Source of the DNA: Elusimicrobiota bacterium | Lineage (GTDB): Bacteria; Elusimicrobiota; Elusimicrobia; UBA1565; UBA9628 | Length of the DNA stretch: 64,000 nucleotides | Assembly: GCA_003151975.1 (NCBI GenBank) | Contig: PLZD01000010.1 | Coordinates: 201,261 to 265,260, forward strand | Direction: 5' to 3' | Part shown: positions 1-64,000 of the stretch, in pieces | Position numbering within the stretch: the stretch's first letter is position 1 | Layout of the letters: each line of letters begins with the position of its first letter | Translations under genes and position numbers: made by a program | The notes under the pieces: model-generated | Seen by the model: the letters and a program-made list of their open reading frames with translations, nothing else | The model's database searches: none | Told to the model about the DNA's origin: nothing

Positions 1-2
1 TC

Positions 3-266
3 GTGGTGTCCGCCGTGCCCGATCCCGCGTTTGCCATCGACCCCAAGTGGATCAAACCCGGGGCCGCCGTCGTCGACGTCTCTTATCAGGGAAACATCGA
101 CACCGCGGCGCTTGGAGACGAGGTGGCCTTTGCCACCGCGCCGGGAAACCGCATCGGCCAAGTCACGCGCGCCATGATGTTCGTGAACCTCATCTACTGC
201 GCGCAGAGCCTCAAGAAAGAAAAAGACGCCGAGGCTATTGGAAAAGGTCGGCCGGCAGCGAGCTGA
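3..266 (+). CDS. 3' fragment of a FolD-like NAD(P)-binding dehydrogenase/cyclohydrolase (gene starts upstream of the window)
   Basis: C-terminal pattern VVDV...GDE.AFATAPGNRIGQVTRAMMFVNLI resembles FolD C-terminus (TPVPGGVGPMTVAML.N). ORF is open to the window edge. Confidence 0.4.
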   Translation: MVSAVPDPAFAIDPKWIKPGAAVVDVSYQGNIDTAALGDEVAFATAPGNRIGQVTRAMMFVNLIYCAQSLKKEKDAEAIGKGRPAAS

Positions 267-1131
267 TCTGTTCGGAGAGACGGGCGACCGTCGAGGGCCG
301 GAGCCGCCGAGCGGCCACTTTCTTCAGTAGAAAATTCCGCAGCTTGTCGAGATCGTCGGTGTTGATTAGGTCGACTCCCGCCACGTAAAGCTCCGCCCAA
401 AGCGCTTCCTTTGCCGGAATGCCGTAGAAGCGCAGCTTGCGCCCCTTGGCGTGCGCCTCGTCGGCGTAGCGCTTAAGCCTCTTGCGGTCGGAGCTGTCCA
501 TCGGGCCGCCGTGCCACTGGAAGCGGCTGTAGAAATTCTCGCTGATGGTGGGGAAAAGCGTCTTGTCATCCTTGCCGAGGTCGCCCAAATCCCCATCGAT
601 CCCCGCCCAACGCTTATTTTCGACTTTCAGCAGGTCGTTGGGCCGGTGTCCCGTGATCGAGATCGTGACCGCGCCCTCGTCGACATGATCCGCGTAGTAG
701 ACAGAAAGCATCTCTTTGTAGGGCTCCAGCATTTCCTTTAACACCGGGTAGGAGTCCTCGCCGTTCGATTTGAACTCGATCATCAGCAGGAAGCCCTTGG
801 GTCCGCCGGGATAAACGCGTCCGCCGTTCTGGCGAACCAGCTTCAGCAGGGGATCGAGGTAAAGCGAGCGCAGGGTCCGGTCCTTCTTGATGCCGGAGCC
901 CGTGTGCGCGACGAAGAGCTCGCGCCCGCGCAAATGGACGTCGGCCTCGACGCCGAAGAAGCCGTGGTCGAGTGCGTCGAAGAGCGGGCGCTTGTGCTCG
1001 TAGTCGTTGTGGGCGTAGGCGCGGACAAGAACGGGGGGAGGCGCGGGCGCCGCCGCGTGCGAGGCTAAAACCAGGCTCAAGAGAAAAGCGATCACGCTCG
1101 AATTATAATACACCCAAAGCCGCCAATTCAC
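235..1131 (-). CDS. secreted PLC-like phosphodiesterase (AHNDYEH motif, PI-PLC X / GDPD-like fold)
   Basis: 298-aa ORF with an N-terminal signal peptide. The AHNDYEH motif is typical of Ca-dependent PI-PLC-like phosphodiesterases. Confidence 0.5.
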   Translation of the reverse strand: MNWRLWVYYNSSVIAFLLSLVLASHAAAPAPPPVLVRAYAHNDYEHKRPLFDALDHGFFGVEADVHLRGRELFVAHTGSGIKKDRTLRSLYLDPLLKLVRQNGGRVYPGGPKGFLLMIEFKSNGEDSYPVLKEMLEPYKEMLSVYYADHVDEGAVTISITGHRPNDLLKVENKRWAGIDGDLGDLGKDDKTLFPTISENFYSRFQWHGGPMDSSDRKRLKRYADEAHAKGRKLRFYGIPAKEALWAELYVAGVDLINTDDLDKLRNFLLKKVAARRLRPSTVARLSEQISSLPADLFQ

Positions 1132-1711
1132 GCCGAAGGTTCGTGCACGGCCGGTTGTGGATGACGCGAATGCCCATGAGCTTGGCGGCCTCGACGTTCT
1201 CCTTCATGTCGTCGATGAAGACGGCTTGCTCCGCGGAGACACCCGCCATTTTAAGCGCGGCGCGGTAGATGGCGGGCTCGGGCTTGCGCAGACCCAATTC
1301 GTACGAGAGCACCGCCCCGTCGACGAGGCCCGCGAAGCTGTAGCGGGCGCGGATAAACTCGTAGTGCAGGTAGTTCGTGTTGGAGAGAAGGAACGTCGGA
1401 TGCTTTTCTGCGACCGCCTTCAGCGCGAAGGCGCCCTTGCGGTCGAGCTCGAAGTAGCCGCACCAGAGCTTGTTGAAATCGGGGAAGCTTCCTTTGTAGC
1501 CCAGCTCGCTGCGGAAGCGCTCGTAGAGCTCCTGCGGCTCGATGGTCCCGCGTTCGATGTCGTCGACGATCGTCGATGACCAGAAATAGCGCGCGACCTT
1601 AAGCGGGTGGTGGCCCACCGCCCAGGCGATGCGCCGCACGGCCTGCTTGACGCTCACCTTGAGCAGGACGTTGCCGATGTCGAAGAAGACGACGGGCGGT
1701 TCCTTTTTCAT
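1103..1711 (-). CDS. HAD-superfamily hydrolase (subfamily IA-like)
   Basis: N-terminal FFDIGNVL (DxG motif I) and C-terminal FIDD motif. Confidence 0.65.
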   Translation of the reverse strand: MKKEPPVVFFDIGNVLLKVSVKQAVRRIAWAVGHHPLKVARYFWSSTIVDDIERGTIEPQELYERFRSELGYKGSFPDFNKLWCGYFELDRKGAFALKAVAEKHPTFLLSNTNYLHYEFIRARYSFAGLVDGAVLSYELGLRKPEPAIYRAALKMAGVSAEQAVFIDDMKENVEAAKLMGIRVIHNRPCTNLRRELAALGVL

Positions 1712-1741
1712 GACCCGAGGGTATGATATATTAAGCGCCGC

Positions 1742-2635
1742 ATGTCCGCCACTCCTCGCGAGCGAATCGCCGATCTCGGCTTGATCTATTGCGCCGCCGT
1801 TTGGGGCGCGACGTTTTACATGGTCAAGGGCGCGCTTACGGCCGTCGATCCGACGGCGCTGGTCGCGTGGCGCTTTCTGCTGTCGGCGGCACTCCTACTG
1901 CCGTGGGTTTTGCGCAAGCCGAAAATATTCATCCTGCTTAAGGAATCCGCGATCCTGGCCCTCATCCTCGGCACGCTTTACCTGACCCAGACTGAGGGCC
2001 TGCGCTATACATCCGCCTCGAATTCGGGCTTCATCACGGGGCTCTTCGTGATCTTCGTGCCTTTGTTCCTGCTTGTTTTTTTTGGCAAGCCGCCGACGGT
2101 GGTGCAATGGGCCGCATCCGCTCTGGCCCTGGCGGGCCTGTGGCTTCTGACGGGAGGCCTCGGCCGCTGCAATCGGGGAGATCTGCTGACCATCGGCGCC
2201 GCGGTCACCTACGCGGCGCATCTGCTCGCCACCGACAAATACGTGCGGGCGGATGCCGACGCGATCATCTTGGCCTTCCATCAGTTTTGGATGACGGGCC
2301 TCTACGCGCTGGCGCTGGCTTTGGTCGCGGGGCGCCCGCTGGGCGTCGGCAGCGCTAAAGCCGGCGGCACGATCGTCTTTCTGGCCATTTTCCCGACGCT
2401 GTCGGCGTTCTATATCCAGATGCTCGCGCAGAAATTCACCGCGCCCGTGAAGGTCTCGCTGATCTTCTCGCTCGAGCCGGTCTTTGCCGCGCTCTTTGCG
2501 TGGACTGTCGGTGGCGAGGAGTTCGTTGCGGCGCGGGCGGCGGGCGGCGGCCTCATCGTCGCCGCGATGATCGTCGATGAAATCTCGAAGTTGTCCTTGC
2601 TGAAGGGCCGCAAGAAGGAGGTCCTGCCCGTTTGA
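1742..2635 (+). CDS. DMT superfamily (EamA-like) permease
   Basis: 297 aa with ~10 predicted TM helices and duplicated EamA-like halves. Confidence 0.7.
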   Translation: MSATPRERIADLGLIYCAAVWGATFYMVKGALTAVDPTALVAWRFLLSAALLLPWVLRKPKIFILLKESAILALILGTLYLTQTEGLRYTSASNSGFITGLFVIFVPLFLLVFFGKPPTVVQWAASALALAGLWLLTGGLGRCNRGDLLTIGAAVTYAAHLLATDKYVRADADAIILAFHQFWMTGLYALALALVAGRPLGVGSAKAGGTIVFLAIFPTLSAFYIQMLAQKFTAPVKVSLIFSLEPVFAALFAWTVGGEEFVAARAAGGGLIVAAMIVDEISKLSLLKGRKKEVLPV

Positions 2636-3339
2636 TCAAGGCGATCGGGTTTCTGGAGTCATGCTTCGCCGAGAAATTCGGCACGCCGCGCCAGCCGATG
2701 CTCGTGCCGGCGGCGGCGGCCAAGCTCAAGATCTTCAAGCAGTTCATCCCCGAGCAATCCCTCAAAGGCCTCGAGGAGTTCTCGCACGTCTGGCTGCTCA
2801 GCTGGTTTCATCTTAACACGAACAAATCCTTCAAGTCGACGGTGCATCCGCCCCGGCTCAAAGGCAAGACGGTCGGGGTTTTTGCGAGCCGCTCGCCGCA
2901 TCGCCCGAGCCCGATCGGCCTCTCGGTGGCCAAGCTCGAGAAGATCGAAGGCGACACGCTGTATCTTTCGGGCGCGGATCTCGTCGACGGCACGCCGATC
3001 CTCGATATCAAGCCCTACATCCCCTCATATGACCTGATCGCGCGCGCGAAATCGGGCTGGACGGGACGCGCGGGGCGCGCCGAGCTCAAGGTCGCGTTCG
3101 CGCCGGGATTCACGGTCGCGCCGGCCCTCAAGAAATTGCTTTCGCAGATTCTCAAGCAGGACCTGCGCAATCCGCGCGATCGCTCCCAGCTTCAAGACGG
3201 CCGCGAGCACGAGTTGCGGCTCAAGGACTGCTCGGTCACTTACGAGGTGCGCGGAAAAACCGCGCGGGTCACGTCGATCGGACCGGCCTTGGCGAAGGAT
3301 TACGCCAAGCCCGGCCGGGTTCCCAAAGAGCTCTTGTAA
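2632..3339 (+). CDS. trmO: tRNA (t6A37) methyltransferase TrmO / TsaA-like (YaeB family)
   Basis: GVFASRSPHRPSPIG signature of the TsaA/YaeB family. TTG start overlaps the upstream stop, with AAGGAGG 12 nt upstream. Confidence 0.7.
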   Translation: MIKAIGFLESCFAEKFGTPRQPMLVPAAAAKLKIFKQFIPEQSLKGLEEFSHVWLLSWFHLNTNKSFKSTVHPPRLKGKTVGVFASRSPHRPSPIGLSVAKLEKIEGDTLYLSGADLVDGTPILDIKPYIPSYDLIARAKSGWTGRAGRAELKVAFAPGFTVAPALKKLLSQILKQDLRNPRDRSQLQDGREHELRLKDCSVTYEVRGKTARVTSIGPALAKDYAKPGRVPKELL

Positions 3340-3369
3340 TCCCTATCAGGGGAGAGCTAACATTGAGGC

Positions 3370-3786
3370 ATGAAGATTTCGAATTGGCTGGGAGCCGTCC
3401 TCTGCGCCGTCGTGCTCGCCGCGCCGGCAAATGCCGTGAAGCTCAAGACCTCGGATGCCTCGATCCGTTTCGAGGACTCGAGCTCGTCTTGGAAGGTCAA
3501 GATCAAGCTCTGCAATAAGACCGGCGGGGATTCCGAGACCGTGTTCTACGAGATCCGGCTTTTTCAGCTTGCCGAGCCGATCGATCCCGAGACCAAAAGC
3601 TGGAAGATCGCGGCGTGGACCGATTCCGCCCTGCCGGCGGGCCAGTGCCAGACCGAGGATTTCCCCGTCACCGTCGACGTCGCCAAAGTCCCGTCCGACA
3701 CGTACCACGTCGTCCTTTGGGCCGGCGACGGCTCGGGGCACGGCAAGAAGCGCTACGTCTCCGACCACAACTACATCAAGAACTAG
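3370..3786 (+). CDS. small secreted hypothetical protein
   Basis: Signal peptide MKISNWLGAVLCAVVLAAPANA. No recognisable domain. Confidence 0.5.
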   Translation: MKISNWLGAVLCAVVLAAPANAVKLKTSDASIRFEDSSSSWKVKIKLCNKTGGDSETVFYEIRLFQLAEPIDPETKSWKIAAWTDSALPAGQCQTEDFPVTVDVAKVPSDTYHVVLWAGDGSGHGKKRYVSDHNYIKN

Positions 3787-3789
3787 CCC

Positions 3790-4707
3790 TTAGGGCTTTG
3801 GCGGCTTCATGCCTCCGCCGCCGGAGCCGCGGTAGGCGATCAGCTCGTTGAGGAAATCAGACTTCTCGGGCACGAGCGTGATGTCGGCCTCGCCGTCGAG
3901 GACCTTCTGCGTCTCCATCGCCTCGAACATGGTCTCGAGAATATCGGGGTCGGAAGAGATTTCCTTGAGAGCCTGGCCCACGATCTTCGGACGCAGCGCC
4001 GCGGCTTCGGCAAAGGCGACCGCGGCGGTGCGCTGCGCGGTGCTGGCGATGATGTTGACTTGGTTCTCGCCGTCTTGTTTGATCGCCGCCGTCACTTGGC
4101 GTAGTCGATTGACGACTTTCTCCTCGATCTGCCGGATCATGGCGACGTCCCTGAAGTGCACTTTCCGTATGTAGACCGAGCCGAGCTTGTAGCCCCACTC
4201 GTGACTCGTGGGGCTGACCTCGTCGCGCACGACCGCGCTCATTTGGTGGCGGTTGCCGAGCATGTCGGCGAGCTTCATGTTGGAGAGGCCGCGGACCGTC
4301 GCGTTGCTGACGTTGGCCGCCAGCGAGCCCTGCGGGTCGGCGTTCTTGAAGAGGTAGGCCACGGGGTCCGAGATGAACATCTCATACCAGATGCCGATGC
4401 CCATGGGCGCGCCTTCTTCTGAATTGACGGGCTCCGAGCGGCGATAGACCTGGTCCATGCGCATGTCGAGCGTGTAGCAGGTGCCGACCCAATTGACGAT
4501 GAGCGCCTTGGGACCGAAGCGGAACCACAGCCAGTGCAGGCCCGGGTCGGTGATGACGTCCTCGACGTTGCCGAAGAGGACGAAGACCTTGGCCGTGCCT
4601 TCATTGACGATCGTGTAGAAGCCGAACGCGCGCAGGATGCCGAAGAAGATCGGCACGCCGAGCATGCAGCCGAAGAAGGTGATGAACGCCGCGTAGAGGA
4701 AGTTCAT
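3790..4707 (-). CDS. SPFH/band-7 (stomatin/prohibitin-like) membrane protein
   Basis: N-terminal TM helix followed by an SPFH-like core (FGNVEDVITDPGLHW...). Paralogue of the next gene. Confidence 0.65.
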   Translation of the reverse strand: MNFLYAAFITFFGCMLGVPIFFGILRAFGFYTIVNEGTAKVFVLFGNVEDVITDPGLHWLWFRFGPKALIVNWVGTCYTLDMRMDQVYRRSEPVNSEEGAPMGIGIWYEMFISDPVAYLFKNADPQGSLAANVSNATVRGLSNMKLADMLGNRHQMSAVVRDEVSPTSHEWGYKLGSVYIRKVHFRDVAMIRQIEEKVVNRLRQVTAAIKQDGENQVNIIASTAQRTAAVAFAEAAALRPKIVGQALKEISSDPDILETMFEAMETQKVLDGEADITLVPEKSDFLNELIAYRGSGGGGMKPPKP

Positions 4708-4708
4708 G

Positions 4709-5725
4709 TTATTTTCTCACCTCCAGCACGAACTGTTTGGCCTGCGAGAACAGCGAGAGCCGCACGTTGCGCAAGTACGCGACGAGAGCCGCGGCGCCTC
4801 CGATGGCGCGCAGCGAGGTCAGCTGCTTGGCCAGCGCCAGCAGGGGCTCGACTTCGGCCTGAGCCTTGAGCGTCTCGATTTCGACCGCTCGTTTCGATTG
4901 CACTATTTTCTGATCCGCGGAGGCTTGCGCGAGCGAAATCTCGGACGAAACCGAGTTGTGCGCGGTGTTGATCGCCGCCAGCGCCGACTCGACGTCGGCG
5001 GGCGGGTCGATGCCGGTTATTAAGGAGGCGTCGAGCACTATGCCGTAGCGCGCGGTCGACGACTTGCAGTCGCGGTCCATCTGGTCGTTCAGTGAGCGCA
5101 GATTCTTGCGGATGTCGTTGATCGAGATGCCGACGACGTCGGAAAGCCCCGTGCCGGTGCTCGCGGGGTCGATGGCGACCTTAGGCGCCTCGAAGGTCGC
5201 GATCTTCTCGCGTAGAACCGAGACGAAGTAGCCGGTCACGTGCACGATCGGGTTCTTGATGCCGAAAAGGTAGGCGTAAAGGTTTCGCTCGGCGACGCGG
5301 TAACGGATTTGTCCCGTCAGGCCGGTGTTGAGTTGGTCCATCGTGACGGCTTCGAGGAGGGTGCCGCCGCGGTTGGCCTCGGGCGTCTCGGGGTCGTAGG
5401 CGATGTTGACGGACTCGGTCGCGACCGTCACCTTGTATACCTTTTCCCACGGCCATTTGAAGTAGGGTCCCCCTGGCGGGATCACGAGAAGCTGGGGGTA
5501 GTTGTAGCGCGTCTGCTCGTCCTTGTTAAGCGTGTTGGCCATCTCGGGATCGCTGAGCGTGGTGACCCCTTCGATGCGCTGCGCGCGGCCGAAGCTCGTC
5601 TTGACCGCGCGTTCGTTCTGGTCGACCGTGTAGAGCCCGGCGACGAGATAGTTGAGCAGGAACCAAGCGACGAAGCCGAGAAAACAGCCGAAGATAATGG
5701 ACATGGGCCAAGTGTAGACCGGCAA
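4709..5725 (-). CDS. SPFH/band-7 family membrane protein
   Basis: N-terminal TM plus an SPFH-like region (YTVDQNERAV...). Tandem with 3790-4707. Confidence 0.6.
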   Translation of the reverse strand: MPVYTWPMSIIFGCFLGFVAWFLLNYLVAGLYTVDQNERAVKTSFGRAQRIEGVTTLSDPEMANTLNKDEQTRYNYPQLLVIPPGGPYFKWPWEKVYKVTVATESVNIAYDPETPEANRGGTLLEAVTMDQLNTGLTGQIRYRVAERNLYAYLFGIKNPIVHVTGYFVSVLREKIATFEAPKVAIDPASTGTGLSDVVGISINDIRKNLRSLNDQMDRDCKSSTARYGIVLDASLITGIDPPADVESALAAINTAHNSVSSEISLAQASADQKIVQSKRAVEIETLKAQAEVEPLLALAKQLTSLRAIGGAAALVAYLRNVRLSLFSQAKQFVLEVRK

Positions 5726-5755
5726 CGGCGGGCCGTCAAGGCCTGCGGCGGGGGC

Positions 5756-6136
5756 CTAGTGCTTTCTGCCGGTCAGCAAGGCTTCGACGACCTGCATGAG
5801 TTCGTCGGGCTCGCCGGACTTGACCACGAAATGATCGGGCTTGCCGCCTTCGACGATCTTGAGCATCTCGCCCGCCATGGTGGTGAGAATGACCACGGGC
5901 ACGGACCGGTAGTCTTTGTTCGACTTGAGCTCGGCGCAGACCTTCATGCCGGTGGTGTCGCCCAATTCGTGATCGAGGACGAAGAGGTCGGGACGCCGCT
6001 TTCCGGCGGCGGGCAGGACGTCTTTGCCGCGGGGGAGTATGGTCACCTCGCAGAAGTCCTCGGCCGTCAGCCAGCGCGAGATGAGCTCGCGCCAGCCCTC
6101 GTCGTCCTCGGCCACGATGATGTAAGGGCGCGCCAT
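5756..6136 (-). CDS. single-domain response regulator (CheY-like receiver)
   Basis: IIVAEDDE...DLFVLDHELGDTTG...VVILT: acidic pocket, a phospho-acceptor Asp and the T/K motifs. Start probably at internal Met (MARPYII). Confidence 0.65.
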   Translation of the reverse strand: MARPYIIVAEDDEGWRELISRWLTAEDFCEVTILPRGKDVLPAAGKRRPDLFVLDHELGDTTGMKVCAELKSNKDYRSVPVVILTTMAGEMLKIVEGGKPDHFVVKSGEPDELMQVVEALLTGRKH

Positions 6137-6164
6137 TGGACTATGAGTGTAGCAGGACAAGAGG

Positions 6165-6650
6165 CTATCGGCAAGGCGTCTCGAAGCGGTAGTAGGCCGG
6201 ATCGGGGACGACGGGCACCCAACGGTCGCGCCCGGGGATTTGGACCGCGCCCCACTCCGTCGCCTCTTCGCGCCCGGCCACCCGGAATCGCGCGCGCACG
6301 GTCCAGAAATACTTGGCGCATGAGGCGAGAGCTTTCTGGAATTGATAGCGGGGGAAAGGGAGGCTGTCGGCCTCGTCGATGAGCCTTCCGGGCGCGCCGT
6401 TTTCCGAAAGATAGACTTTAAGGTCGTAGACGACCCATTTGGCGTCGTCGCGCGGCGGGTAGGCTTCCCAACGCATCATGGGCTTGGTCGACTCGACGGT
6501 CGTGAAGAGGACTTCCTTTCCATGGGCCAGCACCTGGGGATATTCGGGTTTGAGTCCGTAGACCGCGGCGTTCTCCGCGCAGGCGCCAAGACAAAGGATC
6601 AAGACTAGGGGGAGCGCGGATCGGACCTTAGGGTTGCTGGGGGCCCGCAT
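6165..6650 (-). CDS. hypothetical lipoprotein
   Basis: Signal peptide plus lipobox LILCLGAC. Confidence 0.45.
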   Translation of the reverse strand: MRAPSNPKVRSALPLVLILCLGACAENAAVYGLKPEYPQVLAHGKEVLFTTVESTKPMMRWEAYPPRDDAKWVVYDLKVYLSENGAPGRLIDEADSLPFPRYQFQKALASCAKYFWTVRARFRVAGREEATEWGAVQIPGRDRWVPVVPDPAYYRFETPCR

Positions 6651-7209
6651 AGACCAGGAAGATGTCGTCGGCGGCCTTCTGCGCGAGCTCTTTTAGGCCC
6701 TCGTCCAGGTCGGCCCGCACCGCGGCGGCGTCATAGGCTCGCCATTCCGGCATGGTCCTCTTGGGGCTGCGAAACTCGATCTTCTGGTCGTAGATCGAGC
6801 GGCCGTAAGCCGGCTGCACGAGCCGCGCCCGCGCGCGCAGCACGAGCGCGGGCGCGTCGTCCATCAACGAATCCTTCGCCAGCACGATGCGCTCGATGCG
6901 CACCTCGAGCATCGTGGGCGCCACGTCCTGAGTCGCGGGCGCGAAATTGTAGCCTTTGAGCTTCTTGACGCGCGCGAGCACCTCGCCGCGCAGGCGCTCC
7001 TGGAGGCCCGAGGCGGCGAGGCTTGCGGCGACGGTAGGGTCGGTGTCCGGAGCGTAGCTCGACTGGGCGATGGCGATCAGCCCGTACTCTCCGCGCGTCT
7101 GCAGGGAGGGGGTGGGGAGCGCCCTGTTGGGTTGGGCGGCCGCGGCCGTGATCAAAGTCACAAGTCCGACCGCTCCAAAAAAAATCTCCGCTCGGCGCGA
7201 GATCATCAT
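6628..7209 (-). CDS. hypothetical secreted protein
   Basis: N-terminal hydrophobic signal. No recognisable domain. Confidence 0.4.
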   Translation of the reverse strand: MMISRRAEIFFGAVGLVTLITAAAAQPNRALPTPSLQTRGEYGLIAIAQSSYAPDTDPTVAASLAASGLQERLRGEVLARVKKLKGYNFAPATQDVAPTMLEVRIERIVLAKDSLMDDAPALVLRARARLVQPAYGRSIYDQKIEFRSPKRTMPEWRAYDAAAVRADLDEGLKELAQKAADDIFLVYAGPQQP

Positions 7210-7362
7210 CCCTATATATATGCAGCAACAAGTGCGCCATTTCCAGGCCCGATCGGTCAGGTATTGTCAGCGACTGTCGCCGATATAAAATAATGCAGCT
7301 AAATCAATCATTATTTTTGTCGTTCATACTATTTCGGTACACAAGTGTCACACAAAAGAAAC

Positions 7363-7388
7363 CGCCCCGCTCTTGTCGGAGCGGGGCG
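7363..7388. other. GC-rich hairpin (CCGCCCCGCTC/GAGCGGGGCGG) inside a low-GC intergenic region
   Basis: Perfect ~10-bp stem with a 6-nt loop, followed by a T-rich run (tgtttcgttgtgtg). See finding. Confidence 0.5.
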
Positions 7389-7567
7389 TGTTTCGTTGTG
7401 TGAGGTCTCTGTTGTCGGTTCTGTTGTCGCCCTAAGTTGTCGTTCTCGTTGTCTCGCTGTTGTACGCCAGTGATTAGATCATACCAGACCTTTACCGAAA
7501 ATTTATTTCGGGGTTGTTACAAACCACGGACTAGCGTCCGGACGATTTTCGAGCTAAACTCTAAGGG

Positions 7568-8473
7568 ATGCGCCGCGCGATCATACTCGCCGTCTTCGGC
7601 TCCTGCTTGTGCGCTTGCGAGCCTCCAAAGCAGCCGCCCAAGTTGATCACGCACGACGAGGGCGGGGGCGGCGCGGCGCGCCCGGGATTCACTTACGGCG
7701 GCGGGGGCGGCGGGGGCGGCGCCGACATGGGCTCGACCCAGTTGATCGCCAACAATCCCAAGCTCGCTCCCTTGATTCGTGAGCCGGCGGCCGCTTCGCG
7801 CAAACGCCCCAAGGCCAAGGGCCGCCGCCGTCCGGCCGACGAGGAAATGGACTCCGGCGACATGGGTGATTTTTCCTCCGACGACGACGTCGACGACTCG
7901 ACGCCGACGCCCAAGGCCAAGGAGAATCCCGATCCCGAACCCGCGGGGCCGCTTGTTCAGCGCAAGAGCAAGAGTCTGGACGCAGCTCCCGCCCCGGCCA
8001 ACATCGACACCTCCAATATCAAACCCCTGCCCACGATGAATGGACACGTCAAGTTTCCTCCGCCGCCCGAGGGCGAGGCCGACCAAGAAGAAATCGAGGA
8101 GGCCATGGCCGCCAAGAACACCAAGATGAACATGCCTAAGGACGGCGCGGTCAAGATGGGCGCCGGAGCGGATCTGGCCTTGGACCCCAACTCGCTGGGG
8201 TCCTACCATGTTCAGGTCTCACTGACTCCGTACTTCCGGAACAACGAGATCGACCAAGTCTACGGCTTCGGCACCGATATCCATCTCGAGTATGATCTCG
8301 ACGCCGTGGGCGCGAAGACGGGGAAGTACTTCATCCGCTGGGCGCTGATCGATCTGCTCGACATGGAGCACCCCTTCCACAGGCCCAAGTACTTCAGCTA
8401 CATAGCGCCCTTGGCTAATCCCGAGGAGTCTGGGACTTCCGCAACTCCACCAGGCGCGAGCGGGCCTCGGTGA
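7568..8473 (+). CDS. hypothetical lipoprotein with a Gly-rich, acidic disordered N-terminal region
   Basis: Lipobox LCAC after a signal peptide, then a poly-Gly/low-complexity region and a globular C-terminus. Confidence 0.5.
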   Translation: MRRAIILAVFGSCLCACEPPKQPPKLITHDEGGGGAARPGFTYGGGGGGGGADMGSTQLIANNPKLAPLIREPAAASRKRPKAKGRRRPADEEMDSGDMGDFSSDDDVDDSTPTPKAKENPDPEPAGPLVQRKSKSLDAAPAPANIDTSNIKPLPTMNGHVKFPPPPEGEADQEEIEEAMAAKNTKMNMPKDGAVKMGAGADLALDPNSLGSYHVQVSLTPYFRNNEIDQVYGFGTDIHLEYDLDAVGAKTGKYFIRWALIDLLDMEHPFHRPKYFSYIAPLANPEESGTSATPPGASGPR

Positions 8474-9857
8474 GCAGCTTGGGATCGAGCCGTTTCTCGA
8501 TACTCTCGGCTGACGCCGCGGCGTCGGGGTCCCCTTGCTCGGCCGCGAGCCAGAACCACGCGCAGGCCCAAAGGGTATCGATGACCACGCCGTCGCCGTT
8601 GTAGTACATCACGCCCAGCGCGTTCTGGGCCGCGCCGAGGCCCCCCTCGGCGGAGCGCTTCATCCACGAGAACGCCTCGCGGTCGTCCGGCGCGACTTTC
8701 ATTTGGGCCGCGGTGAGGTCGCCCAAGATGTCCTCGCGGGCGGAGCGGTCTTCTTTCCAGTAGAGCGCGCCGAGGATCGCTTGCGCGGAGTGCTCGCCGC
8801 GCAGGGCCGCGCGGCGCAAGTAAGACAAGCCCGAGGTGAAATCCTGCTCGAGGCCTTGGCCCGTGACGCTCATCATCGCCAGACGAAACAGCGCTTGCGG
8901 CACTTCCTTCTGCGCCGCGCGGCGGTACCACTTGGCGGCTTCGACGTAATCGAGGTCCGTGCCCCAGCCGTGGTCGTAGAGGACGCCGATGTTGTTGGCC
9001 GCCTCGGCCGAGCCGGCGTTTGCGGCCGATTGATACAGAGCCATCGCCGTCTTCATGTCCTTGGGCGCGAGCTTGCCCTCCTGATAGATCCCGGCCAAGG
9101 CGACTTGCGCGTCGGGGACTCCGTCCTTGGCGATTTTCTTAAGCAGCTCGACGAACCTCTTGGCGTCTCCATTTTCGCGGTACTGGAGCACCGCGATGAG
9201 GTAGCCCGCGCGCGCGTTTCCCTTGCGCAGGGATTGCTTGAGAAGATCGAGAGCCTTCTTCGTGTCTTTGGGCGCGCCATACCCGTCGGCAAAGCAAGTG
9301 GCGAGGTTGTACTCCGCCGAGGGATCCCCTTGGGCCGCCGCCTTGGAAAACCACGCGACCGCAAGTTCAGGGTCCTTGGCCACGCCGCGGCCCTCGCGGT
9401 AGAGGACGCCCAAGTTGTATTGCGCCAAGGTTGAGCCGGCATTGGCCGCGAGCTTGAGCAGCGCGACGGCCTTTTCTAGATCGAAATCGATCCCGTCGCC
9501 GGAGAGATAAAGCATCCCCAAGGCGTATTGCGCGGGGGGATAGCCGCGATTGGAGGCGAGCTCGAGAAGCCGCGCGGCTTCCCGGGTATCGCGCGCGACG
9601 CCGCGGCCCAGCGAGTAGAGCGCGCCGAGCCCGTACTGCCCTTGCGGGCTTCCCTGGTCGGACGCTTTCTGGAACCACTTGGCGGCCTCGGCGTCATCGG
9701 CCTTGACGCCCTTGCCCTCGTGATACGCGGCGCCGAGCTCGTACTGCGCCGACGCGTCGCCCGCGGCGGCCTTTGCGCGCAGCGCGGCAACGTTGGCCGC
9801 GCGAACGGGCGAGATCAGAATCAGCGCGAGGAGCGCGAGCAGTGCCTGAGCGAGCAT
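8415..9857 (-). CDS. secreted Sel1-like (TPR-family) repeat protein
   Basis: ~11 repeats of the A.YxLGxxYxxGxGVxxDxxxAxxWxxKAA pattern, with a signal peptide. Confidence 0.8.
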   Translation of the reverse strand: MLAQALLALLALILISPVRAANVAALRAKAAAGDASAQYELGAAYHEGKGVKADDAEAAKWFQKASDQGSPQGQYGLGALYSLGRGVARDTREAARLLELASNRGYPPAQYALGMLYLSGDGIDFDLEKAVALLKLAANAGSTLAQYNLGVLYREGRGVAKDPELAVAWFSKAAAQGDPSAEYNLATCFADGYGAPKDTKKALDLLKQSLRKGNARAGYLIAVLQYRENGDAKRFVELLKKIAKDGVPDAQVALAGIYQEGKLAPKDMKTAMALYQSAANAGSAEAANNIGVLYDHGWGTDLDYVEAAKWYRRAAQKEVPQALFRLAMMSVTGQGLEQDFTSGLSYLRRAALRGEHSAQAILGALYWKEDRSAREDILGDLTAAQMKVAPDDREAFSWMKRSAEGGLGAAQNALGVMYYNGDGVVIDTLWACAWFWLAAEQGDPDAAASAESIEKRLDPKLLTEARSRLVELRKSQTPRD

Positions 9858-9882
9858 GTTACAAGTTTAGAAAATCTGGGTC

Positions 9883-9910
9883 TTGACCGGCTGGAAAATC
9901 CAGCTATACT
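9883..9910 (+). promoter_or_regulatory. sigma70-like promoter (TTGACC -16 nt- TATACT) with an embedded perfect inverted repeat GCTGGAaaatTCCAGC
   Basis: Consensus-like -35/-10 hexamers with 16-nt spacing. A palindrome occupies the spacer. A GGAGG RBS lies 6 nt before the ATG at 9957. Confidence 0.5.
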
Positions 9911-9956
9911 TAGATTCGCGCCGCGTCTGTACACCAGTACCTCGCACGGAGGCACG

Positions 9957-10103
9957 ATGAACGGACCGCTGAAAAAGACATTCGACTGCCCGACGGTGCC
10001 GCGTCTCAAAGGCGACAAGCCCTTGTTCAAGGACGGCAAGCTCGTGGGCGTCATGCTCGAAGCCTATTGGCGCGAGCCGGATTCCCGGTCCGTCGAGCCC
10101 TAG
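9957..10103 (+). CDS. small hypothetical protein (48 aa)
   Basis: Strong GGAGG RBS and promoter immediately upstream. No homology recognised. Confidence 0.35.
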   Translation: MNGPLKKTFDCPTVPRLKGDKPLFKDGKLVGVMLEAYWREPDSRSVEP

Positions 10104-10339
10104 TCCCACCGCAACTTAGCCCAAGGCCAGTACCGACAAAGCCGCGATCCTTTGCGCCGATGCCTACCCCATCGGCAGCCGCGGCATTCCGGCAGAAAAA
10201 TCCTGAGGCCCAGAGCCCCGCCGCCGTTTCGCTCGGGGTTTTGTTGGGCGACGGGCGCGGGGCTCTGGTGCCTCATAATATATATACGATTGACCCCCCC
10301 AAAATGTTCCACTTTGGGCGCGCGCTCGACGGAGAGATG

Positions 10340-11698
10340 TCAGGGGTTTGCGGACTGCAGGCGGGTGAGCTGGTCCTTAAGCAGGCGCTTGGTTCGCGCC
10401 GAGGCGCCCACTTCGAGCGCCTTGCGGAAGAATTTCACGGCCTGAGCGGTGTCGCCCTCGGCGACAAGGCAGAGCCCGAAGCCCGTGTAGGCGTCGGCCA
10501 CGACCGGGTCGCTCATTCCCAGCTTGGAGGCCAGATTCATCGCCTCGGCATACGAGTATTTCGCTCTGGGGATGTCGCCGTTGAAGCGCGCGATCGTTCC
10601 CATCCGCTCGTGGTACAGGACGCGCAGGCGGTCGTCGGGGGCGAGGAGTGCTGCCGCGGCGTCGAGTTCGGTCGTAGCCGCCTTGAGGTCGCCGGCCTCG
10701 ATGAGTTTCTGCGCGGAGATGAAATGGTTCTCAGGGGTGGCGGGCGTGGAGCCTGACTCGACCGCGGGAGCGGCGGCCTTCGGCGGGGCGCCGCCCCAGC
10801 GAATCGTGGCGCTGACGCGGTTTGAGATACCCAGCGTGCCCAAAGGCGCGATGGCGTAGTCGATCGAGAGGGTCTTCCAAATCCAGCCGACGCCCGCGGT
10901 GATTCCGACGCCGGCGTCGTTGCGCGTGGTAAATCCGAGGCGGAAGGCGATCATCTTGTCGTAGACGGACTCGAGGCCGAAGCCCATGCGGACTTTGTCG
11001 GCCGTCTCACGCGTGACGTCGAGAGCGAAGGTGTTGTCCATCTTGAAGGCGGGGAAGGCGTAGGCCGTTCCCAAGCGCCAGAGCATCGGCAGCCGCTCGC
11101 TATGGCTTGCGAACTTCACGTTGGGGCCCATGTTGAGGATCGAGGCGCCGAAGGTCAGCCCCTTCATCTGCTCGACGGAGTAGAGCGCGCCGGCGTCGAA
11201 GGCGACTCCATTGGCCTGCGTCGTGTCGATGGTCTCGCGAATGAGCTTGGCGCCGCCGCCCAGGCTCAAGGACGGCGTGAGCGCGCGGCCGTAGCCTCCG
11301 GAAAGAGCGAAGTCGTTGAGCCCGAAGGTCGAGCCCGTGCCGCCCGGCTGGGACAAGGTCGTGCGGTTGATGCTCCCGAAGTCGAGGTAGTTCATGCTCA
11401 GGCCCCAGCCTTGCTTGGAGGCAAAGCCCACGTACTCCTGGCTCAGGCCCTGCACGTACTCGTTGTGCATGAAAGTCGCCTCGTAGTTGTCGACCCGCGC
11501 CAGTCCCGCGGGATTGTAGAGCAGGGCGTTGGAGTCGGTCGCCAGGGCCGTGTAAGCGCCGCCCAAGCCCACGGCGCGCGCGTTGGCGTCGATCGTCAGG
11601 AAATCAAACGAGGAGGCGCCGGCGGCGGAATCCGCCCAGGCCCGCGGGCTTGCGCCCGCGAGCACGAGAAACGCCGCCAGCAGCCTCATGGTTCTCAT
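10340..11698 (-). CDS. PorV/UPF0164-like outer-membrane beta-barrel fused to a C-terminal TPR-like domain
   Basis: Signal peptide, then FLTIDANARAVGLGGAYTALATDSNALLYNPAGLA, an N-terminal motif characteristic of the PorV/PorQ/UPF0164 family. Amphipathic beta-strand pattern. TPR-like C-terminus. Confidence 0.5.
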   Translation of the reverse strand: MRTMRLLAAFLVLAGASPRAWADSAAGASSFDFLTIDANARAVGLGGAYTALATDSNALLYNPAGLARVDNYEATFMHNEYVQGLSQEYVGFASKQGWGLSMNYLDFGSINRTTLSQPGGTGSTFGLNDFALSGGYGRALTPSLSLGGGAKLIRETIDTTQANGVAFDAGALYSVEQMKGLTFGASILNMGPNVKFASHSERLPMLWRLGTAYAFPAFKMDNTFALDVTRETADKVRMGFGLESVYDKMIAFRLGFTTRNDAGVGITAGVGWIWKTLSIDYAIAPLGTLGISNRVSATIRWGGAPPKAAAPAVESGSTPATPENHFISAQKLIEAGDLKAATTELDAAAALLAPDDRLRVLYHERMGTIARFNGDIPRAKYSYAEAMNLASKLGMSDPVVADAYTGFGLCLVAEGDTAQAVKFFRKALEVGASARTKRLLKDQLTRLQSANP

Positions 11699-14600
11699 CT
11701 GATGATCGCGATTTTACGCACGACGCTCCTGATACCCGGCGAAGTGATGACCGCCAGGTAGCCTCCCGACGCGACGTCGGCGCCGTCCTGATTCTTGGCG
11801 TCCCAGTGCGTCGTTCCGCTGCCGCTCGACGAGTCGAATTTGGCGACCATCCGGCCCGAGGCGGTGTAGATCGTGATCGTGACCACGCCGGGCAGATTGT
11901 CGAAAACGATGCCGGAGGTCGCATCGCCGAAGCTGAAAGGCTTGCCCTCGTCGGGATTGCCGCCGTTGGGCTTGAACGGATTCGGGTAGACGCGCACCGC
12001 GCTGAGGTCGGCGGACGCCGGGCTGCCGGCGATGATCGCGAAGATGCTGAAGTGCGGCGTAAAGCCCGTGATCGTGTGGCTGGCCAAGTTCACCGTCGAT
12101 GCGAAATCCTTGCTCCACTGACCCGTGTTCGGATTGAGCGAATAGATTTGGAAGGTCTCGGGGAATTGCGCGGTGTCGGGATAAGACAGCGTGATCTCGG
12201 CCAACGACCCGCCCGAGAGATTGTGCTGGCTGTTGTCGAGGTCGACCTCCATCGCCGAGCCCGCGAAGGTCAGGCCCAAAGGGGGGCCCGTCGTGATCGT
12301 CGGATTGCTCGTGACGGTGAAAGTCACGGAGGAGGTATTCAAGGCGCCGGGCGGCAGAACGATGCCGCAGAGCGGGTCCGTCGGCGCGGCGCCGCCGGCG
12401 GAGATATTATTCGTTACGGTGTTGTTTACGACCTGCTGCGTCTGGTCCTTGCCCCCGACCTGGTTCTCGTTGAGCGTCGGCGTCACCGGATCGACGACAA
12501 CGGTGATGGCGCTGGGTGCCGTGTCCGAGCTCCCGTTGACGCCGACGGCCACGACGCGCAGATCATAGCTTCCGGGGGCGACCGCGGTGACATCCCAATG
12601 GATGAAGAACGGGGAGATGGTGTCGGGGTTGGGGTGATTGACGTCGGCGGCCGGAACCATCGCCCACGCGGTCGAACCCGAGACGCGGTACTCGAAGGTC
12701 AACTGCTGGACCTGGTCGGGCGTTCCTGAGACGATCGACGCCGTGATCGTTACGCTGTTGCCGTTGATGTGCTTGCCGGAATCGGGTGACTTGATGGCGG
12801 CGCGGACCGAGGACAAAGTCGCGGTCGCCGCCGCGATTGCGTAGACGCCCGTCGTCTCGGTGGCGCCGCAGCGGTGGGTCGTGCGCAGCGCGAAGGAATA
12901 CGCCGCGGTCGAGGCGAGCACGCCCGTCGTGAAGCTCGTTTGCGGTGAAGCGAGCACCGCCAGCGGCGCGCCGTAGTTGATGGCGCCGGTCCCGGCGTCG
13001 TAATAGAGCGAGTACTGCGTCACGCCTTCGGTCGGCGAGGCGATCCACGACAGCGCGATCTGGCCGCCGGGAAGCGAGTTCGCCGTGAAGCCCGCGGCGG
13101 GCGCGGGCACGGTGTTGGAGGTCAGCACGCTGATGGTCGAGGCGAAGACTGAGGGAACATTCGCGAAGTTCCAGTTGCGCACGCCGTAGTAGTAGGTCGT
13201 GCAGCCAAGCAGGCCCGACGCGACGAACTGCGTCGCGGCGCCCGAGAAGACAGTGGTGAACGTCGCGTCGTTGAGCGAGAATTGGACCTCCGCGGTCGTG
13301 CCCGCGGGATTCGAGTTCAAGAGCCAGCTGATCGTCGCCGAGGTCGCCCAGATCGAAGACGCCGTCGTGCCTGTCGGCGGATTGGCCAAAGTGTAGGCGG
13401 TCGCGGGAGTTGGCGAGAGAGGGCCCCCGCCGCTGGCGTTGTAGCCGATCGTCCGAAGGATGTGCGGCGTGTTCGGCGCCAGGCTGGTCTCCGAGTAGAG
13501 CGTCGTGGTCGTCGCGGCGAGCAAGGTCGGACCGCCCACGTACTCGTAGGCGAGATAGGTCGTCGCGCTCGAGGCCAGCGACCAGCTCCAGTTGATCGCG
13601 GTTGTCGACAGCACGGTCGGAGAAGGCGCGCCGGGCGCGCCGGGAACGGTCGGCAGGGTCTGCTGGGCGCCGATGAAGGTGAAGGGTCCGGCCGCGGCCG
13701 TGGCGACCTGGACGTAGTAGGTCGTGTTCTGGCTCAGCGAAGTATAGGCTTTGAAGAGATTCGTCGTGTTCAGGTATTGATTGCTCGCAAGACCGTTGGG
13801 GAAGGGCCCCGATGAGAGCTGGGTGTAGAAAAGCGTTCCGTTGGGGAAGGTTGAGGTCCAATTGGCGGTCAGGCCGTTGATCGAGACCGCCGTAAACGCG
13901 GCGCCGGTGATTGTCGCCGGCAAGGTTGTGGCCGAGCTCAGGCTGATGAAGGGGCCCGCCGGCGCGGTCGCGACTTCGGCGTAGTAGGTCGAGGCGGCGT
14001 TCAAATTCCCGAAGAGCGCCGAGAGGTTGAACGTGTTCGAGCTTTGGTTTCCGGTAAACGCGTTTGGAAACGCGCCGGAGGAGAACTCGACGTAGTAGAA
14101 CGTGCCGGAGGAGTAGGTCGAGGTCCAGTTGACGGTGACGGTGTTGACGGTGACGACGAAGGCGGCGGGGAAAATCGTCGGCGGCGGCGCGGTCGGCGTG
14201 AAGCCGAGGCTCGTGAAGGGGCCGGCCGGCGCGGTGGCGACTTCGGCGTAGTAGGTCGAGCTGCCGGTCAGGCCCGAGTAAGACGCGCTGAGATTGAGCG
14301 TGTTCGAGCTTTGGTTGCCGGTGTACGCGTTGGGAAACGCCCCCGACGAGAGATTCGTGTAATACAGCGTTCCCGACGAGAACGTCGAGCCCCAATTGGC
14401 CGTGAGCGTGTACGACGAGATCGCGGTGTAGCCGCCGGGCGTGATGAACGGGCCGGCCGGAGTCGTGACGTTTCCGAGACTCGTGAACGGACCCGCGGTC
14501 GCCGTGCCCACTTCCGCGTAGTACTTCACGCTGCCTGCCAGGCCGGTGAAAGGCGCGTCGGTGTTGAAGGTGTTCGAGCTTTGGTTGCCGGTAAAGGTGT

Positions 14601-16737
14601 TGGGGAACACGCCCGTCGAGAGATTGGCGTAATAAAATGAGCCCGGGGGGTAGCTCGACGTCCAGTTGGCCGTCAGATAATTGCTGTTGACGGTGGTGAA
14701 GGCCAGAGCGGAGATGCTCGCGTTGAACGGCACGAGTTTGAAGCCGATGCTGAAGAACGGGCCCGCCGGCGTGGTGGCGACCTGGGCAAAATAGGAGGTG
14801 TTCGGCGTCAGTCCGACGAACGCCACCGAGAGGTTGAGCGTGTTGGAGCTCAAGTTCCCCGTGAACGCGTTGGGAAACGCGCCGGAAGACATTTGCAGGT
14901 AGTAGAGCGTGCCGGCGGAGAAAGTCGAGATCCAGTTCGTCGTCAGCGTCGTGGAGGAGACCCCGGTGAAGGCCGCGCCCACGATCGGATTGGCCAAGGT
15001 CGTCGTTGAGCCGATGCTCGTGAAGGGTCCCGTCGCCGCGGTGCCGACTTCGACGAAGTACGCCGTGCTCGCCGAGAGCCCCGCGAAGTAGGCGTTGAGA
15101 TTAAAGGTGTTGGAGCTTTGATTGCCGGTGAACGCGTTGGGGAAGGCGCCGGAAGAAATCTGGGTGTAGAAGAACGTGCCGCCCGGGAAGGTCGTCGTCC
15201 AATTGGCGGTCAGGATGTTGTAGTTGATGCCGGTGAAGGGCGCGCCCGTGACGGTGTAGGGCAAGGTCGTCGTCGAGCCTATGATCGTGAACGGCCCCGT
15301 CGCCGCCGTCGCGACCTCGACGAAGTACGCCGTGCTTCCCGTGAGCCCCGCGAAGGCCGCGTTGAGGTTGAAGGTGTTCGAGCTTTGGTTTCCCGTGAAC
15401 GCGTTGGGAAACGCGCCGGAGGAGAGCTGGGCGTAGTAGAAGGTTCCGGTCGAGTAAGTCGTCGTCCAGTGGGCGGTTAAGGCGTTGTAGGCGACTGCGG
15501 TGAAGAGGGCGGCGGTGATGGCCGGGCCGGCCAAGGTCGTCGTCGAGCCGAGGCTCGTGAACGGCCCCGTCGCCGCCGTGCCGACCTCGACGAAGTACGC
15601 GGTGCTTGTGGACAGCGCCGTGAAGGCGGCGTTGAGATTGAAGGTGTTGGAGCTTTGGTTGCCGGTGAACGCGTTGGGGAACGCGCCGGATGAGAGTTGA
15701 GCGTAGTAGAACGTTCCAGTGGAGTAAGTCGTGGTCCAATGGGCGGTCAGATAGTTGTTGTTGACGGTGGTGAACGACGCCGCGGTGATGGCCGGGCTGG
15801 TCGTCGTGAAGGTCGAGCTCAGGCTTGTGAAGGGGCCCGCCGCCGCGGTCGCGACCTGGGCGTAGTAGTGTGTGCCTCCCGAAAGCCCCGCGAAGACCGC
15901 GTCGAGGTTGAAGGTATTGGAACTGACGTTCGTTGGAGAGGCGTTGGGGAAAGGGCCGGTTGAAAGCTGCGCGTAATACAAAGTCCCGGTGGAATAAGTC
16001 GTCGTCCAATTGGTGGTGAGGTAGTTGTAGTTGACGGTCGTGAACGACGCGGCGGTGATGGCGGGATTGGCCGATGTCGAGGTCGCGCCAAGACTCGTGA
16101 AAGGCCCCGTCGCCGCGGTCGCCACCTCGACGTAGTAGGCCGTGCTTCCGGACAGTCCCGAGTAGGCGGCGTTGAGGTTGAAGGTGTTCGAACTTTGATT
16201 CCCGGTCCACGAGTTGGGAAACACGTCGGTGGATAGCTGCGTGTAGTAGAGCGTGCCGGCCGGGAAGGTCGAGTTCCAATTCGAGGTCAAGTAGTTAGAG
16301 TTGACCGTGGTGAAGGCGGCGGGGGTGATTGCGGAGGAAGTCTCGGTCGAATAGAGACTCTGGATGGTCCCGCCGGCGGGCAAGGTGGAGACTTGCGCGA
16401 AATAGACCGTGCTGGGAGCAAGCCCAGCGAAGGTCGCGAAGGTGTTATTCGTCGACGAGCTTTGGTTGCCGGCGTAAGCGTTGGGAAACGCCGCCGAGGA
16501 GATTTGCGCGAAATACGTGGTGCCGCCTGCAAAGGTCGAGGACCAATTCGCCGTCGCCGAGACGCCGGTGATCGCGGTGAAAGGCGAGCTCGACAGAGTC
16601 TGGGCGCGGGCTTTGACCGCGCCCGCGGTCAGGAGAGAGACAACGAGAAAAAAAAGAGCCGCCGCGGAGAGCGTCTTCCGCGACCGGCATCGTTCGACGA
16701 CTCGGGGCCTAACCCCCGCGAGATTATCGCTGAGCAT
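11695..16737 (-). CDS. giant (1680 aa) cell-surface repeat protein: ~11 FN3-like tandem repeats, Ig-like region, T9SS-type (FlgD-Ig-like) C-terminal sorting domain
   Basis: Signal peptide. ~95-aa repeats (FTTVNxNYLTANWTTTYSTGTxYYAQLSSGAFPNAFTGNQSSNTFNLNA...). C-terminus VYPNPFKPN...VTITIYTASGRMVAKF...HWDAKNQDGADVASGGYLAVITSPG...RKIAIIR matches the Por_Secre_tail architecture. Confidence 0.75.
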   Translation of the reverse strand: MLSDNLAGVRPRVVERCRSRKTLSAAALFFLVVSLLTAGAVKARAQTLSSSPFTAITGVSATANWSSTFAGGTTYFAQISSAAFPNAYAGNQSSSTNNTFATFAGLAPSTVYFAQVSTLPAGGTIQSLYSTETSSAITPAAFTTVNSNYLTSNWNSTFPAGTLYYTQLSTDVFPNSWTGNQSSNTFNLNAAYSGLSGSTAYYVEVATAATGPFTSLGATSTSANPAITAASFTTVNYNYLTTNWTTTYSTGTLYYAQLSTGPFPNASPTNVSSNTFNLDAVFAGLSGGTHYYAQVATAAAGPFTSLSSTFTTTSPAITAASFTTVNNNYLTAHWTTTYSTGTFYYAQLSSGAFPNAFTGNQSSNTFNLNAAFTALSTSTAYFVEVGTAATGPFTSLGSTTTLAGPAITAALFTAVAYNALTAHWTTTYSTGTFYYAQLSSGAFPNAFTGNQSSNTFNLNAAFAGLTGSTAYFVEVATAATGPFTIIGSTTTLPYTVTGAPFTGINYNILTANWTTTFPGGTFFYTQISSGAFPNAFTGNQSSNTFNLNAYFAGLSASTAYFVEVGTAATGPFTSIGSTTTLANPIVGAAFTGVSSTTLTTNWISTFSAGTLYYLQMSSGAFPNAFTGNLSSNTLNLSVAFVGLTPNTSYFAQVATTPAGPFFSIGFKLVPFNASISALAFTTVNSNYLTANWTSSYPPGSFYYANLSTGVFPNTFTGNQSSNTFNTDAPFTGLAGSVKYYAEVGTATAGPFTSLGNVTTPAGPFITPGGYTAISSYTLTANWGSTFSSGTLYYTNLSSGAFPNAYTGNQSSNTLNLSASYSGLTGSSTYYAEVATAPAGPFTSLGFTPTAPPPTIFPAAFVVTVNTVTVNWTSTYSSGTFYYVEFSSGAFPNAFTGNQSSNTFNLSALFGNLNAASTYYAEVATAPAGPFISLSSATTLPATITGAAFTAVSINGLTANWTSTFPNGTLFYTQLSSGPFPNGLASNQYLNTTNLFKAYTSLSQNTTYYVQVATAAAGPFTFIGAQQTLPTVPGAPGAPSPTVLSTTAINWSWSLASSATTYLAYEYVGGPTLLAATTTTLYSETSLAPNTPHILRTIGYNASGGGPLSPTPATAYTLANPPTGTTASSIWATSATISWLLNSNPAGTTAEVQFSLNDATFTTVFSGAATQFVASGLLGCTTYYYGVRNWNFANVPSVFASTISVLTSNTVPAPAAGFTANSLPGGQIALSWIASPTEGVTQYSLYYDAGTGAINYGAPLAVLASPQTSFTTGVLASTAAYSFALRTTHRCGATETTGVYAIAAATATLSSVRAAIKSPDSGKHINGNSVTITASIVSGTPDQVQQLTFEYRVSGSTAWAMVPAADVNHPNPDTISPFFIHWDVTAVAPGSYDLRVVAVGVNGSSDTAPSAITVVVDPVTPTLNENQVGGKDQTQQVVNNTVTNNISAGGAAPTDPLCGIVLPPGALNTSSVTFTVTSNPTITTGPPLGLTFAGSAMEVDLDNSQHNLSGGSLAEITLSYPDTAQFPETFQIYSLNPNTGQWSKDFASTVNLASHTITGFTPHFSIFAIIAGSPASADLSAVRVYPNPFKPNGGNPDEGKPFSFGDATSGIVFDNLPGVVTITIYTASGRMVAKFDSSSGSGTTHWDAKNQDGADVASGGYLAVITSPGIRSVVRKIAIIR
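13440..16580. repeat. coding tandem repeat array (~285-bp unit, ~11 copies, high nucleotide identity)
   Basis: Near-identical protein repeats. Alternate-frame ORFs (12563-14395, 15101-16279) are shadows of the same periodicity. Confidence 0.7.
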
Positions 16738-16904
16738 TCATTCGGTAGCCTGACCCTCCCCAACCGGGAGTCTTGGCTTTGCGCCCCGGGCTTGCGCCCG
16801 GTTTGCCCTTATCGCCCGCCCTTAACGCGGGGCGGGAGCATCCCCTAAGTATAGCCGGATACCGAGAGCCGTCAAGACCCAACTACGGACATATTAAGAG
16901 GTAC

Positions 16905-17273
16905 TTATTTACCTAATACGGTGATGTCGATCTCGTCGACCGGCTTGCAGACGTCGCGGCAGACGAAGAGCTGGATGCGGCTTTGGCAGCCCGAGTCGGA
17001 GGAGAAATTCTTTACGTTCCACGCCATGCCCTCGATGCTCAGCTTGTAGTTGCCTTGGGCGTCGGTCGTGGTCTGACGCTCGCGGATCATCTTCTCGCTC
17101 TCGCCCTGCAGGTTCTCGCAGTGCTTGAGCAGCTGGGCCTTGATGACGATGGGCTTGCCGTCCTCGAGCACGGCCTTGCCCTTGAAGGTTTTCCAGTAAG
17201 CCTTGGGGTAAATGACGCAGCCGCAGAGGCTTGCGGTCGCCGTCAGGCACGCCAGGATCAGCGGGCGGTTCAT
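16905..17273 (-). CDS. small lipoprotein with a carboxypeptidase-regulatory-like (TDAQGNYKL) motif
   Basis: Lipobox LCGC. DAQGNYKL is typical of CarbopepD_reg-like beta-sandwich domains. Confidence 0.45.
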   Translation of the reverse strand: MNRPLILACLTATASLCGCVIYPKAYWKTFKGKAVLEDGKPIVIKAQLLKHCENLQGESEKMIRERQTTTDAQGNYKLSIEGMAWNVKNFSSDSGCQSRIQLFVCRDVCKPVDEIDITVLGK

Positions 17274-17295
17274 CGAACGATCTTACAAAATCCCA

Positions 17296-17949
17296 TCAGC
17301 GGCTCGTCGTCACACCGCGCCGCGCGCAAAACTTCGCGAGCTTGCAGCGGCTGCACCAGGGCGAGACCGGCGCGCAGAGGTTTTGGCCGTAAGGGACGAG
17401 CAGGTCGTTGTAGATGATCCAGTATTTTTTTGGAAGCTTTTTTCTGAGGACGGTCTCCGTCTCATCGGGCGTCTTCGTACGAACGAATCCCCAGCGGTTT
17501 GAGATGCGGTGCACGTGGATGTCGACGCAGATGCCGGGCTTGCGGAAGCCCAGAGTCACCACGAGGTTGGCCGTCTTGCGGCCGACGCCCTGGAGCGTCA
17601 GCAGTTCGTCTATGGAATCCGGAACGCGGCCGCCGTAGCGCTCGAGCAGGTCTTTGGCGATGGACTTGAGCGAGCGGGCTTTGACCCGGTAGAAGCAGAC
17701 CGGATAGATCGCTTTCTCAATCGCCCTCAAATCGAGCTTGAGCAGAGCCTTTGGGTTTCGCGCTAGTTTGAATAGCCGCGCGGAGGCCTCGGCCGTGACC
17801 TTGTCCTTCGTGCGCAGGCTTAAGACCGTCGACACGAGGATCAGAAACGGATCGCGCTGCCGCGCCACGACGCCGACGACGGGCTCCTGCCAGCGTTTGA
17901 TCTCGCGCTTAAGGATGGCGACGGCTGCGTGGATCTGCGCGTCTTTCAC
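17296..17949 (-). CDS. nth: endonuclease III (DNA glycosylase/AP lyase)
   Basis: HhH-GPD core (LQGVGRKTANLV) and the C-terminal 4Fe-4S motif CX6CX2CX5C. GTG start overlapping the upstream stop (GTGA). Confidence 0.8.
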   Translation of the reverse strand: MKDAQIHAAVAILKREIKRWQEPVVGVVARQRDPFLILVSTVLSLRTKDKVTAEASARLFKLARNPKALLKLDLRAIEKAIYPVCFYRVKARSLKSIAKDLLERYGGRVPDSIDELLTLQGVGRKTANLVVTLGFRKPGICVDIHVHRISNRWGFVRTKTPDETETVLRKKLPKKYWIIYNDLLVPYGQNLCAPVSPWCSRCKLAKFCARRGVTTSR

Positions 17950-18565
17950 GCGGGTTTGCGGCGTTTCCAAAAGAAAAATGCGCCGACGCCGATGAGCACG
18001 GCGGCGCCCGCGGCCCAACGGCCCCAATGGCCGCCGCTCGAGGGCTGGTCGTAGCCGCCTTTGGTCAGCCAGCCGAGGTAGCCGAGCATCATGTAGCGCA
18101 GCACCGAGCCGAGGAAGCTCCACAGCACGAAGGAGACCGCGTTCATGCGCATGATGCCGGCCGCCGCCGAGACGACCGAGATCGGGAACAGCGGCAGCGC
18201 GCGCGTTCCCAGCACCGCGACCTCGACTTGGCCCTCGAGCTTGGAATTGATCTTGATCACGCTGTCCCAAGTCACGCCGAAATATTTTCCGTAGCGGTCG
18301 ATGGCCTTCTTGCCGCCCCAGTAGCAAAGAAAGAAAAGTCCCAGCGCGCCGATCGCCGTGCCCGCGGCGCCCGGAATGGCGACGCGCGCGAGCATCGGCA
18401 GAAACGCCGCCTTCCACGGCATATCCTGCGGGATCAGGAAGGCGCCGGCCATCATGACGAAGGGCGGCGTCGGGATCGGCACGAGGATCGCCTCGATTAT
18501 GCAGGCGGCAAAGACGGCGCCCGTGCCGTAATGCTGCAGCCAGGCCACGCTCGGTCCGCTCATGG
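17946..18565 (-). CDS. DedA/VTT-domain membrane protein
   Basis: Multi-TM protein with a DedA-like G...P..GAG core. Start taken at the internal Met (MSGPSVAW). Confidence 0.55.
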
Positions 18566-19618
18566 CGCCGCTTGCAGAACGCGGATGCGCGCTGATTCTG
18601 CGCGCGCGGAGATCGCGGCGAGCTGCTCGCGCTGGTGGTCGTAGCGCGACATCAGCAGAAATCCATAGACCGGCACCCACGCGCGCGCTTCCTCGCGCAG
18701 GTACATCGCGTCAGACAATCGCGAGAGCCGCGCGATGAGGGCGGTCAGCGCGTCCGCCCGGGCCTTGATATTGGGGATCGGCTTTCGTGAAAGAACGCGC
18801 GAATCGATGTCGGCCTCGATGGCGAGATGATCGGAGTACGCCAGCTGCGTGCCGGGGATGAGGCCCGCAAACGCGGTCTTCGCCGAGGCGAAGCGCCCGG
18901 GTCCGCGCGCGGCGAGCACGTGATCGATGCGCGCCTGGTCCTCCGCGTTGGTGATCCCGCAGGCGTCCTTGCCGTGGTCAAGGCAGGCGTCGTCGAGGCC
19001 GAGCAGATCGACGAGGAATTTGTAGCCGGGATCACCCGGCGCCGTGTTGAGATCGCCGAGGATGACGAAGGGCCGGCCGGCGGAATTCTCGAGCACCATT
19101 TCGGCGAGCTCGAAGAGCTGGGTCCAGCGCAAGGTCGTGAAGCTCGCGTCGGGATAGGCGGCGACGGGATGCGCGGTGTAGACGTCGAGCGGGCCCTTGG
19201 GCGTTTCGACGCGGACCATCAGCGCGCCTTTGTTGGCCATCGGCTCGCCCGTCATCCAGCGCAGCGCCGACGGGCGGCAGGTGAACTCGCGCTGAGCCGT
19301 CGCTATGATCGGATAGCGCGACATGACGACCAGGCCCGTTCCGATGCCCCAGCGCGTCGCGTAGCGCCGGGAGTAAGGCAGGCCCGAGGCGGAGATCATT
19401 TTCTGGGCATCCTCGTCGCTCCACGCTTCTTGGACCGCGATGAGGTCGTAGCCGCCTTCTTTAAGCTTGGCTCCGATCGCGTCGCGCTTGGCGGGCCAGT
19501 CCGGCGTCACGACGGGAATTCCGTTGACGTTGTAGGTCAGCGCTTTCAACAGATGCGCGGCTTTCGCGGGCTGAGCGCAGAGGAGGACTAAGATGAGAAA
19601 GCGCGTCACGGTTTCCAG
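18560..19618 (-). CDS. secreted endonuclease/exonuclease/phosphatase (EEP) family protein
   Basis: Signal peptide. LKALTYNVNG...LIAVQE...ILGDLN...SDHLAIE are EEP catalytic motifs. Start at GTG (VTRFLIL) preferred over the long ORF. Confidence 0.6.
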   Translation of the reverse strand: METVTRFLILVLLCAQPAKAAHLLKALTYNVNGIPVVTPDWPAKRDAIGAKLKEGGYDLIAVQEAWSDEDAQKMISASGLPYSRRYATRWGIGTGLVVMSRYPIIATAQREFTCRPSALRWMTGEPMANKGALMVRVETPKGPLDVYTAHPVAAYPDASFTTLRWTQLFELAEMVLENSAGRPFVILGDLNTAPGDPGYKFLVDLLGLDDACLDHGKDACGITNAEDQARIDHVLAARGPGRFASAKTAFAGLIPGTQLAYSDHLAIEADIDSRVLSRKPIPNIKARADALTALIARLSRLSDAMYLREEARAWVPVYGFLLMSRYDHQREQLAAISARAESARIRVLQAAP

Positions 19619-20142
19619 TCGACGCGGCGCAGGCGCTCGATGATGAAATAGCTGACGGGCACGCGCGGACCCAGCGCGAGGTACGCCTTGCCGAGCAGTA
19701 TGTCGGGATTTTTCTCGTCGGGCTGGACGAGGTAATCGCGCAAGACGCGCTCGGGCTGCCAGGCCGCGTTGCGGGGGCTTGCGCCGTAGTCGAGCAGCAG
19801 GGCGCCGGGATAAAAATTGTCGGCCGAGTCCGCGCGTACCGGCGCGACGGTATAAAAACCGAAGCGCTTGGGCGCCTCGGGCGAGGGCTTCTGTATCCAT
19901 TCGCCGTCGAGCCCGGTTTGCTTGGGCGGAATGTTGTAGCCTTCCACCATAACGTCTGATTTAAAAAATCCCTTGATGAACTGCCGGATGCCGACGGCCG
20001 AGCAGTACCACGGCGTGTTCCAGCCGCGCCATTCCCAGCCATGTAATGAATCCAAAGCAGGGGCTTGTGACCCGCGCAGGATTTTCTCGAGCTCCGACTG
20101 CGAGAGTCCGGCCAGCGCCTTGAAGCGAGGGCTCGCGGGCAT
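19606..20142 (-). CDS. hypothetical protein (possibly GXWXG/DUF4334-like)
   Basis: 178-aa ORF translationally coupled to the GMC oxidoreductase stop. No firm motif. Confidence 0.35.
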   Translation of the reverse strand: MPASPRFKALAGLSQSELEKILRGSQAPALDSLHGWEWRGWNTPWYCSAVGIRQFIKGFFKSDVMVEGYNIPPKQTGLDGEWIQKPSPEAPKRFGFYTVAPVRADSADNFYPGALLLDYGASPRNAAWQPERVLRDYLVQPDEKNPDILLGKAYLALGPRVPVSYFIIERLRRVDWKP

Positions 20143-21695
20143 CAGAGCCTGGCCTCCGAGATGCGGCGCGCGGCGAGCATCGCGATACCCATGATCGTGT
20201 GCTGAGGGTTGACGCCGGTGTTCGTCGGAAAAATCGACGAGTCGACGACGAAGAGATTCTTCGAGCCATGCACGGCGAAATCGGGGCCGACGACGCCATC
20301 AGACCGGCGCAGCGACATGCGCGCCGTGCCAAAAAGATGCGACAGGATCATCGAGTAGGAGCGCGAGTCGGCGGGGGCCGTCTCGAGCATCCATTCTTGC
20401 CCGGGCAGAATCTTCTCCGGTAATCCGTGGATGCCCGGCCAGACTTCCTTGGCGCCGGCCGCAAAAAACAGCTCGGCCGTGAAGCGCAGGCCGCGGCGCA
20501 GCTGGACGAGGTCGCGCGGCGTGAGGCTGAATTGGATGTCCGTGCCGAAGAAGCGCTCGCGCACCGAGCCGTGCGCCCAGGCGCGCATCTGCACCGCCCA
20601 GATGGCGGCATTGGGCGTCTCGAGCATCGCGCGCATCCAGCGCCGGCCAGCGCCCGGCAAACGCGCGAAGACGATCTCGGGCTGAAGCGCGATGGTCTCG
20701 ATCTTGAAGCGTCCGTCCTGGCGATGATGGTCGGCGTCGTAGCCTTGCGTCGCGCCGCGCCACATGACGACTTTGTTCGGAAAAATTCCGGTCATGGCGC
20801 AGCCGGGATGCGCTTGGAAGTGCTCGCCCAAGTGCGGCGAGTCCACGCCGCTGCGCGCCAGCAGGCCCGGCGTCTGGATGGCGGAGGCCGCGACGATGAC
20901 GGCCTTGCGCGCGCGCGCGCGAAAACGCGGCCGGCCGGGCGATTCGAAAGCGCCGGCCACTCCGACGGCGCGGTCGCCTTCCCAAAGGATCTCGCGCGCC
21001 TTGGCGCTCGTGATGAGCGTCGCGCCTTTTTTCTCGGCGTAAGGAAGATAGGTGACCAGCATGCTCTGCTTGGCGGAAGTCGGACAGCCGGTCAGGCAGC
21101 GCGCGCTGGCTTGGCAATCCTTGACGTTGCGGCGGATCGCCTCGGCCGAGACGCCGAGCTTTTTCTTGGCGACGTCCATGAGCCGGTTGAATTCTCCCCA
21201 TACCGCCGGGGGAGTGCGGGCGACGGAGAGCTCGCGCTCGATGAGGTCCCAATTCTTGTGCAGTTCCGCCAGCGGCAGCGCGTCGCCAAGCCCGTGCTCG
21301 TCGCGCCAGGGCTGCCACACGTCGTCGGGCAGCCGCCAGACGATCGCCGAGTTGATGACCGTCGAGCCGCCGAGACAGCGTCCTTGGATCACTGGGATGA
21401 AAGCCCGGCCGCGGGCGACTTGCGAGCCTTGGTCGCGGAACATCCTCTTGAAAGTGGGAAAAATCTCGTTGCGAAATTCCTTCGGATCGATCGCGGGTCC
21501 TTCTTCTATCACCGCGACCGAGCGCCCTGTGTCGGAGAGCATCCGCGCCGCCGTAGCACCCGCGGCGCCCGAGCCGACGATGACGTAGTCGAAAGCTTCG
21601 TCCTTGAAAGCGCCCGGCTTGGAGCCGTCGATTCTCACGGGGTCATTCCCAGCGTCCGGCGTACCTGCGGGTGCGCGCCGTAATGAAACGAGCAC
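20142..21695 (-). CDS. GMC-family FAD-dependent oxidoreductase
   Basis: DYVIVGSGAAGATAARMLS Rossmann FAD motif and a GMC C-terminal signature (GTARMS...VVDSSIFPTNTGVNPQHTIMGIA). The real start may be an internal GTG. Confidence 0.75.
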   Translation of the reverse strand: MLVSLRRAPAGTPDAGNDPVRIDGSKPGAFKDEAFDYVIVGSGAAGATAARMLSDTGRSVAVIEEGPAIDPKEFRNEIFPTFKRMFRDQGSQVARGRAFIPVIQGRCLGGSTVINSAIVWRLPDDVWQPWRDEHGLGDALPLAELHKNWDLIERELSVARTPPAVWGEFNRLMDVAKKKLGVSAEAIRRNVKDCQASARCLTGCPTSAKQSMLVTYLPYAEKKGATLITSAKAREILWEGDRAVGVAGAFESPGRPRFRARARKAVIVAASAIQTPGLLARSGVDSPHLGEHFQAHPGCAMTGIFPNKVVMWRGATQGYDADHHRQDGRFKIETIALQPEIVFARLPGAGRRWMRAMLETPNAAIWAVQMRAWAHGSVRERFFGTDIQFSLTPRDLVQLRRGLRFTAELFFAAGAKEVWPGIHGLPEKILPGQEWMLETAPADSRSYSMILSHLFGTARMSLRRSDGVVGPDFAVHGSKNLFVVDSSIFPTNTGVNPQHTIMGIAMLAARRISEARL

Positions 21696-22040
21696 ACGGC
21701 TTTGAGCAGGAGCAGAAGTTGGCGAACGAGGTAAAAGCGCGACTTGCCCATGGCCTCCAGCGCGCGCTCGCGCTCCTCGCGCGGCAGGCGCGAGAGCGGC
21801 GGCAGGCGGCAGATCAGCATCGGCGAGAGCCAGGCTGACGCCCAGAGCGCCGCCTTGAAGCTCAGCCGCATCGGCAGCAGAGCGGAGCGCTCGAAGTCCG
21901 CGTAAAATTCGTCGAAGCCCGACTCAAAAGCGCCGGGAAGCCCGGGGTCAACGCCCGCGGGAAGCAAAGCGTCGATGACGGCGCGCTGGCGCGGGTTCAG
22001 CACTCCGGGACTGCGCTCCCGCGGCGCGCGAACACGAGCA
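21635..22040 (-). CDS. gluconate 2-dehydrogenase subunit-3-like small partner protein (boundaries uncertain)
   Basis: LNPRQRAVIDALLPAGVD resembles the family that accompanies GMC dehydrogenases. Overlaps an alternative-frame ORF, so the start is unclear. Confidence 0.3.
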
Positions 22041-22347
22041 TCGCCCCGACCGTGGCCACGTCGAAGAGCGAAACGGCCAGAAACGCCGGGTAGCGCGTCT
22101 TCGCGAAGATCGCCAAAAACCCGAGCGACGAGTAAGCTTTGAGAAATGCGATCGGCAGCAGCGCCGGCAAGAATCTCGGCAGGTCCCAAAGCAGGAGCGC
22201 GCAGGTGAAGGCCAAAGTCAGCGCGTTGCCCGTCGCGAATTGCGAGATCCCGCGCGCCGGGGCCCAGAAGTAGACCAGCGCCGGGAAAATGAAATTGGCC
22301 GCCATGAGGGCGTAGGCGACCCTGAAATGCTTGAGTTCGCGCGGCAC
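21997..22347 (-). CDS. small hypothetical membrane protein
   Basis: 116 aa with 3-4 hydrophobic helices. Conflicts with the 5' end of the long ORF 21635-22189. Confidence 0.3.
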   Translation of the reverse strand: MPRELKHFRVAYALMAANFIFPALVYFWAPARGISQFATGNALTLAFTCALLLWDLPRFLPALLPIAFLKAYSSLGFLAIFAKTRYPAFLAVSLFDVATVGAMLVFARRGSAVPEC

Positions 22348-22409
22348 GCGCCTATTCTAAGATATTTCCGTCTGAAAAATGGTAGCTTGGGCTCATCCTG
22401 GAGGAAACC

Positions 22410-23426
22410 ATGAAGCGCCTCATGAAATCGACCTGGACCCTTCTGACGCTCGGACTTTTGCTCATCGCCGTCGACCTCAGCATGCGCGCCGGGGGGGCCT
22501 CGGCCGCCGAGAACGATGCCGCCAAGACCGGCGAATCGGACTTCAAGGAGCTCACTGAGCGCGTGCGCGGCTTGTTCAAGAGCGCCTCTGAAAAGCGCAT
22601 CGAGGCGCACCAGGAAAACGAGCGCGTCAAGAAGGACCTGCGCTACATCTCCGAGGAGCTCGACCGCGAGACCCTGGGCGACGAGGAGAACAAGCCGCTC
22701 TCGGAATACTCCGCCGGGGCTTTGGCGCGGCTGTCAGCCTTGCGCAAGACCGGCAACATCGATCCCAAGCTCGCCAAGGTCATGGACCAGCTCGAGAAAA
22801 TTTACCGCGAACTGCCCCAGAAGACCTGGGCCAAGGATTTCGCCGGCGACCTGGTGCGTTCCGTCAACGACGAACTGCGCTGGGACGCCGACAATACTCA
22901 GACGGCCGACGAGGCGATCGCGCTTCTCAAGGCCAACCTCGACTTGCCCAAGGCGCTGCCCGGCGACGCCGACGTCGAGGACATGGCGTTTCTGCCGGTC
23001 GATGTTCCTTTGGAGAAGTGGAAGAAGCTCGGGCCGATCCGCGTCTTCTTGTCGAAGCACCGCTTGAAGCGTCCGAAGAATTACGCGCAGACGACCGCGC
23101 TGGACCTCATCGGCGGCAAGCACAACGTCGGCGTGGGCGTCGTGCTCGAGGGCAAGGTGGATTCCGCCCAGTTGTTCTTCTGGGACCAGGACTACTGCTT
23201 CAACATCGGCAACCTGCACCTCGAGATCACGCCCGAGTGGCGCTTGCTGCATCCGAAGCTGAAGATGCCCAAGGCCGGCGACCGCATCCGCTTGAAGGGC
23301 TGGACTTACTTCGACTACTTCCACGGCAGCGAGATCGAGTACGATCCCGCCGATCCCGTCGTGGGCATCAACCGCGTGACGGTGTGGGAAGTCCACCCCG
23401 TGCAAGACATAGAGTACCTGCCTTAG
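22410..23426 (+). CDS. secreted hypothetical protein
   Basis: Signal peptide and a GGAGGA RBS. Coiled N-terminal half and a beta-rich C-terminal domain. Confidence 0.55.
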   Translation: MKRLMKSTWTLLTLGLLLIAVDLSMRAGGASAAENDAAKTGESDFKELTERVRGLFKSASEKRIEAHQENERVKKDLRYISEELDRETLGDEENKPLSEYSAGALARLSALRKTGNIDPKLAKVMDQLEKIYRELPQKTWAKDFAGDLVRSVNDELRWDADNTQTADEAIALLKANLDLPKALPGDADVEDMAFLPVDVPLEKWKKLGPIRVFLSKHRLKRPKNYAQTTALDLIGGKHNVGVGVVLEGKVDSAQLFFWDQDYCFNIGNLHLEITPEWRLLHPKLKMPKAGDRIRLKGWTYFDYFHGSEIEYDPADPVVGINRVTVWEVHPVQDIEYLP

Positions 23427-23430
23427 CGTC

Positions 23431-24506
23431 TCACGCCGGGACGATCTTGCCGAGGATGCGCGGGCCCTGGCTTCCGGTGGCGCGGGGGGAATTGTTGGTG
23501 CGGCCCTCGATCGCACGCCAGCCCAGCCACGCGAAGCACGCCGCCTCCTTGGCCATGACCGGCAGGCCGTAAGCCGCCGTCGTCACGACGCGCGCGGGCT
23601 TGACCGCGTTGGCGAGCTGGCGCATGAGCACCGGGTTCAACGCGCCGCCGCCGCTGACGACGACTTCCTTGACGGGCTCCTTGATCGAGTGCGCGATCGA
23701 GCGCGCCGTAAATAACGCGAGCGTCGCGAGGACATCGGGCAGGCGCTGCGTCGTGACGCGGCCGAAGTTCTTCTTTAAAAACGCCTCGCCGAAGAAAGTC
23801 CGTTCGAGCGATTTCGGCGCTTTGCGCGAGAAATAGGGATGCTCGAGCATGCGCTCGACTTTTTTGAGATCGGCCCAGCCGCGCGCGGCCAACGCACCGT
23901 TCTCGTCCATATGTCGGCGGCCCTTGGTCGCCAAGCGCACGGCCAGGTCCATGAGCCCGTTGCCGGGACCCGTGTCGAACGCGGTTTTTATTTTACCGCC
24001 GTGGATGATCGAGACGTTGGCAATGCCGCCGATATTGAGAATCGCGCGCGCGGGACCCGAGCCGAACAGAAATTCGTCGAAGGCGGGAACGAGCGGCGCG
24101 CCCTGGCCGCCGGCCGCCATGTCGCGCGGCCGAAAATCCGCGACAACGGCAACGCCCGTGCGCTCGGCGATGACGCTGGGCTCGCCGAGCTGGAGCGTGT
24201 TCGCGGGAACTTCGTCGGGGCCGTGCCAGATCGTCTGGCCGTGCGAGCCGATAACAAACGGCCTCGTTCCTTTGGAAATTTTGAGCGCGGCTTGCGCAAA
24301 GGCTTCGCCGAGTTCGAAGTTGAGCCGCGAAAGTTCGCCGGCTTTGAGTTTCGTCGCGCCGAGCACGCGCTTTCGGAGCGCGGACGAGTACGGGTAAGTG
24401 CGAAAGCGCAGGACCTTGAGCTTGCGGCCATCGAACCGGACGAGCGCCGCCGTGATTCCGTCGGCCGAAGTGCCCGACATGAGCCCGACCGCGAGAGTCT
24501 TCACCG
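23431..24506 (-). CDS. anmK: anhydro-N-acetylmuramic acid kinase
   Basis: GLMSGTSADGI N-terminal motif and AnmK-like length. GTG start preferred. Confidence 0.75.
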
Positions 24507-24558
24507 GCAAAGAGTATACCCTTGGCCGCGAAGTGTCAAGGAGTGGTAGAATCGACCC

Positions 24559-24867
24559 ATGGAAGAGGAGCCGCCTCCGCTCGTGGAGCCGACGCCGCCG
24601 TTGCTGCGCTGGGCCGCGCACGTTCTCTATTTGCCGCTGATCGGCGGGCTCGGCTACATGGTCCTGCTCGGCTTGCTGGTTCTAGCGCACGGCAAGCCCG
24701 CGGGATCCTTCGCCCTCATGTACGGCGTCATGCTGTTCTTCATCGGCCGGCGTTACGCGCGCATCTACAACGGCGAGCTCGCCGGCAAGCAGTTGTGGAA
24801 GGATGTGGCGGCGCTCGCTGTGATCGACTTTATGCTGGCCGTACTTTGGATCGAGCGCGTTTCCTGA
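24559..24867 (+). CDS. small hypothetical membrane protein
   Basis: 102 aa with 3 TM helices. Confidence 0.3.
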   Translation: MEEEPPPLVEPTPPLLRWAAHVLYLPLIGGLGYMVLLGLLVLAHGKPAGSFALMYGVMLFFIGRRYARIYNGELAGKQLWKDVAALAVIDFMLAVLWIERVS

Positions 24868-24871
24868 ACCC

Positions 24872-25099
24872 TCAGTTGAAAAGGATTCCGATGACACAGG
24901 CGATAACGCCGGTGAGCATCAAGAAGATTCCCCCGGTAGAAAGCAATCCTCTTGGGCCCAGTCCGAAATCGTGAAAGCCTTTTCCATTTGATCGGTCCCG
25001 GAATTTGTTAAAGAGCCAGCCGCCGAGCGTCGTCATAATGACGCCTGCTCCTGCGAAAATCAGCGTCAACATCCAGTCTCTGTGATGCTCGTTATACAT
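24872..25099 (-). CDS. small hypothetical 2-TM membrane protein (75 aa) in a lower-GC patch
   Basis: Two hydrophobic helices. A palindrome lies in its upstream region. Confidence 0.35.
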   Translation of the reverse strand: MYNEHHRDWMLTLIFAGAGVIMTTLGGWLFNKFRDRSNGKGFHDFGLGPRGLLSTGGIFLMLTGVIACVIGILFN

Positions 25100-25131
25100 G
25101 ACGGACCTGAAAGCTCGACTTCAATCTACGG

Positions 25132-25148
25132 ATTCCGACAGTCGGAAT
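25132..25148. promoter_or_regulatory. 17-bp perfect palindrome ATTCCGACaGTCGGAAT (candidate operator)
   Basis: 8-bp arms with a 1-nt spacer, ~35 nt upstream of the ATG of the 24872-25099 gene. Confidence 0.4.
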
Positions 25149-25190
25149 AAGTATGCATCAACGAACATCCCGGAGACTTAGTTGTAGCGG

Positions 25191-25664
25191 CTAACGCAGA
25201 AAAAAGGGCAACCAGAATGCCATGCCGCAGACAATCACGCCGCAGATGAGCAAGGCGTAGCCCGCCAGACCCACGATCGCGTCGAAGGTCCCGCCGAGGC
25301 CTTCGTCAATGGCCGTTCTCGGTTTGTGCTCAATTTTTTTGACTATGCGCCAGCCGCCCACGGCGGCCGCGGCACCGGCGATGACGAGGCCCACCGAACC
25401 CAAAATTCCGAGATGGGGTTTCGAACTTACCCCGGTCCACAATGCAGGTTCGCGCCGAGCCCATGAAAGAACCGTTAGGCCAAATCCAATGCAGACCGGC
25501 CCCAAGAAAATGAGGAAGCCGCCGAGCCGCTGGCCAAGCGTGCGCTCGTCATTCGCACCATCGAGATTTCTTTTCTTAAGCCGGACGCCCACCGCGAGCA
25601 GCATGACCCCGCCGCAGATGAGAAGCGCGGCGACCAGTGTTGACGAGCCGTTATTTTGATCCAT
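25191..25664 (-). CDS. hypothetical 4-TM membrane protein
   Basis: 157 aa, hydrophobic helices. Confidence 0.4.
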   Translation of the reverse strand: MDQNNGSSTLVAALLICGGVMLLAVGVRLKKRNLDGANDERTLGQRLGGFLIFLGPVCIGFGLTVLSWARREPALWTGVSSKPHLGILGSVGLVIAGAAAAVGGWRIVKKIEHKPRTAIDEGLGGTFDAIVGLAGYALLICGVIVCGMAFWLPFFLR

Positions 25665-25688
25665 GCGAGGGCTGAAAGATGATAAGAA

Positions 25689-27815
25689 TTATTGCCCGGC
25701 GTCGCCAGCTGTCGGAGGCTGCTGCGGCGGTTGGCTCTGCTGCGGCGTCGGCACCGGCTTCTTGCGCGGGATCGGCGGGCGGATGGTTTGGGCGCGATAA
25801 TTGTCGCTGTCTCCGCTGAGAGCCGGGAAATAATACTCGGCCGTCTTCTTGATCATCGGGTAGTCGGCGTTCTGCGCATCCGTGATGCCGTCTCTTGAGG
25901 CCAAAATGCCGGCGGTGATCGTCTTGCCGATCTGGAGCTGGCTCGTGCCCAGCAACATCGGAAGCTCGCCGTAAACGCGCGATCGCAGCGTGAACTCGCC
26001 CATAGCGGGCATGACTCCCGTCGCCAGCCCTTGACGGAAAGTCGACACGTTGCTGAGCAGAGAGCTTTCGTACCCCGCGCGGAGGGTGCCGCCGCCGAAG
26101 CCCGAGGCCGTGTTCGCGCCGGCTTCGTAAAGCGAGGTGACTTGCTCCATCCGCGCGACCTGAGGAGCGATGGATGTCATGGCCTCGGCTTTCTGGGCTT
26201 CGGAGAGCAGCGCGAACGATGAGACGCCCGCGCGTCGAGCGTAGCCCTCGAGAAGAGTCGCGCGAACTTGGATCATTTGCAGCGCGTGGACGGGTTCGTG
26301 GGCCTGACCGATGGCAGTATTGACCGTGATGCGGTCAGCCGACACGCTTTCTGCGGCGCCGAGGCTCTTTACGTCCTGCCATGCAGCGCGCAGCTTGCCC
26401 GCGCGGAGATTTTTCGCGAGGCTGCTGCCGTCGGAGACTTCCATTGTGATGCCGTACTTGCCGGCGTATTCCTGCAGCCCCGTCGTCAAAGCTTTCGCCT
26501 GCTTCGTGGCAAGAATGGTCCCGCCTTGTGCCGTGCTCTCCTTGACCACCGTCGTCAATCCCTGTTCGACCACTCGGGCGGCCTCGGCCGCGTGAGCGTC
26601 CGCAGCTACGATGCCCAACGCATCGCCGGTCGCGATGGCCTTCGCGTATGGTAGAGCCTTGCCGGTCACTGTGGCGCCGCGCAGCAGCTCGACGCCCGGG
26701 ATAAAAGTCATGGCGCTTAAGAGCGTATTTCCGCCAACCTTCGCGAGATCCCACGATTGCCTACCCCAAGTGGAGTCGCGATTGTGGTCCCACCGCAGTT
26801 GGTCGCTGCTTTGCTCGACGGCGCCGAAGCCGCTGATGTGGTAGAAGAATTTCATCGTGCCCGCGCCCATGTAAACGGCTGTCGCCATGCCGGGTCCTCG
26901 CTGGCCGTGGTCGACCATCGCGTCGTTGCCCTTCTGCATGTCGTCCCAATACTTCCAAGCGCCGGTCGCCCAGCCGTACTCGAATCCGGGTTGGCCCATT
27001 TGCGGCGCGTCGTGCGAGATCTCCGAAACGGGCGCGGGCACCTTCTTGTTGAGATCCGTCAGGCCGCCCGGCAGCTGCACGCGGGGCATATCCGAAATGT
27101 TCGACAGCTCGGCTTGCGTCAAAGGAGCGTTGGGATTGCGGCGGCCAACGATGACCGCGTTGCCGTTGCCATCGACGAACATCAGTCCGCCGAGGGCTTG
27201 GGCATATTGGCCGGCTTTCGCGGTGACCTGGCTGGAGACCTGCGTGTTGAGTTTGGGATTAGCGAGGACGCGCCGCGCCGCCTCGGCATCCATCGCCAAT
27301 TCTGCCTTTGATTTGTGCGCGGGGGCTCCTTGGCCGCGCACTTTGTCGCGGTAGAGCTTCATCAGCGCCGCTTTCTCATCCGTGCTGGGTTCGCGGCCGA
27401 ATAAAGCTTGAGCGACGATGATGATCGTTTGCTCGTAGACCTCGATTGGATCGGCGGGATCGCGGCCCTGCTGAACCGCGATCGCTTGAGCCTTGCTGTC
27501 ATCGAGGATCTTGAGGCCATTGCGCGCGTCTTGAGGGGAGATCGCTTGACCGGCGGCGTTTGACGCGTCGTCGCGATCGATGGGAGGCAGCTTGCTCGTA
27601 AGTTGACGGAAAATGTCGCCCGTCAAAGCCTGCTCGACGGGCCGCCCTTCGAGATAGGCCTTGGCGGCCTGCGCCTTCGCATCGCGGAAAATCTTGGCGA
27701 AGTCCTGGGATTTGACGGCCCAATCCATTTGAGGCTGGGTCGCGATGGGGCTCTCGGCCATCACTGGCGCGGTTTGGCAGAGGAGCATTGCGAGGACCAA
27801 AGTGCTTTGGCGCAT
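25689..27815 (-). CDS. large secreted hypothetical protein with a Pro/Gln-rich C-terminus
   Basis: Start taken at MRQSTLVLAMLLCQTAPVMA (signal peptide). No recognisable catalytic motif. Confidence 0.5.
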   Translation of the reverse strand: MRQSTLVLAMLLCQTAPVMAESPIATQPQMDWAVKSQDFAKIFRDAKAQAAKAYLEGRPVEQALTGDIFRQLTSKLPPIDRDDASNAAGQAISPQDARNGLKILDDSKAQAIAVQQGRDPADPIEVYEQTIIIVAQALFGREPSTDEKAALMKLYRDKVRGQGAPAHKSKAELAMDAEAARRVLANPKLNTQVSSQVTAKAGQYAQALGGLMFVDGNGNAVIVGRRNPNAPLTQAELSNISDMPRVQLPGGLTDLNKKVPAPVSEISHDAPQMGQPGFEYGWATGAWKYWDDMQKGNDAMVDHGQRGPGMATAVYMGAGTMKFFYHISGFGAVEQSSDQLRWDHNRDSTWGRQSWDLAKVGGNTLLSAMTFIPGVELLRGATVTGKALPYAKAIATGDALGIVAADAHAAEAARVVEQGLTTVVKESTAQGGTILATKQAKALTTGLQEYAGKYGITMEVSDGSSLAKNLRAGKLRAAWQDVKSLGAAESVSADRITVNTAIGQAHEPVHALQMIQVRATLLEGYARRAGVSSFALLSEAQKAEAMTSIAPQVARMEQVTSLYEAGANTASGFGGGTLRAGYESSLLSNVSTFRQGLATGVMPAMGEFTLRSRVYGELPMLLGTSQLQIGKTITAGILASRDGITDAQNADYPMIKKTAEYYFPALSGDSDNYRAQTIRPPIPRKKPVPTPQQSQPPQQPPTAGDAGQ

Positions 27816-27939
27816 AGAGGGGCTCGGCTTCCTTACAGTATTGGGCCGAGAGGGCGATCTGTCAATGACTTTCTTCGATTTTACCGAGGTTTTGTCGAGG
27901 CTGCTGGAACATTTTCGGGGGGTCAATCGTATACTCTTC

Positions 27940-29688
27940 ATGCCTCTCTCATACCTGCGGCGGCCGTTGTTCCTGGCGCTGGTCGTTTACATCGCGGCGC
28001 TCGCCGGGCTGCATGCCGCGGGATTTTTCCGGATCTTCGTTCCGCGGGAGACGCTGGCCTGGCGCGATGAGCCGACAATCTCTCTCGAAGGCGTGATCGC
28101 CTCGCCGCGGCGCGAGGATGGGCGAGGCGTGAAGTTCGTCGTCGCGGAGGCGCGCGTCGCGGGAGTCGACGCGCGGTCGAAGGTCTTGGTCTACTTGCCC
28201 CGCGGCGCGCCGGGAACAGAGGCGTGTCTGCCGGGCCGGACCGTGGCGCTGACGGGCCGCCTGCGCCTGCCGCGCTGGCCGCGCAATCCCGGCGAGTTCG
28301 ACGAACGCGGTTTCCTGTCGGACCGCGGCATCGGCTGGATCATGCAAGCGTCAAGCGTCGAGCCGCTGGGAGCGCCCGTCTCGCCGCGCTGGCGGCTGCT
28401 CGCGGTGGCCGAGAAGGTCCGACTGTCGATGCAAGCGGCCTTCGAGCGCGGATTCGGCGAGACTGACGCGCGTTTGCTGACGGCGGTCACACTCGGCTAC
28501 AAGGCTCCGCTGCCGCGGAGCCTGAACCGCGCGATCCAGGACTCGGGCGCGATGCATCTGCTCGTTCCGAGCGGGGCGAAGGTCGCCTTCGTGCTCTTGT
28601 TCATCGGCTGGATCGCGTCGACGCTCGGGCTTCCGCCGGGCTGGCGTCTGGCCGCGGCCGCGATCGCCGGAGGCTTCTACACGATCATGGTCGGCGGCGA
28701 GCCGCCTTACGCGCGCGCGTATCTCGGCGGCCTGGCGCTCGGTTTGGGCGCGCTCATCGACCGCGAGGCGGGCGCGTTCCAGGCCTTGGTGCTGTCGGCG
28801 TGGATTATTTTACTCGCCGATCCCCGAGCGTTGTTCTCGGCGGGGTTTCAAATGACTTACGCGGCGATGATCGGGCTCATCCTCGCGATGCCGCGCGTCG
28901 ACGCGGGTTTGCCCGGCCGCTGGCCGAAGGCCGCGCGCGGGCTTTGCTGCGTCGCCGCGGTGACAGTGATCGTACAGCTGATGCTGTGGCCGATCTTCGC
29001 GAACACTTTCGGCCGCGCGGCGGCTCTCGGTGCCTGCGCCAATCTCGCGCTCGTGCCGCTGTCGGGAGTGATCCTGGCTGGAGGCTTCATCTATTGGATT
29101 GTCGGACATGGCGCGCCCGTGCTTTCATCGCTTCTCTCCCTGCTTAAGTGGATCTGTTTTCAAGCGTCCAATCTTCCCTGGGCTGCGGTCAACCTCACGC
29201 CACTGACTCCTTGCGAGGTCCTGGCCTACTATCTTTTTGCCGCGGCAATCCTCATCCTTCCGCGACGAAGGATCGCCGCGGTCCTCGCGGCCTCCGCCAT
29301 TACATTCCACATCCTCTCCCTAACGGCCGCGAGGTTTTCAACGGCTCCATTGCATATCGTCTACCTCAGCCTACCGTCCGAGACGGCGGCGCTCGCTTGG
29401 CGTCATGGCAAGACCATTCTGATCGGACCGGCCGAGCCGTCGGCCCCCGTTTACCGCGCGATGAAGGCGCTCGGCGTGCGGCGGCTCGACGAAACCGTCG
29501 CGCTCGCGCAAAACCGCCGATTTTCTCTGTGCGAGGGCGGCGTCTGCTTTCGATTCGACCCGCCGCGCGTCCTACGAGGCTCCGAGGAATTTGATATAAT
29601 CGCTTCTCGCCTCAAGAGATCGTCCCTCGAGGCGTCTACCGATGGCTCTCGAATCGAAATCAAAGAAGCATCAGGAGCACGCCATTAA
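27940..29688 (+). CDS. comEC: ComEC/Rec2-family DNA-uptake channel protein (no MBL domain)
   Basis: DUF4131-like N-terminus plus a multi-TM competence domain. Start at MPLSYL preferred. Confidence 0.7.
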   Translation: MPLSYLRRPLFLALVVYIAALAGLHAAGFFRIFVPRETLAWRDEPTISLEGVIASPRREDGRGVKFVVAEARVAGVDARSKVLVYLPRGAPGTEACLPGRTVALTGRLRLPRWPRNPGEFDERGFLSDRGIGWIMQASSVEPLGAPVSPRWRLLAVAEKVRLSMQAAFERGFGETDARLLTAVTLGYKAPLPRSLNRAIQDSGAMHLLVPSGAKVAFVLLFIGWIASTLGLPPGWRLAAAAIAGGFYTIMVGGEPPYARAYLGGLALGLGALIDREAGAFQALVLSAWIILLADPRALFSAGFQMTYAAMIGLILAMPRVDAGLPGRWPKAARGLCCVAAVTVIVQLMLWPIFANTFGRAAALGACANLALVPLSGVILAGGFIYWIVGHGAPVLSSLLSLLKWICFQASNLPWAAVNLTPLTPCEVLAYYLFAAAILILPRRRIAAVLAASAITFHILSLTAARFSTAPLHIVYLSLPSETAALAWRHGKTILIGPAEPSAPVYRAMKALGVRRLDETVALAQNRRFSLCEGGVCFRFDPPRVLRGSEEFDIIASRLKRSSLEASTDGSRIEIKEASGARH

Positions 29689-30523
29689 CTCCGCGGTGGT
29701 TTTTTATAACGCCACGAAACCCGAGGCGGTGCGCATGATGCGCGTCGTCACCAAGGCGTTAAAAGAGCGCGGCGTGCGCGTTTGGCTCGGCCAATCCGGC
29801 TCCATCCGCGAGAAGCTGCGCCTGGCCGACATCGCCGTGGCGCTTGGCGGCGACGGAACCATGCTGCACGCCGCGCGCATACTCGCGCCGCACTCGATCC
29901 CGCTGTTGGGCGTCAACTCGGGCGGGCTGGGCTTTCTCTCCGGCACGGACGCTTCCGAGTTCAACCGCGATTGCGACGCGATCTTGAAGGGCAAGTTCGT
30001 GCTCGAGGAGCGCTGGATGGTCAGCGTCGAGGCCTATCGCGGCAAGCGTAAATTGTTCGGGCCCAACATCGCCTTGAACGACGTGGTCATCCGCTGCGGC
30101 GACCAGGCGCGTGCCATCTCGCTGAACGTCAAATCCGCCGACCTTTTTGTCGCCGACTACTTCGGCGACGGCCTCATCGTCTCGACGCCGACGGGCTCCA
30201 CGGCTTACAACTTGGCGGCCTCGGGGCCCATCGTCGACCCGAGCCTCGACGTTCTGCTGCTCGCGCCCATCTGCCCGCACACCTTGACCCAGCGGCCGCT
30301 GATCATCCCGGTCGAGGACCCGCTCACGATCAAGCTAACCACGCGCCGCGCCCACGAAGTGCCGCGCGTGCTGCTCTCGCTCGACGGCCAGCTCGGCTGC
30401 GCGCTCAAGGTCGGCGACGAGGTGCGCATCAAGCGCTACGAGAAGCCCTTCAAGCTCCTGCTCAATCCCAAGCGCTCGTATTACGAGGTTCTGCGCCGCA
30501 AGCTTCACTGGGGGGAACGCTAA
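29642..30523 (+). CDS. nadK: NAD(+) kinase
   Basis: GGDGTML and NSGGLGFL motifs. Confidence 0.8.
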   Translation: MALESKSKKHQEHAINSAVVFYNATKPEAVRMMRVVTKALKERGVRVWLGQSGSIREKLRLADIAVALGGDGTMLHAARILAPHSIPLLGVNSGGLGFLSGTDASEFNRDCDAILKGKFVLEERWMVSVEAYRGKRKLFGPNIALNDVVIRCGDQARAISLNVKSADLFVADYFGDGLIVSTPTGSTAYNLAASGPIVDPSLDVLLLAPICPHTLTQRPLIIPVEDPLTIKLTTRRAHEVPRVLLSLDGQLGCALKVGDEVRIKRYEKPFKLLLNPKRSYYEVLRRKLHWGER

Positions 30524-30524
30524 G

Positions 30525-32183
30525 ATGTTGCGCGAGCTGACGATCAAGAATTTCGCGATCATCGAGAACGAGACCCTGCGCCTCGGCGAGGGGCTCAACG
30601 TGCTGACCGGCGAGACCGGGGCGGGCAAGTCGATCTTGATCGAGGCTTTGGGCTTCCTGCTCGGCGCGCGCGGCTCGTCCTCATGGCTGCGCGCCGGAGC
30701 CGACCGCCTCGAGGTCTCGGGCGTGTTCGACTCGAAGGATTTCCCGAAAGAGATCCGAACGCAATTCAAAATCGCGGGTCCCGTGACCACGATCCGCCGC
30801 GAGCTCGACGCCTCGGGCAAGACGCGCGCGATCATCAACTCGCAGTCGGCCCCGCTTTCCACCTTGGCGTTATTAGGGGAGAGCCTCGTCGATTTTCACG
30901 GCCAGCACGAGCACCAGACTTTGGTCAAATCCTCGGCCCAACTCGCCCTGCTCGACGGCTACGGCGGCCTCATGGAAGAACTGGAGGCGGCGCGCGCGGC
31001 GTACGAGTCCTGGTCGATGCTGTCGGGGGAGCTCGATTCCGCGGCGATGTCCGACGAGGAGCGCCGCAAGCGCATTGAGCTGTCGCGCTTCCAGCTGCAG
31101 GAGCTCTCCGAGGCGAAGCTGAAAGTCGGCGAGGACGAGGAGCTCGAGGCTGCGTTGCCCCGGCTCAAAAACGCCGAGCGCCTGCGCACGCTGGCGGGCG
31201 GCGCCTACGACCTGCTCTACGGCCAGGACGGCTCGATCTTGGGCGGGCTCTTGAAGGCCGAGCGGGCCCTGGCCGAACTCTCGAAGATCGACGAGTCGAT
31301 GCGGGCCACGCACGATTCGCTGGAAACAGCCCGGCTCGCGCTCGAAGACCTCTCTCACGCTCTCGGCGATTACTACGACAAGCTTGGCTCAGATCCCGCC
31401 AAGCTCGATCAGATCATGTCGCGCCAAGACGCCTTGGCGCGCCTCAAGAAAAAATACGGCCCGACCGTCGAGGATCTGCTCGCCGCGCTTGAGAAGGCCG
31501 CGCTCGAGGTCTCGCGCCTGGAGAACTCCGCCGCGACGCTGGGCGAGCTCGAGCAAAAGCTCGCGGAGGCTCAGAAGGTGCTCGACGGCGCCTGCGAGGT
31601 TCTTCATCATGCTCGCCTCAAGGCCGCCCAGTCGCTCGAGGCCAAGCTCTCGAAAGAACTCAAGGTCCTCGGCATGGCGCAGGCGCAGTTCTCGGTCTCG
31701 GTCGAGATGGAAGAGGGCCGCTACACGCGGACCGGGGCGGACGCCGTCGAGTTCATGCTCGCGGCCAACCCCGGCGAACCGATGCGCCCGATCAAGGCCG
31801 TGGCCTCGGGCGGCGAGCTCTCGCGCGTGATGCTCGCCTTGAAAACCGTTTTGGCGCTCGCCGACCGCGTCCCGGTCCTCGTTTTCGACGAGGTCGACGC
31901 CGGCATCGGCGGGGCTGTCGCGCGCGCCGTGGGCCAGAAGCTCGCGGGCCTCGGGCAAAACCGCCAAGTCTTGTGCGTGACGCACCTGCCGCAGGTCGCT
32001 TGCTTCGGCCGCGAGCACTTCCAAGTCATCAAGGAAGTCTCCGGCGGCCGTACGAAAGTCGGCGTCACTCGCCTCGACGGGAAGAACCGCCTCGAGGCCA
32101 TCGCTTTGATGCTCGGCGGCCGCGAGGCCACGCCGGCTAGCCGCAAACACGCCCAGGAATTATTGGAGAGCTCGAGCGCATGA
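30525..32183 (+). CDS. recN: DNA repair protein RecN
   Basis: N-terminal Walker A GETGAGKS, long coiled coil, C-terminal signature/Walker B. Confidence 0.85.
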   Translation: MLRELTIKNFAIIENETLRLGEGLNVLTGETGAGKSILIEALGFLLGARGSSSWLRAGADRLEVSGVFDSKDFPKEIRTQFKIAGPVTTIRRELDASGKTRAIINSQSAPLSTLALLGESLVDFHGQHEHQTLVKSSAQLALLDGYGGLMEELEAARAAYESWSMLSGELDSAAMSDEERRKRIELSRFQLQELSEAKLKVGEDEELEAALPRLKNAERLRTLAGGAYDLLYGQDGSILGGLLKAERALAELSKIDESMRATHDSLETARLALEDLSHALGDYYDKLGSDPAKLDQIMSRQDALARLKKKYGPTVEDLLAALEKAALEVSRLENSAATLGELEQKLAEAQKVLDGACEVLHHARLKAAQSLEAKLSKELKVLGMAQAQFSVSVEMEEGRYTRTGADAVEFMLAANPGEPMRPIKAVASGGELSRVMLALKTVLALADRVPVLVFDEVDAGIGGAVARAVGQKLAGLGQNRQVLCVTHLPQVACFGREHFQVIKEVSGGRTKVGVTRLDGKNRLEAIALMLGGREATPASRKHAQELLESSSA

Positions 32184-32269
32184 GGAAAGGGGTTAGGCGT
32201 AGTGGAAAACAAGCACGAAAGTCTCGGCCGACCCGGCTAAGAGCATTTCGCCCGAATACGAAGAGCGGG

Positions 32270-33235
32270 ATGTGGGCCACGGGAGATATTTCTAAAACAG
32301 GAATTGTCTTCGACGCTGACGGCACGAGGGTTCCGCATCCGATTCCTTATCAAGGCAGCAAGCGAAATCTGTCTTCACAAATTCTATCGTACTTTCCCAA
32401 TCACATCAGCACCCTTATTGAACCGTTTGTTGGTTCGGGTGCGATTACTCTTGCTGCGGCTGTACGCGGCTTGGCTGAAAACTACCACTTGAATGACCTC
32501 AATGCACCTCTTGTAGAACTGTGGCGGACTATTATCGAAGAGCCGAATAAATTAGCAAAGAAGTACGAAACGATTTGGCACGAACAACACGCTGACCGCC
32601 GCGAGTATTATTGCGAAGTTCGTAACGAATTCAACCACACGCGTAAGCCCCACCACTTTCTCTACCTGCTGGCTCGGTGCGTCAAGGCTTCTGTTCGGTA
32701 TAACTCGAAGGGTGAATTTAACCAGAGTCCCGATAATCGGAGAATGGGAGCAATGCCTTCGACGATGCGGGATCATGTTCTCGGCGCCTCCTATCTGTTA
32801 AGAGGTAAGGCGAAATGTACCGCTGAGGACTATAAGACTCTTGTGCAACGCGCCAGTGCTGAGGATCTCGTTTACATGGATCCACCCTATCAGGGGGTAT
32901 CGGGTGATCGCGACTCTCGATATCTGAGGGGGGTACCCTTTGATGAATTTGTCGAAGTTTTACGCGATCTGAATAAACGTCAGATAAGCTACATCGTGAG
33001 TTACGATGGGCGGACCGGTGATAAGATCCACGGACGGACGCTGCCGCACACACTGCAGCTCAAGCACATTGAATTAGCAGCGGGACGATCGTCGCAAGAA
33101 ACGCTCTTGGGAAGAACGGCTGTCACCTACGAATCTCTTTACCTTTCTCCAGCACTAGAAAAGCGACTTGGGCCTTCTCGCACGCATTGCAAGGCAACAG
33201 TTGAGCAACTTGTGTTACTTGGGGCAAGCAGGTGA
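32270..33235 (+). CDS. Dam-family (D12 class) N6-adenine DNA methyltransferase
   Basis: PYQGSKRNL (Y.GGK-like AdoMet motif) and the DPPY catalytic motif (VYMDPPYQG). Lower GC than flanks. Start ambiguous (32180 or 32270). Confidence 0.7.
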   Translation: MWATGDISKTGIVFDADGTRVPHPIPYQGSKRNLSSQILSYFPNHISTLIEPFVGSGAITLAAAVRGLAENYHLNDLNAPLVELWRTIIEEPNKLAKKYETIWHEQHADRREYYCEVRNEFNHTRKPHHFLYLLARCVKASVRYNSKGEFNQSPDNRRMGAMPSTMRDHVLGASYLLRGKAKCTAEDYKTLVQRASAEDLVYMDPPYQGVSGDRDSRYLRGVPFDEFVEVLRDLNKRQISYIVSYDGRTGDKIHGRTLPHTLQLKHIELAAGRSSQETLLGRTAVTYESLYLSPALEKRLGPSRTHCKATVEQLVLLGASR

Positions 33236-33975
33236 CGCTCCCGAAGCTCCCGGCAAAATTCATTCGTCTTTGTAATAGTGTCACCGCGAAACGTCCGAGG
33301 ACGGTGATCGAGCATATTCTGAAACACGGGTTCATTACTACCGAAGTTCTGAAGGAAAAATACGGCTACAGCCATCCGCCCCGTGCAGCGCGCGACGTGA
33401 AGGAACACGGTATTCCGATTGTCATGTTTCGAGTCATTGGTCGCGATGGGCGAAAGATTGCTGCATATAAGTTCGGAGACCCAGGGAAGTTGCGTATGGG
33501 AACCCAACTTGGGCGGACCGTTTTATCGAAGGAGTTGAAGCAGTCACTCCTTGAACGGGATGGCGCCAAATGCGCCATCTATTGTGTCCCCTTTCCGGAA
33601 CGTGAGCTGCAGATCGATCACAGGGTTCCGTTCGAGGTCGTTGGCGACGCCCCAAAGACAAGTGCGAAAATTGCAGACTTCATGCTCCTTTGCGGATCGG
33701 CCAATCGAGCGAAATCGTGGTCCTGCGAGCATTGTGTGAATTGGATTGAACTCAAGAAGCCGGAAGTTTGCCGAGAGTGCTATTGGGCCTATCCGGGAAA
33801 CTATGCCCATATAGCCATGCGTCCGGTACGACGGGCCGATATCCTTTGGAACGAGGATGAAGTCGTGGACTACGAGTTGCTTAAGCGCAAAACAGAGCAG
33901 TTGCAGAGGAATATACCGAGTTACGTTAAGGAAATTGTTAAAGAGCATCTAAAAGGTGGTGGACGGAATGGGTAA
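33232..33975 (+). CDS. HNH-family endonuclease (putative Type II restriction enzyme paired with the MTase)
   Basis: LQIDHRVPFE...CGSANRAKSWSCEHC is an HNH/zinc-ribbon motif. ATGA overlap with the MTase stop. Lower GC. Confidence 0.6.
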   Translation: MTLPKLPAKFIRLCNSVTAKRPRTVIEHILKHGFITTEVLKEKYGYSHPPRAARDVKEHGIPIVMFRVIGRDGRKIAAYKFGDPGKLRMGTQLGRTVLSKELKQSLLERDGAKCAIYCVPFPERELQIDHRVPFEVVGDAPKTSAKIADFMLLCGSANRAKSWSCEHCVNWIELKKPEVCRECYWAYPGNYAHIAMRPVRRADILWNEDEVVDYELLKRKTEQLQRNIPSYVKEIVKEHLKGGGRNG

Positions 33976-35443
33976 CACATCTGTCGGCACGGCAAAAATC
34001 AGAACCCGTTTCGCCCCTTCCCCTACCGGTTATCTTCATATTGGTGGGGCCCGCACGACTCTGTTCAATTGGCTTTTCGCGCGCCATCACGGCGGGCAGT
34101 TCATCCTACGCATCGAGGACACCGACGAGGTGCGCTCGACCGAGGACTCCGTCCAGGCGATCTTGGACTCCGTGGCTTGGCTCGGGCTCGACTGGGACGA
34201 GGGTCCGCTCACCATGACCTCGGAGAAAGGCCCGCATCAATCTTATTATCAGATGAAGCGCGTCGACATCTACAAGAAGTACATCGGCGAGCTTCTGAAG
34301 GAAGGCAACGCCTATCCGTGCTACTGCACCAAGGATGAGATCGAAGCCATGCGGCGCCTGGCGCAGCTCGAGAAGCGCCCTCCCAAGTACGAGGGACGCT
34401 GCCGCAACCTGACCGACGCTCAGCGCAAGCAGAACGACGCGGGCGGCAAGCCGTTCTCGATTCGCTTCCGCATGCCCGAGGAAGGCACCACGATCGTCGA
34501 CGATCTGATTCGCGGCAAGGTGGAGTTTGAGAACAAGCTTCAGCAGGACCTCGTGATCCAGAAGACCACGGGCGGACCGACCTACAACTTCGCCTGCGTC
34601 GTCGACGACCATCTGATGGAAATGAGCCACGTCATCCGCGGCGACGAGCACCTCTCCAATACGCCCTCCCAGATTCAGATGTACAAGGCTCTAGGATGGG
34701 AAACGCCGCAGTTCGCACACTTGTCAATGATTATGGGCCCTGATGGCACCAAGTTGTCGAAACGGCATGGTGCAACTTCAGTTTTGGATTATAAAGTTAA
34801 AGGCTATCTGCCAGAAGCTATGCGAAACTATCTCGCGCTCTTGGGATGGGCTACGACGGATTCTCAACAATTGTTCTCAGGTGAAGAGTTGATATCAAAG
34901 TTTGATCTCGCCGGGTGCCAGAAGAGCCCTGCGACTTTCGATACTGTTAAACTCGACTGGATGAATGGGGAGTATATTCGGAAGACTCCGATCTCGAATC
35001 TGATTCAACTTGCGCAGCCTTTCATTGAAGGGGCGGGGCTTAAGGTGAATGGGGGACCGTCGCTAGAGAAGACGATTGCTCTTGAACATGAAAAATTCAA
35101 GCTTTTGTCCGAAATTCCTACGCTAATTGAATTCTTCTACAAACAAGTGGAATTCAATCCTAAAGCAATGGAAAAGGTTCTTAAGGCTCCAGGCGCCAAG
35201 GAAGTTCTCCTTGGACTTGCGGGTGAGCTCAAAGAATTCTCGCCGTTTGAGGACAAGAAACTCGAAGAGAGAATTAGGAAGTTCTGTGTCGATCGTGGCC
35301 TTAAACCAGGGCAGGTTTTCCATCCCCTTCGAGTCGCGTGCACCGGCCGTACCGAGGGTCCGACCCTATTCTTAATGTTGGAAATTATGGGGCGGGAAAA
35401 GGTGATTGATCGTCTCAACGAAGCTGCTGCGCTCCTTCAGTAG
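33956..35443 (+). CDS. gltX: glutamyl-tRNA synthetase
   Basis: RFAPSPTGYLHIGGARTTLFNW (HIGH region) and the KLSKRHG (KMSKS) motif. GC-content mosaic along the gene. Confidence 0.85.
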   Translation: MVDGMGNTSVGTAKIRTRFAPSPTGYLHIGGARTTLFNWLFARHHGGQFILRIEDTDEVRSTEDSVQAILDSVAWLGLDWDEGPLTMTSEKGPHQSYYQMKRVDIYKKYIGELLKEGNAYPCYCTKDEIEAMRRLAQLEKRPPKYEGRCRNLTDAQRKQNDAGGKPFSIRFRMPEEGTTIVDDLIRGKVEFENKLQQDLVIQKTTGGPTYNFACVVDDHLMEMSHVIRGDEHLSNTPSQIQMYKALGWETPQFAHLSMIMGPDGTKLSKRHGATSVLDYKVKGYLPEAMRNYLALLGWATTDSQQLFSGEELISKFDLAGCQKSPATFDTVKLDWMNGEYIRKTPISNLIQLAQPFIEGAGLKVNGGPSLEKTIALEHEKFKLLSEIPTLIEFFYKQVEFNPKAMEKVLKAPGAKEVLLGLAGELKEFSPFEDKKLEERIRKFCVDRGLKPGQVFHPLRVACTGRTEGPTLFLMLEIMGREKVIDRLNEAAALLQ

Positions 35444-35456
35444 AACCCTTCTGCCG

Positions 35457-36341
35457 ATGGCAAACCCGAATCTTATCGACCTCCCGTGGCTTACAAGTGA
35501 GGGTGCAGCGAATGCACTGCTCACCTGTTTGCAGAAAGCGTTGCAATTGCCAGGGGACACGATCCTTAACGCGTCTGACGTTAAATGGATTTCGCCCTTC
35601 GGAACAATCCTGCTTGCAGACTTCTCCCTGAAAAGAATTCGGGCGGGTCACTCTGTTTCTATTCAAATGCCGAAACATCGGGAAACCGCAGAGTACATTA
35701 GGACGAGCGGGTTGTTAAAACTCACGGAATCGAGCAACCTCTCAAATGCCGTAACCCCTGATACTTTGGAACTTCGCCTTCTTAAGCGTATGGAGGGCAA
35801 TGTTCCGCAGTTGGTCGCGGACTTTGTCGCTACACAGGCAATCAACGTTGGCGAAGATGAGCGGTACCTTCTTCGAATTTGGATTACTGAATTGCTTACG
35901 AATGCGAATGATCATGCCAACTCGGAGTCTGGCTTTTGGATTTGCGCGCGCTATACTCCTAGCCGTCGAGATATCCGTATCTGTGTGGCGGATGCGGGGA
36001 TCGGGATTCGAACTTCACTCGTCAAATCTGGGAAGTATGGCCACGCGATGACTGACTCCCAAGCCCTCGAAAAAGCATTGCAAGAAGGCGTCACGTCGCG
36101 GCCGGGTCACACTGGTGGCCTCGGACTAAAGCAAATTGTCGCGTATGTCAAAGCGCATGGAGGTTCCCTTTCCATGTTTTCGGGAAAATCGCGAATCAAA
36201 GTGAGGCGCAAACAGAAGAACGCGATATCAGCACTCCCTGTTGATTATCTCGGGACAATCGTAACAGCAGCGTTCGATCCACAGACCATGGCTACCCTAG
36301 AAGTGGAATCTGGAGAAGAGTCGCCATTCAACTTCGAATAA
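35457..36341 (+). CDS. STAS-like N-terminal domain fused to a GHKL (HATPase_c) ATPase/kinase domain
   Basis: N-box ELLTNANDHA, G1 DAGIGI, G2 GHTGGLGLKQI. N-terminal ~130 aa resemble STAS (ILNASDVKWISPFGTILL). No HisKA H-box. Confidence 0.55.
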   Translation: MANPNLIDLPWLTSEGAANALLTCLQKALQLPGDTILNASDVKWISPFGTILLADFSLKRIRAGHSVSIQMPKHRETAEYIRTSGLLKLTESSNLSNAVTPDTLELRLLKRMEGNVPQLVADFVATQAINVGEDERYLLRIWITELLTNANDHANSESGFWICARYTPSRRDIRICVADAGIGIRTSLVKSGKYGHAMTDSQALEKALQEGVTSRPGHTGGLGLKQIVAYVKAHGGSLSMFSGKSRIKVRRKQKNAISALPVDYLGTIVTAAFDPQTMATLEVESGEESPFNFE

Positions 36342-36345
36342 CATC

Positions 36346-36735
36346 ATGGCACATGTGACTCTCATGGTCGGTGAAATTTGCGGAGATCGGATTTATACCC
36401 GAGAGGATGGGAAGCCGTTGTTTGAGAAAATCGCCACGGCGCTTAAGGCTGGAGATACTGTCACTGTTGATTTTGGTGGACGAGAAATAGCCTCGGAGTC
36501 ATTCTTGGACGAGGCGTTGGTTGAGCACTATCTCCATCCGATTTCTCCATTGGTGCCCAAAGGCATTGCTCTCAAGAATGTGGCGCGACCGGACCAATCT
36601 CTCTTAAAGAGAATTTTCGAATACCGCAAGCGCTTGGAGCAAAAACAAAAGCGAAAGGAAGAACGCGATGGTAAGAAAGCCGCAGCAAGTGCGCGTAAGG
36701 ACTTTACTCCAATCGCTGAGGACAAGCCGTCCTGA
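36346..36735 (+). CDS. DUF4325 (STAS-like) small protein with a Lys-rich tail
   Basis: 129 aa. The TVDFGGREIASESFLDEAL pattern is typical of DUF4325. 4-nt gap from the upstream gene. Confidence 0.5.
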   Translation: MAHVTLMVGEICGDRIYTREDGKPLFEKIATALKAGDTVTVDFGGREIASESFLDEALVEHYLHPISPLVPKGIALKNVARPDQSLLKRIFEYRKRLEQKQKRKEERDGKKAAASARKDFTPIAEDKPS

Positions 36736-36837
36736 CGGTCTCAACTAATCCTCAAATTTCCCCCTAGGCCTTTTTGGGCCTTGCGGATTTTTCGGAACTG
36801 ATATAACATGAGGCTTACGATCTTAAGGGGCTCTAAC

Positions 36838-37335
36838 ATGAAAAAGAAAACCGCCGTCGCCAAGAAGACTTCCGCCCGCAAGCATCCCTCCGTCGGTAAA
36901 GCCGTCCCGGCGTCGAAGCTCGGCGCGGTGCGCAAAGAGCTCTTAGCCATGCGCGACGACTTGATGAAGACCGTGCGCAAGCAGCAGCTTTCCGAGAGCG
37001 CCAGCCAAGACACCGGCGACTCGGTCGACGAGGCCAGCCGCTCAATCGAGAAGGAACTTCTGTTCGAGCTTTCCGACAACGAGCGCGTGACCTTGGACCA
37101 GATCGAGGCGGCGCTGCGTAAGATCGACAAGGGGACCTACGGCCTTTGCGAGTCCTGCCAAACCTCGATCGCCAAGGCGCGGCTCAACGCCTTGCCCTTC
37201 GCGCGCTACTGCATCGAGTGCCAGAGCACGTCGGAGTCGGCGCCCGATCTCGTGGAGGCGCCGGCGGAATTCCGGGGCTTCGGCGGCGGCGGCAACGCCG
37301 AAGAGGGCGGCACCGGCGGCGGCTTCGAGCGCTAG
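36838..37335 (+). CDS. DksA/TraR-family C4 zinc-finger protein
   Basis: GTYGLCESCQTSIAKARLNALPFARYCIECQ zinc finger. Good RBS. High GC resumes here. Confidence 0.7.
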   Translation: MKKKTAVAKKTSARKHPSVGKAVPASKLGAVRKELLAMRDDLMKTVRKQQLSESASQDTGDSVDEASRSIEKELLFELSDNERVTLDQIEAALRKIDKGTYGLCESCQTSIAKARLNALPFARYCIECQSTSESAPDLVEAPAEFRGFGGGGNAEEGGTGGGFER

Positions 37336-38726
37336 GCTTTAGCCGCGTCTTTCTCGGCTTCCCAGGCCGAGATTCCGCCCAGCAGGTCCGCGAGTTGTTT
37401 TCTTCCCGCGCGTTCGAGCACGCTTGCCGCCACCATGGAGCGGTAGCCGCTCGCGCAGTGGATGATCAAGCGCCCTGACATCGGGACTTCCTTGACGCGT
37501 CGCTCGAGTTGGTTGAGCGCGATGTGCATCGAGCCGGGAATTTTGAGCGCCTTGCGCTCGGCGTCGTTGCGCACGTCGAGCACGAGCGGCGGCTTGGTCA
37601 GCCCGAGCTCTTCGTTGAGCCGGCCGGCGTCGACGCGCTCGACCTCGGCCACGAGATCGGGACTCTTTTTTAGAGCCTCCATGCCGCCTTTCAAGAAGCC
37701 CGCAACCTGGTCGAAACCTATGCGGCCGAGCCGCAGCATGGCCTCTTGCTCGTGGCCGTGCTCCGCCACGATGATCAGAGGCTTGCGCCGGTCGAGCATG
37801 ATGCCCGCCCAGCTCGCGAAGCGCCCGCCGAGACCGATGTTGAGGCTGCCCCGCAGGTGTGCGCCGGCGTACTCGCCCGGATCGCGCACGTCGAGGACGA
37901 CGGCGCCCGAGTGTTGGAGCTTAAGCGCCTGCGCAAGACTCAGGGCCTTGAGGCTTTTCTTGAGCGACTTCGGCAGGGTCTGCCGCATCTCGCGATTGAG
38001 CTTCGCGTCATAGGCGAAATAGGCGGGCGCCTCGGGCTGGTCGGCGGTCACGAGCTTGACGAACTCGTTGCGGTTCATGGGCTTCAAGGCGTAGTTGTGC
38101 CGCCGCTGTTCTCCGATCGTCGAGACCGTCTCGGAGCTCATGTTTTTTCCGCACATCGAGCCCGCGCCGTGGGCCGGGTAGACGAGCGTTGCGTCGGGCA
38201 GGGCCAGGATTTTCTTGTGCAGCGAGTCGTAGAGCGAGCTCGCGAGCTGTTTGGCCGTGACGCCGACGGAGGCCATGAGGTCCGGGCGCCCGACGTCGCC
38301 GATGAAGAGCGTGTCGCCGGTGAAGACCGCGCGCGGCGCGGCCGGGTTCTTCTTCAAATCGTAGGCCAGGATGCAGACGCCCTCAGGCGTGTGGCCCGGC
38401 GTCGCGAGGAACTTGAGGCGAGTGTCGCCGAATTCGAGCGCGCCGCCGTCGGTCATGGGCTCGAACGGGTAATCGGCCTTTCCCTTCGCGCCGATGTGGA
38501 TCGTGGCGTTGCAAAGCTCCTTGAGCTCGATGTGCCCCGCGATGAAATCGGCGTGGAAGTGCGTCAGAAGGACGTGCCGGATCGTCCAGCCCTTGCGCTT
38601 GGCCTCGGCCAGGTACGCCTCGACGTCGCGCTGGGGATCGATCACGACGGCGGTCTTGCTCTTGTCGTCGCCGATCAGGTACGAGGCATGGGAGAGGCAC
38701 GCCAGGTAGAATTGCTTTATTTTCAT
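37332..38726 (-). CDS. MBL-fold hydrolase fused to tandem rhodanese domains (persulfide dioxygenase/sulfurtransferase-like)
   Basis: HFHADFIAGH metal motif. C-terminal rhodanese active site CASGYRS. Confidence 0.7.
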   Translation of the reverse strand: MKIKQFYLACLSHASYLIGDDKSKTAVVIDPQRDVEAYLAEAKRKGWTIRHVLLTHFHADFIAGHIELKELCNATIHIGAKGKADYPFEPMTDGGALEFGDTRLKFLATPGHTPEGVCILAYDLKKNPAAPRAVFTGDTLFIGDVGRPDLMASVGVTAKQLASSLYDSLHKKILALPDATLVYPAHGAGSMCGKNMSSETVSTIGEQRRHNYALKPMNRNEFVKLVTADQPEAPAYFAYDAKLNREMRQTLPKSLKKSLKALSLAQALKLQHSGAVVLDVRDPGEYAGAHLRGSLNIGLGGRFASWAGIMLDRRKPLIIVAEHGHEQEAMLRLGRIGFDQVAGFLKGGMEALKKSPDLVAEVERVDAGRLNEELGLTKPPLVLDVRNDAERKALKIPGSMHIALNQLERRVKEVPMSGRLIIHCASGYRSMVAASVLERAGRKQLADLLGGISAWEAEKDAAKA

Positions 38727-38805
38727 TCGAGTTTCCTCGAGCTAAATTAGCATTTTGACGCCTTGAAAACGTAACAACGGGACGATACACTGTCGGGACC
38801 AGAGC

Positions 38806-41076
38806 ATGCGGTACTACATTTATAAGGATAGCGAGGTCGCGGGCCCATTCACGCCCGAGGAGCTCGACGCCTCCGGCGGCGTCGCGCCGGACTCTTTGGT
38901 TTGCCCCGAGGCGTCGTCGGGCCGCTACGACAACGACTGGCTGGCCGCAGGCCAGGTCTCCGAGCTTTCCTCCGTGCGCCGCAGCCTTTTCACGGCGACG
39001 GCGACTCTCGACGAGCCGCTGGCCGGCGAGTCTGGCGTGTTCGAGCGTCTCGAGCTCGACACGGCCGGCCTTCCCGGCGTCTCTGGGGAAGGGGACGGCT
39101 GGCTTGCCGATCTCATGGACGACGCGCAGTTTCGCAGCAGGTGGGGCGAGCTTTTGCCCAAGCCCTCCGAGGACGCCGAGGAGCTGGCGCAGGCGAAGAT
39201 CTCGAATCTGACGAGCCAGCTCGAGGCGCTCAAGTCGCGCATCTCGGAGCTCGAGATCTATAAATCGGCTCGGTCGATGACGGGCCCCGCGCCTTCTTTC
39301 GAAGCGCCGCCGCCGTCAAAAAAGCCTCCCTTGCCCGTCGGAGCGCCTTTCGCTCCCGCTCCCGCGCTCTCGTCGGCGCCGCCTCCGTTGGAGACGATTC
39401 CGTCGGCGATCGCGCCGGAGCTTCCGCCCGACCTGCCTTCCGTGAAGATCGCGGCGGCGCCCGCGCAGCCCTCGACGCCCGCGGCTCCCGCGGGACCGCA
39501 TACCGATTTCGAGAAAAAAGGAGAAAAGTTTACTTTCAAGGGAGTCGCCAAGGGCCCAGCGCCCGGCGCCGGGCCGAAGATCAGGTTCGCGCCGTCGAAG
39601 GAATTCCGCGTCGTGGAAAAAGAGCCTCACCCGGCCGAGCTTCCGATCCCGACGGCTCCCGCGCCCTCTCAGGCGCAGGGTTCGGCCCCGGTCTACGAAT
39701 GGAACGCGCCCCCGCAGGGCTCCGCGCCCGGCGGGCTTCCCGCCGCGGGCTCTGCGCCCATGCCGGCGCTCCCGACGTCGCCCGCGACGGGGCCGTCGCT
39801 GCCTTCGGCTCCGCCGGCCTCCGGGGCTCCTCCGCCGTTGCCGGCTTTCGGGACTCCGACGGCGATGCCTTCCTTCGGGGCTCCCTCGGCGCTGCCGTCT
39901 GCCCCGGGTCCGCTGACGTCGCCGCCTTCGCTGGCCACCCAACCGCCCCAGACGCCTGCCGCGGCCGGTATTGGACTCGAAGCGCCGTCTTTAGCGCCGC
40001 CGTCGTTGACCGCGCCACCGCCTTCGTTCAATCCTTTGGGCTTCGGGGCGCCTCCGATGACGGCGCCCCCGATGACCGCGCCGCCCGCGGCTTCGGCTCC
40101 TTCGCCCTTCAATCCGCCCGCCACTTTCAGCGGAGGGCCCGTCGCGCCGCCGATGACCATGATGTTCGGGGCGCCGATGGGAGCGCCAGCGGGCGGCCTC
40201 GGCGGCGTGCCTCCGCTCGAGGCTCCCCCCGTCCCGCAGATGCCCGGCTTCGGGGCGATGACGCCCTCGAGGGCGAATGCCGGCGCCATCACGCCGTCGG
40301 GTCCGGCCACCGACGACGTCATCGCGCGCCTGGCTAAGCCCGCAGCACCGCCTGCCACCGACAAGAAGCCGGAGCGCAAGAAATCGCGCGCGATGCTGAT
40401 CGTCGGCGTCGTCGGTCTGCTGGCGCTTTTCGTCTTGATTTTCTTCTTTCTGCGCGATCGGCAGGGCTTGAAGAAAATGATCCCCGAGGGAGCCGCGCAG
40501 AAGCCCTTCGGCGGAATTCCAGACGAGGAGCCGAAAATTCCCGCGCCCGCGCCCGCTCCCAAGCCCGCGCCGACGACTCCGGCTCCGGCGCCCGACAAGA
40601 TTCCCGACGCGGGCGAGGCCGCGGTCACTCTGGTCAAGAACTATCCGCTCGCCGGCAACCGCGGCACGGTCGGCCAGTGGCTGACCTACTCGTACAACCA
40701 AGATGGAGCCAGCAAGGAGGATTGGAACCCTGGCGCCCTCGACGCCACGACCTACTTGGTCGAGTACAAGGTCCTGCCGGGGCCCTCCAGCAAGAGCAAA
40801 GAGGTCATCTCTTATCTTTTCGAGGCCGACACGGGCCGGCAGATCATCCAGGGCAAGAACCCGGCCGCCAAATCCCTGCTCGGCGGCGGCGAGACAGTAG
40901 CGCCAAAGCCCAAGAAAGCCGCCAAACCAGTCTATAAGAAGAAAGTCAGGAAGCCCAAAGCGGCCGCCGCGCCGTCCCAGTCCAAGAAAGTCGATCTTTT
41001 GCCGCTGCCTTCCGACGCGGAGCTGGCTCCCCCTGCTGACGACAGTAATTCCTTTAAATCCGACACCGTGGAGTAG
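38806..41076 (+). CDS. DUF4339 (GYF-like)-domain membrane protein with a long Pro/Ala-rich low-complexity region
   Basis: N-terminal YYIYKDSEVAGPFTPEEL motif, a TM helix at ~residue 540, and a globular C-terminus. Confidence 0.55.
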   Translation: MRYYIYKDSEVAGPFTPEELDASGGVAPDSLVCPEASSGRYDNDWLAAGQVSELSSVRRSLFTATATLDEPLAGESGVFERLELDTAGLPGVSGEGDGWLADLMDDAQFRSRWGELLPKPSEDAEELAQAKISNLTSQLEALKSRISELEIYKSARSMTGPAPSFEAPPPSKKPPLPVGAPFAPAPALSSAPPPLETIPSAIAPELPPDLPSVKIAAAPAQPSTPAAPAGPHTDFEKKGEKFTFKGVAKGPAPGAGPKIRFAPSKEFRVVEKEPHPAELPIPTAPAPSQAQGSAPVYEWNAPPQGSAPGGLPAAGSAPMPALPTSPATGPSLPSAPPASGAPPPLPAFGTPTAMPSFGAPSALPSAPGPLTSPPSLATQPPQTPAAAGIGLEAPSLAPPSLTAPPPSFNPLGFGAPPMTAPPMTAPPAASAPSPFNPPATFSGGPVAPPMTMMFGAPMGAPAGGLGGVPPLEAPPVPQMPGFGAMTPSRANAGAITPSGPATDDVIARLAKPAAPPATDKKPERKKSRAMLIVGVVGLLALFVLIFFFLRDRQGLKKMIPEGAAQKPFGGIPDEEPKIPAPAPAPKPAPTTPAPAPDKIPDAGEAAVTLVKNYPLAGNRGTVGQWLTYSYNQDGASKEDWNPGALDATTYLVEYKVLPGPSSKSKEVISYLFEADTGRQIIQGKNPAAKSLLGGGETVAPKPKKAAKPVYKKKVRKPKAAAAPSQSKKVDLLPLPSDAELAPPADDSNSFKSDTVE

Positions 41077-41103
41077 CCTCTAAAGGAAGGGACCGCTCCG
41101 GCA

Positions 41104-41132
41104 TTGACAAACCGCGGTTTGGAGGTTACTCT
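41104..41132 (+). promoter_or_regulatory. candidate sigma70 promoter of pilB (TTGACA -17 nt- TACTCT)
   Basis: Consensus -35 hexamer with 17-nt spacing. AAGGA RBS just before the ATG at 41145. Confidence 0.4.
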
Positions 41133-41144
41133 TCTAATTAAGGA

Positions 41145-42923
41145 ATGGCAAACACAGAGCAGCACGTCATCTCGATAGGCCTGCCCCGCCGGCTGGCCGA
41201 CTTGATGGTGGCGGAAAAATTGATCACGCAAGCCCAGCTTGACGAGGCCCTGGAATCCCAGCGCCAGCGAAACGAGAAGCTGGGCACGCTTCTCGTTGAA
41301 AAGGGCTTCCTTAAGGAAGAGGTCCTGCTCGAGTTCATGAGCGCGCAGTGCGGGATCAGCTACGTCTCGCTCGCGAACATGCCCGAGATCCCCGAGGACG
41401 CCATCCAAGCCGTCCCCGAAGCCATCGCCCGCCAGCACATGCTCATTCCGTGCAACCGCACCAAGGACCGGATCACCATCGCGCTCGCCGATCCGCTTAA
41501 CGTGCTCATACTCGACGATTTGAAGATGATGACGGGCTGCGACGTTAAAGCCGTGCTCGCCTCCGAGGCCGAGATTTCCGCGGCGCACGACAAGTACTAT
41601 AAGTCGGCGACCTCCCAGGAGGTCCTCGACGACATCGTCCGCCAGTCGAATTTGTCGGCGGAGGAATCCGAGGGCATCGAGAACGTCGAGGAAAAGGATG
41701 AGGATGCCGACGTCAGCGGCCTCGAGAAATCGGCCGAGGAGGCGCCGGTCATCAAGATGGTCAACCTGATGATGGCCGGCGCGGTCAAGGCACGGGCTTC
41801 CGACATCCATATCGAGGCTTTCCCAAAAGAGCTCCGGGTGCGCTACCGCATCGACGGCGTGCTCCACGAGCAGCCCGCGCCTCCGAAGAAGTTCCACCCC
41901 GCGATCTGCACGCGCATCAAGATCATGTCGAACCTCAACATCGCCGAGCGCCGCATCCCGCAGGACGGGCGCTTGAAGCTCAAGATCGAGGGCAAAGAGA
42001 TCGACATGCGCGTCTCGGTCCTGCCCTGCGCGCCCGGCGAGAAGATCGTCATGCGCATACTCGATTCCTCGGGGCTGAAGGTGCAAATGTCGCAGTTGGG
42101 CTTCGAGCCCGAGGCGTTGTCCGTCTTCAAGAAGTGCATGGAATCGCCCTACGGCATCAACCTCGTGACCGGGCCGACGGGTTCCGGAAAATCGACGACG
42201 CTTTACTCCGCCCTGGCCAATCTCAACACGCCGGACACCAACATCATCACCGCAGAGGATCCCGTCGAGTACCAGCTTCACGGCATCAACCAAGTGCAGA
42301 TCAACACGCAGGTCGGCCTGACCTTCGCCGCCGCCCTGCGCTCCTTCCTGCGTCAGGACCCCGACGTGATCATGGTCGGTGAGATCCGCGACCTCGAGAC
42401 GGCGTCGATTGCCATCAACGCGGCCCTGACCGGCCACTTGGTCTTCTCGACGCTGCACACCAACGACGCTCCCGGCACGATCACGCGCCTCGGCATGATG
42501 GGTGTCGAACCCTTCTTGATTTCCGCCTCGATGTTGATGATTGAGGCCCAGCGCCTCGTGCGCGGCATTTGCACGAAGTGCAAGGAGAGCTACGAGGTGG
42601 ACCTCGGCTGGCTCGTCAAGTTGGGCGTGCCCGAGCAGCAGTTGCAGGCGGAGAAGGGCAAGGTCGTCCTGCACCGCGGCAAAGGCTGCGACAACTGCGC
42701 CAAGACCGGCTACCGGGGCCGCCAGGGGCTCTACGAGGTCCTCGAGGTCACCGACGCGATGCGCGCGGCCATCCTCGACAAAGTGCCCTCGCGCGAGCTC
42801 AAGATCCTCGCGATAAAGCAAGGCATGATCACCCTGCGCGCCTGCGCGATCCGCAAGCTTTTAGCCGGCGCGACGACGGTCGAGGAAATGATCCGCGTCA
42901 CCGCTTCCGACGTAGACACCTGA
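41145..42923 (+). CDS. pilB: type IV pilus assembly ATPase PilB (GspE family)
   Basis: Walker A GPTGSGKST, Asp/His boxes, C-terminal tetracysteine motif. Confidence 0.85.
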   Translation: MANTEQHVISIGLPRRLADLMVAEKLITQAQLDEALESQRQRNEKLGTLLVEKGFLKEEVLLEFMSAQCGISYVSLANMPEIPEDAIQAVPEAIARQHMLIPCNRTKDRITIALADPLNVLILDDLKMMTGCDVKAVLASEAEISAAHDKYYKSATSQEVLDDIVRQSNLSAEESEGIENVEEKDEDADVSGLEKSAEEAPVIKMVNLMMAGAVKARASDIHIEAFPKELRVRYRIDGVLHEQPAPPKKFHPAICTRIKIMSNLNIAERRIPQDGRLKLKIEGKEIDMRVSVLPCAPGEKIVMRILDSSGLKVQMSQLGFEPEALSVFKKCMESPYGINLVTGPTGSGKSTTLYSALANLNTPDTNIITAEDPVEYQLHGINQVQINTQVGLTFAAALRSFLRQDPDVIMVGEIRDLETASIAINAALTGHLVFSTLHTNDAPGTITRLGMMGVEPFLISASMLMIEAQRLVRGICTKCKESYEVDLGWLVKLGVPEQQLQAEKGKVVLHRGKGCDNCAKTGYRGRQGLYEVLEVTDAMRAAILDKVPSRELKILAIKQGMITLRACAIRKLLAGATTVEEMIRVTASDVDT

Positions 42924-42938
42924 GCAAAAGGAAAAATT

Positions 42939-44015
42939 ATGATATCGATGAGCGAACTGTTTCTTCTCATGCACGAGCGCGGCGCCTCGGACCTGCACCT
43001 GACCGTCGGCGCTCCTCCGACTTTGCGCATCGACGGCCAGCTGGTTCCGACCCCATTCGAGAAGCTCACCCACGAGACCTCGCAAAGCCTCATCTTCTCG
43101 CTTCTGACCGAGCAGCAGCGCCAAAAATACGAGGCCACCAACGAGCTCGACCTCGCCTTCGGCCTGAAAGGCATCGGCCGCCTGCGCATGAACATCTACC
43201 GGCAGCGCGGCGCCGTCGGGGCCGCGGTGCGCTCGATTCCCGGCTCGTTTAAGTCCTTCGAGGAGATCGGCCTGCCGCAAGTCGTCTATGAGATCATGAA
43301 AATCCCCAAGGGCCTCGTCCTCGTGACGGGACCTACGGGCTCAGGTAAATCCACCACGCTCGCGAGCATGATCGACTACATCAACGAGCACCGCTCGGCG
43401 CACATCGTCACCGTCGAGGATCCCATCGAGTACGTCCACCAGCACAAGAAGTGCCTGATCAACCAACGCGAAGTGGGCCAGGACTCCGAGAGTTTCGCGG
43501 CGGCCTTGAAGTTCGTGCTGCGCCAGGACCCCAATGTCATCCTGATCGGCGAGCTTCGCGACCTCGAGACGATTTCGGCCGCGCTGACCATAGCGGAGAC
43601 GGGCCACCTGGTCTTCGCGACCCTGCACACGACCGACTGCGCCCAGACCATCAACCGCATCATCGACGTCTTCCCTCAGCACCAGATCGAGCAGGTGCGC
43701 GTGCAGCTTTCGTTCGTGCTGCAGGCCATTCTCTGCCAGCAGCTCGTGCCGCACGCCTCGGGCACGGGCCGGGTCCTTGCGTGCGAGATACTCATGGTCA
43801 CCTCGGCCATCCGCAACCTCGTGCGCGAGCAGAAGGTCGAGCAGATCCAGCTGGCCATCCAGACCGGCGCCAAATTCGGCATGCAGACGATGAACCAGGG
43901 CTTGGCCGACCTCTATCGCGGACAGAGAGCCACTTTCCAGGAAGTCATGGCGCGCTCGTTAGACCCGGAAGACTTGAGACGGCTCCTTCAAAAGGGCCAG
44001 CCCGTGCCGAATTAA
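42939..44015 (+). CDS. pilT: twitching motility (retraction) ATPase PilT
   Basis: GPTGSGKSTTL Walker A and PilT-like length. Confidence 0.85.
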   Translation: MISMSELFLLMHERGASDLHLTVGAPPTLRIDGQLVPTPFEKLTHETSQSLIFSLLTEQQRQKYEATNELDLAFGLKGIGRLRMNIYRQRGAVGAAVRSIPGSFKSFEEIGLPQVVYEIMKIPKGLVLVTGPTGSGKSTTLASMIDYINEHRSAHIVTVEDPIEYVHQHKKCLINQREVGQDSESFAAALKFVLRQDPNVILIGELRDLETISAALTIAETGHLVFATLHTTDCAQTINRIIDVFPQHQIEQVRVQLSFVLQAILCQQLVPHASGTGRVLACEILMVTSAIRNLVREQKVEQIQLAIQTGAKFGMQTMNQGLADLYRGQRATFQEVMARSLDPEDLRRLLQKGQPVPN

Positions 44016-44039
44016 GTACACTGAAGACAGAGGTGTCAT

Positions 44040-45275
44040 ATGCCCGCGTTCACTTATAAAGCTAAAGGCGCCGACGGCGCAGTCACGCAAGGCAGCATCG
44101 AGGCGCAGGATCAGAGAGCCGCCACCGATCGCCTGCGCTCCCAGAAGCTCGTCATCCTCGAGATCGGCGAAAAGCAGAGCAGCCCGCTCGACGCCGTCTT
44201 TAAAATGTTCAAGTCGAAGGGCCACGTCACCTCGAGTGACCTCTCGCTTTTCTCGCGCCAGCTCTCGACGCTGGTCGGCGCGGGCGTGCCGATCGTGCAG
44301 GGCCTCGGCATTCTGGAGAGCCAGGCCGAGAACCCGGCCTTCAAGGAAGTGCTGGGCGCCGTGCGCGGCGACATCGAAAGCGGCTTGTCGATTTCCGATG
44401 CGCTTAAGAAGCATCCCGACGCCTTCCCCGACCTGTATTGCTCGATGATCAAAGCCGGCGAGCTCGGCGGTATTCTGGACACCATTCTCGAACGCCTGAC
44501 CACGTACCTGGAAAACTCCGAGGCGCTTAAGGCCAAGGTCAAATCGGCGATGATGTACCCGGCCATCGTCTTGAGCATCTGCGCGGCCGTGACCGTGTTT
44601 CTGATGGTCTTCGTCATCCCGACCTTCAAGAACATCTTCGCGAGCTTCGGAGCGGCGCTCCCGCCGCTCACGCAAGGCCTCATCGACGTCTCCGACTTCA
44701 TGAAGCACTACTTCCCGGTCGTCATCGCGACGCCGATCGTCGGCTTCAAGGCCTTCACCTGGGCCTACAAGAAAAAGCCCGCCTTTACGAAGTGGGTCGA
44801 CGGCCAGACGCTCAAGGCGCCCATATTCGGCATCATCCTGAAGAAAGTCGCGGTCGCCAAGTTCACCCGCACGCTGGGCACGCTGGTGAAATCGGGCGTA
44901 CCGATTCTGCAGGCCCTTGAGACCGTGGCCCAGACCGCGGGCAACGTGGTCATTTCGGACGCGATCCTGCTCACGCGCGAGTCGATCCGCGAGGGCGGAC
45001 ATCTTTCCGATCCGCTCAAGAAGTCAGGCATCTTCCCGAACATGGTCACCTCGATGATCTCCGTCGGCGAGGAGACCGGCTCGCTCGACATCATGCTGTC
45101 CAAGATCGCGGACTTCTACGACATGGAGGTCGACGCCGCGGTGAAGGGCTTGACCTCGCTCATCGAGCCGCTGGTCATCGTCGTCATGGGTCTCGTCATC
45201 GGAACGATCGTCGTCGCGATGTTCATGCCCATGTTCGGCCTCGGCGAACTGGCCGGCAACATGGAAGGCAAGTAG
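44040..45275 (+). CDS. pilC: type IV pilus inner-membrane platform protein PilC (GspF family)
   Basis: Duplicated T2SS-F domains, ~400 aa. Confidence 0.85.
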   Translation: MPAFTYKAKGADGAVTQGSIEAQDQRAATDRLRSQKLVILEIGEKQSSPLDAVFKMFKSKGHVTSSDLSLFSRQLSTLVGAGVPIVQGLGILESQAENPAFKEVLGAVRGDIESGLSISDALKKHPDAFPDLYCSMIKAGELGGILDTILERLTTYLENSEALKAKVKSAMMYPAIVLSICAAVTVFLMVFVIPTFKNIFASFGAALPPLTQGLIDVSDFMKHYFPVVIATPIVGFKAFTWAYKKKPAFTKWVDGQTLKAPIFGIILKKVAVAKFTRTLGTLVKSGVPILQALETVAQTAGNVVISDAILLTRESIREGGHLSDPLKKSGIFPNMVTSMISVGEETGSLDIMLSKIADFYDMEVDAAVKGLTSLIEPLVIVVMGLVIGTIVVAMFMPMFGLGELAGNMEGK

Positions 45276-45297
45276 GCCGGCGCCCATCGGAGCCGGC

Positions 45298-45777
45298 GTG
45301 ATTGTCGCCGCGGTGTTCTCGATCCTGATCTCGGCGCACTCCGCCGCGGCCAGCGGCATGACGCCGTGCGGCATGTTCAGGACGGGCACGGGCGGCCGGT
45401 ACAATATCGGCGACGCCTACGCGGCCGCGGATCTCGTCGCGATCGGCCAAGTGATCCCTAAGTCGAGCATCACGCTGCGCATCAGCAAGAAAATCAAGGG
45501 CGGCGAAAAGAGTACAGACGTTGCCCTGACCGTTCCGACGTGCCAGGGCACGGCTTGCAGCGGCGGCTTCTCCGTGATGCCCGGCGTCGATCTCTTGTTT
45601 CTGCTCAAGCGCCTGCCGAACGGCGTCTACGACGGCGTCTCCGGCAACGGCAATTTCTCGTGCCCGACGGTGTTCGAGGTCAAAGACGGCGCCGCGCTGA
45701 TCGCGAAGAAAAAGATCGCGGTGAAATCGCTTAGGAAGTATCTCGAGTCGAAGCCTGAGCCGATTCCGATGTATTAG
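45298..45777 (+). CDS. secreted hypothetical protein downstream of pilC
   Basis: Signal peptide, Cys-containing, no motif. Confidence 0.4.
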   Translation: MIVAAVFSILISAHSAAASGMTPCGMFRTGTGGRYNIGDAYAAADLVAIGQVIPKSSITLRISKKIKGGEKSTDVALTVPTCQGTACSGGFSVMPGVDLLFLLKRLPNGVYDGVSGNGNFSCPTVFEVKDGAALIAKKKIAVKSLRKYLESKPEPIPMY

Positions 45778-46514
45778 CGCTTGGCGCGCAAAACGAACAC
45801 GCCGTCGCGCACGCCGGGGCCAAGCTCGGGGTGGATCATCGCGTCGATTATCTTGAACGGCGAGCGCGCGACCAAGGCTTCCCACTGCGGCAGATCGTAG
45901 CTGCGCAAATCATAGGCCGATTTAAGCACCTTGGACTTGCCGGCTTCCTTCAAGGTCAAGAAGTGGAGGATTTTCTCGAGCCGCTTCTTTCTTTCGGGAG
46001 CAATAGAGATCATTACATGATCGATGGCGCGCTTGCCCTCGCGCGCGTCCCAAGTCTCCTCGTCGTCCTGCTGGCCGTCGTAATCGGACAAGTCGAACTG
46101 AACGATGTAAATCCCGCCCGGGCGTAATGAGCGAGCCGTCAAAGCCAGATGCCGCAGCGCGTCCGCGTCGGACATCAGATGCCGGAACGTGCCGATCAGG
46201 TTGAATGCGAGATCAAACGACTCCGGCTCGCAGAAGCGCGTCATGCCCGACTTGATCAGCCGAGCATGGCGATTGCGCTTGCGCGCGAACGCGAGCGCGC
46301 GCTCGTTGATGTCGTAGCCCGTGACTCGAAACCCGCGCGCCTGGAAGAACTTCAGCAGGCGGCCCGTGCCGCAGGCGGGCTCGAGCACCTCCTTGCCGCC
46401 GTTGCCGTGCAGGCGGAACAGATCGAGGACCAGGCTCGCCTCCTCCTTGGTGCCCGACTCGTGCAGCAAGTCGTACCAGGCCGGCTCGTCGTAAAGCGCG
46501 GTCTCAATTCCCAT
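45774..46514 (-). CDS. class I SAM-dependent methyltransferase
   Basis: VLEPACGTGRL motif I. Confidence 0.65.
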   Translation of the reverse strand: MGIETALYDEPAWYDLLHESGTKEEASLVLDLFRLHGNGGKEVLEPACGTGRLLKFFQARGFRVTGYDINERALAFARKRNRHARLIKSGMTRFCEPESFDLAFNLIGTFRHLMSDADALRHLALTARSLRPGGIYIVQFDLSDYDGQQDDEETWDAREGKRAIDHVMISIAPERKKRLEKILHFLTLKEAGKSKVLKSAYDLRSYDLPQWEALVARSPFKIIDAMIHPELGPGVRDGVFVLRAKR

Positions 46515-47808
46515 CGAAGAGTGCCTTCTTTCGCAGCAGGCGGTGGTAGGTGATGCCGAAGCGATGCGCCTCGTCGCGCAGGCGCTGCAAAAGCTTCAAC
46601 GCCGGCCGGTCGCGCTCCATGATGATCGACTCGGACTTTCCCGGCATGAAGACTTCCTCGATGCGCTTGGCCAAAGACGCGATCGGCAGCCGGACGCCCG
46701 CGGCCTGCAGCGCTCCCAATGCCGCCGAAAGCTGGCCCTTGCCGCCGTCGATCAGCACGAGATCGGGCATGCCGCCCTCGCGCTTGAGCCGTACGTAGCG
46801 CCGGCGCACGACTTCGGCCATCGACTTGAAGTCGTCGATGCCGACGACCTCGCGAATCTTGAACTTGCGGTAGTGATCCTTGTGCGGCTCGCCGCCCTTG
46901 AAGCAGACCATCGAGGCGACGGTTTGATGTCCCTGAAAATGCGAAATATCGAAGCATTCGATGTGAAAGGGAGGGGAATTGAGACCGAGCGCTTTTTGCA
47001 AATCACTGACGGCCTCCGACGAGGCGATCTGGCCCGCGACATCTTCTTCTTTAACGGCTTGCACGCGCACGCGCTCGCCCATCTGCTCGATGGCGCGGAT
47101 GTTGTCGCGCAGGCGCGCCGCCCGTTCGTACTCAAGCTTGGATGAGGCAGACTTCATCTCCGACTCGAACTGGCCCTTGAGCTTGGGGTATTCTCCCTTG
47201 AAGAAGAGCACCGCGCGGTCGGCGATGCCGCGATAATCTTGCGGCGAGATCTTGCCCGCGCACGGCGCCGGGCACTCGCCCGTGTGATAGTAAAGGCAGG
47301 AGGTAATCTTGCGCTTATCGAGCGGCTTGGTCGTCGAGAAATCCCACCGACATGGCCTTAGCGGAAAAAATTGCTGGCGCCAAAGATAATTGAGCAGGCT
47401 CTTGATCGGGCCCGCCTGAGGATACGGCCCGAAATAAGCGGCGCCGTCCTTGATCTTCTTGCGCGTCATCAGAACGCGCGGGAAATCCTCGCCGAGCGTG
47501 ATCTTCACGTAAGGGTAGGACTTGTTGTCCTTCCACATCGAGTTGAAGAACGGCTGATGGCGGTAGATGAGCCGCCGCTCCAGAATGAGGGCTTCGCGCT
47601 CGGAGGCGCAGGGGATATAGTCGATCTTGCGGATGAGCGGAGCCAGGATCGCGACCTTGAGGTCGTCCTTGTTGGGATTGAAGTACTGCGCGACGCGCTT
47701 GGCCAGATCGATGGCCTTTCCTATATATAGGATGAGGCCCGACGCGTCGCGCATGATGTAGACGCCGCAGGCGTGGGGCAGATGCGAGCGGTCGAGGGCC
47801 GGTCTCAT
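46504..47808 (-). CDS. uvrC: excinuclease ABC subunit C (short form lacking the C-terminal HhH2)
   Basis: GIY-YIG (GVYIMRDASGLILYIGKA) plus a UvrBC/RNase H-like region. Start at ATG 47808 with a GAGG RBS. Confidence 0.7.
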   Translation of the reverse strand: MRPALDRSHLPHACGVYIMRDASGLILYIGKAIDLAKRVAQYFNPNKDDLKVAILAPLIRKIDYIPCASEREALILERRLIYRHQPFFNSMWKDNKSYPYVKITLGEDFPRVLMTRKKIKDGAAYFGPYPQAGPIKSLLNYLWRQQFFPLRPCRWDFSTTKPLDKRKITSCLYYHTGECPAPCAGKISPQDYRGIADRAVLFFKGEYPKLKGQFESEMKSASSKLEYERAARLRDNIRAIEQMGERVRVQAVKEEDVAGQIASSEAVSDLQKALGLNSPPFHIECFDISHFQGHQTVASMVCFKGGEPHKDHYRKFKIREVVGIDDFKSMAEVVRRRYVRLKREGGMPDLVLIDGGKGQLSAALGALQAAGVRLPIASLAKRIEEVFMPGKSESIIMERDRPALKLLQRLRDEAHRFGITYHRLLRKKALFDGN

Positions 47809-47829
47809 AACCTCAGTATAGTAGAATGG

Positions 47830-49347
47830 CGCGTGGCTCGTCCTTCTCGAATTCAGCGCGCGGATGCGGTTTTCTTGGCGGCTCTCGCCATCGGCCTGCT
47901 GATCCTTTGGCGCACGGCCTTCATCGAGTCGCATTGGGACGAGGACGCGGGCATGGCGATCGGCTGGCTGCTCTCGAAAGGCTGGCGGCTCTACTCGGAT
48001 GTCTTCTCGCACCACATGCCGCTCGACTACATCCCGAGCTGGGCGATCAGCTGTTTGTTCGGGCCGTCGCAGGCGCTGTGCCGCGCGTTCATGATCGGCG
48101 GCTGGGCGCTGCTTTGCTGCGGCTTGTGGCGGCTCGAGAAGACTCCCGCGATACTTTTCACTTTGCTCTCATCGCTGTGGTTGACTTATTGGATGGGCCA
48201 GATGCTCCTCGTCGAAAATCTTTGGGCGGGCTTTGCCGTGCTTCTGTTGGCCCTGGCTTCGTCGCCCGCGGCGAAAATCAAAGCGGCCGGCGCGGGAGCC
48301 TTGCTTGGAGCTTTGCTCTGCTCGTCTTTGACCTGCGGTCCGGTCTTTCTCCTTTTGCTTTTCGAATTTCTGCGCCAGCCCGGCTGGCGCAAATTCTTCC
48401 GCCAATTCGCGGCGGGATTCGCGGGCTGGATGTTCGTCTTTCTCGCGTGGTCTTGGAGCCACGCGGACCTGGGCCTCTGGTACACGGATGCCGTGCGCTT
48501 CAATAATTTCAGCTACGCGTTCTTCTCGGGCCTCAAGCCCGGCGAGGCGGGCGGCGGGTTGATGCTGCAAGCGCTCGCTAAAAATATCGGGTACTTCGCC
48601 TCGACTTTAAGCTGGAACAATCTCGAGCAATACTTCGAGGGGATCTTGCGCCTCGCGTGGCTCGGCTGGATCGCCTGGACGGCGGCGCAGAAGCGCTGGC
48701 GTGAGGCCGCGTGGTGGGCGGCGTTGGCGCTGGCGCTGCGCCTGCGCGTCGAGCATTTCCTCTACACGCCGCCGTTTCACGGCGCGCCGTTTTTCTTGGC
48801 GGGGACTTGGCTCTTGTCGCGCGCGCTCGTACTCGTTTGGGATGGATTGCGCGCGCGCGCAAAGACCATGGCCTGGGCCTGGGCCTGGGCCTGGGCCTGG
48901 GCCGCGGCGTGCGCGGTCTTGCTCGCGGCGACTTTGGTCCCGACGGCTCTGGCGACCGCGTCCTTGTCGGCCTATGACCGCGACGGGGGCGGGGACTCGG
49001 CGATCGTCGATGCGATCAAGAAAGCCACGGGACCTGAGGACGCCATCGCCGTGCTGCCAATGTATCCCAAGCTATACATCGAAAGCGGGCGCGTGCCGGC
49101 CACGCCGAGCGTGTTCTATCTGCCGTGGCAGGCCGCGTGGCCGGAGCAGCACGAGCGCACGCTCGCGGCGCTAAGAGATTGTAGTCCGAAAATCGTGGTG
49201 ATCTACGACACGAAGATTTGGGGCGTGCCTTGGAGCGAGTACGGCGCGGACATCGAGGCCTGGTTGCGGGAAAATTACCGCTCCGTCGGGAATTTTAAGG
49301 ACGCCCAGCTTTGGGTCCGCCGCGACCGTTTGACGCTGAGCCAATAA
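47830..49347 (+). CDS. polytopic membrane protein (GT-C/ArnT-like glycosyltransferase fold suspected)
   Basis: ~10 TM helices followed by a soluble C-terminal domain. Start uncertain (47773-47830). Confidence 0.45.
   Translation, partial: RVARPSRIQRADAVFLAALAIGLLILWRTAFIESHWDEDAGMAIGWLLSKGWRLYSDVFSHHMPLDYIPSWAISCLFGPSQALCRAFMIGGWALLCCGLWRLEKTPAILFTLLSSLWLTYWMGQMLLVENLWAGFAVLLLALASSPAAKIKAAGAGALLGALLCSSLTCGPVFLLLLFEFLRQPGWRKFFRQFAAGFAGWMFVFLAWSWSHADLGLWYTDAVRFNNFSYAFFSGLKPGEAGGGLMLQALAKNIGYFASTLSWNNLEQYFEGILRLAWLGWIAWTAAQKRWREAAWWAALALALRLRVEHFLYTPPFHGAPFFLAGTWLLSRALVLVWDGLRARAKTMAWAWAWAWAWAAACAVLLAATLVPTALATASLSAYDRDGGGDSAIVDAIKKATGPEDAIAVLPMYPKLYIESGRVPATPSVFYLPWQAAWPEQHERTLAALRDCSPKIVVIYDTKIWGVPWSEYGADIEAWLRENYRSVGNFKDAQLWVRRDRLTLSQ
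48871..48904. repeat. (GCCTGG)5 hexanucleotide microsatellite encoding WAWAWAWAWA
   Basis: Direct perfect repeat read from the sequence, in frame within the membrane protein. Confidence 0.8.
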
Positions 49348-49368
49348 AAAAGGTCTAATATCCCCGTT

Positions 49369-49662
49369 ATGGCAAAAGTACAGAAGTCAAAGCGCCACCG
49401 CTCCGCGCTCAAAGCTCACCGCCAGTCGGTGAAGCATAACCTGCGAAACCGCCGGATCAAGAAGGGCGTGCGCGAAGCCGTGCGCGCCGTCGCCGACGCG
49501 GCCTCAGCCAAGGATACGGTCAAGATGTCCGAGATCCTGTCGAAGGCTTCGTCCGCTCTTGATAAGGCGGCCCGCACGGGCGCCATTCACTGGAAAGCGG
49601 CGGCCCGCAAAAAGTCCCGCCTGGCTTACCGCGCGGCTCAGCTCGCCGCCGCTGGCAAATAG
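49369..49662 (+). CDS. rpsT: 30S ribosomal protein S20
   Basis: Lys/Arg-rich 97 aa with MAKVQKSKRHRSALKAHRQS, an S20-like N-terminus. Confidence 0.75.
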   Translation: MAKVQKSKRHRSALKAHRQSVKHNLRNRRIKKGVREAVRAVADAASAKDTVKMSEILSKASSALDKAARTGAIHWKAAARKKSRLAYRAAQLAAAGK

Positions 49663-50669
49663 TCCGGCTTACTCAGGTCCACGATCAGCCGTTCGAGCTC
49701 GATCCTCGGGTCTAGCCACGCCTTTGACTTGAGGTCCACGTCGGTCTCGAGGCAGCGCTTGAGATCGCGCAATAGGCGCGCTTCCGAAAGCTTCTGGACT
49801 TGGGCGATGAAATCCTTGTCGAACCAGGCGTTGAGCCGCAGGTTTCGCAGGATCGCGTCGGGCGCAAGACCCGCCTTGAGCATGCGCTTGGCCTTGAGCT
49901 GCTTGGAGACCGCCGTGTTGATCTGATTGAGCGCGCGGAAGGCCTGCTCGTCGGCTTTGCCCTCGGAGAGCAGGCGGCGCGTCTGCGCGAGGCAGGCCTT
50001 CAAGTTGCGCGACTGAATCAGGCGCGAGAGCGCGAAGGGATCGGCAGCCTTGTGGTAGCCGAGCACGGCCAGCACATCCTGGCTTGTGATCTGCGGTCTC
50101 TTGCCGGAGTAAAGGATGGCTTTCTCAAGTTCCTGAATCAAAACGCCCCAGTCCGTGCCGGCCTCGGCCACGAGTGCCGCCGCGGCGTCGCCTTCGAGCG
50201 TCTTGTCGGCGGCCTTGGCGGCGGCTTTGAGCCTTTCGACCGCCTCGTCTTCGCGCAGCGCGGAAAAAGTGCAGAGCGTACCCGCAGCGCTCGCCGCTTT
50301 GACTAGAACGTCCTTGGCGTCGGGCTTCCGCTCGTCCGAAAAGAGGATCAAGGTCGTCGAGGCGAGAGGCTCCTTGAGATACTCGGCCAGGGCCGCGCGC
50401 GCCGCGGCCGGGATCTTGGGGTTTCTGACGATGACCAGCCTACGGTCGTTGAACACCGGCAAGGTCGCGCATTCCGTCACGACGGCCGCGGCTTCCTCGT
50501 CGGGATCGCCGGAGAATTCGCGAAGGTTGAAGGCGTCGGTCTTGAAGGCCGCCTCGATGATCTCGAGAGCCGCGGCTTTGGAAGCGGCCTCTTCTCCGAA
50601 TAGATAGTAGACGGGCTTGAGCTTGCCCGACTTGAAATCCTTGATGAGGTCTGCGGCCTTAAGTTCCAT
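49638..50669 (-). CDS. holA: DNA polymerase III delta subunit
   Basis: 343 aa. YLFGEE N-terminal pattern. Position downstream of lptE-leuS. Confidence 0.7.
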   Translation of the reverse strand: MELKAADLIKDFKSGKLKPVYYLFGEEAASKAAALEIIEAAFKTDAFNLREFSGDPDEEAAAVVTECATLPVFNDRRLVIVRNPKIPAAARAALAEYLKEPLASTTLILFSDERKPDAKDVLVKAASAAGTLCTFSALREDEAVERLKAAAKAADKTLEGDAAAALVAEAGTDWGVLIQELEKAILYSGKRPQITSQDVLAVLGYHKAADPFALSRLIQSRNLKACLAQTRRLLSEGKADEQAFRALNQINTAVSKQLKAKRMLKAGLAPDAILRNLRLNAWFDKDFIAQVQKLSEARLLRDLKRCLETDVDLKSKAWLDPRIELERLIVDLSKPDYLPAAAS

Positions 50670-51224
50670 GCTGCGGGGTCTGGGGCTGCGCCGGGGGCTT
50701 CGCTTCCGGCGCCGGCTTCGGCGGCACCGAGAGGCCCCGGGCGACGCGATCGACGATGTCGCGCGAGAGAGCGTCCCAGATCAGCGCTTGGGCTCCGGGC
50801 TCATCGAGGCCGCCCGGCAAAGTCGCGGAGGCGTAGCTCTGCACGCCGTCCATGTCCCGTTCCTGCCAGATGACCTGCTTGCCTTTGCCGTCGAGCAGCT
50901 GCAGATCGACGCCCAGGCGCAGCTTGTAGGCCGTCGGATTTAGGTTCGAGTCGTATTGCGCGGGCTGAACGCTGTAGCGCTGGATGATCACGAGGATGAT
51001 GCGGTCGGACTTGCCCTCGGGCACCACGGGAAAGCGTCCTTCCCGGAGCGCCTCGTCGCGGATGGCTGAGGTCAGCTTGTCCTCGAGGCCGAACTGGGGG
51101 GACTTGTTGAGGGCGATGCGCACGGCCACCGTCGTTGTGGACGGCGGTTCGCGGCGCAGGAAGTCCGCGCAGCCGGCGTTGAATGCGCAGGAGGCGAAAA
51201 TCGCGAGAAGGCCTAAGCTTTTTT

Positions 51225-51228
<4 letters not shown>
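50659..51228 (-). CDS. lptE: LPS-assembly lipoprotein LptE-like
   Basis: Lipobox NAGC. Conserved leuS-lptE-holA gene order. Start at the Met adjacent to the leuS stop. Confidence 0.5.
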
Positions 51229-53738
<2,510 letters not shown>

Positions 53739-53795
53739 TCAGAGATTATATCAATATGAGGATGAGAGACACAGCGGTCCGAGCCGCCGAGGACT

Positions 53796-53805
53796 GTGGT
53801 ATGAT
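53796..53805 (+). promoter_or_regulatory. extended -10 element TGgTATGAT 7 nt upstream of the ATG at 53813 (possible leaderless transcript)
   Basis: Sequence read directly. No obvious RBS in the 7-nt gap. Confidence 0.3.
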
Positions 53806-53812
53806 GTGAGAT

Positions 53813-54310
53813 ATGCGGATAGCGCTTGCGCTGTGCGTTCTCGCCTTGACGTCGACGAGCTCTTGGGGCGCCGGCCTCTCCTCGTCCTGCCGGGAGGAAC
53901 TGGGCTCTTATTGCGGTTCGGAGCACGGCTTCCTCGACCGCCTGCGGTGCTTGGAGGGAAAGCGCGCCAAGCTGTCTGCGCCGTGCAAAGAGGCGCTCGA
54001 CCGCGAACATGCCGAGGGCGAGTCCTTCCGCTCCGACTGCAAGGCCGAGATCGGCGGCTCCTGCCTGAACCTCCAGGGGCGCGCGCTCATGGAATGCCTC
54101 GAGCGGCTTGGCGACAAGCTCGCAAAGCCCTGCGCCGACCGCGTCGCCGGCATGCACGCCGAGAGACGCTCGCGCCACGAGCGCATCCCGGCCGCCTGCC
54201 GCGAAGACGCGGAGAAGTCTTGCGGCGGGGCCGTCTCGGGCGGCATCAACGCCTGCCTCAAAGCCAACGCGGAAAAGATTTCCAAGAGCTGCAAGGACGC
54301 GCTCAAGTGA
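53813..54310 (+). CDS. secreted cysteine-rich repeat protein
   Basis: Signal peptide plus four repeats of the C..E....C......LL.CL......LS..C..AL pattern. Confidence 0.5.
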   Translation: MRIALALCVLALTSTSSWGAGLSSSCREELGSYCGSEHGFLDRLRCLEGKRAKLSAPCKEALDREHAEGESFRSDCKAEIGGSCLNLQGRALMECLERLGDKLAKPCADRVAGMHAERRSRHERIPAACREDAEKSCGGAVSGGINACLKANAEKISKSCKDALK

Positions 54311-54993
54311 TGCGCTTCGCGGCGTTCCTAACGGTTTCCTGCATTGTCAGCGCGGCCTGCGCGCCCAAGCCCGTGGTCGCGATCAAGCCCGGCTTCGACT
54401 TCACGAAACTTGGCGCCGTCGCCCTGCTCGATTTCAGCGACGCGGCGGGGCAGTCAGGCTCGGGAGTCATCGTCAGCGAGTCGCTCGAGCCGTTCCTGCT
54501 CAAGGCTGGCTACGACCTCATCGAGCGCGCGCAAGTCGACAAGGTGCTCAACGAGCAAAGTTTCAGCCATACAGAAAACGTCGACCCGCAGACGGCCGAA
54601 TCTCTGGGCAAGGTCTTGGGTGTCAAAGCAGTGGTCCTCGGCACCGTGACCTCCATCACCCAGGCGACGTCCAACACCGTCATGCAGACCGTGCAGAACG
54701 TCAACTATCAGCCGGTCTACCAGACCGTGCAGTACACAGCACCCGACGGCTCGGTCCGCTCGCGCAGCGAGCTCAGCCAATACGACGTCGTCACGACCAA
54801 CGACCAGATTCCCGTCACCTACACGACGCCCGCCACCCTCGCGTTCTCGGCGCGGCTCGTTGACGCGGAGACAGGCTCGGTGTTGTGGACCGGCTCGGTC
54901 GCCAGCGACGGGGACAGCCTGTCCGAGGCCGCGACAAGCGGCTCGCAGCGGCTGGTCGCGGCGCTAAAGAAAGCCTGGCCCGTCGCGCGCTAG
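54309..54993 (+). CDS. lipoprotein (LpoB/CsgG-like fold suspected)
   Basis: Lipobox VSAAC. The VALLDF...G..ISE.L...L.KAGYDLIERAQVDKVL.EQ pattern resembles LpoB/CsgG-type lipoproteins. TGATG overlap with the upstream stop. Confidence 0.45.
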
Positions 54994-55478
54994 CTGGGAC
55001 GAAAGACGCGCACAGACCTTCCCGCGGCGTCCTTGATCGGCGAGAGCTCCTCGAAGCGCAGGGCTTCGGAGCACAGCGCGCGCGCGCCGGCGCTCACGAG
55101 GATCGAGGACTCGGCCGCAAGCGACGACCGGCAAAGCGCGACGCTCATCTCCTGGTCTTCGGCGATGCCGATCGCGACCCGCAGGCCCACCGGGCCGAGC
55201 TTCGGATCGGCGGCCACGGATTTAATCTGTTTGAGGGCGGCGCGGCAGGCATGCAGCGCCGACTCGCTCGGCGTCTGCGATGAGATGCCGCCCCAGCTGG
55301 CGATGACCTGGTCGCCGAGCGCGCCTTCGAAGAAGCCCTGCTCCGCCTCGATGGCCTCGATCATCAGCGCCTTGAAGGACTTGAGCATGTCGGTCAGCTC
55401 GAGCGGGTCGCGATTTTTGGCGAGCTCGACGACGTTGTGTACGGCGGCGAAGTAGTGGATGGCGGCTGTACCCGTCAT
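54990..55478 (-). CDS. degenerate class III nucleotidyl-cyclase homology domain protein (likely catalytically inactive)
   Basis: FFEGALGDQVIASWGG and RVAIGIAEDQ fit the cyclase core, but the first metal-binding Asp position reads FAAVHNVV. Confidence 0.35.
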   Translation of the reverse strand: MTGTAAIHYFAAVHNVVELAKNRDPLELTDMLKSFKALMIEAIEAEQGFFEGALGDQVIASWGGISSQTPSESALHACRAALKQIKSVAADPKLGPVGLRVAIGIAEDQEMSVALCRSSLAAESSILVSAGARALCSEALRFEELSPIKDAAGRSVRVFRPS

Positions 55479-55536
55479 GGCGTTAGGAGGATTCTACCAA
55501 AGAGACTAGGGCCGCCGCCTTTTGGCATAATGGGGC

Positions 55537-56748
55537 ATGCGCGATAATCTCCTGGAGCTCGTCCGCGAGCTGACCCAGCGGGCTCTGGCGCCGGATGACC
55601 CGAAAGGGTTCTGGCGCTTCATGGCCGAGCGGCTCATCGCCTATTTCGGCTGCGAGCGCGTGACCATATTCCAGCGCGACGCCAAGGAGCGTTTGATCTC
55701 GCGCTACGCGCACCGGCTCAAGGAGCCGCTGATCATCCCGCCCGGCGAGGGAATCTCCGGCTGGGTCGCGGAGTGCTGCAAGACGCATGTCTCCAACGAC
55801 GTCTACGAGGACCCGCTCTTCAACCCCAAGATCGACGACGCGACGAAGTTTCGAACGAAGAACATGCTCGTCTTCCCGCTGCCGTATAAGGGCCGCGCGG
55901 CGGGCGTCGTCGAGCTCATCAACAAGCCCGGCGGTTTCAAGCTGCGCGACCGCAGGGCTGTCGAGTTGCTGGGCGCCGAACTTTCCGTTTTGTTTGTGAA
56001 GTTTCGCTACGAGGAATATCAGGAAGAGCTCACTAAGCAGCTCGTGCAGAACGAAAAGATGACGGCCATGGGGCGCCTGGCCAGCGGCGTCGCGCACGAA
56101 CTTAACAACCCCTTGGCGACCGTCATGGGATTTGCCCAGCTGCTCTTGCGCGATCCCAAGACCCCGCCCGAGATCCTGGCCACCTTGCTCAAAATCGACG
56201 CCGAGGCCCGGCGCATGCGCGAGATCGTGCGCAGCGTGCTGACCTTCGCGCGGGCCTCGGACGAGCACGCCGACGCGCTCAAGCTCTCGGCCGTCATCGA
56301 CGCGAGCCTCGAGCTGCTGACGCACGAGAGGCGGCGACGCAGCGTCAACATCGTCAAGGAGATACCCGCTCCCGAGCCCGTCGTGATGGGCGACGCCAAC
56401 CATCTCAAGCAGGTCTACCTCAACCTGATCGCCAACGCCCTGCACGCGCTCGAGGGACAGGAGGCCCGGCGCCTCGTTCTGCGCGTCTTTCATGACGCGA
56501 AGCGCAAGGCCATCGTCTCCGAGGTCGAGGACAACGGGCCCGGCATACCGCAGAAAATCCAGGACCATGTCTTCGAGCCTTTTTTCACGACGAAGGAAGA
56601 CGGGAAGGGGACCGGCTTGGGGCTTTACGTCGTGAGCGGCATCATCCAAAAGCACAAAGGGACCATTGAGCTCGAGAGCAAGCCGGGCCGCACTCTGTTT
56701 CGCATCATCCTGCCCGAGGCGGGACGGGCGGGCGATGCGCGCCCCTGA
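55537..56748 (+). CDS. cytoplasmic GAF-domain sensor histidine kinase
   Basis: GAF N-terminus. H-box SGVAHELNNPL, N-box NLIANALHA, G1 DNGPGIP, G2 GTGLGLYVV. Confidence 0.8.
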   Translation: MRDNLLELVRELTQRALAPDDPKGFWRFMAERLIAYFGCERVTIFQRDAKERLISRYAHRLKEPLIIPPGEGISGWVAECCKTHVSNDVYEDPLFNPKIDDATKFRTKNMLVFPLPYKGRAAGVVELINKPGGFKLRDRRAVELLGAELSVLFVKFRYEEYQEELTKQLVQNEKMTAMGRLASGVAHELNNPLATVMGFAQLLLRDPKTPPEILATLLKIDAEARRMREIVRSVLTFARASDEHADALKLSAVIDASLELLTHERRRRSVNIVKEIPAPEPVVMGDANHLKQVYLNLIANALHALEGQEARRLVLRVFHDAKRKAIVSEVEDNGPGIPQKIQDHVFEPFFTTKEDGKGTGLGLYVVSGIIQKHKGTIELESKPGRTLFRIILPEAGRAGDARP

Positions 56749-57547
56749 GCCGATCGACTTCGCTTTTTAGCCGTTCCACTTCCGCCGACAAGCTCTCGAC
56801 GAGCCCGTGGCGCGCCGCGGAGCGCGTCTTCTCGACGGCGAGCGCGTCGGTCCTTTCTTTAAGCTCCGCGGTCAGGGCGGTCTCATGGCCGATGGCTTCT
56901 CGCAGGCTTGCGAGCTCGGAGGCGCTCTTAGCGATGTCTTCCTGAAAGTGGGCTGAAGTTTTTCCGAGCTCATCGACTTTCTTCGTCAGGCTCTCGCCCT
57001 GCTGCAGCGCCGCGATCTTGTCCTTGAGCTCGGTGATCAGCAGCTGCTGCATGTCGGCGGAGGATTCCGCGGCGCGCTTGTCGGACAGCGCCCGCTCAAG
57101 CCGCTCGCGGAAGTCCCCGGCCTGCGCGGCGTCGGCTTCCATCAAATTGGCCTTCTCCTTGGATTTGGCCGCGTCTAAGGCGCGCTCGGCGTTCTGCCTT
57201 CGCATGTCTAAAATGTCGCGGTCTCGCTCCGCGAGTTGTTCCTTCAGTCGCGCGATCGCATTCTCGAGCAGCGTGACCTTGTCCACCAGGCTCCCATGGC
57301 GGACGAATTCCTGGAGGATCGACTCGGTCTCGCCCATGGGCTGCGCGCGGCGCGCAGGACGCTCCGGGCGTTCTAGAAGCATCGCCAAGTCGGCGCAAGT
57401 CTGGGCTTGGGCCCAGTCCTCGGTGCGGTTGCCGCGCTTTGCCTCGGGGCAGACCTCGGACTCGGCGCCGAAATTCGGCAGGCGCGCGAGCTCTTCGGGC
57501 GGGTACGGCCCGACGACTCTGTCTTTGTCGAGAACCCAATAACGCAT
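56705..57547 (-). CDS. DUF4339 (GYF-like) N-terminal domain plus coiled-coil protein
   Basis: MRYWVLDKDRVVGPYPPEEL parallels the N-terminus of the gene at 38806. Remainder is heptad-rich. Confidence 0.5.
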   Translation of the reverse strand: MRYWVLDKDRVVGPYPPEELARLPNFGAESEVCPEAKRGNRTEDWAQAQTCADLAMLLERPERPARRAQPMGETESILQEFVRHGSLVDKVTLLENAIARLKEQLAERDRDILDMRRQNAERALDAAKSKEKANLMEADAAQAGDFRERLERALSDKRAAESSADMQQLLITELKDKIAALQQGESLTKKVDELGKTSAHFQEDIAKSASELASLREAIGHETALTAELKERTDALAVEKTRSAARHGLVESLSAEVERLKSEVDRLRGAHRPPVPPRAG

Positions 57548-57580
57548 GTCCGTTAAAGTATAGCCCCGGACCGGCGCAAG

Positions 57581-58219
57581 TCAATACCGTGGGCGATACA
57601 GCGCCACGCCGGCCAGCCAGACGACGAGGCACGGCACGAGACCCGCATTGCTCGCCAAGAGCCCCAGGGTCGAATCAAGGAGCGCCGCCGCGGTCAGTCC
57701 CGTGCCGAACAGCACGACGCCCCAGCCCGCCCGCACCGTCCAACGCGGGTAGGCCCGACGGGTGGCTAGGATCAAGATAAAAGCCGCGCTCGTATAGAAC
57801 GCGTTGGCCAAGCCCCCCGTCAGCAGAACGGCCCTGCGGTGCCAAATGAGAAAGCTCGCGGCAGCACCCTGGAGCGAGAAATCCGGCAGGAGGAAAACCT
57901 CGATGCCCTGCGCCGTCCAATCAAATGCGATCGCGACGATCGTCAGACCGAGCGCGAGGCGCCCGAACCGCGCGAGCGCGATCTTGTGAGCCTGAACGAA
58001 GCGATGGTAGAAATACAGGATGGAGGCTCCGGCGAGCGTCCAACAGAGCCACGCCAGGGTCCAGAGTATCCGGTGGTCTCGGATGAAGTCGAGCCGGCCG
58101 GCGAGATCGGGATTGGTCTCGAGCCCGCGGCCTAAAACGAGCAGCATGGCCGCGCCCGCGACGCAGTGCGCGATCAGCGCAAGCCAAGCGGCGGCGCTCA
58201 GGCGCTCCCGGCGGTTCAC
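57581..58219 (-). CDS. hypothetical polytopic membrane protein
   Basis: GTG start overlapping the upstream stop (GTGA). 5-6 TM helices. Confidence 0.4.
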   Translation of the reverse strand: MNRRERLSAAAWLALIAHCVAGAAMLLVLGRGLETNPDLAGRLDFIRDHRILWTLAWLCWTLAGASILYFYHRFVQAHKIALARFGRLALGLTIVAIAFDWTAQGIEVFLLPDFSLQGAAASFLIWHRRAVLLTGGLANAFYTSAAFILILATRRAYPRWTVRAGWGVVLFGTGLTAAALLDSTLGLLASNAGLVPCLVVWLAGVALYRPRY

Positions 58220-59322
58220 GCCCAGGTCTCCTCGATGGCCAGCGCCGCGCCGCGCTTTGCGCATTCCTGCTCGAGCTCGGCGCGGCTCAGCCAGCGATCG
58301 AGCGGGATCAGCCCTTGAAACGATGCCGGCGCCGCGGCAAGCTGCGGCGCCATGATCGAGGCCGGAAGGATCGGTATGATCTCGCCGCGCTGGGCGACGA
58401 GGGTCGCGCGGCGTTTGACGCGCGCGCCGCGCTTGAAGCCCGAGACTTCCACGCCGATGGCCCCGACCGTCGAGCCGAACACGCCGGCCAGGCTCAAGCC
58501 CGTCGAGAGCAGAGGCGCGAGCGCGGACCACTCAAAGGCCAGCTCGCGCGAAAGCCAAGCCATGACGGAGGTGGCCCGGTTCATCCAGCGGAACTGCGCT
58601 CCCGCGCGAAACTCGACGCGTCCCGCGCCGAAGAGATCGGGCAAGAGCTCATGGTCGGCCACGTCGATGAGAAATCCCTCGCGGGGGCCGACGGGCTTCG
58701 GGAAGGCGAACACGCGCGGCTCGGACCAGCCGAGGGCCTTGCGCCAGCCGTCCCCGTCGCGCATGGTGAAGGGTTTGGCCAGAGAATCGCACAAGGAAGC
58801 GACCGTGGCCGCGCCGCGCGGGCTGCGGCCTCCGGGCGCGATTTGGATCTGGATCTCGCCGACGGAGTCGAAATCCTCGCAGGCGAGACGCGCGAGGAGA
58901 GCCGAGAGCGCGGGCGCCGCCGACCAGCCCACGCCCGCGGCCGGTCCCGCGGGCGCGACGAGCGCGCGAGCGCGGCGCACGAAGCCCCGGTCGTCGGCCA
59001 GATCGAAGTACGGGATGCCGCGCTGCCGGCAGACCTCTAGGAGATGCAAAGGCATCTCCTGAAATGGTCCGGCTGCGCAGACCGCCGCTTGGGCGTTGGT
59101 CAGCGCCGAGGCGACCGAGCGCAGGTCCGAGAGATCGCAAAGGGCGGGAGCCAGACGGCGCTTCTGCGAGTCGTCGAGGCCCGGAGTCAGCGCGCTGAGG
59201 TCGGTCCGTCCGCGGCCCGCCGCCAGCACGCGGCAGGAGCTGTTGACGAGCAAGTCGCGGACCAGCGCGCGGCCGAACGCGCCGTGGGCTCCGGCCACGA
59301 GTATCGCGGGAGCGTCAGTCAT
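58216..59322 (-). CDS. saccharopine-dehydrogenase-like NAD(P)-binding protein
   Basis: N-terminal Rossmann LVAGAHGAFGRAL. Two-domain architecture. Confidence 0.5.
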   Translation of the reverse strand: MTDAPAILVAGAHGAFGRALVRDLLVNSSCRVLAAGRGRTDLSALTPGLDDSQKRRLAPALCDLSDLRSVASALTNAQAAVCAAGPFQEMPLHLLEVCRQRGIPYFDLADDRGFVRRARALVAPAGPAAGVGWSAAPALSALLARLACEDFDSVGEIQIQIAPGGRSPRGAATVASLCDSLAKPFTMRDGDGWRKALGWSEPRVFAFPKPVGPREGFLIDVADHELLPDLFGAGRVEFRAGAQFRWMNRATSVMAWLSRELAFEWSALAPLLSTGLSLAGVFGSTVGAIGVEVSGFKRGARVKRRATLVAQRGEIIPILPASIMAPQLAAAPASFQGLIPLDRWLSRAELEQECAKRGAALAIEETWA

Positions 59323-59764
59323 GCGCGCGTCCCGAAATCATTCGCGCGGCGAGCAGCGAGCGCGCGCTCCAGAGGAGCGTCCGGATCCAGTTTGTCGATG
59401 TGAGCTGCACCGTAATTGCGGGATCGAAGCCGTTTGTTAGGATGGTATGCATCGGAAACTGCAGGAACAAAGACGAGGCCCAGATCATTGCGAGAAGACC
59501 CGCGCCGACGGCGGCGCTGCCTCTGTCGACGCTGTCGGATCTGCGCCGCAACAGCATGACCGCACAGAACGCCTCGAGGAGCATCACCGGGACCACAACG
59601 GCGGCAGTGCGCACGATGTTGTCTCGCTCGTAAGCGGAGAAGGCGTCCGAGCCGATCCACTTGAAAAGCGGGTAGTGCACGATCTGCACGAACCAGATCA
59701 CCCCGGTCATGAACCAGGTCGCCGCAGCGTGTGATGTCAGCAGGAGCCGGTCCTTTCGGCTCAT
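59315..59764 (-). CDS. hypothetical 4-TM membrane protein
   Basis: 149 aa, hydrophobic. Confidence 0.35.
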   Translation of the reverse strand: MSRKDRLLLTSHAAATWFMTGVIWFVQIVHYPLFKWIGSDAFSAYERDNIVRTAAVVVPVMLLEAFCAVMLLRRRSDSVDRGSAAVGAGLLAMIWASSLFLQFPMHTILTNGFDPAITVQLTSTNWIRTLLWSARSLLAARMISGRAHD

Positions 59765-60315
59765 CGCTTCCTCGCTGATAGTATCAGCGCTAGCGCCATC
59801 GCGGCGACGGCCGTTGCAAGGCCGGCGCGCGAGGTCAGCCCGTAAGCGACGAGGCCCGAGCTAAAAAGCCCGAGCGCCGCGAGCGCGGGGCCCTCGGATG
59901 CCAAGGAGGGACGATCGCTCAGAAACCATGCGAGGAACGCGAGGGGCGCCGCGATGAGAAGCGCGAGACCCGCGGCTCCGGTTCTCTCCAGCGCCAAGGC
60001 GTAGGCCGGAAAATGCAGATGCAGACGGCCCGCGTGGGACTGCCAGAGCGCGCCGAGAGCGAAGATCGCGATGCCCGCGAGAAAAACAATCCGGCGCCGG
60101 CCGGTCTGGCGCTTGAGCGCCCATAGAAGGCCGCCGGCCAGCACGGCGGCAAACGCCGCTCGCGACTGCATCTTCCAAATACCGAAGACCTGCGCTGCGG
60201 CGGCGGCAAGCAGCACCACGAATGGGATCGAGGCGATCTCGGTGGTGACCAGCAATCCCGCGGTTACGAGCAGGCCGGCCGCCAAACACAGGGGAGGAAT
60301 GGCTCCCGCTATCAT
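59761..60315 (-). CDS. hypothetical membrane protein
   Basis: 184 aa with 5-6 TM helices. Confidence 0.35.
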   Translation of the reverse strand: MIAGAIPPLCLAAGLLVTAGLLVTTEIASIPFVVLLAAAAAQVFGIWKMQSRAAFAAVLAGGLLWALKRQTGRRRIVFLAGIAIFALGALWQSHAGRLHLHFPAYALALERTGAAGLALLIAAPLAFLAWFLSDRPSLASEGPALAALGLFSSGLVAYGLTSRAGLATAVAAMALALILSARKR

Positions 60316-60737
60316 CGCCCGAGGATGCGGTCCTGGCGGGAGAACATTTCGCGGCGTTGGGCCGCCGTGTCGTCGTCGTAGCCGAGCAGATGCAGGGTCC
60401 CGTGCACGCAGAGCGTGAGGACCTCGTCGAGCACGGAATGGCCGACGTCCTTGGCCTGCAGGCGCGCCATGTGCGCCGAGATGTAGACGTCGCCGAAGGC
60501 GGGAGGATCGTAATTGAAGGCGATGACGTCGGTGTCGTATTCGTGATTGAGAAATCCGCGGTTCATTTTGCGCATCCGTGCTTTGTCGAGGAAAATGATG
60601 TTAAGGTCGCCCGTCGCGCGCGACTTCTCGGCGCGCAGCGTTTTGAGACAGGTGTTGCGGATCAGCGTCGGGCGTCTCGCCGAGGCCGGCAGCAGGCCGG
60701 TGCCGAAGACCGAGATCTTCACTTCGACTTGTCCCAA
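60312..60737 (-). CDS. ybeY: rRNA maturation endoribonuclease YbeY
   Basis: [11 protein letters not shown] zinc-binding motif. Confidence 0.8.
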
Positions 60738-61660
60738 TCGTCGTAGGCGCGGATGATGCGCTTGACCAGCGGATGGCGCACTACGTCTTCCTCGCCGAGG
60801 CGGTGGAACACGATGCCGGGAATATCCTTGAGTATGCCCTCGACGCGCACCAGGCCCGAGACGACCTTATCGCTGAGGTCGGTCTGGGTCACATCGCCGG
60901 TCACCGCGGCCTTGGAGCCGTTGCCCATGCGGGTCAGGAACATCTTCATCTGCTCGGGCGTGGTGTTCTGCGCCTCGTCGAGAAGGATGAAGGCGTCCTC
61001 GAAGGTGCGGCCGCGCATGTAGGCCAGCGGCACGATCTCGATGACCTCGGTGTCCCGCCACATGCGGAAGCGCTCAGGTCCCAGCAAGGCGTAGAAGGCG
61101 TCGTAGAGCGGCTTGAGGTATGGCGAAACCTTCTCGAGCATGTCACCGGGCAGAAAGCCGAGCTTCTCGCCGGCCTCGACGACCGGGCGGCTGATGATGA
61201 TGCGGTGGACTTGGCGGGATTCGAGCGCGCGCAGGGCGCACGCGACCGCCAGAAAAGTTTTTCCCGTGCCGGCGGGGCCGATGCCGAAGGTCAGGTCGTG
61301 CGTCATGATCGCTTCGACATACTTCTCTTGATTGGGCGTGCGCGCGCGGACGACCTTGCCGTAGGCCGTGCGGTAGAGGCCGTTCTCGGGCAGTGAGGGC
61401 GAATCGATGTTCAGGGCCTCGCGTTCGGGCGCGCCTTTCTGGCGCAGCGACGCCAGCCGCTGGCGCAGGCGCTTGACGGCCTTGTCGACGCGCGCGGTGC
61501 TGCCTTTGGCCGAGAGCTGCAGCTCGCCGTTCTGGGAGTCTTGGCGCAGGAAAAGCTCGACGCCGAAGTCAGCCTCCATCTGGCGGAGCATGGCGTCGTG
61601 CTCGCCGAGCAGGCTCACGGCCTCCTCCGAGCTGTCGATCTTGATTCTTTTCGTGGTCAC
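60719..61660 (-). CDS. phoH: PhoH-family ATPase
   Basis: Walker [13 protein letters not shown], PhoH-like. GTG start overlapping the upstream stop. Confidence 0.8.
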
Positions 61661-63990
61661 GCTGTCTGTGGGTCGCGATCCGCGAGGACCGCGCTCGAAA
61701 ATCTTAGCTTTTCTCCGAACGCGCGCGCCGCCTCGCGCTCGAAACCGAAGGTTTCCGCCGCGAGGATCTTCTCGCGCCAGCGCCAAAAGAACTGTTGAAG
61801 CTCCCAGACGTCGGCGTGCAGGCCGTGCTGTTCAAACGCGTCGATCCAGCGCGCCGCGCGCGAGAGCCGTTCAGGAGACGCCTGCACGATCAAGCTCTCC
61901 AATATTCCCATAAAGCGCGCGCGAACGTCGCCGATCCAAGGGAGTTGGTCCGGCGGGCTCTTGAGGCCGCGCGCGCGAGCCAGCAGATCGAGGACTTCGT
62001 CGCTGACCGGCGCGATTTTCAGCGCCGCTATGGCGGCGGTCCAGTCCTTGCGGAAGGCGGCAAGCTCAACGCTCTCCAGCGGCGCGGGCATCAGTCGTCG
62101 CATCACGTCCAAGCGCGAGCGCGCAAAAAGCGCGTCGAGTCCGAAGTGGACGCCGTCGAATCGCTTCGAGAGCTCGCGCTCGAGCTCCTCGCGCGATAGC
62201 GTCTCGAAAAGCCGGGCCAGCTCCTCGCCCGCTTTGTCGGCTCCAGGCCAGCGGCCGATGTAACAACGCAGGTCCACGCGGTCCTGCTGGTGGACGACGG
62301 CCAAAGCCTTGGTCGAGTCGTTGGTGAGACGGTCCTCGACTTCCCAATAACTCCAGGACAGCGAGCGATCACTCCCCGCGAGTTCTTGCCGCTCTTTGCG
62401 GCCGCTCGACAGGTGCTTGGCGGAAAACGCGCGGCCCGCTGACGCGGCGGGCATTCCGACGTGGTCGAGCAAAGCGAAATGCGCGGCGGCGCGCGCGAGC
62501 AGTCCTCGGCCCGGCTCGGCCAAGGCGGCGTAGACCTTCGCGCCGTCGGAGAGCTTCTGTGAAGGCCCCGGAACTTTTGCGAGACGCTCCTTGAAACCGT
62601 CGGTCAATTTAGCCTCGAACACCTCGGCAAGCTCGATGGCGCGGGCGGCGTGCTTGAGTATGAGCGTCGTTTCGATGCCGGAGAGGTCGTCGAAAAACCA
62701 GCCGCAGCTCGTGAACATCGCCAGGCGGCTGCGCTGCATCTCGAGCAGGATCATCGCCTGGCGCCGGCGCTCCTCCGTGAGTTCGCCGAGGGAGTGAGCT
62801 TTTAGGAATTTCTCAGAGCTTTGCGCGGAAGAATCGGAGAGCTTCTGGGCGTAGGCGTCGCGCGCGGCCAAAAAATCCTTGAAGTAGATGCCCGCCTGCG
62901 CGGCGTAGAGCGTGTCGATTTCGCCCGCGAGCCAATTGAGCGCTTCGCGCAGAGGCCCGCGCCAGCCCTGGCTCGTGCCTTTCTTGTAGCGGCAGCCGCA
63001 GTCGGCGTTCCATCGGCCGAGGCCGTGCGGGCAGCTCCATGCGGTATTCTCATGAAGCTCGACTTCCTGCGGCGGGGGAAATAAGCTCAGGTAGTGCGCG
63101 TAATTCGTGAGGGATAGGCCGAGGTCGGGAGCCAGGCGAAAGGTCTGCGCGAGCGCGGCCGCGCCCGTGCGGCGGTGATGCCCGTAGAACTCGCCGTCGG
63201 TCGCCACCGAGATGAGCTGGGTCGAATCGTCGGGCAGCACGCGCGCCAGAGCTTTGTGGCAGAGCGCGTCGTCGCTCTTGAAGGCCTCGCCCGAGTCGAC
63301 GCTCTCGTGAAGCAGGCGGTGATAGAAAAAGATCGCGATGTGGCGGCTGGGATCCTTGCGCGAGATCCAGCGGTACGGCCTGGTCGGGAGCAGGTTTTCT
63401 TCCGTGACTTCCTTCCAGTCCTGCGCGCCGAGGTCGCGCACGCGCGCGGCTTGGCTCGGGGCGAGTATGGTGAACGCGACCCCTTCATCGATCAGGACTT
63501 CGAGCGTCTCGGCGTCGACGGCCGTCTCGGGAAGCCACATGCCCTCAGGCTCGCGGCCGAAGCGTTTGCGGAAGTCGTCCATGCCCCAGCGCACAAGCGT
63601 GCGCTTGTCGCGCTCGTTCTGCAGCGGCAGGATCGCGTGATAGTACGGCTGGGCGATCGCGTTGCCGTGGCCGTCGAACTCCTCGCAGCTTTCCTTGTCG
63701 GCCTTGATGATCGCCTGATAGGTCGCGGGATGCTCGCGCTCGAGCCAGCGCAGCAAGGTCGGCCCGAAGTTGAAGCTCATACGGCGATAATTGTTGTCCA
63801 TGGCGACGATGAGGCCGTTCTCATCGAGGATCGGGCACGCCGAATTGGGGCCGTAGCACTCCTGGAAGATTTTCTCGTTCCAGTCGGGGTAAGGATTGGC
63901 CGATTCCTCACCCTCGATGGCGTCGAGCCAGGGGTTTTCGCGCGGCGGTTGATAGAAATGACCGTGCACGCAGAAATACTTATTTTTCAT
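61657..63990 (-). CDS. glycoside hydrolase family 57 protein with a C-terminal DUF3536-like extension
   Basis: [14 protein letters not shown]-terminal GH57 signature, 777 aa. Confidence 0.75.
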
Positions 63991-64000
63991 GGCTTTATTT

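Follow-up and report, generated by a model that had tools for sequence, protein, structure and literature searches.

A two-gene locus for a giant repeat protein and a barrel

The window, a 64-kb stretch of DNA from a MAG of Elusimicrobiota, contains two overlapping genes on the minus strand, as are all features described below. The first (11695..16737, stop codon included) encodes a giant secreted repeat protein of 1680 amino acids, and is also called as a gene on the public contig. The second (10340..11698) encodes a 452-residue protein that consists of a PorV/PorQ-family barrel and a TPR domain, recognized from its open reading frame, HMM matches and homologues. The first-pass annotation had placed both genes at these positions and on one strand, which is correct, and the C-terminal strings that it quoted for the 1680-residue protein are present in the translation. 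The genes meet in an ATGA sequence (11695..11698), in which the ATG start codon of the barrel gene overlaps the TGA stop codon of the giant gene (AGATGA).

The giant protein begins with a candidate signal peptide (residues 1–46; 16600..16737), read directly from the sequence, which ends in LLTAGAVKARA and is followed by Q. Its N-terminal pattern M..N..AG.RPR is conserved in a relative, locus L002. Next comes a variable passenger region (residues 48–1035; 13633..16596) of 11 tandem fn3-like repeats of about 90 residues each, delimited by a phmmer self-search in which one repeat unit used as the query gave 11 matches with scores of 45–171 bits; the Pfam fn3 model scores 45 bits on the protein. 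Relatives carry Kelch or Big_2 passengers in place of these repeats. The following stalk (residues ~1036–1568; 12034..13632) is conserved: over the C-terminal ~645 residues, the protein is 44–54% identical to giants whose passengers differ. Within the stalk are fn3 domains of divergent sequence, one Ig-like domain and another domain that ends in TPHFSIFA; a linker rich in small residues leads into the C-terminal domain (CTD; residues 1569–1680; 11698..12033), which ends in AIIR.

Upstream of the giant gene, Rfam identifies a c-di-GMP-I-type riboswitch aptamer (16740..16816) that ends 3 nt before the ATG, and no recognizable expression platform was found. The best model is the GGC variant RF03167 (59.8 bits, just above the gathering score of 59; E = 1.4e-11). 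L002 has the same aptamer in the same position (61.2 bits), with a compensatory G-C/C-G swap within a stem. A promoter-like sequence, TTGACG-16 nt-TATACT (16848..16875), lies upstream of the riboswitch and is a consensus match only (10/12 in a consensus scan). A pattern scan also gave a hairpin resembling a terminator, 120 nt beyond the end of the barrel gene (10205..10219), which is weak evidence because such sites are no more common than in shuffled sequence.

Relationships of the C-terminal domain and the barrel

The T9SS-type CTD claimed for the giant protein is borderline on the HMMs suggested for it. The last 112 residues narrowly miss the cutoffs of both TIGR04183 (20.7–20.9 bits, cutoff 23, E = 3e-4) and FlgD_ig (25.5 bits, GA 27), but they match the C-terminus of the PorZ model with 43 bits (E = 2e-11). 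Each of the 32 family members tested matches the PorZ C-terminus (E-values down to 9e-19) and also TIGR04183 (down to 4e-8). Searched against the PDB, a profile of the CTD family matches only PorZ (5m11; E = 2e-8) and PorU (6za2), and the alignment reaches the last residues of PorZ, pairing its ...FAVIR with ...AIIR. AlphaFold2 predicts a 7-strand sandwich (pLDDT 88.6), for which Foldseek again ranks PorZ first (5m11; E = 6.7e-7) and PorU 6za2 second, with the CTDs of cleaved substrates lower. As judged from its sequence and modelled fold, the CTD matches those of PorZ and PorU. It differs from that of PorZ by an insertion of about 14 residues (KPNGGNPDEGKPFS...), and the similarity between the two proteins is confined to this domain: PorZ is an A-LPS-binding double propeller, whereas the protein encoded here is a giant, repeat-bearing adhesin. 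At a threshold of E <= 1e-3, an exhaustive search with the CTD gave 3,499 representatives of sequence clusters. Among 150 of these 3,499, the match ends at the C-terminus or no more than one residue from it in every protein but P0185. One homologue is named 'T9SS type A sorting domain-containing protein' by NCBI.

The barrel protein is predicted to have a plug and a beta-barrel of about 14 strands (residues 27–303; 10790..11620), on the evidence of NF033709, AlphaFold2 and Foldseek, followed by a 7-helix C-terminal TPR domain (residues 320–450; 10349..10741; TPR_12 and AlphaFold2) that is probably periplasmic. The model (pLDDT 92) has helices at residues 32–68, strands at 72–301 and helices at 322–450. 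The assignment of the barrel to the PorV family by the first-pass annotation is borne out by the NCBIfam PorV/PorQ family model NF033709 (165.1 bits, cutoff 90, E = 2.9e-48, residues 30–299) and by Pfam UPF0164 (31.5, above its gathering score of 21.4, over the N-terminal half of the profile only), and its proposed fusion to TPRs by TPR_12 (34, GA 30.1) and by matches of the C-terminal domain to TPR structures. The Pfam PorV model PF19572, which had been suggested as a check together with TIGR04183, gives only 16.8 (GA 27), so both of those searches fall below their cutoffs. Among the equivalog models, PorQ scores highest (106.5, compared to 74.2 for PorV and 63.7 for PorV2), and the same preference for PorQ over PorV and PorV2 is seen in 70 of 70 family members tested, although the barrel is below the PorQ and PorV equivalog cutoffs (74 bits against 250 for PorV). 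The PorP/SprF model TIGR03519 matches faintly (15 bits), reaching E <= 1e-3 in 6 of the 70 members. HMM searches gave no DUF560 or Omp85 homology on the barrel. It has 234 homologues at E <= 1e-5, and among the best 120 of these 234, all those with a named source are from Elusimicrobia.

By structure, the top Foldseek match is PorV (8gl6_F; E = 1.9e-15, 20% identity), from a complex of SprA, PorV and a substrate. With E-values between 6e-10 and 1e-7, FadL, TodX and CymD are the next strong matches. The residues Y61-N62-P63 are invariant in the barrel family, their N-P belonging to the hatch motif. These similarities, together with the UPF0164 score, raise the question of a FadL-type channel for hydrophobic substrates, whose adjacency to the giant gene would have no bearing on sorting of the giant. 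Such a channel has been proposed for the 'FadL-like' UPF0164 proteins of Treponema pallidum (TP0548, TP0859 and TP0865), which join the same kind of barrel to a periplasmic, helical TPR-containing extension; no CTD-bearing partner has been described for them, and their proposed role is nutrient import (PMC8407342). We consider this explanation very improbable. The treponemal assignment is itself a product of modelling, PorV is a better match than FadL (E = 6e-10) in the structural comparison and also by sequence, and Pfam FadL/Toluene_X models do not match the barrel in a Pfam search. Import would moreover leave unexplained why the barrel is almost always ATGA-coupled to a protein with one specific CTD and why one genome can contain several diverged barrel–CTD pairs, as described below. 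Of the two objections foreseen in the first-pass annotation, a lack of HMM matches is countered by the matches above, and FadL membership by the better structural score of PorV.

Pairing of CTD and barrel genes in Elusimicrobiota

We surveyed 69 CTD loci in 53 assemblies. A barrel gene lies within 800 bp downstream of the CTD gene in 58 of the 69, and immediately upstream of it in three exceptions (L050, L051 and L060). The junction is ATGA in 52 of 61 pairs and GTGA in another four (56/61 together), so the sequences show the giant and barrel genes to be translationally coupled through this overlap. Across 72 loci, the CTD and barrel families are the only conserved genes. Some genomes contain 2–4 diverged pairs, with 44–63% identity between their CTDs and 36–63% between their barrels. 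CTD and barrel divergence are correlated (Mantel r = 0.87, a value reached by none of 999 permutations), although co-inheritance of adjacent genes alone would also be expected to give such a correlation. The pairing of one barrel with one CTD is not universal, because the MGVC01 genome groups several CTD genes into arrays where barrels are fewer and the gene order differs. The suggestion of a dedicated barrel–cargo pair outside Bacteroidota is strongly supported by the recurrence of the coupled cassette, and of several diverged pairs per genome, in Elusimicrobiota.

PorV provides one possible precedent. The barrel resembles it in its family HMM, N-terminal plug, strand number and best structural match, albeit shorter and often with a TPR tail. 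A PorV-like shuttle would pick up the CTD-bearing cargo at a translocon and deliver it for attachment of the sortase type, with cleavage of the CTD and linkage of the cargo to lipid or polysaccharide; it would belong to a fuller though divergent T9SS whose other genes lie elsewhere in the genome. The top structural match, to PorV in a complex with SprA and the CTD of a substrate, fits this idea, as do the TIGR04183 E-values of the CTD and its relatives, the type A name of the homologue, and the small-residue-rich linker. However, PorV in Flavobacterium johnsoniae and Porphyromonas gingivalis serves all type-A cargos of the cell rather than being paired gene by gene, whereas here each cargo has a barrel of its own, and a genome may contain several diverged pairs. 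The scores also prefer PorQ to PorV, and the CTDs of PorZ and PorU to those of cleaved cargo. In none of the 72 loci is the cassette linked to a gene for a PorU-like or other T9SS protein. For the 64-kb window, the first-pass remark that the genome shows no other T9SS hallmarks agrees with the called genes, on which no T9SS-core Pfam families are recorded. In TXSScan, an old survey that makes no mention of Elusimicrobia, T9SS was confined to Bacteroidetes (PMC4793230). Taking these points together, we regard a shuttle as unlikely.

The same survey result is in keeping with a second alternative, that the barrel, with or without TPRs, is itself the translocator of its neighbour, in a two-partner and SprA-free arrangement after which the CTD stays docked. 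The cassette is self-contained and occurs in many different genomic surroundings without a conserved third gene, and its coupling suggests strict co-production of adhesin and barrel. Type 11 secretion (Slam/DUF560) offers a precedent, in which periplasmic TPRs and a 14-strand barrel go with a neighbouring cargo gene whose product is targeted by its C-terminal domain (PMC8406197, PMC9100927), and some of the TPR domains in our family resemble chaperone or pilotin types (SycD/LcrH, PilW/PilF). But Slam is an unrelated barrel with its TPRs at the N-terminus rather than the C-terminus, its cargo signal is an 8-strand barrel rather than an Ig-like CTD, and the system is proteobacterial. The barrel here is small (~275 residues) and is modelled with an N-terminal plug like those of FadL and PorV, it lacks DUF560 or Omp85 homology, and no member of the PorV/PorQ family is known to move protein alone. 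Of 54 partner barrels, 26 have TPRs; with half of the barrels lacking them, they are not essential to the core mechanism. Self-sufficient translocation is doubtful, if somewhat more credible than a shuttle.

A possible dedicated anchor for the adhesin

One close parallel is the P. gingivalis T9SS attachment complex, in which PorQ anchors PorZ, PorV anchors PorU, and both anchored proteins keep their CTDs uncleaved (PMC10947112, PMC12365241). Because the barrel scores are PorQ-like and the CTD is of the PorZ type, homology favours anchoring of this kind over a PorV-like role as general shuttle for many cargos; the first-pass annotation had invoked PorV as the shuttle of CTD proteins. The cassette looks like the barrel-plus-tail anchoring of Bacteroidota T9SS in stand-alone form, but it differs from PorQ–PorZ in being a coupled gene pair with several copies per genome, in the phylum Elusimicrobiota.

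A second parallel is with type-B CTDs and their PorP/SprF barrels, which are known as cognate, adjacently encoded pairs (SprB–SprF, PG1035–PorP and Fjoh pairs) with one barrel per cargo and giant adhesins; the barrel is required for both secretion and surface anchorage of its cargo (PMC9143113, PMC12618676). PorP/SprF is a different barrel family, though, and the CTD here is not type B. The P. gingivalis PorP uses a separate periplasmic TPR-containing protein, PorE, whereas here the TPRs are fused to the barrel.

We therefore favour, with a probability of roughly 60%, a reading in which the barrel is the dedicated receptor or anchor of its own adhesin, by the logic of PorQ–PorZ or SprF–SprB. 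The first gene would produce an adhesin-like giant exported by Sec, with variable repeats, a ~530-residue stalk and a ~112-residue CTD, and the second its cognate outer-membrane partner, a plugged barrel with a TPR tail in the periplasm. The barrel may bind the CTD physically, capturing it at the outer membrane and keeping it uncleaved, much as PorQ holds PorZ, PorV holds PorU and SprF/PorP-like barrels hold adhesins with type-B CTDs. The adhesin would then be fixed to the cell surface by non-covalent contacts, its repeats facing outward, and the TPR tail could serve in the periplasm as an optional adaptor with a chaperone or docking role. It counts against dedicated anchoring that PorZ in Bacteroidota still depends on the Sov/SprA translocon.

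In this lineage, expression of the cassette may be gated by the c-di-GMP-type riboswitch. Riboswitches for c-di-GMP are well known upstream of adhesin and pilus genes, and the c-di-GMP-I (GEMM-I) aptamers of adhesins, like the one here, immediately precede the gene for a giant surface protein. The difference is that the best model here is the GGC variant, for which we know of no established ligand. At a distant locus, L068, a canonical c-di-GMP-I aptamer (66.7 bits) likewise lies 3 nt upstream.

Pairing of the giant and barrel genes

The two genes singled out by the first-pass annotation are both present as it described them: an open reading frame of 1680 aa at 11695..16737(-), coding for the giant protein whose last 112 residues form the C-terminal domain (CTD), and, directly downstream, one of 452 aa at 10340..11698(-), coding for a barrel fused to TPR repeats. 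Both are called identically on the public contig, which is a 522-kb metagenome scaffold. The giant gene ends ...ATC ATC AGA TGA, and the ATG of the barrel gene is embedded in AGATGA, so that the two genes overlap by 4 nt. Homologs of the barrel led us to five independent contigs with a comparable junction–in every one of them, the barrel gene starts 4 nt before the stop of a gene for a CTD protein of 1,134-1,951 aa.

Word-index searches with the CTD alone yielded no more than 5 short fragments for a 125-aa query and 10 for a 250-aa query, because a short domain on such large proteins escapes the index; we used an exhaustive HMMER search and a genome scan instead. The HMMER search recovered 3,499 cluster representatives at E ≤ 1e-3, of which 462 reach E ≤ 1e-10. 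Among the 150 matches listed, the match ends at most 1 residue from the C-terminus in every protein except one (P0185), and the proteins are up to 5,913 aa long. When the CTD alignment was used to scan species-representative genomes, we obtained 69 loci in 53 assemblies, almost all of them from Elusimicrobiota. One locus each comes from MAGs labelled Lindowbacteria, Nitrospirae, Clostridia and Eisenbacteria (L057, L066, L067 and L075), which reflects either true spread past Elusimicrobiota or mis-binning. An adjoining barrel is also present in L057, L066 and L067.

Scored with HMMs built from our own alignments, a barrel start lies at most 800 bp downstream in 58 of the 69 CTD occurrences, and typically 66-90 nt downstream in domain coordinates. 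Of 61 pairs, 52 are joined by ATGA and 4 by GTGA. Nine of the 11 exceptions to the pairing are in a single low-GC genome, Elusimicrobia RIFOXYA2_FULL_39_19 (MGVC01), where a barrel is immediately upstream in three loci (L050, L051 and L060). The layout in this genome (loci L050-L053, L056 and L058-L060) is unlike the 1:1 downstream pairing seen elsewhere: the CTD genes form tandem arrays, with a barrel often upstream or common to several giants, and unannotated ORFs of 370-400 aa are interspersed. Divergent barrels do not account for the exceptions that have no downstream barrel; the next genes there code for a BamB-like propeller and a LacI/GntR-type regulator.

When 475 ORFs from 72 loci were clustered all against all, no third conserved component emerged. 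No family besides the giant and the barrel is present in more than 5 of these loci; the cassette is self-contained and lies within otherwise unrelated contexts. A Peptidase_MA_2-like gene is upstream of the giant in only 5 loci. We also considered a 480-aa Sel1-repeat gene as a cassette member, and rejected it because it is not conserved beside the cassette in other loci; in the window this Sel1-like gene is at 8415-9857(-), about 480 bp downstream of the barrel and on the same strand, and has partial matches to MerG, AlgK, MotX and ExoR. Several individual loci have other features near the cassette. In L004 (2579-5214, CP096137.1), a second, barrel-only gene of the PorV/PorQ family (298 aa) comes after two small ORFs, one of them with a ZU5 domain, and is followed by a Peptidase_MA_2-like gene of 315 aa (the region L005 3476-4417 belongs with this observation). 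Pairs of tRNA genes come directly after barrel-only partners in three loci (L048 7289-7437, L072 7319-7470 and L073 7273-7421), possibly marking integration hot-spots, and in L033 a group II intron domain (10637-10805) is close to the cassette.

More than one locus is present in at least seven assemblies, a number that is a lower bound as it was obtained with one narrow peptide pattern, and the number of diverged pairs reaches 2-4 in some genomes. Between paralogous pairs of one genome, identity is 44-63% in the CTD and 36-63% in the barrel. The first-pass annotation took the barrel for a PorV-type shuttle, and one version of this idea places it inside a fuller, divergent T9SS. The copy numbers argue against this version, since barrels are encoded one per cargo gene, with 2-4 diverged barrels in some genomes, rather than as a single general shuttle of the PorV type for many cargos. 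Divergence of the CTD is correlated with divergence of the barrel across 59 pairs (Mantel r = 0.87, 0 of 999 permutations), which would fit cognate co-evolution of their sequences but would also follow from co-inheritance alone.

Family and fold of the barrel and the CTD

The barrel is a member of the PorV/PorQ family as defined by NCBIfam model NF033709 (165.1 bits, cutoff 90), with residues 30-299 aligned to profile positions 3-324 of 326, and this model is matched by all 70 aligned barrel homologs. On the equivalog models it ranks as PorQ (NF033711; 106.5 bits, cutoff 220, with the alignment limited to residues 7-215), then PorV (NF033710; 74.2 bits, cutoff 250), then PorV2 (63.7 bits), below the cutoff in every case, and the ranking is the same in 70 of 70 homologs. 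The proposed relationship to PorV holds at the level of the PorV/PorQ family, but not by the Pfam PorV model PF19572 that had been suggested for checking it (16.8 bits vs 27). The barrel does pass the Pfam thresholds for UPF0164 (31.5 vs 21.4) and TPR_12. It scores only 15.3 bits on the PorP/SprF model TIGR03519 (cutoff 90.55), which 6 of the 70 homologs match at E ≤ 1e-3. Its nearest relatives are almost all from Elusimicrobia/Elusimicrobiota MAGs, and the top non-self match (76% identity) is from a groundwater Elusimicrobia MAG in which synteny is conserved in part. These relatives assign the window to the same phylum.

A monomer AF2 model of the barrel, built from the 70-homolog alignment (pLDDT 92), consists of a signal peptide, a plug of short helices (residues 32-68) that carries an invariant Y61-N62-P63, the strands (72-301), a disordered linker, and a seven-helix TPR domain (322-450). 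By a DSSP reading of this model there are approximately 14 (14-15) strands, which together with the N-terminal plug makes the predicted fold FadL-like. In Foldseek searches of the PDB the first match is PorV from the SprA-PorV-RemA-CTD complex (8gl6_F, E = 1.9e-15), and structures of the FadL family come next, from E = 6e-10. PorV (6h3i_F, E = 5e-21) is also the sole non-TPR match to the barrel's sequence profile among the best 60 matches listed, and the Toluene_X family (FadL/OmpP1) is unmatched in Pfam at E ≤ 0.1. We conclude that the barrel does not belong to FadL/OmpP1 instead of the PorV group, as had been considered, although the fold class is common to both. A functional version of the FadL idea comes from the UPF0164 proteins of T. 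pallidum, which have been proposed to be FadL-type lipid channels and which share a C-terminal TPR bundle with our barrel (PMC8407342). A lipid channel would leave the obligate coupling to one type of CTD unexplained, and we regard this role as highly improbable for the barrel.

The TPR extension is present in 26 of 54 partner barrels, and in some members it resembles chaperone or pilotin types (SycD/LcrH, PilW/PilF). It should be periplasmic, judging from the model, because it comes after the last strand of an even-stranded barrel. Since about half of the family dispenses with the TPR, we treat it as an accessory adaptor. The idea that it reads the extreme ...[ILV][ILV]R-COOH tail of the partner protein was unsupported, as proteins paired with TPR-bearing barrels and with TPR-less barrels have the same tails.

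As read from its sequence, the giant protein begins with a signal peptide. This is followed by eleven tandem fn3-like repeats of about 90 aa (residues 48-1035), a stalk of about 530 aa made of divergent fn3 and Ig-like domains, and the 112-aa CTD. The last ~645 residues have 44-54% identity to other Elusimicrobiota giants that carry very different passengers at the N-terminus, such as Kelch propellers or Big_2 domains, so these proteins have a variable head on a conserved stalk and CTD.

In HMM searches the CTD narrowly misses both of the models to which the first-pass annotation had assigned it, scoring 20.7-20.9 bits on TIGR04183 (cutoff 23; E = 3e-4) and 25.5 on FlgD_ig (cutoff 27). Against the PorZ model, it aligns with the last 93 positions at 43 bits (E = 2e-11), and all 32 members of the CTD family that we tested match both PorZ (best E-value 9e-19) and TIGR04183 (best 4e-8). 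A profile of the CTD family matches two sequences only in the PDB, PorZ (5m11, E = 2e-8) and PorU (6za2). The alignment to PorZ reaches the last residue, with PorZ ending in ...FAVIR and the Elusimicrobiota family in ...[ILV][ILV]R, and the Elusimicrobiota CTD differs from PorZ by an insertion of about 14 residues. The AF2 model of the CTD, also a monomer (pLDDT 88.6), is a seven-strand sandwich. Its first structural match is again PorZ (5m11; Foldseek E = 6.7e-7, 29% identity), and PorU (E = 4e-4) is also ahead of FlgD and of the CTDs of cleaved substrates; two T9SS substrate CTDs (8glk_D and 8gl6_D) and the CTD of RgpB are among the matches as well. The domain has the predicted fold of a T9SS type A sorting domain, being an Ig-like sandwich of about seven strands at the extreme C-terminus of a protein that, from its signal peptide, is predicted to be exported by Sec, and it is of the PorZ type by HMM, by family profile and by Foldseek. 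The giants with Kelch propellers (L005 and L006) are not PorZ-like beyond the CTD, as their match is restricted to the last ~70 residues. The NCBI pipeline labels homologs of the barrel and the giant as "PorV/PorQ family protein" and, for one CTD homolog, "T9SS type A sorting domain-containing protein".

Docking, export and the T9SS

Two T9SS proteins have CTDs that are not cleaved: PorU, which the barrel PorV retains on the cell surface, and PorZ, which the barrel PorQ retains there; PorQ-PorZ forms without a need for PorU and PorV (PMC10947112, PMC12365241). The combination of a barrel that is most PorQ-like with a CTD that is most PorZ-like points to stable docking in the cassette, and not to the transient shuttling and cleavage of ordinary type A cargo. 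This bias toward PorQ and PorZ also disfavors the PorV-like shuttle. By the docking mechanism that we propose, Sec would export the adhesin, whose CTD would be recognized by the barrel translated from the same message. The CTD would not be cleaved but would remain bound to the barrel, so that the stalk and the variable head are anchored at the cell surface. The proposed logic of a barrel-docked CTD is the same as in PorQ-PorZ and PorV-PorU. Type B CTD adhesins, whose cognate PorP/SprF barrels are encoded adjacently, have the same anchoring logic (PMC9143113, PMC12618676).

In the 64-kb window we found none of the Pfam families of the T9SS core (SprA/Sov translocon, PorK/L/M/N, PorU sortase, PorT and PorW), and no T9SS-core gene recurs beside the cassette in 72 related loci, inspected over ~12-21 kb. 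T9SS biology is considered exclusive to Bacteroidota; what the docking of PorQ-PorZ and PorV-PorU does is understood only within the 20-protein T9SS machine. TXSScan reported the T9SS in Bacteroidetes only (PMC4793230), and the searchable literature yielded no paper linking Elusimicrobia to PorV, the T9SS or CTD proteins.

An attractive, though less likely, alternative is that the barrel, with or without its TPR, may itself be the translocator, in which case the cassette would be a two-partner system. That the cassette is self-contained favors this idea, but the barrel is small and plugged, and we know of no member of the PorV/PorQ family that is a translocator. The analogy is to the architecture of type 11 secretion, in which a 14-strand barrel comes with a TPR and the cargo, encoded next to it, is targeted by a C-terminal domain (PMC8406197). 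A further step along this line, which we think unlikely, is that the cassette could be self-sufficient in CTD-dependent export and anchoring, with no need of SprA, PorKLMN and PorU; its PorQ-like barrel, aided by the periplasmic TPR, would both carry the cognate adhesin through the outer membrane and retain it there. If so, it would be a previously unrecognized two-partner secretion route in Elusimicrobiota and a few neighboring candidate phyla, and might be a relic or a precursor of the barrel-CTD docking behind the attachment complex of the Bacteroidota T9SS.

Stable docking of the CTD on its own barrel remains our preferred interpretation. The parts belong to known families, and as far as the searchable literature shows their arrangement is undescribed: a PorZ-type CTD with its own PorQ-like barrel, translationally coupled, in multiple copies per genome, with frequent barrel-TPR fusion and wide spread through a phylum that has no described T9SS. 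Here the PorV/PorQ-family barrel and the PorZ-type CTD occur on their own, on giant variable surface proteins of a deep-branching, largely uncultured phylum. Even if the barrel is an anchor only, the pairing provides a simple rule to predict the surface proteome and adhesins of Elusimicrobiota, and the many natural cognate pairs would permit dissection of CTD-barrel recognition. If the genomes lack a SprA-type translocon, the cassette would represent a minimal route of secretion that is new, and would shed light on the evolutionary assembly of the T9SS.

A predicted riboswitch, and other features of the window

Upstream of the giant gene there is a predicted aptamer of the c-di-GMP-I clan (CL00126) at 16740-16816(-), ending 3 nt before the ATG. 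Its best match is to the GGC variant RF03167 (59.8 bits, gathering threshold 59), and a promoter-like sequence, TTGACG-16-TATACT, lies upstream of it on the same strand. The 76%-identical relative, L002, has the same element in the same spot (6521-6597; RF03167, 61.2 bits) with a compensatory stem change, and in a distant MAG (L068, 3708-3790) a canonical c-di-GMP-I aptamer (RF01051; 66.7 bits vs 35) is located 3 nt before the CTD-protein gene. The aptamer is absent from the 27 other loci scanned, so riboswitch control appears to be sporadic. Such control fits an adhesin role, and a c-di-GMP riboswitch would tie the cassette to the switch to a sessile or adhesive lifestyle; to our knowledge, no ligand has been established for the GGC variant RF03167. 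At the three aptamer loci we saw neither an SD-like sequence nor a conserved expression platform. A candidate platform in the window, a terminator-like hairpin plus T8 within the signal-peptide codons of the giant (16661-16684(-), about 55 nt past the aptamer), is probably due to chance because the L002 homolog does not have the Phe-Phe/T-run, although it could instead be a lineage-specific expression platform.

Elsewhere in the window, several large ORFs have no Pfam match (for example 25689-27941, 38806-41076 and 46504-48015). A low-GC stretch at ~32000-37000 (0.52-0.59, vs 0.61-0.69 elsewhere) contains genes for a D12-class adenine methyltransferase and a class-I tRNA synthetase, a HATPase_c + DUF4325 pair and a 247-aa ORF without annotation; it may be an island gained by horizontal transfer, with an R-M-like or defense-like module in it. 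A cluster of type IV pilus/T2SS-like ATPase genes (MshEN+T2SSE, T2SSE, T2SSF) and a CsgG-family lipoprotein gene with two small unannotated neighbors are located at ~41100-45300 and 53600-54900.

Follow-up and report, generated by a model that had tools for sequence, protein, structure and literature searches.

Between recN and a dksA-like gene of an Elusimicrobiota bacterium lies a tract of low GC content, which raises the question of whether it is one horizontally acquired island and by what route it entered a housekeeping operon. We analysed the tract within a 64-kb window, the window being the whole stretch of DNA analysed (64,000 nt). The GC drop is confirmed, and it is large: 400-nt windows go from a GC of 0.67 at 31800–32199 to 0.49 at 32200–32599, range from 0.46 to 0.60 inside the tract and have regained 0.665 by 37000–37399, in agreement with an initial annotation of the same DNA that described an abrupt drop just past recN and a return near the dksA-like gene. 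The seven 1-kb windows inside the tract (GC 0.498–0.562, z = −3.1 to −5.8) all fall below the minimum of the 116 outside it (0.579; mean 0.637, s.d. 0.024). The tetranucleotide L1 distance between 32184–36736 and the remaining window is 0.463, higher than for any of 51 equal-sized windows (mean 0.165, s.d. 0.044, maximum 0.343). GC content at third codon positions (GC3) cleanly separates the methyltransferase (MTase, 0.50), restriction endonuclease (REase, 0.565), GHKL (0.54) and DUF4325 (0.51) genes from native nadK (0.874), recN (0.87) and dksA (0.869). The tract was initially placed at 32260–36800; its presence stands, and its limits are now 32184, the first base past the recN stop and slightly farther out on the left, and 36736. 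Five co-oriented genes fill it, none of them a recombinase gene, and the gene content is as first proposed, namely a Dam-like MTase, a putative HNH endonuclease, the ends of gltX and a STAS-GHKL/DUF4325 pair (Table 1).

Table 1 Features of the locus, with positions in the 64-kb window; L001 is the closest relative.
Feature	Position	Strand	Description
ComEC/Rec2-type competence channel gene	27745..29688	+	Pfam Competence and DUF4131
recN, native left flank	30525..32183	+	Pfam SMC_N/AAA_23; GC3 0.87 up to its end
Dam-family (D12 class) N6-adenine DNA methyltransferase	32180..33235	+	PF02086 1.5e-38; first gene of the restriction-modification cassette
Type II restriction endonuclease (predicted)	33232..33975	+	N-terminal winged-helix domain; C-terminal HNH-like Cys/His motif
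gltX segment 1, donor-type 5' end	33968..34045	+	GC3 0.42; 69.6% nt identity to L001
gltX segment 2, native core	34046..34687	+	GC3 0.85; 81.5% nt, 88.3% aa identity to L001
gltX segment 3, donor-type 3' part	34688..35443	+	GC3 0.51; 70.2% nt, 77.6% aa identity to L001
STAS + SpoIIAB/RsbW-like GHKL kinase fusion	35457..36341	+	294 aa; N-terminal STAS domain, then kinase domain
DUF4325 STAS-like protein	36346..36735	+	129 aa; PF14213 7.6e-08, 32.4 bits vs cut-off 23
Relic of displaced native gltX 3' end	36737..36749	+	CGGTCTCAACTAA; reads ..LN-stop, directly past the DUF4325 stop
dksA-like gene, native right flank	36838..37335	+	PF01258 3e-12; GC3 0.869

Comparison with relatives shows that the tract is two separate two-gene cassettes flanking gltX, not one uniform island. 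Among 80 recN loci of other Elusimicrobia species, gltX directly follows recN at 28 (gap −12 to 195 nt), and dksA comes next after gltX in 14 of these (gap 76–311 nt); the MTase, REase, GHKL and DUF4325 genes occur at none of the 80. A blastn alignment to L001 is colinear save for 32181–34003 and 35433–36755, two insertions that replace L001 spacers of 18 nt and 17 nt, respectively. The ancestral empty site is approximated through this relative, which is about 81–86% identical at the nucleotide level in native flanking genes (82.6–86.2% in the flank comparison); recN shares 82.6% nucleotide and 83% amino acid identity with it, and the dksA-like gene 84.0% nucleotide identity, homology restarting at 36756. 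Horizontal acquisition, as initially suggested, is thus supported by the contiguity of recN and gltX in 28 species and by the lack of cassette genes at all 80 relative loci. The idea of one island survives as far as foreign DNA is concerned but not as a single block, given that gltX remains in its ancestral position between the two cassettes.

gltX itself is a donor/native/donor chimera, intact and essential. It is complete, single copy within the window and encodes 491 aa in an uninterrupted reading frame, with full-length matches to bacterial glutamyl-tRNA synthetase (TIGR00464 gltX_bact 553 bits vs cut-off 290; PF00749 2.4e-109; PF19269 3.1e-29) and the motifs HIGG and KLSKR. A three-segment GC3 model reaches an LLR of 35.4 vs a permutation maximum of 13.6 (0/300), and GC3 is equal in both halves of the gene in 28 of 28 relatives. 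Only the 5' and 3' ends had been annotated as low in GC, and the central ~640 nt is indeed native in composition: its identity to L001 is at the level of the flanking native genes, its substitutions are balanced (30 versus 34) and a neighbour-joining (NJ) tree places the window and L001 as tight sisters. Substitutions relative to L001 run 9 versus 2 towards A/T in the first segment, and the bias in the third is 142 versus 22. The first segment has a new start codon inside the last REase codons and a 6–7-residue N-terminal extension. The third holds the KMSKS motif and the anticodon-binding domain, ends in LLQ* vs the LN* of the clade and is as distant from L001 as different species of the clade are from each other (L001–L004 77.2% aa). 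Both breakpoints, near 34046 and 34688, lie in the most conserved stretches, the 3' one after a 23-nt run identical to L001 (34628–34650), and the donor-type ends run on into the adjoining cassettes. The donor-type pieces group within the same Elusimicrobia clade and so probably came from a lower-GC relative, not from a distant organism. The donor sequence itself was not found. The gene that comes closest to the donor-type 3' part has only 80% amino acid identity and belongs to a high-GC relative with normal gltX–dksA synteny, and any donor arrangement is read from the window alone.

At the right edge, a 13-nt sequence is colinear with the end of L001 gltX (CGGCTCAACTAA) and keeps the 8-nt spacing of L001 to a conserved intergenic block (TTTCCCCTAGG); gltX ends in LN-stop in five relatives (L001, L002, L003, L004 and L006). 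This relic (..CTCAACTAA) does not duplicate the sequence in which gltX now ends (..CTCCTTCAGTAG). The native 3' ~740 nt of gltX has been replaced here, with possible CGG microhomology, and the relic would mark a non-homologous right outer junction. At the left edge the recN TGA stop overlaps the MTase ATG at 32180 (ATGA). Homology to L001 ends at 32180 and protein similarity to the cassettes of two other loci, L099 and L109, begins at MTase residue 10; the junction lies between 32184 and about 32207, where a 4-nt ATGA microhomology and a very short homologous tract in recN both fit. An extended relic at this junction was looked for and not supported. Searches of the window and the tract flanks agree with the initial annotation in finding no tRNA or tmRNA in the 64 kb, no meaningful direct or inverted repeats around the tract and no integrase or recombinase among the five tract genes or in the neighbouring gene tables. 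A classical integrative genomic island was rejected, given that recombinase gene, tRNA/tmRNA or att site and flanking repeats are all missing.

We put the probability at roughly 70% that the two accessory cassettes, along with parts of gltX from a relative, entered the conserved nadK–recN–gltX–dksA operon by recombination through that gene. The source of the incoming DNA would be an Elusimicrobia relative of ~50% GC that already carried both cassettes directly next to gltX. This gene would have acted as the homology anchor, with two inner crossovers near its breakpoints, while an illegitimate join 9–13 nt ahead of the native gltX stop would have formed the right outer end and left the relic, and the left outer end would sit at or within ~25 nt of the recN stop and native gltX start (ATGA). 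The outcome would be an intact chimeric gltX and a seven-gene co-oriented operon. Recombination through gltX, and not site-specific integration, had been proposed from the outset, and the chimera, the contiguous donor-type ends, the relic and the lack of integrase, tRNA and att-like repeats argue for it. Because the inner junctions are homologous and the right outer one appears not to be, homology-facilitated illegitimate recombination (HFIR) seems to fit better than a plain double homologous exchange.

HFIR, a homologous exchange at one end with illegitimate joining at the other, is known from natural transformation in Acinetobacter, Pseudomonas stutzeri and Streptococcus pneumoniae (PMC3240628). 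As in those cases, foreign genes lie beside a homologous anchor without integrase, att site or terminal repeat, the switches at ~34046 and ~34688 fall in a shared gene next to L001-identical runs, and a non-homologous join that deletes recipient DNA is suggested on the right. Unlike in the HFIR studies, the event is deduced from a finished genome and not observed, and one gene anchors both sides, producing the donor/native/donor pattern. The divergence of ~30% at the nucleotide level across the anchor is high next to laboratory HFIR substrates. Uptake of the DNA would presuppose competence for natural transformation, which is putative in this organism. A ComEC gene (NCBIfam TIGR00360 ComEC_N-term 68.7 vs cut-off 36.5) is nearby, and type IV pilus/T2SS-type ATPase and platform genes lie downstream, near the locus; we take the DNA-uptake machinery encoded beside the locus as context only.

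Mosaic housekeeping genes are also found flanking exchanged accessory loci, for example the pbp genes beside pneumococcal capsule loci. gltX resembles these in being a core gene beside an exchanged locus, with imported tracts and breakpoints in conserved stretches, but it has an imported cassette on either side and its centre is still native, and its host is an uncultured Elusimicrobia bacterium. Recombination through gltX would make the locus a clear-cut case of an already known process rather than a novel one.

The number and order of events could differ. The MTase–REase–gltX–GHKL–DUF4325 block may have replaced the native gltX in one step, with the ~640-nt native patch restored later from island-free conspecifics, or with a recipient patch left in the heteroduplex of the same transformation event. 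All donor-type segments share a GC3 of 0.42–0.57, consistent with one source. The REase gene runs into the start of gltX, and 13 nt separate the gltX stop from the GHKL start, which suggests that the donor carried both cassettes and gltX as one contiguous stretch. Single transformation events have been documented to leave donor/recipient mosaics (PMC13344027). However, such an import needs either one more event or an anchor in the middle flanked by two heterologous tails, for which we know of no direct precedent, and an island-free variant of the species was not found among contigs of other assemblies. It departs from the preferred reading only in how many events occurred and in what order, and we consider it somewhat unlikely. 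Independent insertion of the cassettes, for example with long target duplication or by a recombinase acting in trans, followed by secondary alteration of the gltX ends, is doubtful. Both cassettes are found in many unrelated contexts, published work describes both restriction-modification genes that inserted with long target duplication and mobile type II pairs inserted into operon-like clusters (Furuta, Abe and Kobayashi 2010, PMC2853133), and at L081, another locus carrying the GHKL/DUF4325 pair, an upstream gene without GC3 mosaic has a ~50-nt imperfect duplication of its 3' end flanking the cassette. Yet the relic at the present locus differs from the current gltX end, no repeat surrounds the restriction-modification cassette here, in L098 or in L099, no recombinase is nearby, and the 750 nt and ~80 nt of donor-type gltX contiguous with the cassettes would go unexplained. 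The 5' donor tract in gltX is only ~80–110 nt, short as a recombination anchor, and the cassettes could also have been placed by another mechanism, with gltX altered by later recombination.

Assembly artefacts deserve attention, given that the window comes from a metagenome scaffold and that both inner breakpoints fall where gltX is highly conserved. The k-mers that related genomes have in common there could let a scaffold switch from a high-GC Elusimicrobia genome to one of ~50% GC and back. Such a chimera would need four switches, two of them (32184 and 36736) at sites without homology between the partners, and neither the relic nor the intact reading frames would be expected of random misjoins. 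Moreover, the same junctions, identical in sequence, are present in contigs that other assemblies and pipelines produced, among them L097 (JGI), which spans both gltX breakpoints, L095 (Logan), which spans the DUF4325–relic–dksA junction, and three further long contigs; misassembly is very improbable. Hardly credible is the view that the genes are ancient residents whose low GC stems from their function or from a local mutation bias and not from transfer. The GHKL/DUF4325 pair has GC below its flanks and its host in L081 and L087 as well, so low GC could be intrinsic to such genes, but they are missing from 28 of 28 syntenic relatives, the effect lies in synonymous third positions and not in amino acid composition, and sharp switches inside an essential gene are absent from all relatives.

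The left cassette is best read, from domain and motif matches, as a type II restriction-modification pair of a Dam-family m6A MTase and a winged-helix/HNH-type endonuclease. The MTase matches TIGR00571 (Dam family, 127.8 vs cut-off 114.85) and PADLOC MTase_II (1.5e-85), its nearest solved relatives are M.DpnII and Dam, and it carries the SAM-binding and (D/N)PP(Y/F) motifs, the latter as DPPY (YMDPPYQG). The REase matches PADLOC REase_II PDLC03566 (1.5e-57) and is encoded by a separate, adjacent gene that shares 4 nt with the MTase gene and 8 nt with the start of gltX. Homologues of the two co-occur side by side in L098 and in 43 of 50 metagenome loci; the other 7 are mostly contigs too short to show adjacency. 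Over- and under-representation of palindromes in the 64-kb window gave no recognition-site candidate (GATC O/E 1.03; only CTAG, universally rare, is depleted). As with other mobile type II pairs, this is a compact overlapping MTase–REase unit of deviant composition in a housekeeping operon, and the pair recurs in unrelated contexts in many phyla at a GC of 0.34–0.65, for example in an antiporter operon (L098) and between a dehydrogenase gene and asd (L099). Unlike them, the unit has no long target duplication, inverted repeats or linked integrase or transposase, and it runs directly into the donor-type 5' end of gltX.

The right cassette appears to be a two-gene module resembling a partner-switching system and present also in prophages. 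It combines a GHKL-fold SpoIIAB/RsbW-type Ser kinase domain with an adjacent STAS-domain partner, and DUF4325 is the constant partner of the GHKL gene in L081–L085, L087–L092 and a Streptococcus prophage; no cognate sigma factor or PP2C phosphatase gene is adjacent in any of these or here. In SpoIIAB/SpoIIAA and RsbW/RsbV, by contrast, STAS is not fused to the kinase and no second, free STAS-like protein is added; the present unit also differs in lacking the sigma factor and phosphatase, in being mobile, in having lower GC than its hosts and in occurring in prophage accessory regions. The similarity of its GHKL domain to classical RsbW is too low for the Pfam HATPase_c_2 cut-off (21.7 vs 27.4). 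Among the anti-phage systems described in PADLOC-DB v2, DUF4325 has no match and the GHKL domain has a partial match to one DrmA model only (1.5e-11, 114/1750 positions). The cassette is probably a conflict or defence-type module.

A more specific and speculative reading, which we regard as unlikely, is that the STAS-RsbW-like kinase and DUF4325 form an undescribed mobile conflict module of toxin-antitoxin or anti-phage type with partner-switching chemistry, which as a rule inserts at a host gene's 3' end and leaves that end behind as a displaced copy. If so, this module and the restriction-modification pair would bracket an essential aminoacyl-tRNA synthetase gene, so that either would be hard to lose by deletion without harming gltX. 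Displaced gene ends lie beside the GHKL/DUF4325 pair at three loci: that of gltX here, that of an enoyl-CoA hydratase gene in L081 and, less certainly, that of an ACT-domain gene in L092. The upstream-gene relic in L092 is borderline; that in L081 is a 50-nt remnant of the upstream gene's 3' end past the cassette (score 68, shuffle maximum 32).

In 400-nt windows, the GC content is 0.67 immediately ahead of the recN stop codon and 0.49 at 32200-32599; it then remains at 0.46-0.60 until it recovers to 0.665 by 37000-37399. The seven 1-kb windows lying wholly within this tract have a GC content of 0.498-0.562 (z -3.1 to -5.8 relative to the rest of the 64-kb window: mean 0.637, sd 0.024, minimum 0.579), and the tetranucleotide distance between the tract and the rest, 0.463, is greater than for any of 51 control windows of equal size (maximum 0.343). 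The shift resides in synonymous positions, with a GC3 of 0.50-0.57 in the four accessory genes and 0.87 in nadK, recN and dksA. The low-GC tract that the initial annotation described, falling sharply near the recN stop and recovering toward dksA, is thereby confirmed, and its reading as acquired DNA is supported with the refinements described below.

The window belongs to a metagenome scaffold of 522 kb from an Elusimicrobia bacterium, and the gene limits in the locus agree with independent gene calls on that scaffold. The genes are closely packed, and family searches returned the content read at first by eye, namely a methyltransferase, an endonuclease, gltX ends and a STAS-GHKL/DUF4325 pair. 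The same holds for the reported lack of an integrase, a tRNA or direct repeats: no tRNA or tmRNA that could serve as an insertion target lies in the 64-kb window, no recombinase within or near the tract, and att-like or terminal/flanking repeats around either cassette gave chance-level matches only. A promoter and terminator scan of the island found nothing exceeding shuffled expectation.

Genes of the recN-dksA locus, neighboring DNA-uptake and pilus genes, and a phage-borne GHKL/DUF4325 pair
Feature	Position	Strand	Remarks
ComEC/Rec2 competence-channel homologue	27745-29688		two genes upstream of island
recN	30525-32183	+	native left neighbor
D12/Dam-family N6-adenine methyltransferase (MTase)	32180-33235	+	PF02086 1.5e-38; TIGR00571 127.8 bits (cut-off 114.85); PADLOC MTase_II 1.5e-85
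Restriction enzyme (REase), 247 aa	33232-33975	+	PADLOC REase_II 1.5e-57; without Pfam family
gltX, complete	33968-35443	+	TIGR00464 553 bits (cut-off 290)
GHKL protein, 294 aa	35457-36341	+	
DUF4325 protein, 129 aa	36346-36735	+	
dksA-like gene	36838-37335	+	
MshEN+T2SSE ATPase, second T2SSE (PilT-like) ATPase, T2SSF platform gene	~41145-44040 onward		downstream of island
298-aa GHKL and overlapping 99-aa DUF4325 (PF14213 9.6e-11)	L149 2495-3684 (record 40970-42159)		Streptococcus phage phiGBSVK-D_GBSInt8.1

A RecN scan with one genome per species gave 80 Elusimicrobia loci, of which L001 is the closest (RecN identity 83%). In 28 of the 80, gltX stands directly after recN (gap -12 to 195 nt), and in 14 of those 28 dksA comes next (gap 76-311 nt); homologues of the four accessory genes occur at none of the 80 recN loci. 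The nucleotide alignment of the window to L001 runs colinearly over 29323-32180, 34004-35432 and 36756-39256, and the interruptions at 32181-34003 and 35433-36755 stand where L001 has spacers of merely 18 and 17 nt. Given that colinearity is broken only by these two stretches, gltX is in its ancestral place with one insertion on each side. Hence, the foreign origin of the low-GC DNA stands, but not its description as one island. Six relatives (L011, L012, L022, L024, L027 and L028) have an additional and distant GluRS-like gene near the recN locus, 24-37% identical to the window GltX; none is found within the 64-kb window.

The gltX gene itself is mosaic in composition. Along the gene, sliding GC3 starts low, rises to native-like values (0.75-0.93) in the central part and drops to 0.42-0.60 over the 3' half, and a three-segment likelihood fit places breaks at ~34046 and ~34688 with GC3 of 0.42, 0.85 and 0.51 (log-likelihood gain of 35.4 vs a maximum of 13.6 over 300 permutations), in agreement with the initial view that only the two ends are low in GC. 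GC3 is equal in both gltX halves in 28 of 28 relatives. Nucleotide identity to L001 is 81.5% in the gltX core, as compared with 82.6% in the 3' part of recN, 86.2% in nadK and 84.0% in dksA, and is 69.6% and 70.2% in the 5' and 3' segments of gltX. Substitutions in the core are balanced (30 with A/T in the window and G/C in L001, 34 the reverse); in the 3' segment they number 142 and 22. At the protein level the core has 88.3% identity to L001, the two being tight sisters in a neighbor-joining tree, and the 3' part has 77.6%, a level also found between different species of the clade (77.2% for L001-L004). The first breakpoint falls in the HIGH-motif region and the second is preceded by a 23-nt run identical to L001 (34628-34650, HVIRGDEH motif), both being expected points of resolution when diverged sequences recombine. 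The open reading frame is uninterrupted, with HIGG and KLSKR motifs present. Judged from its sequence, gltX is an in-frame chimera of two lineages, of which ~830 nt would be donor-type, that is, derived from incoming DNA of ~50% GC.

GltX ends in ...AAALLQ-stop in the window and in ...LN-stop in five relatives (L001, L002, L003, L004 and L006). Directly after the DUF4325 stop codon lies CGGTCTCAACTAA, which matches the L001 gltX terminus CGGCTCAACTAA, stop codon included, and is 8 nt from the conserved intergenic block TTTCCCCTAGG, the same spacing as in L001. We take these 13 nt to be a relic left by the native gltX terminus when it was displaced, in which case the incoming DNA was joined on its right without homology, 9-13 nt ahead of the native stop. 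On the left, the gltX ATG of relatives overlaps the recN stop (ATGA), and in the window the MTase reading frame comes after that ATGA. Similarity of the MTase to other cassette copies begins at residue 10, which puts the left joint at most ~25 nt from the recN stop. An extended relic of the native gltX 5' end at 32184-32300 was considered and rejected, given that local alignments to six relatives scored no better than shuffles. Nor were donor tracts detected in the 3' end of recN, upstream of dksA or within dksA, where substitution bias is indistinguishable from the genome-wide baseline, although the end of recN may hold a very short homologous tract. The present gltX start codon is created in the last REase codons (33964-33975; CGGAATGGGTAA; AATGGGTAA) with an 8-nt overlap; the window reads GGC where relatives have the gltX ATG, and the N-terminus is 6-7 residues longer. 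This start inside the REase gene, together with a spacer of only 13 nt from the gltX stop to the GHKL start, indicates that both cassettes probably already abutted gltX in the donor.

Both cassettes recur elsewhere, and from these contexts they appear to be mobile units. The REase family has 5768 matches, the best non-self ones 79-84% identical, and a few members are named HNH endonuclease by NCBI. Among 50 metagenome loci with host GC of 0.34 to 0.65, an MTase homologue lies beside the REase gene in 43, most others being on contigs too short to show pairing, and gltX adjoins the pair in none. In an unrelated organism of 63% GC, the pair, with a DUF2283 gene ahead of it, sits without flanking repeats in a housekeeping operon, between Proton_antipo_M genes of an antiporter/complex I-like operon (L098, 5093-6735); at another locus (L099) it lies between a dehydrogenase gene and asd. 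The REase gave no match to solved structures by sequence, a fold search with a modest predicted model returned a winged helix only, and palindrome avoidance in the 64-kb window pointed to no recognition site.

In the contexts examined, the GHKL gene is always followed by the DUF4325 gene. In a second Elusimicrobiota genome (L081, 70% identity) the pair comes after an enoyl-CoA hydratase gene; in a low-GC organism it follows paaK and an ACT-domain gene, with toxin-antitoxin genes adjoining; and in the accessory region of a Streptococcus agalactiae prophage (25-26% identity) it is flanked by the lysis region and paratox. Its GC content is below that of the flanks in L081 and L087, as in the window. 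Distant homologues of the kinase also occur in other phages and plasmids, and the GHKL protein matches phrog_3364 (4.8e-36); PADLOC-DB v2 gave no full model match, the GHKL domain having one partial hit, to a single DrmA model, and DUF4325 none. In the literature we found three incidental mentions of DUF4325 only, of which one links it to a VapC-like PIN group and another describes a 293-aa protein paired with DUF4325 in a Francisella prophage. What we infer about the role of the kinase/STAS pair comes solely from fold, partner conservation and occurrence on mobile elements; as a widespread two-gene module it is a reasonable candidate for experiments. A conserved Ser lies in an ASESF segment of DUF4325 and in a WISPFG segment of the fused STAS domain, both candidate phosphorylation sites. 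The 298-aa GHKL protein of the streptococcal phage is also present in six other streptococcal phage records, the DUF4325 partner having been checked in phiGBSVK-D_GBSInt8.1 only. Contigs L087-L092 have one identical GHKL protein in common, and in them the spot downstream of DUF4325 is hypervariable and rich in toxin-antitoxin genes (HTH_3+VapB, HigB+HTH_3+VapB, DUF4760 or unannotated ORFs).

A displaced gene end follows this cassette in at least one other host. In L081, a ~50-nt imperfect direct repeat (7871-7923 and 9272-9321) flanks the cassette and consists of the hydratase 3' end and a displaced copy, ending in ..AFLAKRKPIWRE-stop vs ..AFLAKRKPVWRDA-stop (alignment score of 68 vs a shuffle maximum of 32); the upstream hydratase gene is without a GC3 mosaic. 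In L092, the ACT-domain gene ends in FTVITGSKLYEF-stop and an in-frame FTVVTGAKRWAG-stop follows the cassette (1902-1929 and 3249-3276), a candidate relic that is borderline at the DNA level (score of 26 vs a shuffle maximum of 29). Together with the window, this makes two, possibly three, independent hosts in which the cassette is followed by a displaced end of its upstream neighbor.

The best reading of the locus is uptake of DNA from a related Elusimicrobia lineage of ~50% GC and its integration via gltX. The incoming DNA would have carried R-M-gltX-GHKL-DUF4325, with gltX as the homology anchor, and homologous crossovers within gltX would have gone together with an illegitimate joint at one or both outer ends, a combination known as homology-facilitated illegitimate recombination (PMC3240628). 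The proposal that recombination ran through gltX rather than being site-specific is supported by the chimera and by the missing integrase, tRNA and repeats, with the refinement that the relic points to a non-homologous right outer joint. There may have been two events, one per cassette, or a single event that left a recipient patch in gltX; mosaics of donor and recipient sequence are reported from single transformation events (PMC13344027). Insertion with a long target duplication, as published for R-M units (PMC2853133), could fit L081 but not the window, in which relic and present gltX end are unlike and ~830 nt of donor-type gltX would be left unexplained. Assembly chimerism is unlikely, given that two of the four switches fall where the partners share no homology and that identical junction sequences occur in contigs of other assemblies.

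Searches for the donor lineage gave, as best match to the donor-type 3' half of gltX, 80% amino acid identity on L096, a contig from a high-GC relative in which gltX and dksA are arranged as usual. When RecN, DksA, the GHKL protein and an REase fragment were looked up by exact match to find an island-free form of this organism, every contig retrieved was 100% identical to the window.

If gltX did anchor the uptake, the locus is an unusually legible natural record of accessory and defense genes entering a compact operon without mobile-element machinery, in which the essential gltX is the recombination handle itself and a 13-nt scar marks the illegitimate end. Aminoacyl-tRNA synthetase chimeras can then be a by-product of defense-gene capture, and such exchange would occur in Elusimicrobia, an uncultured groundwater lineage in which, to our knowledge, nothing is known experimentally about gene transfer. 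Mobile type II R-M pairs, capture by recombination and mosaic core genes are all known phenomena; what the locus offers is not a new category but a particularly clear natural case from an unstudied phylum.

Putative DNA-uptake and type IV pilus parts adjoin this locus, which resembles a transformation product, and uptake is plausible. Two stretches downstream, 42241-42491 and 43402-43661, are ~69% identical and correspond to the paralogous T2SSE ATPase genes. The window also encodes a 756-aa proline/alanine-rich protein (38806-41076; local GC up to 0.75) with a faint GYF_2 match only, which is conserved among relatives in position and patchily in sequence, appearing as two separate tblastn segments in most loci.
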